From Macrostomum lignano (taxonomy: Eukaryota): a stretch of 64,000 nt of DNA. Under the pieces are notes generated by a model. The model had not been told where the DNA came from and made no database searches. It worked only from the letters and a program-made list of their open reading frames with translations. Every line of letters starts with the position of its first letter. Position 1 is the first letter of the stretch. Made by a program: the position numbers and the translations under genes. The stretch covers positions 13,804 to 77,803 of the forward strand of contig NIVC01002637.1 in assembly GCA_002269645.1 (NCBI GenBank), in the 5' to 3' direction. Below are positions 1 through 64,000 of this stretch, in pieces.

Positions 1-830
1 GCCAGCCGGGAACGTCGCCGAGTCGCCATCGTTGTAAGCGTCATCATCGCCGTCTTCATCGTCTTCGTCATCGTCAGCATCGGCCTGTTCCTCTTCTTCT
101 TCCTCTTGCTGGCCCGCGGCCTCCTCGTCGTTGTCTTCTTGTTCGGCAGCGGCAAGAGCGGCCGCCGCCGCCGCAGCGTCTCGACCAGCGGCAGAGTGCA
201 GCAGCTCCAGCTGGGTTTGCAGATCCACCAGGCGCTGTCGCTCCAGCACCAGCTGGCGCAGCTCCCGCTCGGCAGCCGAAGCTTCCGCGTTGCCTCCATC
301 ACCATCGTCATCGCCATTCTGGCCGCCGCCGCCGCCAGACTGGTTAGTCGACAGCGAGGTCCCCGATCGTCGATAGTCGTCAGCCAGTTGGCGAACGCTT
401 TCCAAACGATCGCGGACGGAGCGGAGGCGGTCCAGGCGGGCCTGCATCGTCTCCATGGCTCCCAGCAGCTGGGCGGCTTCGCCCGCCGTCTGTCTGGCGC
501 TGAACGAACCGGCCGCCGCCTGCACCTCCGTGCTGGTTGTGGACGCGTCGGCACGCAAGTCGGCCAGCTCCTCTAGGGTCTGGTCTAGGCGGGCTCGGCG
601 CGATTCCAGATCCATTAGGCGCTTGACCAGGGCGTCTTCAGATGGTGCGCCGGCACTGGCGACTTGCTGATTGCTTGCTGGAAGTGCTGGCAGCTGGCGA
701 TGCTGCTGCGGCTGCTGACTGCCTGCGGGCTACGGATGAAAGGAGGGTGACGTTTGGGCATCAGACAGACAGACACAGACAGATAACAGACAAGTAGACA
801 CTAAGACAGACAGACAGACAGACAGACACT

Positions 831-890
<60 letters not shown>

Positions 891-892
891 CT

Positions 893-928
<36 letters not shown>

Positions 929-949
929 CTGACAGACAGACAGACAGAC

Positions 950-980
<31 letters not shown>

Positions 981-1673
981 CTGACAGACAAACAGACAGG
1001 CAGACAGACAGACAGCAGACAGACAGACAGACAGACAGACACAGACGGACAGACAGACAGACACAGACGGACAGAGACGGACAGACAGACAAACTACCTG
1101 CAACATCCGCCGCAGCAGGTCGCGCTGATTCCGCAGAGCCTCCAGCTCCTCGCCACTGTCAACATCAACGCCCCGTTCGCTGTCATCTTCGCCGCACTGG
1201 GAAGTGTCAGCCGTGTCCGGGTGCCGGCCAAGCTTCGACTCGATGGTCGGTCGGCCCTTGCTCTCCACTTCGACATCCTCGTCTGCGTCTCCATCTTCAT
1301 CAGCGTCGTCCTGATCTCCGACGTCCTCGCTGTCCCTCTCGCCGTCGGACTGTTGATCCGCCGCCATGTCAATGCCAGCATGGCGTCGGAGTCGGTCTTC
1401 GAGCGCCGCGGAGCAGTGCCGTTCCTGCGCGGCCAACTGCTGCATCAGACTGTCCAGATTGCGGCCCTGCCGGCCGCCGACAGATCGGCGAAGCTGAGCG
1501 GCCTGCCGCAGGTAGTGCCGGATCTGCTGCAGCCGGGCCGACAGGCTTTTAATATCGGACGCGTAGCCGTCTACGTCGGAATTGGCGGAGCCGTTGACCG
1601 CCGCCTCCCGACGCTTGGTTTCCGAGCGCAGCATGATTTTGATGTTGTTTTCGCGAATTAGCTCAGAGATGAG
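1..1673 (-). CDS. PCM1: PCM1-like coiled-coil centriolar satellite protein, 5' exons (gene runs off the window)
   Basis: Exon ~1673(ATG 1634)-1098, GTAG donor, (CAGA)n intron, phase-0 acceptor at 730-731, exon 729-1 open in frame. [19 protein letters not shown]...QERH and [16 protein letters not shown] resemble PCM1 N-terminal blocks as I recall them (IVSRLVQIRDYITKASSMR; L..LR.QH.LLKRMLQ). Confidence 0.75.
762..1092. repeat. (CAGA)n microsatellite in PCM1 intron
   Basis: Direct tetranucleotide repeat with variants. Confidence 0.97.
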
Positions 1674-1744
1674 CTGCAGGTTTGTTTGATGGGTAGCTGG
1701 TTGTATTGTGCATCGTTGTGTACATTCTACTTGCGAATTGTATA

Positions 1745-3935
1745 TCCCACACTGTATTTCACTCAGATCCCACACTGTATTACACTCAGATCCCACACTG
1801 TATTACACTCAGATCCCACACTGTATTTCACTCAGATCCCACACTGTATTATACTCAGATCCCACACTGTATTTCACTCAGATCCCACACTGTATTATAC
1901 TCAGATCCCACACTGTATTTCACTCAGATCCCACACTGTATTATACTCAGATCCCACACTGTATTTCACTCAGATCCCACACTGTATTATACTCAGATCC
2001 CACACTGTATTTCACTCAGATCCCACACTGTATTACACTCAGATCCCACACTATATTACACTCAGATCCCACACTGTATTACACTCAGATCCCACACTAT
2101 ATTACACTCAGATCCCACACTATATTACACTCAGATCCCACACTGTATTACACTCAGATCCCACACTGTATTTCACTCAGATCCCACACTGTATTACACT
2201 CAGATCCCACACTGTATTTCACTCAGATCCCACACTGTATTATACTCAGATCCCACACTATATTACACTCAGATCCCACACTGTATTTCACTCAGATCCC
2301 ACACTGTATTTCACTCAGATCCCACACTGTATTATACTCAGATCCCACACTGTATTTCACTCAGATCCCACACTGTATTTCACTCAGATCCCACACTGTA
2401 TTTCACTCAGATCCCACACTGTATTATACTCAGATCCCACACTGTATTATACTCAGATCCCACACTGTATTTCACTCAGATCCCACACTGTATTATACTC
2501 AGATCCCACACTGTATTTCACTCAGATCCCACACTGTATTATACTCAGATCCCACACTGTATTTCACTCAGATCCCACACTGTATTACACTCAGATCCCA
2601 CACTATATTACACTCAGATCCCACACTGTATTACACTCAGATCCCACACTATATTACACTCAGATCCCACACTATATTACACTCAGATCCCACACTGTAT
2701 TACACTCAGATCCCACACTGTATTACACTCAGATCCCACACTGTATTACACTCAGATCCCACACTGTATTTCACTCAGATCCCACACTGTATTACACTCA
2801 GATCCCACACTGTATTTCACTCAGATCCCACACTGTATTACACTCAGATCCCACACTATATTTCACTCAGATCCCACACTGTATTTCACTCAGATCCCAC
2901 ACTGTATTTCACTCAGATCCCACACTGTATTATACTCAGATCCCACACTGTATTTCACTCAGATCCCACACTGTATTTCACTCAGATCCCACACTGTATT
3001 TCACTCAGATCCCACACTGTATTATACTCAGATCCCACACTGTATTATACTCAGATCCCACACTGTATTTCACTCAGATCCCACACTGTATTCACTCAGA
3101 TCCCACTGTATTTCACTCAGATCCCACACTGTATTACACTCAGATCCCACACTGTATCACACTCAGATCCCACACTGTATTACACTCAGATCCCACACTG
3201 TATTACACTCAGATCCCACACTGTATTTCACTCAGATCCCACACTGTATTACACTCAGATCCCACACTGTATTTCACTCAGATCCCACACTGTATTACAC
3301 TCAGATCCCACACTATATTACACTCAGATCCCACACTGTATTACACTCAGATCCCACACTATATTACACTCAGATCCCACACTATATTACACTCAGATCC
3401 CACACTGTATTACACTCAGATCCCACACTGTATTACACTCAGATCCCACACTGTATTACACTCAGATCCCACACTGTATTTCACTCAGATCCCACACTGT
3501 ATTACACTCAGATCCCACACTGTATTTCACTCAGATCCCACACTGTATTACACTCAGATCCCACACTATATTTCACTCAGATCCCACACTATATTACACT
3601 CAGATCCCACACTATATTTCACTCAGATCCCACACTGTATTACACTCAGATCCCACACTATATTACACTCAGATCCCACACTGTATTACACTCAGATCCC
3701 ACACTATATTACACTCAGATCCCACACTATATTACACTCAGATCCCACACTGTATTACACTCAGATCCCACACTGTATTACACTCAGATCCCACACTATA
3801 TTACACTCAGATCCCACACTGTATTACACTCAGATCCCACACTATATTACACTCAGATCCCACACTATATTACACTCAGATCCCACACTGTATTACACTC
3901 AGATCCCACACTGCTTTAGACTCAGATCCCACACC
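1745..3935. repeat. 23-bp minisatellite, ~95 copies
   Basis: Unit ACTCAGATCCCACACTGTATTAC with few variant positions. It explains the three overlapping 23-aa-periodic ORFs. Confidence 0.98.
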
Positions 3936-4504
3936 CACCATGAATCTTAGACAATTGTCCGAACTTAACCTCACTGTGAATCCCACAAAACCAAAGTGTG
4001 AATTTTCATGAAACAGCAACAAGAAACGCCTATGTTTATTTATGTATACTATTACTTCATTAATATTAAACAAATACGAGCAATGATAACTATAAGAGTC
4101 CATAAGCACTAGTACTGATTTGATGAAAAGCAAAAGCATACATCAATCGGGTTGGGTGCACGTGTAGCTATAAGCAAACAACAGTACATTAATATAATAT
4201 TTAAATACTGTGAATTGCTGTACTAAGTACGTTACTAAAATTGGACAAGTTAATTTCGCGTCTTTGCAGTCAGAATAATTGAAAGACCCAAAAACTGTTC
4301 ATAGTACACTTTAATGTGCAAATTGCTAAGCTGTTAAGATCTTTACATTCAGTCCGTTAGTCTTAAAGATCAGAAACAGACACGAGTGTCTGTTTTCATA
4401 ACTCATTAAATTTTGCTATGGATAAACTTCGTGTCTGCTAGGTTTCAATAATTTTCGAAGCAACAACTGCTATTAACTACTTTTCATATGGCCGTTGGTT
4501 AGAG

Positions 4505-4775
4505 ATCATAGGGTGGATTGCCGGCTGGATTCCACTTCGGTCATGGGGTGATTACACCTCGGTCATAGGGTGATTCCACTTCGGTCATAGGGTGATTCCA
4601 CTTCGGTCATAGGGTGGATTGGTGGGTGGATTCTACTTCGGTCATAGGGTGATTCCACTTCGGTCATAGGGTGGATTGGTGGGTGGATTCTACTTCGGTC
4701 ATAGAGTCGGATTGCTGGGTGGATTCCACTTCGGTCATAGGGTGGATTGCTGGATGAATTCCACTTCGGTCATAA
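4505..4775. repeat. Degenerate tandem repeat (CCACTTCGGTCATAGGGTG core) in probable GTF2F2 3' UTR
   Basis: About 8 copies of the core with variable spacers. Confidence 0.85.
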
Positions 4776-4830
4776 TGTGAAAATGCTAATTATTACTAAT
4801 AACTGTAGTCCTGATTGTAATTAGGCCCAA

Positions 4831-7329
4831 TCAGACCACTTGCAAATCGTCAGTGCCGTCAGCGGCATCGCCATCTCCATCGTCCATCGATGTGGACGCG
4901 TTGCCGGCAGCGCCGCCGATTTTAGCGTCAGCATCTTCAATAGACTGCTTCCGCTTGTAGTGCCTGTACTCCGGTTTGAGCTCCCACATATTCTTGTGCG
5001 GTCCCTGATTGTTATGCACGGCAATCTCTTTGAGAATCTCTTTAAGGAATGGCAGCGGCTGCTTGGTGATGTCCACCAGATCTCGCACGGTGTAGTACTG
5101 GTGCTTCTCGAACGCCACAAATAGCCTGGCCTGGACTTCTTCAGGCGTGTTGCGCAGCTTCTTGCCTTCATCTTTGCGCATCCGCTTCATTTTGTCAATG
5201 CCGGCGTGAGATTCCATGGGCTTGCGCGGCTGCACCTGACAACGGGGGTGTCGGGAGGGGAGGTGGTGGAGCAGCTGGAGCTGCCAGCCAACATGTCTGC
5301 CTATCTCTCTGTGTCTGCAGTCCATATCAACTGCGTATGTCTATCTCTGTGTCTGTGGTCCATATCAACTGCGTATGTCTATCTCTTGTGTCTGGATGCC
5401 TATCTCTGTCTGCTTGTCTATCTCTCTGTGTCTGTGGTCCAAATCAACTGCGTATGTCTATCTCTGTGTCTGTGGTCCATATCAACTGCGTATGTCTATC
5501 TCTCTGTGTCTGTGGTCCATATCAACTGCGTATGTCTATCTCTGTGTCTGTGGTCCATATCAACTGCGTATGTCTATCTCTGTGTCTGTGGTCCATATCA
5601 ACTGCGTATGTCTATCTCTCTGTGTCTGTGGTCCATATCAACTGCGTATGTCTATCTCTCTGTGTCTGTGGTCCATATCAACTGCGTATGTCTATCTCTT
5701 GTGTCTGGATGCCTATCTCTGTCTGCTTGTCTATCTCTCTGTGTCTGTGGTCCATATCAACTGCGTATGTCTATCTCTTGTGTCTGGATGCCTATCTCTG
5801 TCTGCTTGTCTATCTCTCTGTGTCTGTGGTCCATATCAACTGCGTATGTCTATCTCTGTGTCTGTGGTCCATATCAACTGCGTATGTCTATCTCTGTGTC
5901 TGTGGTCCATATCAACTGCGTATGTCTATCTCTGTGTCTGTGGTCCATATCAACTGCGTATGTCTATCTCTGTGTCTGTGGTCCATATCAACTGCGTATG
6001 TCTATCTCTTGTGTCTGGATGCCTATCTCTGTCTGCTTGTCTATCTCTCTGTGTCTGTGGTCCATATCAACTGTGCATGTCTATCTCTGTGTCTGCCTGT
6101 CTACTCACTGTATCTGCCTATCTGTGTCTGGATGTCTATCTGTGTCTGGATGTCTATCTCTGTGTCTGGATGTCTATCTCTGTGTCTGGATGTCTATCTC
6201 TGTGTCTGGATGTATACCTCTGTGTCTGCCTATCTTTCCTCTGTGTCTGGATGTATATTATTCAGACCCTTCTTTAAATTTCTACCTACCTATTTCCCGT
6301 TATCAAGCTACGTGTCTTTTTATCTGTCCTCTGTCTGTGCCCTATATTTTGTTATGCAAACGTATCCGTACCCATCTATCCCATCTACGTATCTCGTGTA
6401 TTTTATCTATCTAATTAAGTTTTCTGTGGACAGACGACAACGAGCGTACTGTTTTTACGAGCTTATATTTATTACTCCAATTTCCTACCCGCGTTTCTAG
6501 CTGAGAAGCCTGAAACTTAGAGCTGCGATTCTGCTCCATCTGGTGCCGCTTCAAGCGCATATGAGCGGCCGGATTCTGCGGCCGGCATTCCACACGGCGT
6601 TTAACAGTGCCGTAAAGGGATGCCTTCGACTCCAGCTGGCCGTCTGGCTGTCCGGGCCGCCGGCTGAACTCTTCCTGAGTGAGCAGATAGGCATCAGCTT
6701 TTGTGTGTTAGGGGCGATTCTCATGGCTGTGTTGGGGGCGATTCTCATGGCTGTGTTGGGGGCGATTCTCATAGCTGTGTTGGGGGCGATTCTCATGGCT
6801 GTGTTGGGGGCGATTCTCATAGCTGTGTTGGGGGCGATTCTCATGGTGTGTTACGGTTGATTGCCGTGACTGCCTTAGGGGGGTTGACATTATTCAACTG
6901 CGTACTAACCATAACGAATCCTGCTTAACTTTCAGCTCTAGCAGTACAGCCATGGCCTACCTGGAGCACAAGCAGCGTCTGCTGATTTCGCCCTCCACCA
7001 GACGGTTCAATAATAAAGGAGTGATCGCGCGGTATAAGGTCTGGCCGCTCCGCCATGGCCAGAGCCGCCTCGGACGGCCTCAGGCTGACGCCTTTGCCGG
7101 TGCCGCCGGCGCTGCTGGAACCGGCGCTGTCGCCGCCGCCGTCGCTAGTAACTAAATAACCAACTTCCTGTTTGTCGCGAGCCCGACGCCACAGTTCGTC
7201 AAGATATTTTGGCACCTTGACTAGCCAAAGAGGCTGTTTAGCCTTGCTTAGATCTAAATCCTTCAGATTGTAGGAGTCTACTAAGTCTACTTGCTCTGAG
7301 AGTTGGTAGCGGGTGAGCACAGGCTGTGC

Positions 7330-7365
<36 letters not shown>

Positions 7366-7380
7366 TTGTTGTTGCTGCAT
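4831..7380 (-). CDS. GTF2F2: General transcription factor IIF subunit beta (RAP30), 3 exons, ~336 aa, N-terminal polyQ
   Basis: Exons 7380-6961, 6674-6489 and 5235-4831, all phase 0 with GT-AG sites. Motifs LWLVKVPKYL, VECRP...MRLKR and LFVAFEKHQYYTVRDLVDITKQP..FLKEILKEI..HKNMWELKPEYRHY are diagnostic of RAP30. Confidence 0.95.
5292..6255. repeat. 38-40-bp composite minisatellite in GTF2F2 intron 2
   Basis: Unit GTGTCTGTGGTCCATATCAACTGCGTATGTCTATCTCT interspersed with a GTGTCTGGATG sub-unit. Confidence 0.95.
6706..6850. repeat. 24-bp minisatellite in GTF2F2 intron 1
   Basis: Six copies of GTGTTGGGGGCGATTCTCATGGCT. Confidence 0.95.
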
Positions 7381-7569
7381 TTTTGAGGCTGAGGGATTAT
7401 TGCTTTAACTTCAATACACTGCATGAATATAGTTTATTTACATGCATAGAGATCTAAATTTATGTACGAGTATTCAAAACAATAAATTTATTAGAAGAGA
7501 AACATTGTATAGGATAGATATAATCTTACGCTACATACTATTTTACAAAGTTATGAGTTGTCACGAGGG

Positions 7570-8150
7570 AGCTGCTGAGATGCCGAGGCTCATGGAAGTG
7601 ATATCTAAGCTTATGGGGGAGTTGCTGAGATGGCTAGGCTTATGGGGTTGCTGAGATGCCTAAGCTTATGGGGTTGCTGAGATGCCTAAGCTTATGGGGG
7701 AGTTGCTGAGATGCCTAAGCTTATAGGGGAGTTGCTGAGATGCCTAACCTTAAACCTTATGGGGTTGCTAAGATGCCTAAGCTTATGGGGGAGTTGCTGA
7801 GATGCCTAAGCTTATAGGGGAGTTGCTGAGATGCCTAAGCTTATAGGGGAGTTGCTGAGATGCCTAAGCTTATAGGGGAGTTGCTGAGATGCCTAAGCTT
7901 ATGGGGAGTTGCTGAGATGCCTAAGCTTATAGGGGAGTTGCTGAGATGCCTAAGTTTATGGGGAGTTGCTGAGATGCCTAAGCTTATGGGGGAGTTGCTG
8001 AGATGCCTAAGCTTATGGGGGAGTTGCTGAGATGCCTAAGCTTATGGGGGGAGTTGCTGAGATGCCTAAGCTTATGGGGGAGTTGCTGAGATGCCTAAGC
8101 TTATGGGGGAGTTGCTGAGATGCCTAAGCTTATGGGGGAGTTGCTGAGAG
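7570..8150. repeat. ~29-bp minisatellite
   Basis: Unit GTTGCTGAGATGCCTAAGCTTATGGGGGA, about 20 copies. Confidence 0.95.
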
Positions 8151-8873
8151 GTTTTGTCTGCACACCTACTGCACACTATGCTTGCCAACTATACACTATG
8201 CATACTATTGTTTTCCTTTCTATAAGTTTTTATATTGACAATAATTTACAAAATGAACAAAAGCTAAAAATATAAGCAACATTGTTTAAAAAATGCACAA
8301 GAAAAAAGAAATTTTAAAATTTATTATAACCATATGCATAATATATTAAAATATTTTTTGACACAAAAATATTTTTTATGTAGCAATAAAATAAATATGA
8401 TAAAGTAGATAACTTACAACAATAACTATTTTCAAAAACTATGGTATGTTATATAATATAGAATTATAATATCCCATGCCATGCTTTAAGACATGTCTTA
8501 CTATCATGCTAAATTTTATATTATCAAGCTATTCTATACCATAGCATATTACCTTTGCCAGGCAATATCCAAATGTATACCAATGCAAGCGCATAGTCAT
8601 TTTGTCTGCTAGCAAAAAAACTTTAAAAAATTTAAATTTAGCTGCATATATTATAAAGCTTTTTTTCATGAGATTTATAAGTCAAAAAAATTTATGGTGA
8701 GATAACATGTTTGTATCTGTACCTTGTTTGTTATAATAGTTCAGAGAAATATGATAACCTATATTATATAATATTTAAATATCTAATAAGAAAAAGATTT
8801 TAATTTTAATTTAACTATCTTTTAGTTAGGATGATTTATGATTTATAGTTTATCTATTATATATTCTATCATA

Positions 8874-9159
8874 CATGCGCAATCTCCAAAATTTGGTCGG
8901 CCATAGGACTTAGTTTTAACAGAAATGCAACATAGTTTTTGGCCAAAAATGCGACTTACATGGAAAAAAACCTAAAGCAAAATTAACGCAACTTTGGGTA
9001 AACGGCAGGAGTAACTATGACTGTCTTATTAAGTCAAAATGCCTTGTCAGCTACTTAGTACTACACTTTGATATTTTTGGGTGGGCATTTTTGTGACTTC
9101 CTTGATTGGCTGCCAAATTGGTCAGCCAGATTGGCCAACTCGGCCAACTGTTGCCCATG
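8874..9159. mobile_element. MITE, TA target site (Tc1/mariner-type), copy 1
   Basis: TA-CATGCGCAAT...GTTGCCCATG-TA imperfect TIRs. Second copy at 56034-56313. Confidence 0.8.
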
Positions 9160-10170
9160 TATGTATTCTATAAATGATAAACAGATAGATAGGTAATTAT
9201 TAATTAAATAAAAAATATAGGAATTATTACTTTTATATATGCTTATGTCATATCTCTAATAGCCTAACATTAGTTGAGCACAAGCAGTTGACATTAGTTG
9301 AGCACAAATGATTTTGTTATTTAATTACTATCTTATTATAATATTATAACATTGACTTCAAATTTAATATTTTTAAGCAAACAAATTGTCAATAGATAAA
9401 ATAACTATCAACCCTTATACCATAGTCCAGATCATGCTAGGCCTAGATGCATACCTAAACAAAAATTGATAATTACAAATGCACGCTAAAAAAATGGAGT
9501 ATATGCCTATTCTCAAAACTATGCCAGTATTGCAACAATAAATGACCTTTTTTACATTGTGACAATAAATGACACTTTTTACATTATGACAATAAATGAC
9601 CTTTTTTGAATTGCATAATAAATCTTTTTGGCAAATGACTTGGTTCATTTTTTGCTTTTTTGACAATACCATTTACAGTGGAAAATTAATATATGCAAAG
9701 ATTTGTTTAAATGCTTTATTATGAGCTTCAAAACCTGGAAGCCTAGAAATTTATGCTTAAAATAAACCTATTTTCATCCTTTTTTCTACTTTACGATAAC
9801 TTTTTGGCATGATTCTATGAAGTGCATACCAGGTATATACCTACACTATTTCTTAGGAATGATATATACTAACTTTGCACACTTATTTTTGGTATGCAAG
9901 GCCAATGCACATATAAATTTTTGGGCGTATGCTATATGATCCAGAGTATGGCCCTCTAATATAGCAATGTATACCAATATATTTAGCCAAATAAAATGCA
10001 TGTTTGAATTTTCTATCATGATGTATGGCTTTTTAGAATATAGATAATAAGTATAGGCAAGGCAAATAAATTTATGCCTAAATAAACTTTTATTTTAAAT
10101 TCATTGATATATGAAATAAGATTAGGCCAGCTATAGTTAAAATTAAATATAGGCCTATATAGGCCTATTA

Positions 10171-10328
10171 GGCACAACCTTAAGAATCACTTTGCCATTT
10201 CTATTGGCAATATACATATATAAGTCACTATGGGCTAAGAGCAGTCACCTGACTACTATTCTGTCCAATAGCAACTTACATGTATGTGTTGCCAATAGAA
10301 ATGGCCAGGTGAATCCCTAGGTTGTGCC
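10171..10328. mobile_element. Small foldback/MITE with ~40-bp imperfect TIRs
   Basis: GGCACAACCT...GCCATTTCTATTGGCAA at left is the inverted complement of TTGCCAATAGAAATGGC...AGGTTGTGCC at right. No clear TSD. Confidence 0.6.
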
Positions 10329-10820
10329 CAAGCATGTAGGCCTAGAAGCTTTGATATCAAAGTTATTAAAAGATAGGCTAGGGCCTACTAATATTTTATT
10401 ATTAGATATAGATAAGATAGTAAATTTAAGCAATTAAGGAATACTTTCTGCTTCTAAATATAGGCCTAATTTTATTTAAAATATTACTATAAATAATAAT
10501 AGTAGAAAGTAGAAAGCTATAATATAGTTTTTTTTCTTAGTTGGCAATAGCCTTTATATATTTATATTCAATAAAAATATCAGGCCTATGCCTATATATA
10601 TAGATTGTGATGGCTAGGGTCTAATATTAAAAAATTGCATCTTTAAATTAGACCTTGGATTGGATATAATTTTGTATCCTAGGGGCCTATCTTAGTGCCC
10701 CCAAAAAAACCCAAGGCTATATTCTAGTACTACCATTACTAGGCCTAGCCTAGAGTCTAGAGATGCTATATAATATCCTAACTTTCTAGTTTCCAAATCA
10801 TATCTTGAAATTAGGCGGCA

Positions 10821-11184
10821 CAGGACCTCCAGCTAGGGGGGGGGGGCGGTGGTTGGATGGTCACCCCCAGAAAAAATTATCAAAAAAATAATTACATTCC
10901 AGCTTTCCAAAATCGTTAGGATTTGTTATCGCCCAGGCCCAGTTTGCAGTTCGCCCTCAAAGGGTGACCACCCTTACAGCCTACAGGCCCTACCGGGTGA
11001 CCACCCCCCTGAGGTCTCAGGTGACCACCCCCATGCCCCATGGGGTGACCACACTTTTGAAAAAATATGGTAAAGTACCAATTTTTTTAAGTAGTGGGTG
11101 GTCACCCCCTGGGGGTGGTCACCCCGAGGGTGGTGAGGGGTGGTCACCCGGGGGCAGCCTGCCCCCCCCCCTGCGCCGCCACTG
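10821..11184. mobile_element. Possible hAT-type MITE with many GGTGACCAC motifs in both orientations
   Basis: CAGG...G-run at left, C-run...GCCGCCACTG at right, about 10 internal GGTGACCAC/GTGGTCACC motifs. No 8-bp TSD found. Confidence 0.4.
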
Positions 11185-13342
11185 ACCCTGAATGCAATTT
11201 TGCATTTTAGCACTAGCAAAAAATCTAGAGACTTCTCTGCTTAGACCTTATATTTGGCAATTAGTGCTCAGCCTAGAGACTATGCTATGTCCTTGCCTCT
11301 ATGGCTCTATTCTTAGGTCTATTGCTAAGGTGTGGTCTGTGGAGACTATGGAGTATGGCTCATGGCTTATGACGAACTAGGGGCCTATCTTTGTGTGCCA
11401 CTGTCATTGGCATAGGGCCTAGCATATAGTAGGCCTAGCTAGTTATAGACCTAGGCCTAGTCAATGGACTGTTATCACTGTACTCGTAATCCCCTAATGT
11501 AGCTAGTTATGCTAGGGCCTATTTTGGCCTTGGGGCAAGGCCTACCCTACTATTACTACTTTTTGCTGCGTATCTTGTATTTAACTGAGCGGTACCACAC
11601 CAGTTTTGATTGTGGACAGCTAGGCCTATAACTTGAAGATGATAAAAAATTATTCCTCTCTTTCAGTCTTTCTTAGTCCTGGCTTAAATATTTATTTACA
11701 CATCTGGCTTTAAAACATTAACACATTAACACAATACTAGGCTTTGGCAAGGTCTAGGGGCCTATTGTAGCATAAAAACCAGACATGCCAGAGCCAGATT
11801 GCCCTAGCCCTGCAACTTGGCATCGTGACGACGTACCCACGTAAAGCTGTCGGCAAATTCATAAATAGAGCATGATCGATGATCGATCGGCAAAAATATC
11901 AGAAGTTCTTTAAATTAAAATTGCACAGAAGCTTACTTTAAAGAAACAAATGTTCAAAACTAATAGGTTTTAAAAAAAAATTTAAGTACCACCGCCTGAA
12001 CTTTGTTTCTACCAGTTTAAAAAAAGTAATATAACTAGAAACTATTTTCAGTAATTTTAGTCTTTCCGATAACTTCTGCCAGAGAGGCCTATACGCTTCT
12101 ACAGCCTCCGAGCCTCGCGCCGTCGGAGTTGCGGAAGCCGGTTTTGGACCCTATTGCTTCATCGGTGCATCCTCCAGAGAGCCCTAAAAGTTAGGCCACT
12201 GGCCCGCGGGTCCCACAGCCAGCTGGCCGCCTGCAGACCCCTAATTTCTCTCTCAGGAGGGATATTTTTGCACTGTGTAAGTGTCACTTAGATGCTGCAC
12301 CCTCAGTTCGCGGGCCATCAGTAGTAATTTTTTACATGTTTTGGGCCCCGACTATAGGCTCCCATCCGGAATAATTAAGACGCATTCATTCACTGCTCTA
12401 CCAAAAAACTGACTTCACTGTTTCTCACCGCCACGATACTACATATGTATACTGATCCATACACTGTTGATAAGATTTTGCATGTACACTCATGTACTTG
12501 TTGGTAGTGTGTTTTTTCATGCAGCTATAAGTCGCTCTAGCCGCGTAATGCGCGCCATACAGTTAAAGTAGCATCGGAGTGTAAATGTAATGAGAGCCGT
12601 AAATACATGTTTTTTCTTAGTTTAATTAATCCTAATGTACATGTACACTTGTAGTTTATGTACTTGCCATAAGGGCTAAGATGCGGAGCCTTCTCTCTCT
12701 CCAATTATTACCGCGTAGTACACTACGTATATTCTTAGCGTGACTTGTAACTTTCAGTGACGACATATAAACGACACAGTCCGTGAATGGTAAGCAACGC
12801 TTAGCTATTAACCAAACAGCGCACTGCTCTTACTTCTTGTAGAGAATCATGCAAATCACTGCTGACATAACCAAATCATATATACGCTCGTATATTGATT
12901 GATTAAGAGTTAAGACGATGTCCGACAGCATCTCGTTTTAGCTTAAAGTTTAGCTACTACAGTAAGGCCGTATATTACAGGTTTTAGTTGACAAAATTGA
13001 GAGACAAAAATATTCTGCTTGCATACATTCAGTACTGCATTTGAGTACATGTTCAATACAAATTATTACATATGTGTATTCAACGCAGTATCCAAAAAGT
13101 GGATCATAAATTAGTATTTCAGAGTCTTACCAATAATACAATTTTTACAGCTCTACAGTTATTCACTGCACCACAAAATTGACATCAAGGCGACTTGCAA
13201 AAACATTCTCGGCATTTCATGCAGCCTGCATTGCTCCAAACTGTAAAAGCTGGCATCTGAGGATATTTAAAGGCATTTTCACATCAATTTAAATGAAAGG
13301 CACGGCATGGATGCGGTAATAAATAAAATTCGTTTCTTTATC

Positions 13343-16300
13343 TCATTTGTAAATCTTAGCAATATTTCGCCGGGCCAGTTCCGGCTCCTCGGAGCTGAAC
13401 ACCAGGCCGAAGTCCTGCCTGGTGACCAGGTGCTGCTCGGCCACCGGCAGGCGGCTCCGGAAGCGAATCGCCACCTCGCTGGACAGGCAGACGGCCTCGC
13501 GCCACAGGCTGGGCTTCAGCGCGGCAAGCACGGAGGTCTGGCAGCCCCAGGCCGGGTAGGCGTTGAACTCCAGCAGGTAGACTCGGAGCTCGTCGTCAAT
13601 CAGAAAGTCGACGCCGAGGATGCGAAACGCGTTGCTCGGACAGTCGCGATCGTCGAGGAAGTAGCGGAACACGGCCGACACGTAGCCCAGCAGGGCGCCG
13701 ATCTTCGGGTACAGCTCCCGCTTGGCCCAGTCGCGATCCCGCAGCCGGTGCCGCTTGTTGAAGTAGTCATTGAGCTCGTCCGGAAACCAGGTGGTGACCT
13801 CCTTGAGCTGGCCGAACGTCCTTGTCTGCTTGGCCTGCACGCTCTGGTTGGTGAGGTGGACGGCCAGGTCCGGCGAGGCGGCATTGTAGGGCAGCGAGCT
13901 GAGCCGCACGAAGCCCGGGTGCATGAACACAAAGTAGCCCATCTCGCAGTCTGCAAAAAGTTATTTACAAGCGATTATTGGTTTCAAAGTACATGCAATG
14001 CAAATACGCTCGTAGTTAAATTCATCGGTAATGCTACAGAATCTACTTTGCTGTGTATTGAGATTTCTCGAAATGATGCAACCCGAGTTTACACAGCTCA
14101 GCAGTGCATGCGGGGGCGTCACCATGGATTTTTTGGTGGTGTACATTTTTTCCAGAATAGGCGTTGTCAGCGCTCATTTGGTGCCGCAGACACTCATTTT
14201 GGCGCCGCAGGCACTCATTTGGGCGCCGCAGGCACTCATTTTGGCGCCGCAGACACTCATTTTGGCGCCACAGGCACTATATTTTGTCGCCCTGAAGCAA
14301 AGTTATTGATTTCCATAATGGGTCACGAGGTTTGGTGGGGGGGGACAAAGCACTGGCATGTCCGTCCCCCCTGCCCTCGGTGCATGGCGACGCCCTTTGA
14401 GTGCATGCACACGAAACTCCACAAAATTTTTCGATATTTTGCTCCAAAAATTTAAGTCCCATTCACACCATTTAAATAGCTCGTATAAGGTTGATTTTGC
14501 GTGATGTACATACGTACATGTACTTTCGTCCCTTTGTAAATCAATCATGCGCTTTTCGATGGCTCTATTGATGACGGTGTGAACGCGAGTTCGCATCCAT
14601 TCCGAAAGTATCTCTGGTCTCATCATCAGCCTTGAGGGAAGTACAGACTAAAAATATAGAGTCGGTTAAAAAATACCCAGCACTTAACCTAATGAGCGTC
14701 TCACAGATTAATGCCAATCCAACAAGCAATATATTTTCTGTGCGGAACAGGCCAGTAAATTTCTACCATGGCAGACACACAGGATGGCAATGAAATTTCA
14801 GGAGCATTTTAACGCTAAAAGATAGAGGCTTCAGACTGGGCACTCAGCACTCACCCTCAGTGCAGCCAGATGGATCGGTCCTGGCCCGCTTGGGATTGAC
14901 CACCAGCATGTAGACTCTCAGGTCGAACTTGCGCTTGTCGGCCACCAGCGGCCGCTCAATGTACTGCTGCATAATAACCTGAGCGCTGGACATCTTCTGA
15001 AACTCGCTGTTGGTCAAAAAGTTGAGCAGGTCTTCCCGGACGTGGTCCCGTCTGATCTTAACCAGCTGCATCTTGTCGCCCATGCTGCCGCTGAAATTGA
15101 CGGCGCTTAGCCACGGGTAGAGCGCAAACTCTCGTGACTTGGATGCTTTATCAGATTCAGGCTTGGTGCTTAGAGGCGGGCAGTGCTGCCGATAAGTGCG
15201 TGTCTACTGCACCCAAACGCTGCACTAAAGCCAAATACGAGCGTAACTAATCCACTAAAGTGCCCCAGCTCCCGTTGAGGATTTTTTACTTGCCCTCAGC
15301 CAGTTTGCAAAAGCATCATGGAAAAAATTGCCAACTACTCAAGTCAGAAGCATGCTTAGCAGAGTTTTTTGTGACAAAATGTTTAGTTCGCTGGGAACGT
15401 GAATAACGACAGGGCTCTTACCCGACTGGTTTAGCCAGATATCTGCCTGGATGAACGGCTGAAATGTAAATAACGAGTGTTGAGAGCACTCATGCAGAAG
15501 AATGGTAGCAAATATTGAGAGCTGTGAAGTATTCTTTCTTTTCTGAACAATATTACAATAATTGTTCTATGATCTTAATACTTTTTCCTCAAAAGTAGGG
15601 CCGCGCTAAACAGAAATAAAGTGCCGAGTCCTGCGAGCCTTGATTACCTAGCACAGACTCCAGATTCGGATTTGCCATGCAAACTGTAAACGGCGTGAAC
15701 TCCTCGTGGCTGAAGACGGCACCGGATCCAGTGAGGAAGCTGGTGCCCCGCTGTCGCATTTGTTCCTCTGCGTGGCGCAATGAGATCACCAGGCGCCACT
15801 TGCTGCACATCTGGTACATCCGGTTGGTGTACGGCCGGAGTGTCAGGTAGCTTGGACCGTCTGATGGCGGAGAGGGACAGGTGCGAGGCTGAGTCAAGTA
15901 GTTGGGACACCAGCTGATAGCGGAGAGGGACAGGTGCGAGGCTGGGTCAGGTAGTTGGGACATCAGCTGATAGCGAAAAGGGACAGGTGCGAGGCTGGGT
16001 CAAGTAGTTGGGACACCAGCTGATAGCGGAGAGGGACAGGTGCGAGGCTGGGTCAGGTAGTTGGGACACCAGCTGATAGCGAAGAGGGACAGGTGCAAGG
16101 CTGGATCAGGTAGTTAGGACACCAGCTGATAGCGGAGAGGGACAGGTGCAAGGCTGGATCAGGTAGTTGGGACACCAGCTGAGATCGAGACAGAAGGAAG
16201 AGCCACTCACATAGCAGGGGGTGGCTGTTTCCTGTACTGGTAATAAGAATGCTCAGCTTTCGCCCATTTGCAGCAATCTTTGCGTCCGCGATGTTCTCTT

Positions 16301-19300
16301 GGATTTTTTTGAAGCCGAGACATTCAATGGGTTTATGAATTCTGCGGGAGTAGGGCGGGAAGCTTTTGCTGTACAAATTCACTTACATGTAGTCATTTGT
16401 ACCGATCTATAACCAACCCAAAAAACGATCTGGGTTATTCTAACCGACCCCCACTGCCGGAAGTCCCGCGCTGCAGGTTCCCGTCCCTCACTTCATTTGT
16501 GAGTGCCTCACCTTTACTCAGGACAGGCTCACCAGGGGAGTACGAGATCTGCTAGCAGGAAATCTGCTAGCCGAAGTTTGCTAGCCGAAATCTGCTAGCC
16601 GAAATCTGCTAGACGAAATCTGCTAGACGAAATCTGCTAGACGAAATCTGCTAGACGAAATCTGCTAGACGAAATCTGCTAGCCGAAGTTTGCTAGCCGA
16701 AATCTGCTAGACGAAATCTGCTAGACGAAATCTGCTAGACGAAATCTGCTAGACGAAATCTGCTAGACGAAATCTGCTAGACGAAATCTGCTAGACGAAA
16801 TCTGCTAGACGAAATCTGCTAGACGAAATCTGCTAGACGAAATCTGCTAGACGAAATCTGCTAGACGAAATTTGCTAGCCGGAATTCGCTTGCCGAAATC
16901 TGCTAGCCGAAATCTGCTAGCCTTTGATTTGTACGAGTAAATATATAACTTATACTGCCACTGCAAGCTATTTAGACTGAAAGTTGTTCGTAGATATGTT
17001 TAAATTTAACTACGTGAACTACCTGCTTTTAGCGCTAAAACATTATCAATGTCTAAAAAAGATTATCTACGAAAGCACAGTTTTCACTGTTACCACGAAT
17101 CACATATCACTGAATGCGTAAAAATATTACATAAAAATTTAATTTGCATATTGCATGTAATCATGCACAGCTAATTCAACTAGATAAACTTTGCTGGGAA
17201 CACAGCTGGAAAGTCAGCATCAAAAACAGCAATTACATGTGTATTCTTTACATGTATTTTATGCTTCTATAAAATATGAGGTAGGAAAAAATTTTTAAAT
17301 GATTTTGTCGATTTCCAAGTACTTTAGCATACAGTAACACACAGTTGGTGTACAGTATCTATAGCTAGATACATGTATGTCCAAAGTACAATTTACTATA
17401 GCTGTATGTATCGTAAATGTATACATGTAGATATTTTCCATCGATTACGGTACACTGTACATAGTAAAAACTCTAAAGTAAAGTAATTAGAGCAATTAAA
17501 CGCAAATTTATTTGTCCGGCATTAATACGTCCTGCAAAGTTTCTTGCGAAATCGGACAAGAAGAATTGTCTCTAGCAAATTGCAACTTCGTAAATTGCTG
17601 CTCGCCGGTTTTGGTTAGCAAAATTCCTGCTAGCAGATTTCGGCTAGCGGATTTCGGCTAGCAGATTTCGTCTAGCAGATTTCCTGCTAGCAAATTTCAT
17701 AGACCCGCTCACCAGCTCCAGTCACACACTGAGGACTATCACCAGCCCCAGTCACACACTGAGGACTATCACCAGCTCCAGTCACACACTGAGGACTATC
17801 ACCAGCCCCAGTCACACACTGAGGACTATCACCAGCTCCAGTCACACACTGAGGACAATCACCAGCTCCAGTCACACACTGAGGACAATCACCAGCTCCA
17901 GTCACACACTGAGGACAATCACCAGCTCCAGTCAAACACTGAGGACAATCACCAGCTCCAGTAACACACTGAGGACAATCACCAGCTCCAGTCACACACT
18001 GAGGACAATCACCAGCTCCAGTCACACACTGAGGACTATCACCAGCTCCAGTCACACACTGAGGACAATCACCAGCTCCAGTCAAACACTGAGGACAATC
18101 ACCAGCTCCAGTCAAACACTGAGGACAATCACCAGCTCCAGTCACACACTGAGGACTATCACCAACTCCAGTCACACACTGAGGACAATCACCAGCTCCA
18201 GTCACACACTGAGGACTATCACCAGCTCCAGTCACACACTGAGGACTATCGCCAGCAGCCCCCAATCACACACTGAGGACTATCGCCAGCCCCCAATCAC
18301 ACACTGAGGACAATCACCAGCTCCAGTCACACACTGAGGACAATCACCAGCTCTAGTCACACACTGAGGACAATCACCAGCTCCAGTCACACACTGAGGA
18401 CTATCACCAGCCCCAGTCACACATTGAGGACAATCACCAGCTCCAGTCACACACTGAGGACTATCACCAGCCCCATTCACACACTGAGGACTATCACCAG
18501 CTCCAGTCACACACTGAGGACTATCACCAGCTCCAGTCACACACTGAGGACTATCACCAGCTCCAGTCACACACTGAGGACTATCGCCAGCCCCCAAACA
18601 CACACTGAGGACTATCGCCAGCCCCATTCACACACTGAGGACTATCACCAGCTCCAGTCACACACTGAGGACAATCACCAGCTCCAGTCACACACTGAGG
18701 ACTATCACCAGCCCCAGTCACATATTGAGGACAATCACCAGCTCCAGTCACACACTGAGGACAATCACCAGCCCCATTCACACACTGAGGACTATCACCA
18801 GCTCCAGTCACACACTGAGGACTATCGCCAGCCCCCAAACACACACTGAGGACTATCGCCAGCCCCCAATCACACACTGAGGACTATCGCCAGCCCCCAA
18901 TCACACACTGAGGACTATCGCCAGCCCCCAATCACACACTGAGGACTATCACCAGCTCCAGTCACACACTGAGGACTATCACCAGCCCCAGTCACACACT
19001 GAGGACTATCACCAGCTCCAGTCACACACTGAGGACTATCGCCAGCAGCCCCCAATCACACACTGAGGACTATCGCCAGCCCCCAATCACACACTGAGGA
19101 CAATCACCAGCTCCAGTCACACACTGAGGACAATCACCAGCTCCAGTCACACACTGAGGACTATCGCCAGCCCCCAAACACACACTGAGGACTATCGCCA
19201 GCCCCCAAACACACACTGAGGACTATCACCAGCCCCCAATCACACACTGAGGACCATCACCAATCCCACCAAACACTCGTACGAGTGTACTATGGCCCAA

Positions 19301-19669
19301 AAAATCTAAGCAAGATCTTATTTAGTTTTTCACCATTACCAGTTACAGTGTGAGGGCCGTAACTAGGCTCTCATCTTGCAAATATTGATCTAATATAGAA
19401 ATTAAACTACAGAAATCAAAGATTCAATCGTCTCAGCCGCAGACTCACGCGTTTGCATTCATGCCTACAACAGTGCCGGAGGCGACTTGCTGCCGCAGGG
19501 CCACTGTGTAGCCAACCTGGTCTTCGTAGGTGCAGCGGAACAGCGCGCTCCGACCAGCCAGTTGGTAGGGCAGCGACAGAATTGTCGGCTTCTCAGGTGA
19601 GCAGTTCGCCTTCAACTGGTCCCGACTATCTCCAGCCGCTGTTACGGTTCCGCCATTGGCTACTGCCAT
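13343..19669 (-). CDS. TTLL10: Tubulin tyrosine ligase-like protein, TTLL10 (polyglycylase)-like
   Basis: Phase-consistent exons: 19669-19449, ~16368-16211, 15860-15648, 15458-15422, 15090-14855, 13950-13343. Motifs YLAKPVGGSMG, QQYIERPLVADKRKFDLRVY, HLTNQ and GVDFLIDDELRVYLLEFNAYP. The C-terminal half fits TTLL10 best from recalled sequence. 5' exons are less certain. Confidence 0.8.
14111..14399. mobile_element. hAT-type MITE with internal 21-bp repeats
   Basis: 8-bp TSD AGTGCATG at 14103-14110 and 14400-14407. TIRs GGGCGTCACCATG / CATGGCGACGCCC. Internal CACTCATTTTGGCGCCGCAG repeats. Confidence 0.85.
15862..16190 (-). repeat. 53-bp tandem array duplicating the TTLL 3' splice site
   Basis: Six units. 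AG dinucleotides lie at exact 53-bp spacing in register with the true acceptor (15861-15862). Confidence 0.9.
16536..17706. mobile_element. Non-autonomous Mutator/foldback-like element
   Basis: 9-bp TSD GCTCACCAG (16527-16535, 17707-17715), GGG...CCC ends, and 14-bp GAAATCTGCTAGAC arrays in inverted orientation at the two ends (16555-16920, 17560-17695). Confidence 0.85.
17707..19262. repeat. 30-bp minisatellite (~50 copies) in TTLL intron 1
   Basis: Unit ACCAGCTCCAGTCACACACTGAGGACTATC. Confidence 0.97.
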
Positions 19670-20299
19670 TTTGTTGGGCTGGGATCTGACTGGCACTGAC
19701 CTGAATTTATGGTGCCACGCAAGCAAGTCTGAAGTTGTTATTGTTCATTCTGAAACATTTTAAGCTAGATATTTCTAATTTCAGTCTTTATACCACCAGT
19801 GGCATTGAACATCGCTCTAGCAGGAAGTTGGACCACAGACAGTTAAGTGGTTAATGGGCTTGGGTTACTAAAAGCTTGGCCTAACCATATATCTCTATAC
19901 CATTTTAGTGTAATTTAGCTCGTATATTTCAACTGACCTACATAAATCCTTTTATGGCCTAGGCCAATCAAATACCAAGCTTCATCCAGAAGATAACGCA
20001 TGGGGGTGGGGTAAGGTGCCTCTTATCATAGCATTTCCATACAAATGGCAACAACAATAGCTTAAATAGGCACAGCAGCGAGGCTGATTGGCTGTGCTCA
20101 ATTCGCATATCACAGTCATTATTTGCAGGTTGGCGTGCTCACCTGGCATAAAAACTGTCCAGCCTTGGCGCTTGTTGGAATCCCGAGACGAATTCTCCTC
20201 AGCAATGCTTCTGTGCCAAGTGGTCTACAGTTTTTTGTTGTAAGTCATTCATGCTTTCGGTATTTTGAGTTGACTTTCTGGAGCTCACTCTAACTTCTG

Positions 20300-20960
20300 A
20301 GCTCACTCCGAATCTCCCACTCCGAATCTCCCCCACCGAATCTTCCCACTTTGAATATCAAATTCCGAATCTTCCCACTTTGAATCTCAAATTCCGAATT
20401 TCCCCACTCCAAATCACCACACCCGAATCTCCCTATTCCGAATCTTCCTTCTCCGAATCTTCCCACTCCGAATCTTCCCACTCCGAATCTTCCCACTCCG
20501 AATCTTCCCACTCCGAATCTTCCCACTCCGAATCTTCTCATTCCGAATCTCAAATTCCAAATCTCCCCACTCCGAATCTCCCCACACGAATCTCCCACTG
20601 CGAATCTCCTCCACCGAATCTCCCCACCGAATCTCCCCCACCGAATCTCCCCCACCGAATCTCCCCCACCGAATCTCCCCCACCGAATCTCCCATTCCGA
20701 ATCTCCACACTCCGAATCTCCACACTCCGAATCTTCCCACTCAGAATCTTCTCACTCCGAATCTCCCCACACCAAATCTTGGTGATCCCCCATGAAGATT
20801 TCCCACTCCGAATCTCGCCACCGAATCTTGGTGATTCCCTATGGAGATGGAGATTCCCCACTCCGAATCTCCCCATCCCGAATCTCCCCACCCCGAATCT
20901 CCCGATTCCCAATCTTTCCACTCCGAATCTTCCTACTCCGAATCTCCCCATTCTAGACTC
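20300..20960. repeat. 15-bp degenerate tandem array (CCGAATCTTCCCACT), possibly one arm of a foldback element
   Basis: About 40 units in one orientation only. Confidence 0.9.
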
Positions 20961-21724
20961 TGATGAGTATAGAAGATGCAGAATGCAAAACTAGGTGTCT
21001 GATTGACGCACATGGAAGGAATTTGTAGGCAACTATTGGCTTCAAACACTCGGCATTTCTGAGCAATTCTCTCTTTTAGTGAAGGAACTTACAGTATTTC
21101 GCAATGGTAGCAGCGGAAATATGTAAATATTGACAAAGTATCTAGGAATCGAAGTCAAACAAAGCACTAGCCACTGGAGCAGGCAGCTGGGTATCTTATT
21201 TCATTGCTTGCACTCAACCATCAACGGGAGGCCTCGGGCAACAATCCAGCTGAGTCGCTTCTTGAGTTCACATTTGCTATTCAAACAGATGACTCTGCTA
21301 GAGAGGACTCGCCCTGGGGGGATTCCTTGTGGCAGGCCTCTTTGTTGCATTAACGACCATTAATGAGTTGGCTTTGATGCATGCTAGCTATTGGCAGAAA
21401 ATTTTGTTTTAATGAAAATTATCGAAGACATGGCACTTAGTGCGATAAGTTACAGTAATGATTCGGTATAACTAGTCACTATGCTTAACTCTCAGTATAC
21501 TCATAATAGCATGACATTATAATGCAGCTAAACTGCTAAATATTTATACTGCCAAGTTCTTAAGGAACGAGCTCATGACAGTTGGTGGGGGGAGTCAAGC
21601 CATGTAGGAACTATGAAACTATGACCTGCAATTAAGTGACAACCGGAATTTCCTACAAATACTTTTCAATACTATGAAGTTGTGAAAATGAAAGGTGCTC
21701 TGAAGAATCCGATAAGAGTTGATC

Positions 21725-21920
21725 CTCACTCAGAATCTCAATCTTACAGAATCTCACAAACCTCACAGAACCTCAAATAATCTCGTAGATTCTCATAAAA
21801 TTTCACAGAATCTCACAGAATATCACAGAATCTCACAGAATCTCACAGAATCTCACGGAATCTCACAGAATCTCACGGAATCTCACGGAATCTCACAGAA
21901 TCTCACAGAATCTCACTCTC
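21725..21920. repeat. 10-bp ACAGAATCTC array
   Basis: Direct repeats. Confidence 0.9.
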
Positions 21921-22280
21921 AATTTTCTAAGAAAATTGCGCAACAGACTCGACTCGACTTTGCAGGCGCTCCGAGCTGCCTTCCCTTGCTCATAGGACAC
22001 ACAAGCCGCTCTTGGATTAGGACACTCTTGACTCATAGCACTTGACTCTTGGCGACTCCTATCATAGGCTCATAGTGTTGAGCCCTTGGGGAACCGGTGT
22101 CCGGTGTCAGCCAGCAGGCAGTCGAAGAAACGCCGAATGCGCGCCTGTACGACCGGTAGGGTGCCTGCAACGTCAGCAGAGCACCTCCCTATAGTGGGCT
22201 TTGGGCTAAGTGGTAGACAACAATAATATGGCTCCTCATCCAAACGTCTCCGCGATCCTCAACCATGCAGCTTCGCTCAG

Positions 22281-23189
22281 CGGGAGCTTGTAGCAGCCAG
22301 CAGCCAGCGGGTGTCCTTCCGAGCCGTGCCAACCGCGCTGCCAGCCGCTGTCCGCAACGCCACCGCCGGCGTCCGCCTGATGACGGGCGCGTCAGCCCCG
22401 GCCAGCTGCCAGGTCGAGTGCGCCGCCGACCCGGACTGTCGGGTGGCTCAACACGTCGCGCCGCACTGCTGGCTGGGCAACTCGACAGCCTGGTCTGCCG
22501 GCTGGGTCGCCCAGCCCGGTGCCGTCAGCCACCTCAAGCTGGCTGTGGACGACGGGGACACGCAGCTGCTGCTCGGCTTTGACCAACGATTTCTAACAGG
22601 CCACTCGATCACCAATTCAACGGATGTGAAGTACGTCGGCGTAGATCAGATCGACGGCGTCGGGCTGAACTTTCTCGGCAAGTTCAGCTCTTACATTGAC
22701 TTGCTCGGTCTGGGCACCTTTCTGGCCGCTCCGCCGCAGAATCTGACCTTCTTTGTCAAGGTGCAGCGAGCCTACCCGGACTCAGCTAGCAACAACCGGG
22801 CGTTCTTCAGCGTCTACAACTTGGCCAAGGGGCCGTCGGTCGATCGACCCGGTTTCTTCTACGAGAACTCCGGCATTGTGCACTTCTACTTCGTCTGGCC
22901 CTGCTCGTTCCGTTCTAAAGAGAGCGTGATGCCCATTGGCACTAGCGAGCAGTCGGTGTCGCTCGCTTTCGTGCTGAACGGCTGCAACGGAGCCAGGCTG
23001 TTCGTGTCCGGCGCTGAGCAGGAGGTCACTTCCAACGCGCGGGGAACCTCGGCTTACACGCCAGACGCCATTCGGCTGGGCTACGCTATTGCCGAGGGCA
23101 ACACGTTCAACGGAGTGTTCCAGTGCTTCGCCATAGTAAAACGGGCGATGACCGCTGAGGAGATCCGCGCGATGGACGGCGTCTGCTGA
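22281..23189 (+). CDS. Terminal exon of a probable extracellular protein: PAN/apple-like Cys module plus LamG/concanavalin-A-like domain
   Basis: C..EC..DPDC...C..W pattern followed by a beta-rich domain ending FNGVFQCFAIVKRAMTAEEI (LamG_3-like). No in-frame ATG precedes it; candidate acceptor CTTCGCTCAG at 22271-22280, so an upstream exon is presumed. Confidence 0.65.
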   Translation, partial: RELVAASSQRVSFRAVPTALPAAVRNATAGVRLMTGASAPASCQVECAADPDCRVAQHVAPHCWLGNSTAWSAGWVAQPGAVSHLKLAVDDGDTQLLLGFDQRFLTGHSITNSTDVKYVGVDQIDGVGLNFLGKFSSYIDLLGLGTFLAAPPQNLTFFVKVQRAYPDSASNNRAFFSVYNLAKGPSVDRPGFFYENSGIVHFYFVWPCSFRSKESVMPIGTSEQSVSLAFVLNGCNGARLFVSGAEQEVTSNARGTSAYTPDAIRLGYAIAEGNTFNGVFQCFAIVKRAMTAEEIRAMDGVC

Positions 23190-25751
23190 TGATGAGGCTT
23201 TGGGCAATGAATGATTACAGTTTTACTGGCTGCTGAAATCAAAATATCCCCACTTAGCTGCCGCTAAAATTTTAGCCGTGGGGGACGAAAAGTTTTCGAG
23301 GCTCGGTTGATGTTTTTTATTTGTCGTGTTCCGGCTTGTCAAATTGCGTTAATGGAATTTCTGATCCTCGGAAGCTTCTCGTTTCTCGTTTCTGGTAGTT
23401 TTTACTAGTCTCGGATTCCTCTTCTTGGGAACTTTGTTAAACTACACAACCAATTTGGTAACTAAGAGCTTTGGAAAAATCTTAACAATGTGGTTTCAAG
23501 TTGCATCGAGTTTATGAGGCCAGTTCAATGAAGCGTGGACTACCGGAAGTTTATCAACGAACCAGTGGTTTTGAATAAACAATCAAAATTGGTAGTCGGC
23601 TGTCTATCAGTGGTTTCTGACCTCCGATTTGTTACCATTGCTTCGAAAAAAATCTTTGAAGTGTAAAAAAAGGTTGCTATTACAGGTGACCAGCAGCCAT
23701 GTCCATTGCCCACTCAACTTACCCTTTAAAACGCATGCAGATACGTACGCAGACACAAACTCACACAGGATGTACAACCTGTGGGGTCGAATCATCCGAC
23801 AAGCCCGAGACCTATTTTTGTGCATGCTGGTGGAACTGTTTTTTAGCTGCTGTACAACGGAGCAATGCAGGTACACGGAATTCAAGAATTAAATACATCT
23901 GTTCCTGCACACCTTCTCAAACAAGAATCAAGTCACCAAACCTCCGGATATTCAACGATTCTTCCAGAGGGACGGATTTTCCCATAAGCCTTGCCAAGCC
24001 TCCAGATTTAACCAGCACGTCGACTACGTGTGTCTGCATCAGCCCTGACTTCGGTGGTCACTGGTCTTCTCCCGGGTGGAGCTCCGCCACCAGGTAACTA
24101 TGGACATCCTGTTTCTGTCTAGGTCTGATATCGCTGACCATGCCAGTGGACAGTGGGCAAACCTTGACTGCTGGACATCCTCAACTAGCCTCTCAAGCAA
24201 CCTTACGGCTGACGGTATTCCTACTGTAAACCAACATACTTTGGCCATCCTGGGCAGTCGTTTCCTTTAGTATGGTTTAATCGTATTCTTGAACATCTAG
24301 CTCGCATTGGGAACACATTCCTGCCAGAAATATGCCTCACCCCCGTTGGGACTATCGCGTTTCAAGAACGTGCCTCTCAGCTTTTCAGATGTTTTCATTT
24401 TTTGCACTATTTGCTCAGTTTTTACGTGCGCCTGCATGGACTTAAGGCGGCATGAATCCGGTGCGGTGGGTGCGTTGAATGCAATGGATTAAACCAGCTT
24501 GAGCAATATTTGCTCAGGATAGCTAGCTATTGACAATAGAAGCTGGAAGATTTCTCCTCAATAGTAACGGCTTGGCTAGCGGAGGCGTAATCTTTTCAAG
24601 GCTACGGTTAGTAGGTTGTTGGTGATTTTTGCTTGCCGCTTGTCACGCTTGCTGATGTCTGGACCATAGACAACTCAAGTAAAATGGGTGTAGGCTGAAA
24701 GATGCATTTGCAAGATTGAAGGTTCTCCGTTTATGGCAATAAAAGTCTTGCGGAGGAAACAGAGAAAGGAATAAAATTTTTTTAACAAACTACATGTAGG
24801 TTTTGACCTTGTGCAGTCTACGAGTTCAGTATCCTAAGGAAAATGATGTCTAAAGCAAAAAAAGTATCGCCCCCCTGCGAATTGTGGCACCAAAGCCCTA
24901 TAACTCTCCCTTTGATGCCTGGCCTACCAACAACTCTGAGAACCCCCCCCCCCCTATGAGCCACAGCATTTTAGCAATCCCCTCATGAGTCTTGATATCT
25001 CAGTAATTTCCCACATGAGCCACAGCATTTCGCTGGGTCCAGAATATCAAGCGCTAATAGACTGAAAAATCAATAATTAATTTGCTAAAAATATGGTTAA
25101 AGATTTAGCTGACAACTTTAATTTCAGTATAAGACAGATCCCCCATTTTTTCTGCATCCACAAAAAACTGAACGCGCTGGGCAAACTTTTAGTTGAGCCC
25201 CGTCTGGATTGGTGTTGAATATCAGAGTTTGCAGTTGCCAAGATAAATGCTTACATGTCGCACCAACCCGATGCCGGAAGCAAACACTCGCAAGTACCGA
25301 TGAGGCATGATGGCTGCCACATGTTGATTTCTTATTTGAGTTTCACCACCGGATGTGGATTTCGCTCAAATAATGATGCCTAGCCCAGGTACGGATAGGG
25401 AACACATGAATATAACATTGGGGAGTACAAAACTTATTGTTGGATATACTTTTTTCCAGGAATTAAAATGACTTCTCTAAATTCGAAAAAGCTCTACGAA
25501 GTCCGCATGCTTGACATCAGTGTGATTTTATTTCACAGAAGCGAAGCTTTCCGGGAATTTTTCAAACCTTTTCCAATGCAGAAAGGCGAACTATATATTT
25601 TTGGGATAGCAATCAAGCAAGCTTAGAGAAGGTAGTTTTCAACTGTAATATAAGCTCTAAACAGTTTTAAAAGATAGTTGCCATTCTGTGCGATTAAATC
25701 GTTTTGACGATGAAAACTTCTGTGCCACCCATTTGTTATTAAAGACATGGA

Positions 25752-26108
25752 GCTGTGTGCACCCTGGCGCACTTTAACCGACATTGTCACACAACCGGCG
25801 AGAGGCATTGCTGCCCATTCCGCCGACTCCCCTGAGCAGGCACACAAGCGCGCGGATACGTACGCAGTCATACGCACAGGCACACACTCACACAGGAGTG
25901 CACAGCGGCCCTAACTTTATTTATCGCTAGGCATGTACACTTCACTGTGCCTTGGGGGCTGGCCCCTCAAGGGCGTTGATTGCACGAGCAGAGCCAAGCC
26001 GAGATTCCAATTTAGCCCCGAATTAATATCTGACTGCACTTGGAATCGAGCCTGGGCCGCTGTACGTGAGACCCCTGCGCTAGACCACATGGTTACGGCC
26101 TACGGCCC
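25752..26108 (-). mobile_element. tRNA-derived SINE family B, copy 1
   Basis: Head with A box (GTAACCATGTGG) and B box (GGCTCGATTCC). The body closely matches 33214-33560 in the opposite orientation. Confidence 0.8.
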
Positions 26109-26896
26109 ACTATGTAAAGTCCCACTATAGACCATAGTAGTCCACTAGCAATCTGCGCTCCCTCCCAATGTGGAAGCAACAAGGAAATGAATAAAATAGT
26201 TTAAATAGCTTCTGACCTTGTACAGTCACTATTGTTCTTTCTTAAGGAAAATAATATCTAGATATCCACAACTCATTTTTAGTATAGCGGACTTCTTGTA
26301 CTTCTTAATGGCTACTATGCATGAATTATATATTCTTCTTCTGGAGGCATGAATTAAAATTGAAGTCGGTCGGTCCCTAATTGTCCCTTTCAATTGTTTA
26401 CTTTTCTTTTTAACTTTATGGGAGTTACCATATATTAATAATGACAATCGACAAAAAGCAAAAGCAAGTATTAAATGACGGGCAAAGGTAAAGATTACAC
26501 CCTGTGAAATTCAAACACTGTCTAGCCAGTGCCTGTCGGAAATTCTAAACAATTTGAATAGTAGGAGAGAAGCAAGTTATGAAATCGCATTATTGTATTA
26601 AAGCAGAGAAAACAAGACGTCAGTGTTTAACAGACGCAGTCTATCTTGCAACAGTGCAGATGAAAAAGCCGCGCAATGTACAAGTGTACACTGTAGCATT
26701 GTGCACATAGCTGCAGTAATTCTCGCTTTCGTCTCACACCCAGCCTTGCTGGCTGTGCAGCAATACGTGCATGCCACTACGCAAGGCTCTGCGACTCTCG
26801 CTTCGGCTGTTTCCAGTGCCTACTTGACCAGGCGCCGAAGCCCCAAACTGACACAAGAAAGTGCGCAAGCAAAGCTAGCCAGCCTCGCAACTAAAG

Positions 26897-29800
26897 ATGG
26901 AGGAGACAGCGCAGAAGCTTGACCGTGCCGACTATGAAGTGCGCTTTCAGTCCTCCAGACGCGATCTGGTGGCGGCGCTGCGGTATCGCGAGTCCCGGTT
27001 TGTCCGCCTCGCTGAGTATCTTGGCGAGCTCAGGCGACTGATGTGTGACTTGAAAATCGAATGCGAAGCGACCGATGAAGACACGAAGCTGGACGAGCTG
27101 GACGAGCTGGACGAGATCTTGCAGAGCCAGCTCACTCTGTCCTTGATCGTGTTCGGCCGCAGCAACACGGGCAAGTCGACACTGCTAAACCAGCTGCTGC
27201 GGGATTGGCAGGAATCTCCGGCAAGCAGCCGAATAACCGGTCTGTTTCCCACCGCTGAGCACACCTGCACCGCCAGACTCACCTGCACTAGCCACGGACC
27301 GAGCAGGACAGTGTCAATTCAGGACGTAATAACTAGTCAGGCGATCGTTGATACGACAGCCTTCGAGGATAGCAGGGAGTTACGAGAGTACATCGACCTT
27401 AAAGGGAACGAGCGGGAGGATCGAAACACTGCGATGCTGGTGAAGGTGTCGTTGCCCAATGAACTACTTCGATACAACCTTCAGCTGGTGGACAGTCCCG
27501 GCATGGGCGAGAATGCTCAAATGAATGAGACCGTTCGAAATTTTTTGAACGGGGCCAAGTCGGCCATAGTCGTGTACACTGTTAATGGCACGGAAGGATA
27601 CAAGCCAGAGCCTGTAAGTTTGTGATGCCTAGAAGGTACATTTTCGAATGCCTGTGTAAGAAAGTTAATCTCAGTTATAAAATGTGAAGTAGGCGGCTCC
27701 TATACGAGCGAATTGCATTCTAAATTGATTAATTGACAGTTGAAAGTTGCAGACTTTAGATAGGTTCTTTCTAGCATTATCAACAAGTGTATCAACATTT
27801 AAAAACTTGCAGGACACTGAGAACATCCGGTTCTTGATGGAGGAGCACAGCAGTATGCAAAAAGTGTTCGTTGCCAACCGGATTGATTGCTGCATAAAAA
27901 GTTACTACAAAAACTTGTGCGAGGAAGTTCAATGCGAGGACTCTAGCGACGAGGAGGAGGTAGTTAAAAGCCTGGAGAATGATATTGAAGGATTTCAGTA
28001 CTCGGCGCACTGCCAAGAGCACATGCTGAAGCGCATGGGAAGCGTCATGGAGTCATTCAGCCAGTACCATCCAGGTTGCATCACCCCCGGCAGCGAAACC
28101 GCTCTGCTCGGCGTGTCGGCCAAGTCAGTGGAGAATTTTTTATCGAACAATTGGCCCGTGCCGCACCCGCCATACCTGGACTCATTCCTGGAACTAGAGG
28201 CTCGAATTGCTGCGCTGGTTTACGCCAACGCTCGGCAGAAGCTTACAGATGCGATGGCCATTATGAAGCGTCTATTGATGCTGGCCTCCGTTCACCTGCT
28301 AGCCTTCAAGTTGTCCTCCGTTGTGACCTCCAGCCTTACCGAGATGCCAATGGAGCTGATGTCCCGGGCGCTCCGCGTAATTAAAGACACCTACGAAAGA
28401 ATCAGCAAGGCTCTGCTGTTAGTGGCAGCGGAGGACTCGCTGCTGGACCTGAGCGACCCCGAGAGTGAGCTGAACGTCCTAAAGAACCAATTTGCTCGCG
28501 ACGGTGCCAAAATGCAGGCCGCCGCTGACGTAAGCCTTGTGATGCGCCAAGCTGAGGCCAAGCTCATTGCTAGTCTGACTCAAGGCAAAAACAGAGAATT
28601 TCAAGCAGCCGTCAGACTGCTATGCAGCTTCAAGGATATCTTAGTTAGCCACCTGAAAGCTGAGCTTCGATCCAAATATAAAGAGGTCCTTGCTAGGTCA
28701 GTATTGTCGCACACAGCTCACAGTGTCATGGAAGGCTTGTGCAGCTCCGCGGAAGAGTTTCATAATGATCTGGCAATAATAAAATGCACCTTTGAGCCAA
28801 ATGATACCGAGTTCGGTGACCTTTGTGCAAGCCATCTAGTCGATGGCATGCGCCAGGCCCTGCCCAGACTTGTCCGCACAGCTGAGTTCGCCCAGCTAGT
28901 GGCCTCCAAATCTCCGGACAAGCGAACCCGACAGCTCGACTACTTCCTGGCCGGCATTGACCTTCGAAAGCTGACTGGCGAAGCCATCGAACTCTACTGC
29001 GCCCAGCTGTGCCAGAAGAAGACGGACATCGAGGATCGGCTGACCGTTCAGCTCGACGAGTTGCGGCAGAGAAGTTTCGACAGTGTCGAAAAGAAACTGC
29101 GCCTGAAGCCGCTGAAGCGGGATCTGACAGTTCTGCTCTTCAAGCTCACTGGGATGGATACGGAGCTGCGCTGGAATGCTTCCAATGTCACTCGCGAATG
29201 TGAGTATGGCCAACCCTGGTGGGAGATCTTAGAAGTCTGAAATTTAGCTCAAATACACGTATATTTCTATTATATGTAGAACGGTTGCTGAGAAATGGAA
29301 ACTCATCACTCAAAACTCGATCATAAAAATAAGGTCTAATAAATGCAAGTATGATAGCCTCGGTTTAGTGTGCTGTCAATAGCTCGTAATAATAATAATT
29401 GATTACACCTGCCCCAATTGAGCCAGATGTGCAACCGACAGCTCAGCCGCATCATCTGAAGGCTGCGTACGGCTGTTCAGTGCATGGACTGGGGGGGGAG
29501 GGGGTCGCCACACACCCTCAATTACCCCAGCTAATGCTGGCACCCATTTTACAGCTGGGTGAACTGAAGCAATGCAGAGTTAAGTGTCTTGCTCAAGGAC
29601 ACAAATTGTTCCAGTCGACCTTCAAGTCGTGAGTCCGACTAGGCTATAACCCTTACGAATCTGTCAAGGATCTGGTCAAAGGTTTGGCGATGATTTCCAT
29701 GTACATGTAGATTAGGATTTAGGGTCAGGTCTAGTAGACAATTTGTTGGAGTTAAATTACGGCAGTATGTTGACGTGAACTCATCTATGTTGTTAAGTCG

Positions 29801-32617
29801 CTTCAATCATTTTGAAATTTTTTATTCATAAATTCACTGCTATCTTACAGGCGAGCAGGTACGGCAGTGCCAGCAGGAAGTCTCCAATCTCCGCTGTCCC
29901 CAGCTTGGCAGTCGAAGACGCTGCATCCTGAGACCGCGGATCAGTGGAGGCCGAGCTGCGGACCTGCTCTGCCGCTGTCTCCACCTGCCCGCCGACTGTC
30001 TGAAGCGGATGGCGAGCAGCGCGATGCGGCTGAGGTGAGTAAGGCGGATGAAGGTTGCCTAGCACAGGTTGTGGGGCTCTATAGGGATAACTTGTCTGTG
30101 CCTTAAGTTATAATGCTATGCGTGTAAATAAGCTCAAGATCCTTCAATGCCTACTTCAGCAGTAGTTTATACCATTTTTACCTTATTCGTTACGCATACT
30201 TTTATACTACCTAAATACCGTAGTAGTCAAAGTAGCGCATTTCTAAAAACAACGTCAAACGTCAACGTCAAATAGACTGCAGAAAAGTATTTTTTTGGCC
30301 TGGCCCAAAAAACACCAACCAAATACGTTTGTTTATTCTTGGGCCGGGCCCACGTGGGGAATAAATACGTTTCTGTAGTCTATTGCCGGGCCCAAGTGGG
30401 GAATAAATACGTTTCTGTAGTCTATGGCTAGGCCAAAGTGGGGAATAAATACGTTTCTGTAGTCTATGGCTGGGCCAAAGTGGGGAATAAATACGTTTCT
30501 GTAGTCTATGGCCGGGCCCAAGTGGGGAATAAATACGTTTCTGTAGTCTATGGCCGGGCCCAAGTGGGGAATAAATACGTTTCTGTAGTCTATGGCTGGG
30601 CCCAAGTGGGGAATAAATACGTTTCTGTAGTCTATGGCTAGGCCAAAGTGGGGAATAAATACGTTTCTGTAGTCTATGGCTGGGCCAAAGTGGGGAATAA
30701 ATACGTTTCTGTAGTCTATGGCTGGGCCAAAGTGGGGAATAAATACGTTTTCTGTATTCTATTGCCAAGTGGGGAATAGGTTAGCAAAACGTTGGATGCA
30801 TAAGCCATTGACTCGATCTTCTCTCTGAAAGAATTCGTACGAATATGCGATATCATGCTGAAAAAGTTGCACCTCTTACAACTATATTGTCAGATCAAAG
30901 TTGCCCAGCTCAGTGCAGTTTGCCTGGTTCTTTCTTGACGAGCCCGACTGTGACAGCGGCACTACGGAAACAGCGGCTACAGACAAGGCTGACGACGTTC
31001 AACTGCTGCTAGGAGTGCTCACTAACGAAGCCAGTTGCAGGTTTCTATCAGAACTGCATCCGCATTCCATTACAGATGTTGATAGGCTTGTCTGGATGCG
31101 CAGTCTGCTGATGTGCCAGGCGAACTTTGCCTCTGCCGAGTTGCACTATCGGCCAATGGACTACAGGCCCTCAAATGTGCTGGTGAGGCTCCAATCTCTT
31201 CCTAGCTGGGATTCTGATTGTTATCGTGAACTTGAGTGCTGTTTCTTAATCAATGAGCTTTAGTTCCTGTCTGGTTATTCAATGAGCTTCAGTTCCTGTC
31301 CGGTCATTCAATGAGCTTCAGTTCCTGTCCGGTCATCAATGAGCTTCACTTCCTGTCCGGTCATTCAATGAGCTTCTGTTCCCGTCCGCTCATTCAGTGA
31401 GCTCCAGTTCCTGTCCGGTCATTCAATGAGCTTCACTTCCTGTCCGGTCATTCAATGAGCTTCTGTTCCCGTCCGCTCATTCAGTGAGCTTCAGTTCCTG
31501 TCCGGTCATTCAATGAGCTTCACTTCCTTTCCAGTCATTTAATGAGCTCCAGTTCCCGTCCAGTCATTTAATGAGCTTCAGTTCCTATCCAGTCATTTAA
31601 TGAGCTTCAGTTCCTATCCAGTCATTTAATGAGCTTCAGTTCCTATCCAGTCATTTAATGAGCTCCAGTTCCCGTCTAGTCATTTAATGAGCTTCAGTTC
31701 CTATCCAGTCATTTAATGAGCTCCAGTTCCCGTCCAGTCATTTAATGAGCTCCAGTTCCCGTCCAGTCATTTAATGAGCTTCAGTTCCTATCCAGTCATT
31801 TAATGAGCTTCAGTTCCTATCCAGTCATTTAATGAGCTTCAGTTCCTATCCAGTCATTTAATGAGCTCCAGTTCCCGTCTAGTCATTTAATGAGCTTCAG
31901 TTCCTATCCAGTCATTTAATGAGCTTCAGTTCCTATCCAGTCATTTAATGAGCTTCAGTTCCTATCCAGTCATTTAATGAGCTTCAGTTCCTATCCAGTG
32001 ATTTAATGAGCTTCAGTTCCTATCCAGTCATTTAATGAGCTTCAGTTCCTATCCAGTCATTTAATGAGCTCCAGTTCCCGTCCAGTCATTTAATGAGCTT
32101 CAGTTCCTGTCCAGTCATTAAAGAAAATCTAAAATGAAGCTTAAAAATCTTTCCATCAATGACCGGACAGGAACTGAAGCTTTTTGAACGAATGACTGTA
32201 TTCTCAAATGTGCCTCAAACAAATGCTCAGATAGTTGATATGACGAGCGACCCAGCGGGAGGCGGCGACGGCGCCGGCAGCGGAGCCATGCCGGACCCGA
32301 CCCACTTGCTGGCCGAGGCGGGCCAGGCGGCCGAGTCAGCCTCGCTGGCGGCCTGCATCGTGACTCTATTTGGTTACACTAGCAACACGGCTGAGCACAG
32401 TCCAGCTGGCTGGAATGAGCACTATGAGGCCCAGCTGCAGCGAGCGGTGAGCAATCCGGAGACTTTCCTGACCTACCTGCCCAGCTGCTTGGGCGGACGC
32501 CAGAATCGCAGCCTCATCAGCTGCGTGTCCGACTGCGTCTCAGCTTGTTTGGCCGGTTTGGATTCAGCGAAGGTCGAGGCGCTATCGAAGAGTGTGCAAC
32601 GGCTGCTACCCGTTTGA
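26897..32617 (+). CDS. DSTYK: DSTYK-like protein: dynamin-family GTPase, helical region and degenerate protein-kinase-like domain, ~1007 aa
   Basis: Exons 26897-27613, 27813-29199, 29851-30034, 30894-31182 and 32171-32617 join in frame (3024 nt). G1 GRSNTGKST, G3 DSPG, G4 NRID. Kinase-like MDYRPSNVL and QIVDMT. Orthology to DSTYK is inferred from architecture only. Confidence 0.65.
29388..29652 (-). mobile_element. CORE-type tRNA SINE family A, copy with deletion in head
   Basis: CORE-like GTGTCCTTGAGCAAGACACTTAACTCTGCATTGCTTCAGTTCACCCAGCTGTAAAATGGG on the minus strand, (TTA)n tail. Matches 34455-34732. Confidence 0.8.
30340..30775. repeat. 42-bp minisatellite in DSTYK-like intron
   Basis: Unit GGCCGGGCCCAAGTGGGGAATAAATACGTTTCTGTAGTCTAT, about 10 copies. 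Confidence 0.95.
31250..32120. repeat. 29-bp minisatellite in DSTYK-like intron
   Basis: Unit TGAGCTTCAGTTCCTATCCAGTCATTTAA, about 30 copies. Confidence 0.95.
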
Positions 32618-33213
32618 ATGACTTACTAAGGCTTTCTGGATGCTCTGATACCCCGTCGTTACCACTAGAAACCGTTGGAAAATAGTTGTATTGTTCTTGT
32701 GTTCTTGTAAAAGTATTTTTTATTTAACGTAGATTTTTAAGCCAAATCAATCCGCCGGAGCAAGAACCAAAAGAATTAGCTTGAGATTACTCAAATAGCT
32801 AGCTAGCTAGAATAGGTAGAAGCACGCCTGAGCCACAGCAAGGCGGCCAGGTGTCAACGTCCCTACCGAGACTGCCTCTTGGATTATCCCATTTACATGT
32901 AGCACGTAGCACCCTCGTAGCACTTAACACTACTAACCACGTCCAAATTAGCTTAACTTTCAAGTCTAAGAAAGCCATCGCCATCGCCAGCATTCTCTTC
33001 TTATCTTTGATATGATAAGTATAGCAGCTTCAGCTCTAACAGGGTTCATTATACCTTACTTTTTATATCCGTCTGACATTTTTACGAATTATCATTCATT
33101 GCAGTTGTTCCTCCAGTACGGGGTGCCAAGATTATGCGAGCGCGAAGATGGCTCTGCCGCTGGAACAGGGATGGGTGCTCCAAGAGTCAGTGCTCGGGCC
33201 ACCTTCAGTGGGA

Positions 33214-33560
33214 GGGCCGTAGCCCAGTGGTCTGCCGCGGCGCTCTGATGTGCCAGCGGCCCAGGCTCGATTCCAAGTGCAGTCACATTAATTTGGGGCT
33301 AAATTGGAATCGCGGCTTGGCTCTGCTCGTGCAATCAACGCCCTCGAGGGCCAACCCCAAGGCACAGTGAAGTGTACATGCCTAGCGATAAATAAAGTTA
33401 GGGCCGCTGTACACTCCTGTGTGAGTGTGTGCCTGTGCGTATGACTGCGTACGTATCCGCGCGCTTGTGTGCCTGCTCAGGGGAAGTCGGCGAAATGGGC
33501 AGCAATGCCTCTCGCCGGTTGTGTGACAATGTCGCTTAAAGTGCGCCAGGGCGCACACAG
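33214..33560 (+). mobile_element. tRNA-derived SINE family B, copy 2
   Basis: A box TAGCCCAGTGG, B box GGCTCGATTCC. Body shared with 25752-26108. Confidence 0.8.
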
Positions 33561-34454
33561 TCCCCTGCCTCCAACTAAAAGATCACAGCCTTCAGTGGAG
33601 CTATAAGGGGCACCTCTCTGCAAAGGCTCACTATCATTTGCATGGCTTGGCTCCGCCAATCCAGCTTAGGGAACCCGCAGCCTCAGCGAGACACAGGTGC
33701 AAATCTACCCATCACGGAAGGGTGGACTGTGTGCCTGTACGTGCTCAAGGGTCAGCGGAACGGGCATGGTGGGGCTGTCGCCAGAGCGAATGCAAGGTCG
33801 CTATGAAAGACTGGCTTTGCTAACAGTTATAGCATCTGCGCAGTTGAGCCAGGGGCTGTGCGCTCAATGTTTTATGACCCGCAAGCAATCACGAGAGAAA
33901 CTGCGCCATCTCCTCTCCTACACGAGAGCAAACAGCTCAGAAGAGGCCAACTCTCTATTAATTCTATTGGCAGACTCAGTATAGAGTTCGGTGCTTGCCG
34001 TCAAGTGAGAGTTTTTTTGGTGAGCTTTTTCTTTTCAGTTAAGCTTTCTAGCGTCTTGCATTTCATTTCAATTAAAAGTTTTCAACACAAAGTTCTCAAC
34101 TGCTAGCAGTCCGGCTCCACTTCATCAACGCTCATTGAGAATAATTCAGAAGCTGTGACCCTATAGGCATCTTCAGTCTCTCTCTTCATCGACGTTAATT
34201 GTCTTTGAACAAGAGAGGCTGGCAGGGCCGTGAGACTGCAAGGGCTAGGATGGAGCTGCTGGGGAATGGGCAGTGTTTGCCAACGCAGCGGGGGGGGGCT
34301 TAGCTGGGGTTGGACTGTTTACTACAGAACCGTCTCTATCCCAGTTTTCAGGCCTGCGACTACCAAGGAGGCCGGGAGTGTTAGTCTGGAATACAGAATT
34401 TACTGAAGTATCGCAGCTTTCTATTTGGTCTCACATTAAGACTGGTGATTGATA

Positions 34455-34732
34455 AAAAAATAATTGATTACACCTGCCTTAATGGGCAGATGTGCAACCG
34501 ACCGCATCTGAAGGCTGCGTACGGCTGTTCAGTCTCAAGACTGATGGGTCGCCACACACACACCCTCAATTACCCCAGCTAATGCTGGCACCCATTTTAC
34601 AGCTGGGTGAACTGAAGCAATGCAGAGTTAAGTATCTTGCTTAAGGAAACAAATTGTTCCAGTGGGATCGGGAATCGAACCCCCGACCTTCAAGTCGTGA
34701 GTCTGACGCCCTAACCACTGGGCTGGAACCCC
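34455..34732 (-). mobile_element. CORE-type tRNA SINE family A, near full length
   Basis: A box CAGCCCAGTGG, B box GGTTCGATTCCC, then a MIR-CORE-like segment ending CTGTAAAATGGG. Confidence 0.85.
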
Positions 34733-35355
34733 TATAAGACAGAATGAATTCTCTCTGTAGTTCTCACAGGATATAGAGCCTATTAAAGACAGCACAACCT
34801 TTGAAATTTGACGTCTATCTCAGGATGGCATTTTTGCGAAAATTTTGTCTAAAAAGAGCTCATAATATTTAACTTGAAATTATTGATTATTCAACTTTAA
34901 AATCACACCAAGTTTATAGAACTCGGTTCGACCAAACAGAAGTTATGATAACTTCGGTAACAGATGACGCAGCAGCTCCACTATACGAGTAGAACAATCC
35001 AGATTCTTCGTTTATCGCGGTCTCCATGGTTCTGATCTCCGTCTCTAGTCGCCTCCACCTGATTTTTCTAAACGCTCTGACCACGCACACACACAAACAC
35101 ACGCACACAATGGGCGGCCTTGAGTGGAGGCTGGGCAGGAAGGGAAGAGAAGATGGCAGGACGAACCAGATTGAACCGGTTCCATATGCTGAGACCGCGC
35201 GGTTAACCAACGATAGGCCGATAAGGCCGGCAGAAGGAGGGAATGGAGTAGAGAAAATGGAGCACACAAAAAGCTCGCACGCTGGGTCTGCCCGCCCTGA
35301 TTAAAAAGAACGCCAAACTCCAAGTGTAACGGTCAGCTGTCCTGTCCAGGTGAGC

Positions 35356-35892
35356 ATGACAACCAGCCTGAGGATGAGGCGCGCAGTCTCAGCTGACCGA
35401 TTGAACTCCAGAAAGTCGGAGTCACTTTCCGACGAGCTGGACGGAGGCGGCATGAATTTCGCCTGCAGTTTGGCCGGCTTTCCCTACTGCTGCACTAAGC
35501 ACTACTATGAGTACAGGCGCTGGCCCTACTACCTGGAGCCGCCGCCAGCTGCTGCCTACCCGACCTACCGGACCAGCCGCTACTACCTGGACTGGAGCCG
35601 CTACCCGAACGGCTACCCGTTCAGCAGCTACTACTACAACTACTACTACGGCGACTACAGGCGCTACAGGCCCTGGTACAGCGGCTACTACAGCTACAAC
35701 GATTATTACGGCGATTATCTGCGCGGCTACGCCGAGGGGATGCGCAAATACGGCGACGGCGAGTTGGCGACAAAACGACTACTGCGGAGTCGGCGAGCTT
35801 CGGCCGCCGCGACTGCCGCGGTTGACGAACTGCTGGCTGAAGGCGCTAGGACCAGCTGTTACTACCGACCGTACACCAGCCGCTACCTGTGA
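35356..35892 (+). CDS. Tyr/Arg-rich orphan protein, 178 aa
   Basis: Single GC-rich ORF with strong TAC codon bias. 33 Tyr by my count (~18%). Acceptor-like CCTGTCCAG 6 nt before the ATG. Confidence 0.7.
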   Translation: MTTSLRMRRAVSADRLNSRKSESLSDELDGGGMNFACSLAGFPYCCTKHYYEYRRWPYYLEPPPAAAYPTYRTSRYYLDWSRYPNGYPFSSYYYNYYYGDYRRYRPWYSGYYSYNDYYGDYLRGYAEGMRKYGDGELATKRLLRSRRASAAATAAVDELLAEGARTSCYYRPYTSRYL

Positions 35893-36034
35893 TAGGACTG
35901 TCAATCAATATCTATACTCGAATGGGCGAATAACTTCCACTATGAAATACTCGTAAAAATCTGTAGGTTCCCGTATCGCATGATTCGCTTTGATCCACAA
36001 ATTATTCCGGCTAACAGATAGTGGGATACATCAT

Positions 36035-36210
36035 TTGATTATCCCGTCGGGGATTATTTAAATATCCCATAATTATCCCATCGGGGATTGTTTAAATATC
36101 CCATGATTATCCCATCGGGGATTTTCTAACATCCCATGGTTATCCCATCGGGAATTGTTTAAATATCCCATGATTATTCCGTCGGGGATTGTTCAAATAT
36201 CCCATGATGA
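36035..36210. repeat. ~34-bp imperfect repeats with internal ATCCC..GGGAT palindromes
   Basis: About 4-5 units of ATCCCATGATTATCCCATCGGGGATTGTTTAAAT. Confidence 0.7.
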
Positions 36211-37164
36211 TCAAATCTATCAGGTGAGCCGAAAAAACCCCAAATTTATCTGATCGGGCATCGGTAAAGTCGAGTTTTCACCCCACAGTTCCGAAATTAT
36301 ATACATGTACTTTTAGTTAAGCCTATTATACAGACAGTCCGCCAGGTAGACAGAACAACTGACATAATGTATATTGAGAAGGTCAGGCAACCTTGTTTCA
36401 ATTCACCCCAATTTCGATTGCTATTCCGAGTCGAAACACATTTTACGTACTGCAAGTAGCCATTAATGGATATTCATATATTGTAGCCATGCATATTTTT
36501 TATGAGGTAGCTCGTATTGATTCAGCAAAGTGTTTTACCAACACAAACGGCCATTTAGAGGCAAATATTCACGCAGTTTAGCACTTTCTATTTTTGTAGC
36601 ACTAGTTAATTTGCAGAAAGTTATCTGTATTAAACTACTTGTAGCAGTAATTAAGCGCGGCTAACTATTTGTTTATTATTTAATTCTCAACAACTGCGAT
36701 AAATATATAGTGTAGCGGCGCCCTTGGAGTCTCTGATCAACGCCGTTAAAGCACGTGTATTAGGGACATTGTACCATAGATACCTAAGCTACACTTTTTG
36801 AATGAGGGTGGGGTGTGGCGGCGAATTCCCCACTTGAGGCCATAGACTATGTTTTCTATAAAGAAACTGTGGGCGGTTTGCGGGCGGTTAATAGAGTTTT
36901 GGCCATAGACAGCTATAGTTGCATCAACTGCTTTTCTCTGCCGCTCGTTAATGGGTCTGTGGCTATTAACAGACACAGGTATTCCCCCCACGCAGAAAGC
37001 CATGGTACAAGCCATATGTGCTACACAAGTATATCCAATCGAATTGCAAGCGTTGACCCCCCCCCCCCCGAAGAATTGTATACGTAATTATATGTAATTA
37101 TTTCCCCATTGGATATACTTTGTGACTGCCTCAGTGACACCTCAGATTCATGTTAACTGCCCAT

Positions 37165-37292
37165 CACCGATGTGACCCATCCAAGACCGATGTGACCCAC
37201 CCAAGACCGATGTGACCCACCCAAGACCGATGTGACCCACCCAAGACCGATGTGACCCATCCAAGACCGATGTGACCCACCCAAGACCAATG
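37165..37292. repeat. 20-bp minisatellite
   Basis: CCGATGTGACCCACCCAAGA, about 6 copies. Confidence 0.95.
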
Positions 37293-37689
37293 TAGCCAGC
37301 TCATAAAAAAGAGAAAATAACCTTACGCTCGTACTTAACATTCCTCATTAAAGGAATTTTTTAACCGTTTCCACGGATAATTAAACGGCTGTGTGTCATA
37401 AGACGCTTGGTATTATACTTAAGTAGCAGCAAGCGATGCGAAATCGCAAACAATTATTACACACCTCTTTCGAAGTTGAGCAGTTCAGTGTAACTAAGGA
37501 ACTATTCCTTGCATTATCACAGTGGTGTTGCTCTGAAACCATAGATTTTCAATAAAATTGTTTCAAATTCCAAACTCTGTACAAGGATAACCAAAATTTA
37601 ACATAGTGAAAACGACAGAGGGTTGATAAAGTTATTGAACTTATTGTACCATTATACACAACAAACTTGTAGAGCCTGTCGGGTGTGCA

Positions 37690-38320
37690 GGGAGGGTGAG
37701 GCACTCTGCCAGAAGGACCTGGTGGGGAGGATGAGGCATCCTACAAAAGGACCTGAAGGGAGGATGAGGCACTCTGCCAGAAGGACCTGGAGGGAGGATG
37801 AGGCATCCTACAAAAGGACCTGAAGGGAGGATGAGGCACTCTGCCAGAAGGACCTGGAGGGAGGATGAGGCATCCTACAAAAGGACCTGAAGGGAGGATG
37901 AGGCACTCTGCCAGAAGGACCTGGAGGGAGGATGAGGCATCCTACCAGAAGGACCTGGAGGGAGGATGAGGCATCCTACCAGAAGGACCTGGAGGGAGGG
38001 TGAGGCATCCTACCAGAAGGACCTGGAGGGAGGGTGAGGCATCCTACCAGAAGGACCTGGAGGGAGGGTGAGGCATCCTACCAGAAGGACCTGGAGGGAG
38101 GGTGAGGCATCCTACCAGAAGGACCTGGAGGGAGGGTGAGGCATCCTACCAGAAGGACCTGGAGGGAGGGTGAGGCATCCTACCAGAAGGACCTGGAGGG
38201 AGGGTGAGGCATCCTACCAGAAGGACCTGGAGGGAGGGTGAGGCATCCTACCAGAAGGACCTGGAGGGAGGGTGAGGCATCCTACCAGAAGGACCTGGAG
38301 GGAGGGTGAGGCATCCTAGT
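37690..38320. repeat. 34-bp minisatellite
   Basis: TGAGGCATCCTACCAGAAGGACCTGGAGGGAGGG, about 18 copies. Confidence 0.95.
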
Positions 38321-38598
38321 TAAGGACCTGCAAGCTACCCAGAGCACCAGCACAGCCAGCTCTCATCAATGAACCCATGGGCATGGAAGCCAATACTCTA
38401 GTAACAACTAAAACTACAGTCGCACGCAGCGCGCTAACCACCAGCTACACCAGGGTTCTGACGGCGCCTCTGCCGACGCTGCCAATAGCGCTGAATGACT
38501 TCCGGACCTCGCCAGCTGGGTTGCCAAGGCGGTCGGGTCCGCCACCGAATCGCAGGAACAGCTGCATCCGAGGGCGCTGATGCTGCTGCTGCTGTCCA

Positions 38599-39642
38599 TC
38601 AGGCAAGGCTGCCGCGGCGACCTGCTGCTGACTCCGACGCCACAGAACATCCAGATCGGAGCCGCTGACTGCCACCAACTGGTGCGGCGACCGGCTGAGC
38701 CGGCGGCTGCCGCTGAGTTCGCCGCCGACAACAGTTGCCGATTCGGTGTGATGCCGGCGGCGCGGCTGCGGCTGCTGCTTTGGACCGGCGACTCTGAGGA
38801 GGGTTGGGCAGCGCGGAGAGGGACGCTAATGATTTTTGGGTCTCTCGAGAGAAGAGAAAGAGGAGGGGAGAGGAGAGGAGAGGAGAGGAGAGGAGAGGAG
38901 AGGAGAGGAGAGGAGAGGAGAGAAGAGGAGAGGAGAGGAGAGGAGAGAAGAGGAGAGGAGGGGAGAGAAGAAGAGAGGAGGGGAGAGGAGGAGGGGAGAG
39001 GAGAGAAGAGGAGAGGAGAAAAGAGGAGAGGAGAGGAGAGGAGAGGAGAGGAGAGGAGAGGAGAGGAGAGGAGAGGAGAGGAGAGGAGAGGAGAGGAGAG
39101 GAGAGGAGGGGAGAGAAGAGGAGAGGAGGGGAGAGGAGGAGGGGAGAGGAGAGAAGAGGAGAGGAGAAAAGAGGAGAGGAGAGGAGAGGAGAGGAGAGGA
39201 GAGGAGAGGAGAGAAGAGGAGAGGAGAGGGGAGGAGAGGAGAGAAGAGGAGAGGAGAGGAGAGGGCAGGAAAGGAGAGGAGAGGAGGAGAGGAGAGGAGA
39301 TCTAACTAGTCAATCAATTCATGTCCGAGCATAACACCAACGATCGACTCCATAGCCGATTGAATGAGTTGAGGCATGACTCAAAACTCATGGAGCCGAA
39401 AATAAAAAAGAATGGGACAGTGGACAGACAGAATCCAGAGCATATCTTTACCTTACAGGTTGTTGTTGTTGCTGTTGTTTTTGCTGCTGCTGCTTCTGTT
39501 TTTGCTGTTGCTGCTGCTGTAGCAGTTGATGAGGCATCGGAGGCTGGCAGTGTCGATGCTGCATCGGCTGCTGCGGAGGCTTCAGGCAACTGTGACGGAG
39601 CGAACTCGACTGTAGAAATTGATCACTGCGCAGCTGCTGTCT

Positions 39643-39679
<37 letters not shown>

Positions 39680-40572
39680 TGCTGCTGCTGCTGCTGCAAC
39701 TGTTTGCGACTCTCCGCCTCCCGCTGAGGCCGCGGTGGCTCGACAGTCGGAGGAGGTGCAGCCCCAACCGCCGTCTGCAGGGCCCGAATCTGGCCGGCCA
39801 CGCGGCTGCAGGCCCGCAGCTGGCGGAGCAGGTCGGCGCCACTGGCGCTGAGCTCGCGCTGGAAGAAGCAGCGGAGGTCGGGTGAGCACTGCTCAAGTGG
39901 AGGGAAATGATACTTCGAACTCGTAGCCATTCTAGAGCCAATTAATTTGCACAAAATCCCATTAATCCTTGGATAGTTGGCTTGGTTCCGATTCCGGCGC
40001 TTCCTCTCTGCACTACTTGTAGTAATCGACCTTCAAATGTCTTTCTGAAATTACGGAAGCCAAATGTACATAAAATACGACCTTTGACGATATTGACAGA
40101 AGTAAGACTTTAAAACTTTATTTACTGAGTGGCTTCTTTGCCCTTAAGCTTTTGTCTGTCTACATGTATTGGTTACTGCAACTTTCTCTGATGGAGAATG
40201 CTTTTGGGAGCATATATGCCTTTTCTTTGGTCTGGAGCAAGCTACAACACAGAATGCCTACTTTTGCATTTTTACTGCGTTCTCTAAATAACTGCAGGAC
40301 AGCATGTCCTAAAGGAATAAACTCTGAGAATTCCAATTTTAAAAAAACCCGGCAGCACGCACCTTCTGCTCCATCAGCCAGGCTAAATTAGCTTCAATCC
40401 GAGCCAGTTGCTTCCTTCCAGCATCCCGCGTCATTGCCTCGTCAATGACAGGTCCCGAAGCCGCCGCCCGCTTCACCTCCAGCAGGCTGTCAATGCAGGT
40501 GTCAACGCAGCAGGACAGGCAGTCGTCCGGCTGCACCGATGGTGAAGCGGTTTCTTGTTCGACAGTCTCCAT
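38599..40572 (-). CDS. Uncharacterised Q/P-rich protein (3 predicted exons)
   Basis: Exons 40572-40363 and 39888-39457 are phase 0 with GT-AG sites. The last exon from ~38793 has an ambiguous frame (CAGAG tandem acceptor). No recognisable domain. Confidence 0.45.
38848..39300. repeat. (GAGAG)n purine pentamer microsatellite
   Basis: About 450 bp of almost pure purines. Confidence 0.98.
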
Positions 40573-41451
40573 GCTGCTACTGTATCTGTCTGTGTCTTAA
40601 CTATAGGGAAACAGCGTATTTAGTAAGCAGAGCCACTTGCCCAGCCATTAATAATATCTGCAAGTGCGCAATTGCGGAAGTGAACGAGAGAGTAGGGCCG
40701 CAATTCCCCCCAATGGCCAGCGCAAACTGTAAAAGAAGCAATTAGCTGAGCTGAAGGCTGAGGCAAAACAGACACAAAGCTCCCGAAGCTTCTGTTGGCC
40801 TTTTTTGCCGCCTCCCCACCCCAAGCAGATATGAGATTCCATTGCATTGTGCAGCCAAATCCCTGGCCGGTAGAAGAGCGAAATGCTTCGCTTCTCTTCG
40901 GTGAGAAACGAGAGGAGAGAGGGAGATTAAAAGTGCGGATTAAAGTCCTTCAGCTGACGCAATTGCAGTTGACTGTAAATTCCGAGGCAGTCAAATGTAC
41001 AGCCTTGACAATTAATTTAGCCTTGCTCAAGTGTACCTAGTGGCCGTTGCACTGCAGTTGATGAGAATACCGCGTGTAAGCAATCGAAATTTCAATGCTG
41101 TCTCATTCACTATTGTAGCTGCTCAATATGTACGTATACTGAGTCGAATGTCGCATTAAAATATAAGACAAGAGCATTTTGCACCGAGCGAACTGTCTGA
41201 AAATGTCTATCAAAGCTAAATATTGATTATATAGATAACTGATTCCCACTACCACACTACACTACTAGCTTGTTTACACTAATAGTTTACACACAGCCTA
41301 TAGTGTAATAGCTTACGCTAATAGCTTACGTACACTAATCCTAATAGGGTTCGAATTTCGAGAGTGTAAATGTTGTTTTTATTAAAAGTTCTTCATGTAA
41401 AGAAGTCAGAAAAGAAGAAAACATAAAAGAATTTTCATGTCAAACATAAAA

Positions 41452-41930
41452 TTGCTGAGATGTCAAGGCTGACGGGGGAATTGCTGAGATGTCAAGGCTG
41501 ACGGGGGGAATTGCTGAGATGTCAAGGCTGACGGGGGGAATTGCTGAGATGTCAAGGCTGACGGGGGGAATTGCTGAGATGTCAAGGCTGACGGGGGAAT
41601 TGCTGAGATGTCAAGGCTGACGGGGGAATTGCTGAGATGTCAAGGCTGACGGGGGGAATTGCTGAGATGTCAAGGCTGACGGGGGGAATTGCTGAGATGT
41701 CAAGGCTGACGGGGGAATTGCTGAGATGTCAAGGCTGACGGGGGGAATTGCTGAGATGTCAAGGCTGACGGGGGGAATTGCTGAGATGTCAAGGCTGACG
41801 GGGGGGAATTGCTGAGATGTCAAGGCTGACGGGGGGGAATTGCTGAGATGTCAAGGCTGACGGGGGGGGAATTGCTGAGATGTCAAGACTGACGGGGGGG
41901 GGAATTGCTGAGATGTCAAGGCTTACGGGA
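41452..41930. repeat. ~30-bp minisatellite with variable G-run
   Basis: TTGCTGAGATGTCAAGGCTGACG(n)AA, about 16 copies. Confidence 0.95.
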
Positions 41931-42910
41931 GGCGCTGTTTGCTTCGAGTAGTTAGTTTACACCAATCGCTTACACTAATAATCTCGCTCTCACAAATGCA
42001 TGATAAATAGACACATTTCATCATTCCCAGCCTTTGCCAATGGCACGTTCGCTCGTAGTCCTCTAATGAGAACGGGCAACCTGAATGCCTCAGTAGCTAT
42101 GCAGTTAACACGAGTCCCACCCTTGCGTCACAGCCTCAGGCCACCCTAATTTGGTGTTGGGGCTTGTCGCGCGGTTAACAACCCATGGCACAGACGGGGT
42201 ACATGATGTGTCTGTGCGTGCTGAGGGGTCAGCAAATCTGGGTCCCCACTCGAAGGCTCTTCAGGCTGGTGATCAAGGACAAATACGAGTATATTATCCA
42301 CTATACTAAAAATAAAAAATCTTCTTAAAGGAATACTTGCTTGTTTGCTGATAATTTGGCGAGAAAAAAGAAACTAGGAGAAATCTCGTGGAGATGTCTG
42401 CACTGTAAATAAAAAGTAGCCGAAAAAGTAGCCTGAAGGGTGCCGGTTGTAAGTAGCCGGATAGGTGCCGAAAGTGTCCAATTTTCGGCGCCTTTTTCAA
42501 TATTAGGGTGCCGCAAGCGGCTAATTCTAGGCTTTAAAAAGTGCCGCATGCAGCCACTTTTAGGTTAAAAAAGTAACCGCTTGTGACACTTTTTTGTAGA
42601 AAAGGGCGCCGAAAATTAGACACTTTCGGCACCTATCCGACTAATTACAACCGGCACCCTTTAGGCCACTTTTTGATGATTAAAATATGGCCCTTCCAAG
42701 AACTTACTCCTTCAATATCCTGAGCGTTTCAACTAACCAGCTTTCTTTCGGTCATTTGATGTATGTAGTTGGTTAGTTAGTTAATAATAGTGAAAAAAAA
42801 TCATTCAGTGGCAAATCTTGAGTGCATAATTTTTAAGGTTTGAAAAAAATAATGTAATTTTGAAGTTAAGCATATATTTAAAATTAGACACTGTTTTCAG
42901 CAAATTGGGT

Positions 42911-43975
42911 TAGCTAGTAGCATGAAAAATTGCACAGAGAGCATGTTTAGCACCTTAAAAGAGTCAAGCAATGAAAATAAGAAATAGTACTTTAATTTTA
43001 GTCAGTGAACAACAAGGTTTAGCTAGTAGCATGAAAAATTGCACAGAGAGCATGTTTAGCACCTTAAAAGAGTCAAGCAATGAAAATAAGAAATAGTACT
43101 TTAATTTTAGTCAGTGAACAACAAGGCTTAGCTAGTAGCATGAAAAATTGCACAGAGAGCATGTTTAGCACCTTAAAAGAGTCAAGCAATGAAAATAAGA
43201 AATAGTACTTTAATTTTAGTCAGTGAACAACAAGGTTTAGCTAGTAGCATGAAAAATTGCACAGAGAGCATGTTTAGCACCTTAAAAGAGTCAAGCAATG
43301 AAAATAAGAAATAGTACTTTAATTTTAGTCAGTGAACAACAAGGTTTAGCTAGTAGCATGAAAATTGCACAGAGAGCATGTTTAGCACCTTAAAAGAGTC
43401 AAGCAATGAAAATAAGAAATAGTACTTTAATTTTAGTCAGTGAACAACAAGGTTTAGCTAGTAGCATGAAAAATTGCACAGAGAGCATGTTTAGCACCTT
43501 AAAAGAGTCAAGCAATGAAAATAAGAAATAGTACTTTAATTTTAGTCAGTGAACAACAAGGTTTAGCTAGTAGCATGAAAAATTGCACAGAGAGCATGTT
43601 TAGCACCTTAAAAGAGTCAAGCAATGAAAATAAGAAATAGTACTTTAATTTTAGTCAGTGAACAACAAGGTTTAGCTAGTAGCATGAAAAATTGCACAGA
43701 GAGCATGTTTAGCACCTTAAAAGAGTCAAGCAATGAAAATAAGAAATAGTACTTTAATTTTAGTCAGTGAACAACAAGGTTTAGCTAGTAGCATGAAAAA
43801 TTGCACAGAGAGCATGTTTAGCACCTTAAAAGAGTCAAGCAATGAAAATAAGAAATAGTACTTTAATTTTAGTCAGTGAACAACAAGGTTTAGCTAGTAG
43901 CATGAAAAATTGCACAGAGAGCATGTTTAGCACCTTAAAAGAGTCAAGCAATGAAAATAAGAAATAGTACTTTTG
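42911..43975. repeat. 109-bp near-perfect tandem array (~10 copies) inside the EnSpm element
   Basis: Unit starts at 42911, 43020, 43129 and so on. Confidence 0.97.
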
Positions 43976-44142
43976 ATTTTGATTGATAATCAGTTGCTTT
44001 CAGTCCTTGTCAGTCAAGAAATTATTTTTATAGTAGAATATGTATTTACCTAATGAATTTTTGCATACATTATTCTATGAAAGCAACCTGCTATCAATCA
44101 CATGATCAGTCACAGGTTCAAAAGTCCTTCATTCAGTCACCT

Positions 44143-45825
44143 TCACGGAAGAATTCGTGAAACATTTTTCACGGTGGCATTGCGGGTCCGCTTGGGGTTT
44201 CGAAGTCCCATGAAAATTTCAATTAGTTGAACTGCATTCTCAGTTTGGCAGTCATGCTTAAGATTTAGTGCCGGAAACACGAGTACATAAACTAAAATTG
44301 CTTCCAGTGCGGTGTCAGTTTTCACCAGATGGCCAGGCACAGCAACACCAGTCCAACGAGCATCGAAGTTCTCAGCCTGAATGCTGACAAGGCGCTTAGC
44401 ATTGAAGAAGCCATCCAAAGACACAACTTTTGCTTTGATTGACAGCAGCATTAGGCCTCTTTTGACATTTGTATCAGAGTCATCACTGGACTCAAGATAG
44501 GGCCCGGCACGCTTGCACCTAGCAAACAAAGATGCACTGCGACCAAACCAAAGCAATAGAAATTTTAGGCGCTCAAATAAATATTCAACAGATGTGCTTG
44601 ACTGTGGCAAGTAGTCACTGGACTTGGCAGAGGTGTACAACTCAATGACGCGGAGTGCCTCATCACACAAAAGTTGAGGATGGCCCAACAATGGGTAACG
44701 TGACAGTTGCTGAGCAACTGTCATGTACTGAGCAGCTTGCACACGGTGTTGGAAAGTTGTCTTCATCAGCTCAGATGCCGTCCCAATAGGAACAGTTAAC
44801 TCGCCATTTGTAATCATCTCCTGCATTGCTGATTCAGTTGCATCACCATCCAGAGTCCCTTCTGGCCCATGATCTTCTATCATTGATGCCAGATCACTAG
44901 CTCGAACTTCGGACTCATCATCATCATTGTTGTCATCGTCCTTATCATTGTCACTACTTTCAGATTGGCCAGCAGAAGGCAAATTTTCTTCAGCAGATTC
45001 AGGATCCAATTGAGGTGGCCGGCGGCGCTTAGATCCAGAGGCACAAGCCTCACCTTGTGATTCAGTGGCAGCAGCAGCATCAGAGCTTTTCCTCCCAAAC
45101 TTTTCACGCATCTCCAAAATTTTTGGTGGCAGGTCAGAAGAATTGGTAAATGTGGTTTCACGCCAATTCCTGATGCGACGCCGAATTCCAATCCGCCAGA
45201 AGGTATGACCAAGTCCACCTTTGACAGGATTCCACCGTTCTGCATCAGCAAGATTAGGAAACTGTCCAACAATTGCACTTGAAAAGACTTTCATCTCTTT
45301 TGAGCTTAAGTGTGGTTTTGTTGCATTGATGTACTTTGTTGTGATGTCATTCATAATTGGCCTGAGCAGTGCATTCACAAAACCTTGATCATTCTTCAAT
45401 ACAGCAGCCTTCTCTTTTGTGTTTGCCTGGCTTATTTTCTGAACAAATGTCTCTGGATAGCTAGGCAGCTCATAAGTGGCAGGGACTTCTTGGACTTGAA
45501 CCTGTGAACTACTGGAAGTGTTTTCCTTATCAGGTCCCATTTCCTTGGAAACTGTTGATGGCTCAGGCTCTACATTTGAGGCTTTAAAAAGGAAGACCTG
45601 GCTGCTTGGATTATCGGCAGTGATTGCTTTCCAAGTGTCAGAATCTGCAATTTCGAAGCCATCCTCTGTGCAAACAAGTGGGCTTGGCACATTGCTGATT
45701 CCTAGGGCTGTACATCCAGCAGTTACAAAATTGTCAAAGTCAGAATTTTGCAGGTTGATCAGAACTTTCTTCTCCTTTCCAACTGCAGAAATTTTGTACA
45801 ATGGCATGAATTCAGCTGCGGGCAT
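44143..45825 (-). CDS. EnSpm ORF2 accessory protein, 560 aa, N-terminal CIDE-N/ubiquitin-like module, SAMD3-like C-terminus
   Basis: Uninterrupted ORF within the TIRs. KV..NL...DFDNFVTAGCTALGI...LVCTEDGFEIADSD resembles CIDE-N (LVLEEDGT.V..ED). Confidence 0.75.
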   Translation of the reverse strand: MPAAEFMPLYKISAVGKEKKVLINLQNSDFDNFVTAGCTALGISNVPSPLVCTEDGFEIADSDTWKAITADNPSSQVFLFKASNVEPEPSTVSKEMGPDKENTSSSSQVQVQEVPATYELPSYPETFVQKISQANTKEKAAVLKNDQGFVNALLRPIMNDITTKYINATKPHLSSKEMKVFSSAIVGQFPNLADAERWNPVKGGLGHTFWRIGIRRRIRNWRETTFTNSSDLPPKILEMREKFGRKSSDAAAATESQGEACASGSKRRRPPQLDPESAEENLPSAGQSESSDNDKDDDNNDDDESEVRASDLASMIEDHGPEGTLDGDATESAMQEMITNGELTVPIGTASELMKTTFQHRVQAAQYMTVAQQLSRYPLLGHPQLLCDEALRVIELYTSAKSSDYLPQSSTSVEYLFERLKFLLLWFGRSASLFARCKRAGPYLESSDDSDTNVKRGLMLLSIKAKVVSLDGFFNAKRLVSIQAENFDARWTGVAVPGHLVKTDTALEAILVYVLVFPALNLKHDCQTENAVQLIEIFMGLRNPKRTRNATVKNVSRILP

Positions 45826-46061
45826 TAATAATAAAATTTTGAAGTGATTAATTTCAGAGTTCAGACATTACTTAGACATTGGACATTAAGTAGACATTAT
45901 ATTGAAACAATAGTCTTAGGTCTTTCTTAGGAATTGTGGCCAGCAGTTTTTTAAGATTTTTCTTATAACAAATTCATAATCTTGCTATATATCAAAACCA
46001 TGATTCAATGCATATTCTTTTTCCACATTTAAAAACATAGTTTTAAGATTATGGACACTGA

Positions 46062-48686
46062 TTAGAAGGGCAAAAAGGAAGATAAAATAGCATAGTGTTT
46101 ACCTGCAATTATGTCTACAAATACTGGTGGATGGAGAAATTTGTGTACTGGATCAATAATATTAACTTGTGATGTTGGTTTACAATAAAAAGTAAAGTAT
46201 GATGGCAAAAAAATGGAATTGTAATTTTTTGTTACCAAAAGCCACTTGCCCTTAATGCATATAATTTTAAAAAGTGATGATAGGGTTAGATCATAGCAAT
46301 CATCAAAGTCTTGATGTTTACTTTGAAAAATAATCATTGACTTGTACTTAGTTGGAGCTTTAAACTCTAATGACCCTATTTTTAAACTACTTGCTACAAT
46401 ACAATCCTTAGGCATATCATTTATACTAGGCAACTGCAAATAACTAGCAATGGTTTCGATTGTTTGAAAATCAAAAAGATTAACAAGTGATACTTGCTGT
46501 AAATTTGAAGCCAATGGAACATCAAATTCAACAGTAGACATTGTAATAGCTTGATGCAGTTGAAACCTTTGTGCTGCTGTTGCACATACATTTTTAAAGC
46601 AACGTACTATAGGTATTATTTTTTTAAAGTACTGATGGATTGACTCAAATCTCATTGTCCATGCTACTTTCAATCCATTATACATAGGGATTAGGTCTGG
46701 ATAATGCAACATATAATGGAGTTTACATTTTTTTGATAATTGATTGTTTGATACTTTGTATATTAGGTTATTATGTTCATTTATTAAGGTAGCAATATAG
46801 TCTGAATTGTGTTCTTCTTCATCTAAAGTTGATAATAAAATGGCCAGAACTTCACAATGTATTAATAGAAGATTCATGATATCATACTTAATTGGATTAT
46901 TACTGGAAAGAACATAAGGCCCAAAATATAGAGGCATTCGATGGATAATGTGAATCATATCTGCTGCACAGAATGGCAATCTATTATTGTTGATGTGTGC
47001 TGGCAAAAGAGAAGGCATTGAGACAGGGAAAAGTTTGAAAAGCCTTTTGATATTATCAAAATTTAGGATTTTGTGCCTTAATAAGAATTTAATAGCAAGA
47101 CAAGCAACGAAGTGTGATGTACCTTCTAGTAAATCATGAAAAAAATCTGGGGGGAAAAAGTAAGGCATGGTAACATATCCAAGACCATTGAATGGACAGT
47201 TTTGCTTAATTCCAGTTTGAATGCTAATGTCCCAGCTATCATCTCTACTTAAGTCATCATGCTTAGTTAGACAAAAATCAATGTCAGTAGCCTTTGCAAT
47301 ACAAAATCTACATGCTTGGCCTGATACAAAATTTGTCCCAAGTCCAACAAGTGAATTAATTGATAGGTTGTCACCAGTACATAAACATGCAATAACTGGA
47401 ACATTTATTTTTTCCCCATTTAAAGCTTCAAATGTAATTCCATAGTCATACAGATTATTCAATTCTTCAATCAAAGGAGAATATAGCTCTTCAAGGTTGA
47501 GGATATTATCTTGAATAATTTTATATTTTACTAAGCAAGCTAAAAAGAAACACTTTTCTTGAGATGCAATTTCCTTTGGCAGATTTAAAATTCGATAGTA
47601 AATTGCATAAATTTTATGCTTACACCTAGCTTTACCAATTGGGTTTGCCACTTCAAATTCATCTGTATATAGTGCAAGATAAATAGCATCTTTAGGGTCA
47701 TTTTCAATTAATGGTTTGATATAATTTTCAAAGTATGGACTAGAAAAGAAAGGTGATTTTTCCTTTAATTCCCCAGTAAAAATCATAGATTGAAAATATT
47801 TATTTTGTAAAACTGAAGAAATATTGCTTTTGATTGGAATATAAACAATACTATTCCTATTAAATAATGGTACTTCAATAGGTTCAACAAATTGATAATG
47901 CCCTTTAATAAAACTTAACAACTGTGAATCACTTTCTAATATTTCAAGGCAAGTATCAAAGAATGATTCTAATTGCAAGAAATCTTGGACCCCTTGGATG
48001 GTTTTATTTGGAATACCTTTTTCTTTCAGGAATTGACAAATGGTTGATAGATATAATATACTAAAGGAAGAAAAAATGCCTTTTACTTGTAAACTTAATG
48101 ACCTTGCTGTACTATTTGGTAAGCTGAAATAATCTCTAGCTTGAAAATAAAACTTTGCCATGTTGCAACCACTGTTTGATTTTAACTTTTCTTTCAATTC
48201 CCATGCAGATGATTCTGGCCTGGCTAGTGCTAACATAGAAACAGGAGGCCTAACTAGGTTTGATAAATCTCTAGACCCTTCTTGGTTTTTAAATTCAGCA
48301 TGTACAAGCTGGTTTTGCTCAATGTCAGTAGGCATATTTATTGTAGAAGATCCAGTCAGTAAGTGTTCATTCATATGCATATCATTGGCACTGGCTTGAT
48401 TGCTAGGACTTATGTCTGTAACATCAAATTGAAATGGCTCAGTTAAGCTTTGACTTAGGATAGTATCACTGTGGAACCTAGAAATATGCTTGATAGTGGC
48501 TTCTTTCGAGGATGAAAATACAAAACAATTCTGTAATGGACACTGAAACTTCAGTTGAATTTCAGCTGACCTAGTGGACAAGAGAGGACAATAATGGCGA
48601 TAATGCTTTAAAAACTGGGATAAAGAAGTGCTCTTACAACCACATTTACATGTGAACATGGACAAGGAGTTATGACTTGCCATCAT
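46062..48686 (-). CDS. EnSpm/CACTA-type DDE transposase, 874 aa
   Basis: N-terminal Cys/His zinc fingers. LYTDEFEVANPIG..HK, GDNL....G....CRFC, DFFHDLLEG, KLHYMLHYP and WTMRFES are typical of animal EnSpm transposases. Confidence 0.9.
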   Translation of the reverse strand: MMASHNSLSMFTCKCGCKSTSLSQFLKHYRHYCPLLSTRSAEIQLKFQCPLQNCFVFSSSKEATIKHISRFHSDTILSQSLTEPFQFDVTDISPSNQASANDMHMNEHLLTGSSTINMPTDIEQNQLVHAEFKNQEGSRDLSNLVRPPVSMLALARPESSAWELKEKLKSNSGCNMAKFYFQARDYFSLPNSTARSLSLQVKGIFSSFSILYLSTICQFLKEKGIPNKTIQGVQDFLQLESFFDTCLEILESDSQLLSFIKGHYQFVEPIEVPLFNRNSIVYIPIKSNISSVLQNKYFQSMIFTGELKEKSPFFSSPYFENYIKPLIENDPKDAIYLALYTDEFEVANPIGKARCKHKIYAIYYRILNLPKEIASQEKCFFLACLVKYKIIQDNILNLEELYSPLIEELNNLYDYGITFEALNGEKINVPVIACLCTGDNLSINSLVGLGTNFVSGQACRFCIAKATDIDFCLTKHDDLSRDDSWDISIQTGIKQNCPFNGLGYVTMPYFFPPDFFHDLLEGTSHFVACLAIKFLLRHKILNFDNIKRLFKLFPVSMPSLLPAHINNNRLPFCAADMIHIIHRMPLYFGPYVLSSNNPIKYDIMNLLLIHCEVLAILLSTLDEEEHNSDYIATLINEHNNLIYKVSNNQLSKKCKLHYMLHYPDLIPMYNGLKVAWTMRFESIHQYFKKIIPIVRCFKNVCATAAQRFQLHQAITMSTVEFDVPLASNLQQVSLVNLFDFQTIETIASYLQLPSINDMPKDCIVASSLKIGSLEFKAPTKYKSMIIFQSKHQDFDDCYDLTLSSLFKIICIKGKWLLVTKNYNSIFLPSYFTFYCKPTSQVNIIDPVHKFLHPPVFVDIIAGKHYAILSSFLPF

Positions 48687-50917
48687 AAAAAAATGAAGCC
48701 AAAGTAAAGCTTAATAGCTTTGGAACTATACAAGTAAAATTCAGGAGCCATTGATTACAGTACAGTACAGGCAAAAATTAAAACGATAAGGATGGCTTAC
48801 TAAATATTAGGACAGAAATAAAAACTATCAGTAGCTAAAATACAAAGTTTCTACAAAGAGCAACGAGACAGTCAGACACTGTTATTCACAAAGAAATAAT
48901 TGTAGCAAGTTAGTTGTCTGAAACTGAAAACGAATATTCGACAAATTTGACAATTAGGAGATTTTAAGCATGCAATAATCACTCTGCTCAAGCAAAAGTG
49001 TTTGATTTTTAAAAAGAAATCATTATAAGAAAACATACAAGCATCTTTTTTCAATTATAAAACTATCAAGCTTCAAGTTATTTATATGCTATTCATAAAG
49101 CACATGCATTTAGATACTTTGCTTTACAGACTTTTGTAAATGAATTCCAATCTTAAGTATAGGTACTTTGTACGTTGTACAACTGGCTACTTTTTAATTA
49201 TGCAGCTCCCATGGCTTTGTCAGGATTCCCTGCGGATTTTTTCAGTATGAAAAATACCTAGCAGGTTGCAGATAATGAAAACTAAATATATGTAACTATT
49301 TTTGAAGTGATTTAAGAAATTCAACAACCGGCTACTAAAGACTATTTTACAACCGGCTACTTCTGCGGCCACTTTTAATTTACAGTGTGGGTTTTGCTAA
49401 AGCAAAAGGCAGTCGTTAAATTAAATAGAGGATCCCGCCCAAAGCAACTATTTCTACAGCAGCTAAACAGCTGGAATCACTGGGGCTGCTGCCTAACCAC
49501 AGCCATCTCTGCTTAACTTACAGCGCTAGATTTGAATGCACTAACGCACTGGACTGGCGACCCGAGCTATAATAGAAATAAATAAGAAATACATAGAGAC
49601 GAACAAGCCAATGTTAACACTGAAACTGGATGACACACAAAGGTCAAAATAGCCTGTTATAATCTCTCTGTATATAATTGTTAAGCTTATGGCGGTTAAA
49701 CAGTTAAACAAATTTATTATTCAAATATACGTGAATAACTTTACAAGAAATGAACAGCTAGGAAGCATTACATAAAAAAGCAACAGAGCACATCGAATAC
49801 TAAGAAAATTTGTAGAGTTAAAACGCGAAAGCTACACAAATGGCGGCACATTGAAGGACAAAGAATCGAACAGCAAAATCCATTGTAACAAATAACTGCA
49901 CAGAACAGCTGAACACATCTAATTGAATAAAGCAGCAACTCCATACGATTGGCGCAGAATATGTGCAAACAAACTACTGACATTAGTAGGCAGTGACCGC
50001 ACTTGCTTTTGGCTTTTTCCCAAGAGTGTTGCAAGCGAAATCGTCCCACATCGCCCAGTCCGCTGACTCCTGAGCTTGGGAGCTGGCCTTCATGGCTGTG
50101 AATCTAATTGGCTCGAGAGCCAGACCGCTGGCTGCTCTGCCCCCCTCCAATAGTGTTAGCAGAATGCCGCAACTGTAATTGTTAAGTCAAGTAAAAACAG
50201 GACCAAAAAGGCACAAACCTGCATTGCAAAGGTGACGGATAAATGATAGAGAAATCTCAACTCAGATTAATATTGGAGCTGGATAAAGAAGTTGGCTGTC
50301 ATGTGAGCGAGTCGCAATATTTACAGAATGTACAAAATCATGTAGTGAGTCAGGCAAGCTTTATTAAAAATGAAATTACAAATTCTGACCAACTGTACAC
50401 ACAGAAAAATTGACAATAAACACAAAAAACTGTGGATTGCTGGATAAGAATAACAAATGAGCAGCAATGAGCAGCGCCAACTGCAGGTAAAAACATATAG
50501 TGGTGCATTGCATTTTCTACATTCGAAATGGGGCTTAATGAGATTAATCTCTGCGAGAGAAGGCAGTTGGTTTTGTTTCCAAACAGATGCACAACAGATC
50601 TAATAGATTTGCCAAGCTCAAGCCACAGTAAATACATACCGATAAGCGATAAAATACTGTCTGTACAAATTCTAAGACTGCTGCTACTATAAGTAGGCAG
50701 CTGAACGAGAGCATTGGCAACGTATAATTTTGGTGATTTAGAATTAGGAGACGAAATCAATTTTAAACTATATATTTACAAACCTACCTGAGCACAGACA
50801 ATGCCCGAGCGGTAGAGAAACAAATTGCGGTTTCCTTCACTTCTTTTGCACGCGAGACTCAAATCCGAGTAATTTTCGAGCAGTCTGAAGAGACACTTTG
50901 CGGACATCAAAATCCTC

Positions 50918-53900
50918 CTACTGGTCGGAGAACAGCGGACTGTTGGCATCGGAGAAGCCGAGCATCGGGTCAGAGTCGACAAGCGCCAAACTAGAAGCAA
51001 GTTCTGCAGACACTGGCTGTTGCTGCTGCTGCTGCAGGCCAGTTGTGGGCTCGGCTTTCACGCGAGTCGACGAGGACGGTGACGAGCTCACTAGGAAGTT
51101 GAGGAGGCCGTGTACAACGCCTTCGTCTAGACTGTTGGCTTGTTGGTACTGAACTCCGTGGGTTGATAGGGTCTGCTGCATGTTCTGCACATGGGGTGGG
51201 GGAAGGGCGGCAAGATTAGCTTAGCCAGTTAGCTTGCTGGAGCACTGAATGCTGCATGTGTCACTGACAATATGGCTGCATGCTGCATGTGTCACTGACA
51301 ATATGGCTGTATGCTGCATGTGTCACTGACAATATGGCTGTATGCTGCATGTGTCACTGACAATAATGGCTGTATGCTGCATGTGTCACTGACAATATGG
51401 CTGTATGCTGCATGTGTCACTGACAATATGGCTGTATGCTGCATGTGTCACTGACAATATGGCTGCATGTGTCACTGACAATATGGCTGTATGCTGCATG
51501 TGTCACTGACAATATGGCTGTATGCTGCATGTGTCACTGATAATATGGCTGTATGCTGCATGTGTCACTGACAATATGGCTGTATGCTGCATGTGTCACT
51601 GACAATAATGGCTGTATGCTGCATGTGTCACTGACAATATGGCTGTATGCTGCATGTGTCACTGACAATATGGCTGTATGCTGCATGTGTCACTGACAAT
51701 ATGGCTGTATGCTGCATGTGTCACTGACAATATAGCTGTATGCTGCATGTGTCACTGACAATATGGCTGCATGTGTCACTGACAATATGGCTGTATGCTG
51801 CATGTGTCACTGATAATATGACTGTATGCTGCATGTGTCACTGACAATATGGCTGCATGTGTCACTGACAATATGGCTGTATGCTGCATGTGTCACTGAC
51901 AATATGGCTGTATGCTGCATGTGTCACTGACAATATAGCTGTATGCTGCATGTGTCACTGACAATATGGCTGCATGTGTCACTGACAATATGGCTGTATG
52001 CTGCAGGTGTCACTGATAATATGACTGTATGCTGCATGTGTCACTGATAATATGACTGTATGCTGCATGTGTCACTGATAATATGACTGTATGCTGCATG
52101 TGTCACTGACAATATGGCTGCATGTGTCACTGACAATATGGCTGTATGCTGCATGTGTCACTGACAATATGGCTGTATGCTGCATGTGGCACTGTGTTGT
52201 ATGCTGCATGTGTCACTGATAATATGGATACATCAGTGAGGTGTCACGTTAAAACAAATATATCTTAAGAATAGATAACAAATATAATATATATTTAAAC
52301 AATCGCGGTCAAAGACAAATGTAAAAGTACACGCCTGACTTTCACAATAAGTGTGAGCTGACCTGAATCTGCATGGCCAGAGCCCGAGACAGCTGGTCCA
52401 GTTTCTCCGCCCGCGTCTCCGACTGGGCCACCCGATCCGACAGTTTCATCTGGTCAGCCTGTAGTTCCCGGATATAGTCAACCGAAGCCTTCAGGATGTT
52501 TCCTTTGTTCTTCTTCAAGTCGCTGGAGGGTTCAAGGGTCGGTTGGTGTTGGAGGTGGACTGTTTGATGGCAAATTATTATTAGTTCGGGTCATAGACAC
52601 TTGGCCATAGAAAGTTGAGGCCATAGACACTACTTTAACTCATAGACAGTCTGGGTCATTTGATAGATCGGGTCATAGACAGCCTGGGTCATTTGACAGA
52701 TCAGGTCATAGACAGTCTGGGTCATTTGACAGATCGGGTCATAGACAGTCTGGGTCATTTGACAAATCGGGTCATAGACAGCCTTGGTCATTTGACAGAT
52801 CGGGTCATAGACAGCCTTGGTCATTTGACAGATCGGCTCATAGACAGCCTGAATCATTGACAGATCCGCTTCATAGACAGCCTGAATCATAGACAGATCG
52901 AGTCATAGACAGCCTGAATCATAGACAGATCGGGTCATAGACAGCCTGGATCATAGACAGATCGGGTCATAGACAGCCTGGATCATAGACAGATCGGGTC
53001 ATAGACAGCCTGAATCATAGACAGATCGGGTCATAGACAGTCTGGATCATAGACAGATCGGGTCATAGACAGTCTGGATCATAGACAGATCGGGTCATAG
53101 ACAGCCTGGATCATAGACAGATCGGGTCATAGACAGCCTGAATCATAGACAGCAAGCTTGGATCATAGACAGCCTGGGTCATTGACAGATCGGGTTAAGG
53201 ACAGCCTAGGTCATAAACGGATCAGGCCATAGATAATTTGGCTCATAGAACCTTGAACTTGACTAGAAAATAGTATTTGTACATGACTGTTGTTGATTAT
53301 ATACATGTAAATTAGCTAATCGCAGTGAACAGAATCAAAGTAGCAACTTTTGTCAAGTTGTGTCAACAAGCCGACAGCTTACTCATTAGACAAAAAAACT
53401 GAATGCAATCAAATGAACTCACCTATCCTGAAAGTAGCCCCTCGGCAGAATTTCGCCGAGCTCGGCAATCTGATGATTAATATTCTCTCGACGCTTCCGC
53501 TCGATCCGGTTGTGCGAGTCCTTCTTAGACCGGTCGCGTGGCGGCCCGCCGGCGGTGGCCAGCGAGGAGGCAACCGAAGCGGCACGGGAATCGGACGAGC
53601 CCAGGGAGGCCGGCGCCAACGAAGATTGTTGTTGTTGCTGCTGCTGCTGCTGGAGCTGGTGAGCGGAGAGCCGGGACCCGCCGGTCAGAAACAGATGCGT
53701 GCTCGCTGGCGCGGATGTCGACGGCTTTGCTTCCATGACCGATGGAGGGTCGCTGCCGTCGCCGTCGCCGTCGCGGAGGCCGGTAAAACCGCTGAATGTC
53801 TGGCCGGAGCTGATCGGGAAGTGAGCCGGATTCTGGGGGGGGGAGATGAAGCAGCTTGATTCAATTGTTCACTTCCGTATTCGCGATTCCAAAAAACTCT

Positions 53901-54901
53901 CTGAGTCCGAGACTCTGGGTTCATGATCTCAAATGACACTAACTTCGCTTCCCGAACCCCCCACAGATATTAAATTCCCTGGCCACCATCAACCTCGGGT
54001 ATTCACTTCCCGTGATCCCAATCTATCCCAGGTATTCACTTCCCGTGATCCCAATCTATCCCAGGTATTCACTTCCCGTGATGCCAATCTAAATCAGGTA
54101 TTCACTTTCCGTGATCCCAATCAATATACACTTCCAGTGATCCCAATCAATATACACTTCCCGTGATCCCAATCAATATACACTTCCCGTGATCCCAATC
54201 AATATACACTTCCAGTGATCCTAATCAATATACACTTCCAGTGATCCCAATCAATATACACTTCCCGTGATCCCAATCAATATACACTTCCCGTGATCCC
54301 AATATTTCCCAGACATCACAAAGATTCACTCCAGCGATCCCAATAACCGCTGACGTTAATTTCCGTGATACTAAATCATCCTTGAGCTTTACTGCCGCGA
54401 CACATGAACCACCCCCCTACCACACTAGTGCAGACAACAGAATGAAATCAATGAAGCGATGCAAAGGTGAACAAACAGCAAGCGAGGAGTACATACGGGT
54501 GCAGTAGAAGACAGATGAGCAAAGTCGCTATCATCGCCCAACAGTTCGCTAATATCCAAGTCCATGTCCATGTCGTTGGGCAATTGTAAATCGGCTGAGT
54601 CGGCCGAGTTTTCAGGCGACTCGACCGGACTGGAGGCGGCGGCGGCACTGCTAGGTGTGCTCTGATTGAGCTGCTGCTGCTGCTGCTGCTGCTGGGCCAG
54701 GTGATAGGGCGTTGGGTTTTCCAAACGGCTGAAAGATGCGCCGCCAGCCAGACTGACAGGAGCTGCCGATTGCGCAGTGACTGGCCATGCCGGTCGGCCA
54801 AACTGCGGTTGCTGCTGCTGCTGCTGCGGCTGCTGTTGTTGAGGCTGCTGCTGAGCCTGTTCTTTAAGCAACTGCTGTCGCAGGTTGGTGCGCATAGCCA
54901 T
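50918..54901 (-). CDS. MITF: MiT/TFE family bHLH-ZIP transcription factor (MITF/TFEB-like), 4 exons, ~413 aa
   Basis: Exons 54901-54497, 53832-53423, 52522-52363 and 51184-50918 join in frame (1242 nt). RTNLRQQLLKEQ, LENPTPYHL, KKDSHNRIERKRRENIN and NKGNILKASVDYIRELQ. Confidence 0.92.
51250..52225. repeat. 31-bp minisatellite (with shorter variants) in MITF intron 3
   Basis: TGCTGCATGTGTCACTGACAATATGGCTGTA, about 32 copies. Confidence 0.96.
52640..53200. repeat. 32-36-bp minisatellite in MITF intron 2
   Basis: GGGTCATAGACAGCCTGGATCATAGACAGATC-type units. Confidence 0.93.
53995..54305. repeat. 26/33-bp minisatellite in MITF intron 1
   Basis: CACTTCCCGTGATCCCAATC core, about 11 copies. Confidence 0.93.
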
Positions 54902-56033
54902 ACTGACTGGTTACAGAGTGAAAGCAAGGGTGCAGGCTGTGTACTTTATTAAAGCTGCTCTAGCCTGCACTGCGGCCGGCTGGAACAGGATTATGTAAGA
55001 ATAGAATTCCCTCTAGGTGTCTTTGTCATAGCACATCAACATGATATATAAGTGCCATATATTCTGGTAATTCATATTTAATTTCAATCAGTATTTCAAT
55101 AGTATCGATGAATAACTATTGGGATTTCAAGAGTGGGATTAGGATCTCTATCTAACTTATAAGCATAAATGTTGGCTTGATGAAATCAGCATTCTTGGGA
55201 TCAGATAGGATCTGGATCCCATCCTACCTGTACTATAAGCATGGAGTCAGAGGCTTAGCAAAATAAAGGGTAGATTGTGACTTTTTTCACTGATGCCAGC
55301 TGATTTAAAAACCAAGATGTAAAATGTTATTGCAATTTGAACACTTTCTGTCCAGGTCACTTTGTCTACTTGAGACATTTCATTTCAGAGTACTTTATGT
55401 TTTATAATTAGTCTAGTGTTTTTGCTACTTGCTACTTACAATAATATGATGACAACCGATTTGGGAAATTTGAGATAAAAGGTAGCATTTTGGTTTTTTA
55501 ATATGTTTCTATTCAGTGCCTTTTTCTAAGAACTAAAACCAACTATTTCTAATATATCTTTCTAGGGAAAAAACTGCATTCTTGACTTTAGAATTCTTAT
55601 CCATAAAGTGCACTTTAATGCAAATTTGTATCAACTTTTTGGTAAAAACACTGCCTAGCTAAACAAAAGATCTAAACAAAAAGTCAATAGTCAGAAAATT
55701 TGAAGTCATTTAAAAAAAACTTATTATAAGTCTATAAAATATGATAGTCAACTATAGTAGCCAAAAACAATAATTAGCAAATTGATTCTTAATGAAGCAC
55801 TAGATATCAAACCAATGACATCTATTTATTAGAATTGTTTTTATTCTATTGTAATATCCTAGCCATACTGAAGAAGACAATAGATATGCTAGAATATTTA
55901 TGCCAGATTTTTACCTTTGAGCAAAGCAAAGGTAAAAACTATGACATGATTGATTTACTTTTATAAAAGTTATTAGAAGTGATATATAGAAGAAAATAGT
56001 TGACAATAACAATTAAATAACTACCTATTCATA

Positions 56034-56313
56034 CATGTGCAACCTCCAAAATTTGGTCAGCCGTGCAACTTAGTTTTAACAAAAAGCGACGTAGTTTTTG
56101 GCCAAAAAATGCAACTTACATGTAAAAGAAACACTAAAGCAAAATTAACTCAACTTTGGGTAAACGGCAGGAGTAACTATGATTGTCTTATTAAGGCAAA
56201 ATGTCTCGTTATCTACTTAGTACTACTTAGGAATTTATTCAGGTGGGCATTTTTGCGACTTACATTGGTTGGCTGCCAAATTGGTCAGCCGACTCGGCCG
56301 ACTGTTGTGCATG
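56034..56313. mobile_element. MITE, TA target site, copy 2
   Basis: TA-CATGTGCAAC...GTTGTGCATG-TA; homologous to 8874-9159. Confidence 0.8.
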
Positions 56314-56866
56314 TATGTACCTATTGCTATAAACTATGAGAAAGTTATAGAGTTTTCAATAGCCTACCTGCCTAACTACTTACCTAACTACCAATGCCAA
56401 TAGTTGCAGACATGGTTTAGATAAATAAAATTGTTATTCAAAATTGACTTTTCCAATTATTTTTCTTAGTAAACAGTTTAAGAAAGTAATAAAGAGTAAT
56501 GTGGCCAAAGTGGCTTAATACTTTTATTTTAGGTTGAACAATATATTGCAAGTCAAAATGTTGCATATTAAGGCTCCATGCCTCTATATATTTTTTATGA
56601 AAATAATTCTATATTTTATTTATAGTTATAATCATCATTCTATCCTTAGTATATAATGAATATACTTTTTAAGGATTGTATAGCTAAAAAATAAGTATTA
56701 TTATCATTTAATTGCATTTCATATTTACTATTATATTTCTTGGTCTTCTAAAATTTAGTAGGCCATAATAATTCAGCTGCAACAGGTAAACTATATTGAT
56801 ATTTTATATCCACATTTTAGCACTTTGAAATTCTGGGTGTCAACTAATTGCTAAGCAAATTGTTTG

Positions 56867-57088
56867 ATGCCAACTAAATGCTGCATACTAGGTTGCAAAA
56901 GGAATTATACTAAGCATAAGAAGACAATAGACTTTGGATTTCCCAAGGATGAACATGAATGTTCCAATATGAGAATATACTTTCATTTCTTTATAACTAT
57001 TTCAGGCAATTTTAAAGTCATGGGTGTCTATAAATCACATTGGCCACATGACCTCAATGAAAGTGAAGCAGTTTCTATATCCCATTGA
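56867..57088 (+). pseudogene. Decayed THAP zinc-finger domain (probable DNA transposon relic)
   Basis: MPTKCCILGCKRNY...FGFPKDE...VYKSHWPHD matches THAP M..CC..GC..F.FP.D...VC..H. The third Cys appears as Tyr and the conserved Trp is absent. Confidence 0.55.
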
Positions 57089-58141
57089 TCCTCCTAATAT
57101 ATTTCCTAGCTTTTGACAAAGTACATAGCAACAAACTGCATCAAGTATGTTTTTTTCTAATTTACAGGGTTATTAATTGCATCTATGCTTATCCGACATA
57201 TTTATGTTAATGCTATACAACAACAACAACAAAATACGCTGTCAGGATGGCAAAAGCCAGCGCCACAGGGCGCGCTTCATGGCTTGGGCGCGAACAAAGG
57301 CCGCGCAACGGCAGTGTCCGGGGCGCCGGCGTCAGCCAGCAGACAGTCGACGTAACGCCGAGTAGGTAGGGTGCCTCGCCGGTAGGGTGCCTGCAGCGTG
57401 AGCAGCAGCACCTCCTGCACCGGCTGTGGGCAGTACGACTCGGCGCGGATGAGATGGCCTGCGAGCTGGAGTCGCCGACGGCGCAGTAGATCGCTTGGAC
57501 GTGGCAGGCCAGCGCGGCGATAGACTGCCGCGTTGTTGACTCGCTCGACACCGATGTTGAAGGCGACGCGCAGCAGGCCAGCGTGCGCCGCATCGACCTG
57601 CTGTTTGAGTGAGTCCGTCAGCGTCCAGGTCTCGGCGTTGTACAGCAGGACGGTCTCGATCACCGCCTGGAACAGCGCCGCCCTCTGGCGGTCCGGTAGG
57701 GCCTCGGACTGCAGGACTGCCCTCACAGAACGAAAGGCAGCCCAGGCAAGCCCGCGGTGGCGTCGCAGGTCCTCGCGAGCGTCTGGAACCAGACCGCCGA
57801 GGTAGACGAACTGCTGACATCGCGGCAGCTCGGTCGCCTGCCCGTCAGCGCCTCGGCAGAATATTGCAGCCTCGATGTCGTCCGGCACGCAGAGCACAAC
57901 GGTCTTCTGCGTGTTGACCACCAGGCCGACGCTCGCCGCAACGGCAACTAGCCTGTCCAGCTGCCGTTGGGCGCCCTCGACGGTCGAAGACAGCAGGGCG
58001 AGGTCGTCGGCGTAGCCAAGCACGCTGAGCCGCTTCTCCGGTTGACGTCGACCCACGCGTCGCCGCAGCAGAAAGCCGTCGTCGTCGGTAGGTAGAGCAG
58101 TCCGCAGCACCCAGTCGAGCACCAGGACGAACAGAAATGGC

Positions 58142-58241
58142 GGTCGGGAGGTTCCGCCTCCCGGAGCGCGCTCGCGCGCTTCCCATGGCTGCCGCCTTCA
58201 CGCGGCGGGACCGTCCGGGTTCGCCCGGCCAAGTGCAGCCA
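58142..58241 (+). ncRNA. HDV-like self-cleaving ribozyme candidate at the LINE 5' end
   Basis: P2 TGGCTGCC/G-T-GCAGCCA, P3 GCC/GGC, L3 TTCACGC with the conserved U..G positions, P4 CCGGG-TTCG-CCCGG, J4/2 GCCAA with catalytic C58229. P1 3' strand GGGACC pairs with GGT...CCC. Folded by eye. Confidence 0.75.
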
Positions 58242-58364
58242 CCACCCCGGACCCGTGCGAGGGTCTTCGAGCGCCCCGGGTTTTTCCACACTGAGCCAGG
58301 CCTCCCAGCTCACCTGGCTCAGCTGCTTCTCAGAGCTGGAGACGTCGAGTCCAACCCTGGGCCG
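58185..58364 (+). other. Leader peptide ending in a 2A/StopGo ribosomal-skipping motif (LLLRAGDVESNPG|P)
   Basis: ATG at 58185. DVESNPGP is encoded at 58341-58364 and matches the D(V/I)ExNPGP consensus. Confidence 0.9.
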
Positions 58365-61300
58365 GCCTTCCCGTGCTGAGGCTGTGCCGACGAGGTAGCA
58401 AGGGGCTACTCCACCTGCTGCTCCGACTGCGGCCTGTGGTGGCACCGCCGCTGTTCCCGCCTCACTATTGCGGCTATCAACCGGCTCCACCGGGACAAGG
58501 CACCGTGGCACTGTCCCACCTGCGCCCACCAGCCTGCCGCTTCTGCGCCGCAGCCCGCTGCGACTCCGGCCCCCTCCGCGGCTGCAGGCCCCACTGGCAC
58601 CCACCAGACGCCAACGGCTACGACTCCACCTCCCCCGAACCCCGCACCGGCACCCCCGCCCTCCCCTGATGGCGCAACCAGCGCGGGCGGGGGCGCCGAA
58701 CAACAGCGGGGCGGCTTTCCGCATCGTCCAGCTCAACGCGGCAGGGCTCCGCTCCCGCAAGCTGGAACTGCTCCACTTCCTGGAGAAGCAGGGCGCCAAC
58801 GTCGCCTGCATCCAGGAGACGAACCTGTCCGGCAACACAGCGGCCCCACGCCTCAAAGGGTGGCAGATCGCTGGCCGGAAGGACCGCAACATCGGCCGCG
58901 ACGGGGAGGCAGCCAGAACCCACCACGGGGGCGTCTGCTTCCTTGTCAAGGAGGGCATTCAATTCGCCGACCTTCCACTAGGCGAGCTCGTCACCCACGC
59001 CACGTCCGCCGAAGCCTCGGGCCTCCGTATCCACGACCCCCGGCTACCACGCCCCCTGGATGTGATCAACATCTACCTCCCGCCAGTCCGCGCCGCAGAC
59101 GGCCGCACGGACGCCTTCGAGCCCGACTGGATCCCCGTTTCACGGGACTCGTTGGTGCTGGGCGACTTCAACGCCCACCACGGGATGTGGGACGCCTCGG
59201 CGGACGACGACGAGCTGGGCAGGGCCCTCGAAGACTGGGCGACGACCTACGACCTGGTCGCTCTGAACGACGGCTCCCCAACTAGGATCAGCCCCCGCGG
59301 CCTGCCGAGCTCCCCTGACGTCTCCTTCGCCCACGCCTCCTGGCAAGACCGGATCGAGTGGCGAACCGAGGAGCACATCGGCTCAGACCACCTGCCGATC
59401 ATCATCGACATCGCAGCCTCCGGCCCGGCCCGCTCCAGCTCCAAGCGCCTGACGCGGTACGCCTACCACAAGGCGGACTGGGACCTGTTCCAGCGGACCC
59501 TCGACCAGGCCCTGGCCAGCTGGCCGGAGCGCCCCCCACGCACGGTGCCCGTCGCCGCCAACCGGTTCGCGTCCGCCGTCACCAGCGCCGCCAAGGCGGC
59601 CATCCCGAGAGGCTGCCGGCGCGCCCCGATCGCCTGGTGGTGCCCGGAAGCCGAGGCGGCCTGCACCGCTCGCCGCGCTGCGCTCGAAGCGCTTCGCGCG
59701 AGCCCGGACGACCCGGCGCTCTCGGCCGCGTACCAGGCTGCTGCCGCCGCGGCTGCTCACGCCATCTGCCGCGCCAAGGAGTCGCTGTGGCGTGATTTCA
59801 TCACTGACCCGGGTCACGACCTGTGTTCCGCCGACCTCTGGCGGATCATCCGGGCCCTCGACGGACGGTCCCAGGGCACCCCCTCGTCGGCTGCCATCCA
59901 GGGCTCCACGGGGGCATCGGCCGTCTCCGACAAACAGAAGGCCGCGCTTTTCTGCCGGGAGTACGCCGCCGTCAGCAGGCTCCCCAAGAACAAGGCGGAA
60001 GACCGGCCGGTCATCCAAGAAGCCCGTCACACGCTCCGCGCCCCCTGCAGCTGCCAAGGCCTCCGCAGCGGCCCCTGCTCCGACTTCCAGCCCGACGCCC
60101 TCCGCCGCGCCTTGGTGCGCCTGCCGGACCGCTCGGCCCCGGGACCGGACGGGGTCGCGAACATCATGCTGAAGCATCTGTCCGACCTGGGGCTCCGCTG
60201 CCTCCTGGACCTCCTGAACCTCTCGTGGAGGACGGGGGAGGTGCCCGCCCCGTGGCGCCTTGCGGAGATCCGCCCGATCCCCAAATCGGACAAGCCAGCC
60301 GGCCTGACATCCAGCTTCCACCCTATCAGCCTCCTCAGCTGCCTGGGCAAGCTCGCCGAGAAGATGGTGAACGAGCGGCTGTCCTACATCCTCGAGGCAA
60401 ATGACGCTCTCCACCCGTCGCAAGCCGGTTTCCGTCAGGGCCGCTCCACGGAGGAGCACATCGCCGCGGCGGCCCAGTACATTTTTGACGGTTTCCAGGC
60501 CAAGAAGCCGGCAGCCCGCACCGCTCTGCTCCTTGCAGACTTCTCCAGAGCCTACGACCGCGTCTGGAGAGCCGCCCTCATCGTCAAGCTCGGTCGGAAG
60601 GGGATCCCCACGTGCCTCATCCGCTGGCTCAAGGGATTTCTCTCCGACAGGAGGGCCTTCGTGCGGTGGGTTAGTGCGGCCTGCAAGCCAACCGTGTTCT
60701 CCGAGGGGCTGCCGCAGGGGTCGGTCCTCGCCCCGATCCTGTGGGTGATCTACATGGACGACCTCCTGGACGGCGCCCCACGAACTGCCTCACGCTGGCG
60801 TACGCCGACGACAGCACCTTCGGCGCGCAAGGGACCACCCCTCGGGAGTGTGAGCGGGCCCTGCAACCGGCGGCCGACTGGCTCGTGCGCTGGTCCCAAA
60901 CCTGGAAGGTGGACCTGAGCCGCACCAAGTCGGTCGTCGCTTTCTTCTCGCTCGACCCCCGGGAGGTCAACGGAAAGGTCCAGCCACGCATCCTCCTCGG
61001 CGACTCGCCAGCTCCGTTCGAGCTGCATCCGAGGCTCCTGGCAGTGCACCTCGACTCCCAGCTGACCTTCCGCCACCACGCCGAGCTCCGGCGCCGCGCC
61101 CTCCAGCAGCGCACCGGCGTCCTACGCTGCCTCGCGGGCCGCGACTGGGGCCAGGACGGCCAGCGCCTCGCCCAGCTCTACCGCACCTACGCGGAGGCGG
61201 CCGCGCTCCACGGTGCCTCCATGTGGCTCACCTTCGCGTCCGACTCCTGCCGGGACGAAGTCGAGATTGCGCATCGATCGGCCGCCCGCGTCATCACTGG

Positions 61301-63758
61301 CTGCTGCCGCTCGACCGCCATTGGCGCCCTCATGGCTGAGGCCGACCTCGTGCCCCTGGCGACCAGAGCGGAGGCGGCAGGCGCAGCCCTGTTCGAGCGA
61401 GCCCTCCGTCACCGACAACCGACTCCGCTCCGCGCTGCAGCAGGCAAGACCTCTACGCCCCGCTTGCGCGCTCACGGGGAGCCTGGGGCCTTCCGCAGGA
61501 ACTGGCGCGACTCGGCGCAGCACCTGAGCGCCGCCGCCGGCCTGGCCACCCTCCCCCGGGAGCAGGAGAACCTCCCTCCGCTGCCATGGTCCGTCCGACA
61601 CCAGCCGGGTCACCATCCGCTGCGACCTCCTGACCGCGACCTCCCGAGAGGAGGCGCCCCACGTCAGAAAGCTGGCCGCGCTGGAGACGCTGGCGAGCCT
61701 CCCGCCCGCCGACCTGGAGCTCTGGACAGACGGTTCAGCCTCCGGGGGCACCCTTAACGGCGGAGCGGGGGCGGTCATCTTCAGCAAGACCGCGCCGCCA
61801 GTCCACCTGTCGCAGGCTGCGGGCCGTTACTCTTCCTCCTTCCGTGCCGAGGAATCGGCTCTCCGGCTGGGGCTTCAGCACGTCGCCTCTAGGCCGGACC
61901 TTGCCTCCCTGAGCGGCCTCCGCTGCCTGACGGACTCGCAGTCCCTGCTCCGAGCCCTCGAGAAGGGACCGTCCAAGTCCTCCTCGCCAGCGTGCCGGGA
62001 GATCTTGACGCTGCTGACCCACGTCGCCGCCCGCTTCCCAATCTGGCTGCAATGGGTCCCCAGCCACTGCGACCTCCGGCGGAACGATGCTGCGGACGTC
62101 ACCGCCAAGACCGCGCCGGCCTCCCCCAGAACGAGACGCCGATCGACTTCGGGTCAGCGCGGGCCGCCCTCCGCCGGGTCCTCGCCGAGCGCACCCGCGA
62201 AGCCAACGCGGCCGACCCGCACTGCGCCACCAACCGTCTGGCAACCGCCATCGCCGCCCCGCGGCCACGCCTTAACCGGGCCGACGCGGTGACCCTCGCC
62301 CAGCTGCGCACGGGCCACTCACCGCTCCTGCGCTGGTATCGGCACCGGATCGGCCTGGACACCGCCGCCACCTGCCCCCGCTGCGGGCCGCCGACGAAGA
62401 CGTGGCCCACGTCCTCCTGCACTGCCGGGCCCTTGACGACCTTCGGGCCCGCACCCTAGGGCCAAACCCGTCCCTGGCCGTCCTCTCGACGGACGGCCTC
62501 CGCGCGCTCGATTTCCTCCGCACGGTAGGGGCGCAGACACGCCCCCCGGATCCAACCGGCCGGGAGTAACAACAACAACAACAGGAATGGCGCCAGCGTA
62601 TCTCCCTGAAGCACTCCGGAGGATGTCTCAAAGGAGTCCAATAGGCCGTCCGGTGTTGTCACAGCAGCTGTCGTATCACGGTACATCGCCATGATGGCGG
62701 AGATCAGCTGCTCAGGCACGTTGTACGCGCGGAGCACCATTGGAAGCACGGCTCTGACAACCGAGTCGAATGCCTTCTTGAAATCGATAAAGATTAGAAT
62801 CAGGATCGACTGGCGAATCCGCGCCTCCTCGATGACTCGGCGAAGAGCCAGGATCTGCGCCACTGTGCCGCGATGGGGCCGGAACCCGTTCTGCTCTGGG
62901 CGCAGGTACGGATCCAGCACTGGCTGCAACCGCGAAAGCAGCATCCGGTTGAACAGCTTCGCTGCACAGGACTGAAGGCAGATGCCTCGATGGTCTTCAA
63001 GCATAGTGGTGCCCGGCTTCTTTGGAACAGCGACGATGTGCGCCGTGGTCCATTCGTTGGGCGCCGCCTCACCGAAGAGCACGCGGTTCATCACTCTGGC
63101 GACCTCAGCGGCCACACAGGGGATGCGCAGCGCCTCGATGGGCACCTCGTCCGGACCCAGCGCTTTCCCGCCCGGTGACTGCTGGCGAGCTTGACAACGT
63201 CGGCTGCGTTGACTGGGGCTACGCTGAAACTCTCCTCTGCCGGCAACGGCGTCTCCGGCGGCAGTGTCAGACTGTCTGGCAGCGGGGGTGGCGGCGCGTT
63301 GACGATGGCGGCGAAGAACTCGCGCAGCTCGTTCCTGCGCTCATCCGGAGTGTCACCAGCCAGGTTCAGCGGATTGCGCCGCTTTCGCGCCGTCAGAGCT
63401 TTGATGGCGGACCAGGCCACGCGCCCTCTGGCATCGGGCCCAGCGGCAGAGACAGCCTAAATGGCGTCATCGACAGCCGCTTGTTGGCGCTGCAGGTAGA
63501 CAGCCACCAGAGCTGCCTCTGCCTCGCGGGTTGGTCACCTGCTCAAGCGGAGCCTCTCCAGATCTTCCCTCGCTGCCTGAATCGCGGGGTCGTCCTACCA
63601 GACCGGCTGCCCACGTTGAGCCGGTTGCATCATCGGTTAATGCTATATTACATGTTGATGTTATAACTTAGCTTGCATTGCTATCATTTCAGAGCAAGAG
63701 AGCTACAAAGTGTGGGGTACTACTAAGTCAGCAAGCCCAAGTTGCAGATAAGTTAGAC

Positions 63759-63934
63759 CAGTTGTTCTCAACCTGTGGGTTGCGTGACCATTTTCTTGGG
63801 GTCGCAGCACTAAGAAATGTGTGAGTACATCATACTTAATGATGCATTATATTGATTATTAAGGGGTTGCGAGCATTAAAAAATCAGGCAAGTGAATAAA
63901 TTAGGGTCGCCTGAAAAAAAGGTTAAGAACTGAA
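63759..63934. mobile_element. hAT-Charlie/MER5-like MITE, degenerate
   Basis: CAGTTGTTCTCAACCTGTGGGTTGCG start; GGGTCGC...AAAAGGTTAAGAAC end. Confidence 0.65.
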
Positions 63935-64000
63935 ATGGATCTGTTGAGACCCATTCAATGTCATTGACAGAATTAGTTTCTAGGATAACTTTAATAATAA

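Follow-up and report, generated by a model that had tools for sequence, protein, structure and literature searches.

The window analysed here is a stretch of 64,000 nt, and all base coordinates given below are positions within it. It contains a degraded copy of a non-LTR retrotransposon in which a predicted HDV-like ribozyme, a 2A peptide, a PHD-like finger, an AP endonuclease (APE), a reverse transcriptase (RT), an RNase H domain and a (CAA)n tail follow one another (Table 1). The element has a GC content of 70%, compared with roughly 45% for the window, and it is inserted within the minus-strand RT gene of another non-LTR element. The left TSD copy matches the right one, and when the two flanks are joined, the reading frame of the host RT is restored (..APFLFVLVLDW..). 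The first-pass annotation of this DNA had taken 58142 as the TSD-defined start of the element. The TSD is real, and because the next base is a G on both sides, the element starts at either 58142 or 58143.

The Pfam matches in the element are Exo_endo_phos_2, RVT_1 and RNase_H. The PHD-like finger remains under the Pfam cutoff in the window copy and is over it, at 31 bits, in L001, one of the metagenomic relatives described below. A single ORF with APE, RT and RNase H that is preceded by an N-terminal 2A peptide and a 5′ ribozyme constitutes the L1Tc/ingi-type plan, and this is the plan found here. The coding region carries at least five frameshifts and one in-frame stop at 58377-79, and six segments, in frames 2, 3, 2, 3, 2 and 1, were needed to align it to an intact relative. 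Judged by its reading frames, this copy of the element is dead.

Between the ribozyme and the 2A peptide lies a conserved U-run followed by a hairpin, the stem of which (58293-300/58313-320) covaries across relatives. A −1 programmed frameshift signal at 58278-58320 (GGGUUUUU and the hairpin) was considered for this region, the criteria being a conserved X XXY YYZ heptamer, a spacing of 5-9 nt to a stable structure and a consistent incoming frame. It was rejected as a general explanation: the slippery heptamer GGGUUUU is GUGUUUU in three relatives (L013, L015 and L016), GF(F/L) is kept at the protein level in many relatives, and the closest upstream AUG shares the 2A frame in L001 and L002 and falls in the +1 frame in L003, as read from its sequence.

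Table 1. Features of the retrotransposon and of its predicted ribozyme (positions within the window).
Feature	Position	Strand	Sequence or remark
Left TSD copy	58130..58141	+	AACAGAAATGGC; in host RT gene (minus strand)
Non-LTR retrotransposon	58142..62584 (3′ end approximate)	+	GC-rich; degraded copy
Candidate P1a	58142..58144	+	GGU; pairs with ACC 58210-12; very 5′ end of the element
Insert hairpin 1	58145..58163	+	7-8 bp; −13.4 kcal/mol
Insert hairpin 2	58164..58181	+	7 bp; −10 kcal/mol; 3′ strand includes GCTT of the putative ancestral P1
Rival P1 5′ strand	58178..58183	+	GCTTCC; same hexamer as the L001 family's contiguous P1 5′ strand
Candidate P1b	58182..58184	+	CCC; pairs with GGG 58207-09
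J1/2	58185..58185	+	single A; it also opens the first in-frame AUG, 58185-87
P2 5′ strand	58186..58193	+	UGGCUGCC
P3 and L3	58194..58206	+	GCC 58194-96 / GGC 58204-06, around L3 UUCACGC 58197-203
P1 3′ strand and P1.1 base	58207..58213	+	GGGACC 58207-12; P1.1 G58213
P4 hairpin	58215..58228	+	CCGGG-UUCG-CCCGG; UUCG loop
J4/2	58229..58232	+	CCAA
P2 3′ strand	58233..58241	+	GUGCAGCCA; U58234 bulged
Conserved U-run, then hairpin	58277..58320	+	CGGGUUUUU; stem GAGCCAGG 58293-300 / CCUGGCUC 58313-320
2A-like peptide	58332..58364	+	RAGDVESNPGP; motif GDVESNPGP; in frame with the ORF
PHD-like Cys/His finger	58365..58535	+	16.8 bits, under Pfam cutoff
APE endonuclease and reverse transcriptase	58693..61589	+	split across two frames
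RNase H domain	61609..62109	+	PF00075, 35 bits
3′ tail	62567..62584	+	TAA(CAA)n
Right TSD copy	62580..62591	+	AACAGGAATGGC; 5 nt at its start are shared with the (CAA)n tail register

The first 100 nt of the element (58142-58241, GGUCGGGAGGUUCCGCCUCCCGGAGCGCGCUCGCGCGCUUCCCAUGGCUGCCGCCUUCACGCGGCGGGACCGUCCGGGUUCGCCCGGCCAAGUGCAGCCA) were described in the first-pass annotation as an HDV-like ribozyme. Direct reading of the sequence located the core helices, L3, the P1.1 pair, P4 and J4/2 exactly where that annotation had placed them. P2 comprises eight pairs (T58186-A58241 and, by the last two digits, G87-C40, G88-C39, C89-G38, T90-A37, G91-C36, C92-G35 and C93-G33). The bulged T58234 (U58234) within P2 is missing from the first-pass annotation, and the corresponding position is also bulged in the L001 family. 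The order of the helices, P1-(J1/2)-P2-P3-L3-P3′-P1′-P1.1-P4-J4/2-P2′, fits a nested double pseudoknot. The 3-bp P3, the 7-nt L3 with the P1.1 C, the U...G of the reverse wobble and the G that follows P1′ are all present, and P1.1 is formed by C58199-G58213. In the alignment, C58229 falls on the catalytic C of CNAA, a motif that is CAAA in the L001 family and in L018 and CGAA in L002; C58229 is thus the predicted catalytic C of J4/2. A contiguous full-length P1, of 6-7 bp from the cleavage site, is lacking in the window copy.

A descriptor of this core asked for helices P2 and P3 of 7 and 3 bp, an L3 of the 7-nt form NYCNNGN, a 6-nt P1′ with a G after it, a hairpin in the place of P4, and the CNAA motif directly ahead of P2′. 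It gave a single match, at 58194, in the 128 kb that make up both strands of the window. By expectation, a shuffle of the whole window would give 0.05 matches, and one of the GC-rich element 0.01. In plain MFE, these 100 nt do not stand out (z = −1.43) under a model that cannot represent pseudoknots. The Rfam scan returned no HDV-family match in the window at the gathering threshold and none at E≤10 over 57900-58500; its sole match in the window at the gathering threshold is a marginal tRNA at 34663-34732. Likewise, no Rfam ribozyme family was matched in L001 and L002 at E≤10, or at the gathering threshold in 11 further loci (L003, L006, L007 and L010-L017). Because clear relatives with a contiguous P1 are missed as well, we regard Rfam as uninformative for this clade.

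Relatives of the element were sought at the protein and the nucleotide level. The closest protein has 53% amino acid identity and the next 33% (among 5.8 billion proteins), and an exhaustive protein search recovered thousands of relatives at 30-43% identity, with none above 51%; roughly 2900 relatives had E<1e-30. Since none exceeds 51%, other copies of the family to which the window element belongs are absent from public protein sets. No close family copy was retrieved, the best relatives being at 51-53% amino acid identity. Five further loci came from a separate search based on the 2A-PHD region, and L018 came from one more look-up. A protein-profile scan of genome contigs found distant relatives only (L006-L009, 24-30% identity), a scan of viral contigs found nothing, and the contigs of P0003, P0004, P0006 and P0007 were uninformative, the 5′ end being absent or the architecture different. 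For the 874-aa transposase ORF, no homologue turned up at E≤1e-20. An exact 22-mer of the core had no match in genome contigs. Its one match in metagenome contigs (L005) has unrelated, bacterial-looking flanks and was set aside as a chance match.

The same core was found upstream of 2A in three metagenome lineages: the L001 family, with four copies from four different samples (L001, L013, L015 and L016), L002 and L018. P2 is GUGCGGCC/G-GCCGC-AC in L001, UUGGGACGCA/UGCGUCCCGA in L002 and GACUCC/GGAGUC in L018; its sequence is fully different among the window, L001, L002 and L018, yet it is paired in each. Within the L001 family, P2 of L016 is identical to that of L001, and P2 of L013 has one pair changed by a double change from G-C to A-U. 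P3 likewise shows G-C to A-U covariation, being GCC/GGC in the window and ACC/GGU in L001 and L002. The loop L3 has the common form UUCNCGN in the window, L001, L002, L015 and L016, and reads UUCACGUU in L013 and UGCACGU in L018. P1 is GCUUCC/GGAAGC in L001, GCUUCC/GGAAGU in L013, GCUUCC/GGGAGC in L016, (A)UGUCC/GGACA(G) in L002 and GGUUCC/GGAACC in L018, and it varies in the L001 family only by U-A/U.G and G-C/G.U exchanges. In all of these relatives, P1 is contiguous, 6 bp long and 0-3 nt ahead of P2. The covariation bears on the core and on this contiguous P1 rather than on a split P1. Because the core is statistically unusual and is conserved with covariation in three related lineages, the presence of a genuine HDV-like ribozyme core at the 5′ end of this non-LTR element, as the first-pass annotation had proposed, is well supported by sequence comparison.

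The four L001-family copies are independent insertions, one of them (L016) in the endonuclease ORF of another element. In an alignment, their upstream flanks are unrelated and homology begins at the exact G of P1 (GCUUCC). That homology starts at the first P1 base suggests that cleavage defines the 5′ end in this family; hence, the element's 5′ end appears to coincide with the predicted cleavage site there. TSDs of L001 and L002 were not found, and their contigs hold single copies.

We then considered the 5′ strand of P1 in the window copy. The P1 3′ strand can pair with two short segments, GGT at 58142-44 and CCC at 58182-84, and this split pairing, which had been noticed in the first-pass annotation, is present with 6/6 Watson-Crick pairs that begin at the TSD-defined first base. 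Folding bore out the further claim that the 37 nt between the two segments form two abutting hairpins with zero unpaired junction bases. In an alternative register, GGUC at 58142-45 pairs with GACC at 58209-12. Since registers k=2, 3 and 4 all work, the four-way junction could branch-migrate by one step. The P1 stem that sets the predicted cut site thus seems to be interrupted by two hairpins in the window copy, which is an unusual layout. The annotation had known of no described example of such a topology, and the papers that we searched describe no HDV-like ribozyme whose P1 is interrupted.

The competing models were compared by energies that count nested helices only. On this scale, split-P1 models reach −39.8 to −43.0 kcal/mol, a model without any P1 −36.3 kcal/mol, a 9-bp alternative helix (58150-58/58204-12) −33.6 kcal/mol, a contiguous model with GGUUCC at 58150-55 −30.5 kcal/mol, and a contiguous model with GCTTCC at 58178-83 −25.6 to −28.4 kcal/mol. 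The split P1 is favored over the contiguous alternatives by 9-15 kcal/mol, and the unconstrained MFE structure itself pairs GGUC with GACC and encloses both hairpins. Another competing pairing in this GC-rich sequence joins GG at 58163-64, hairpin 2 and UCCC. The insert has an MFE of −25.1 kcal/mol, and none of 8564 same-length windows from the remaining element is as stable (mean −10.6, sd 3.6). Flush folding occurs in 2.3% of control windows from the remaining element, and a flush split P1 of any kind at the fixed start occurs in 29 of 108312 same-composition segments (2.7e-4). These chance frequencies are post hoc figures that argue against coincidence.

In the comparative data, no split-P1 solution was found in L002 or in the L001 family, except one weak, spurious match in L015, and the relatives, at no more than 53% amino acid identity, have no insert like the two hairpins of the window. 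Sequence comparison shows the two-hairpin insert to be lineage-specific, as far as these relatives indicate, which says nothing against its function. The first-pass annotation had named a contiguous P1 and non-conserved hairpins in other copies as grounds for abandoning its reading. Both were seen in other families only (53% amino acid identity or less) and not in copies of the same family. Its four-way junction within P1 fits the window copy best in terms of pairs, energy and chance frequency; on the other side stand a single degraded copy and relatives with a contiguous P1. Overall, the interpretation given in the first-pass annotation is partly supported: the ribozyme core is real, and a split P1 with a four-way junction is a plausible and the best-fitting model for the window copy, as deduced from one sequence.

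Our main reading is that 58142-58241 is an HDV-like ribozyme of an L1Tc-like element whose P1 5′ strand is split and whose cut would fall 5′ of G58142. We give this reading a probability of about 0.45. That it represents a natural, active HDV-like ribozyme is possible, but we take this view with some reserve. In such a ribozyme, two separate strand segments would make up the substrate helix P1 across a perfect four-way junction, two clamp hairpins would stand in for the usual covalent continuity, and a 5′ extension would have moved the cut 36 nt upstream. Confidence in the split P1 is limited because there is one decayed copy and no same-family member, because competing pairings exist, and because no precedent was found. 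In addition, placing a junction 3 bp away from the scissile phosphate may be incompatible with the HDV fold.

Under the main reading, cleavage, the cut site and the evolutionary path would be as follows. The element would be transcribed, often within a longer host transcript. The two hairpins would form first, during transcription, and would place GGU(C) beside CC(C), so that P1′ could pair across both half-strands and close a fully paired four-way junction, with P1a and P1b able to stack into a single helix along the uninterrupted 3′ strand. The same arrangement can be viewed as a P1 of 4 bp that leads into a structured J1/2 domain, the last bases of which complete the top of P1. The RNA would fold into the nested double pseudoknot of P1, P2, P3, P1.1 and P4 and would cleave itself 5′ of the first P1 nucleotide, G58142, with C58229 in J4/2 as the probable general acid/base. 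The cut would make an exact 5′ end for later reverse transcription. As to origin, an ancestor with a contiguous P1, GCTTCC/GGGAGC, probably gained a 5′ extension, and a G-to-C change at 58211 may then have shifted both the pairing and the cut site 36 nt upstream.

Three other explanations need to be weighed against this reading, and two of them retain a contiguous P1. In the one closest to the relatives, the active P1 strand would be GCTTCC at 58178-83, C58211 would reflect decay or a defect of the progenitor, and the 36 nt upstream would be transduced flank or read-through. This strand is shared with L001, L013 and L016, lies 2 nt from P2 and 36 nt inside the TSD-defined start, and pairs with GGGACC at 5/6 positions (G-C, a CxC mismatch of C58179 with C58211, U-A, U.G at 58181, C-G and C-G). 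The window P1′ corresponds to that of L016, GGGAGC, with the single G-to-C substitution at 58211. A contiguous P1 occurs in all known HDV-like ribozymes, including the relatives (PMC3774820, PMC4908430). Moreover, because the copy is degraded and about one substitution per 100-nt ribozyme is plausible, C58211, which is mismatched in the contiguous GCTTCC model and paired with G58143 in the split model, may be post-insertion decay. Against this explanation, hairpin 2 would have to melt, at a cost of 11-17 kcal/mol relative to the split models, and two perfect flush hairpins with a terminal complement of P1′ are unlikely in a random flank of 45% GC. The extension also matches nothing else in the window or the fetched loci beyond chance matches of 9-14 nt, and a cut at 58178 would make it non-inheritable, yet this retrotransposed copy, flanked by TSDs, does carry the 36 nt. 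We therefore consider this explanation unlikely. A contiguous P1 of GGUUCC at 58150-55 with GGGACC would imply a 30-nt J1/2 that includes hairpin 2, a cut 5′ of G58150 and a first 8 nt that were added as extra bases at the 5′ junction. The 6-bp pairing does exist (with one U.G), L018 has GGUUCC/GGAACC as its P1, and J1/2 regions that are both long and structured are well known (PMC3774820, PMC4908430). This arrangement would, however, destroy hairpin 1 (−13.4 kcal/mol), is 9-12 kcal/mol worse than the split models and puts the cut site 8 nt inside the TSD-defined start, and such a hexamer has an estimated chance of about 7% in 36 nt of the same composition. These points make it very improbable.

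The remaining explanation dispenses with cleavage as the determinant of the 5′ end, which would instead be set by transcription initiation. The 36-nt extension would be an internal promoter or a 5′ stabilizing module, the core would cleave weakly or not at all, and the HDV-like fold would be kept for, e.g., cap-independent translation or 5′-end protection, with the complementarity of GGU and ACC being incidental. In L1Tc, the first 77 nt serve as promoter as well as ribozyme, and transcription starts at +1 (PMC5814959). The window copy's extension is unusually stable, palindromic and GC-rich. The homologous P1 is mismatched in this copy, and for other HDV-like ribozymes a lack of activity has been associated with a C-C mismatch in P1 (PMC3774820). 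Furthermore, no stop interrupts the 2A frame across the ribozyme in the window, L001 and L002, suggesting that the region may have functions other than cleavage. This explanation would nevertheless leave the 6/6 split pairing from the exact first base and the flush junction as a coincidence (2.7e-4), and it sits poorly with an intact catalytic core (L3, P1.1, CNAA, P2 and P3) that is kept over 47% protein divergence and with 5′ ends that equal the P1 start in the L001 family. We regard it as a credible but still rather unlikely account.

If the split P1 works, searches with descriptors that require a contiguous P1 under-count HDV-like ribozymes. It is by such structure descriptors that HDV-like ribozymes have mostly been found. 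A functional split P1 would also mean that the HDV fold can accommodate a junction 3 bp away from the scissile phosphate. Such a P1 would bring a new peripheral-domain topology into a catalytic fold that has been well studied, and would give an example of a retrotransposon that extends its own 5′ end while its ribozyme-defined termini are retained. If the split P1 is non-functional, the window copy is simply a decayed, ordinary representative of a class already known. Regardless of the split, the comparisons define a widespread clade of elements ordered as HDV-like ribozyme, U-run and hairpin, 2A, PHD, APE, RT and RNase H.

Among known ribozymes, the CPEB3 ribozyme resembles the window core in its L3 (UUCACGU, compared with UUCACGC in the window), its single P1.1 pair, the G-U step that precedes P4, its short J1/2 and the C-N-A-A of J4/2. 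It differs in that it is mammalian and intronic, has a contiguous 7-bp P1 and has no retrotransposon context. In overall plan, the element matches L1Tc, with a ribozyme at +1 followed by 2A, AP, RT and RH. In L1Tc, an element of the ingi clade from Trypanosoma cruzi, the HDV-like ribozyme L1TcRz/Pr77 occupies the first bases and cleaves at +1; downstream of it come an in-frame 2A and one ORF that encodes AP endonuclease, RT, RNase H and, at the C terminus, a Cys motif (PMC5814959, PMC3185411). The window element differs from L1Tc in its PHD-like finger after 2A, its (CAA)n tail instead of a poly(A) tail, the conserved U-run and hairpin before 2A, and an apparently interrupted P1.

R2 ribozymes share the fold and the role in 5′ processing, have a P1 of 6-7 bp, and likewise have a cut site set by the P1 strand that pairs with P1′. 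Their cut sites have moved upstream through internal mutation of P1 together with a compensatory change in P1′; they tolerate mismatches at the top of P1, and no insert within P1 is described for them (PMC3774820). Unlike the window element, R2 is a site-specific element in which P1 is often formed with 28S rRNA sequence, and its J1/2 (up to 700 nt) and P4 are variable. By drawing P1 and P2 together, structured J1/2 domains (P1.2) can accelerate HDV-like ribozymes by as much as about 1000-fold (PMC4908430). In drz-Agam-2, a stable helix that lies between P1 and P2 draws the two together and is activating (PMC4908430), and hairpins 1 and 2 of the window copy are in a topologically similar place. 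The peripheral domain of drz-Agam-2 follows a complete P1, whereas that of the window copy would follow base pair 3 or 4, with the strand returning for the last 2-3 bp. The window domain consists of two hairpins without single-stranded linkers, and its P2 is 8 bp long, compared with the 12-bp P2 of drz-Agam-2.

The reading frame of the 2A peptide that follows the HDV-like ribozyme contains no stop over the entire ribozyme, either in the window or in the metagenome relatives L001 and L002, and in all three the 7-nt loop of P3 (L3) always supplies the codon UUC in that frame. The first AUG in the 2A frame lies within or just 3' of the ribozyme (position 58185 in the window, 185 in L002 and 243 in L001). 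This suggests that translation starts inside the ribozyme fold or right after it.

Coordinates of the features described in the text
Feature	Sequence	Position	Strand
Open 2A frame across ribozyme	window	58142-58364	
	L001	114-359	
	L002	127-310	
U-run and hairpin	window	58277-58320	
	L001	263-310	
	L002	214-256	
	L003	255-300	
	L018	about 5585-5640	
RT gene of second non-LTR retrotransposon, interrupted	window	57277-58141 + 62592-63145	minus
23-bp unit x95	window	1744-3934	
30-bp unit x51	window	17709-19262	
109-bp unit x10	window	42910-43973	
(GAGAG)n	window	38847-39300	
Intact 874-aa ORF, Transposase_21 (tnp2, CACTA-like) domain	window	46062-48686	minus
Two neighbouring ORFs	window	26897-27625 + 27747-29240	plus
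Marginal tRNA match (Rfam), 31.9 bits (cutoff 29)	window	34663-34732	minus

One further match to the ribozyme core, exact over 22 nt, was found at positions 528-549 of L005, a GC-rich, bacterial-looking metagenome contig. The sequence on either side is unrelated and the match overlaps the palindrome GGCGGGAC/GUCCCGCC; we judged it to be due to chance.

The GC-rich element that carries the ribozyme breaks the RT gene of a second, unrelated non-LTR retrotransposon, in a nested insertion; the 5' portion of the interrupted gene lies past the window end. Positions 762-54303 of the window are crowded with minisatellite and microsatellite arrays, over 20 distinct ones, among them the four listed in the table. 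For the Transposase_21 ORF, no homologue was found at E<=1e-20 among 8000 word-sharing candidates from a collection of 5.8 billion proteins. The first of the two neighbouring ORFs encodes a dynamin-type GTPase domain, the second (497 aa) is without a Pfam match, and together they may constitute a single large GTPase gene or pseudogene. The tRNA match, at which ARAGORN made no tRNA call, may be a tRNA-derived repeat or pseudogene.

In the stretch that separates the ribozyme from the 2A peptide, relatives conserve a U-run motif (CGGGUUUUU in the window; L013, L015 and L016 have GUGUUUUU) and, a few nucleotides 3' of it, a hairpin. In L003, a further relative, the 5' region that includes them is present in tandem triplicate (positions 1-300, units of ~110 nt), and a long proline/serine-rich tandem repeat (600-1800) occupies the interval from the PHD finger to the endonuclease. 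A role of the U-run and hairpin as a -1 frameshift signal was judged unlikely. The hairpin stem shows covariation, with double changes at 8 of 9 pairs in four sequences, and the peptide encoded over the same region, GF(F/L)...PAHL..LLLRAGDVExNPGP, is likewise kept in many distant relatives. Since peptide and hairpin are both conserved here, constraints on the RNA and on the protein may both act on this region.
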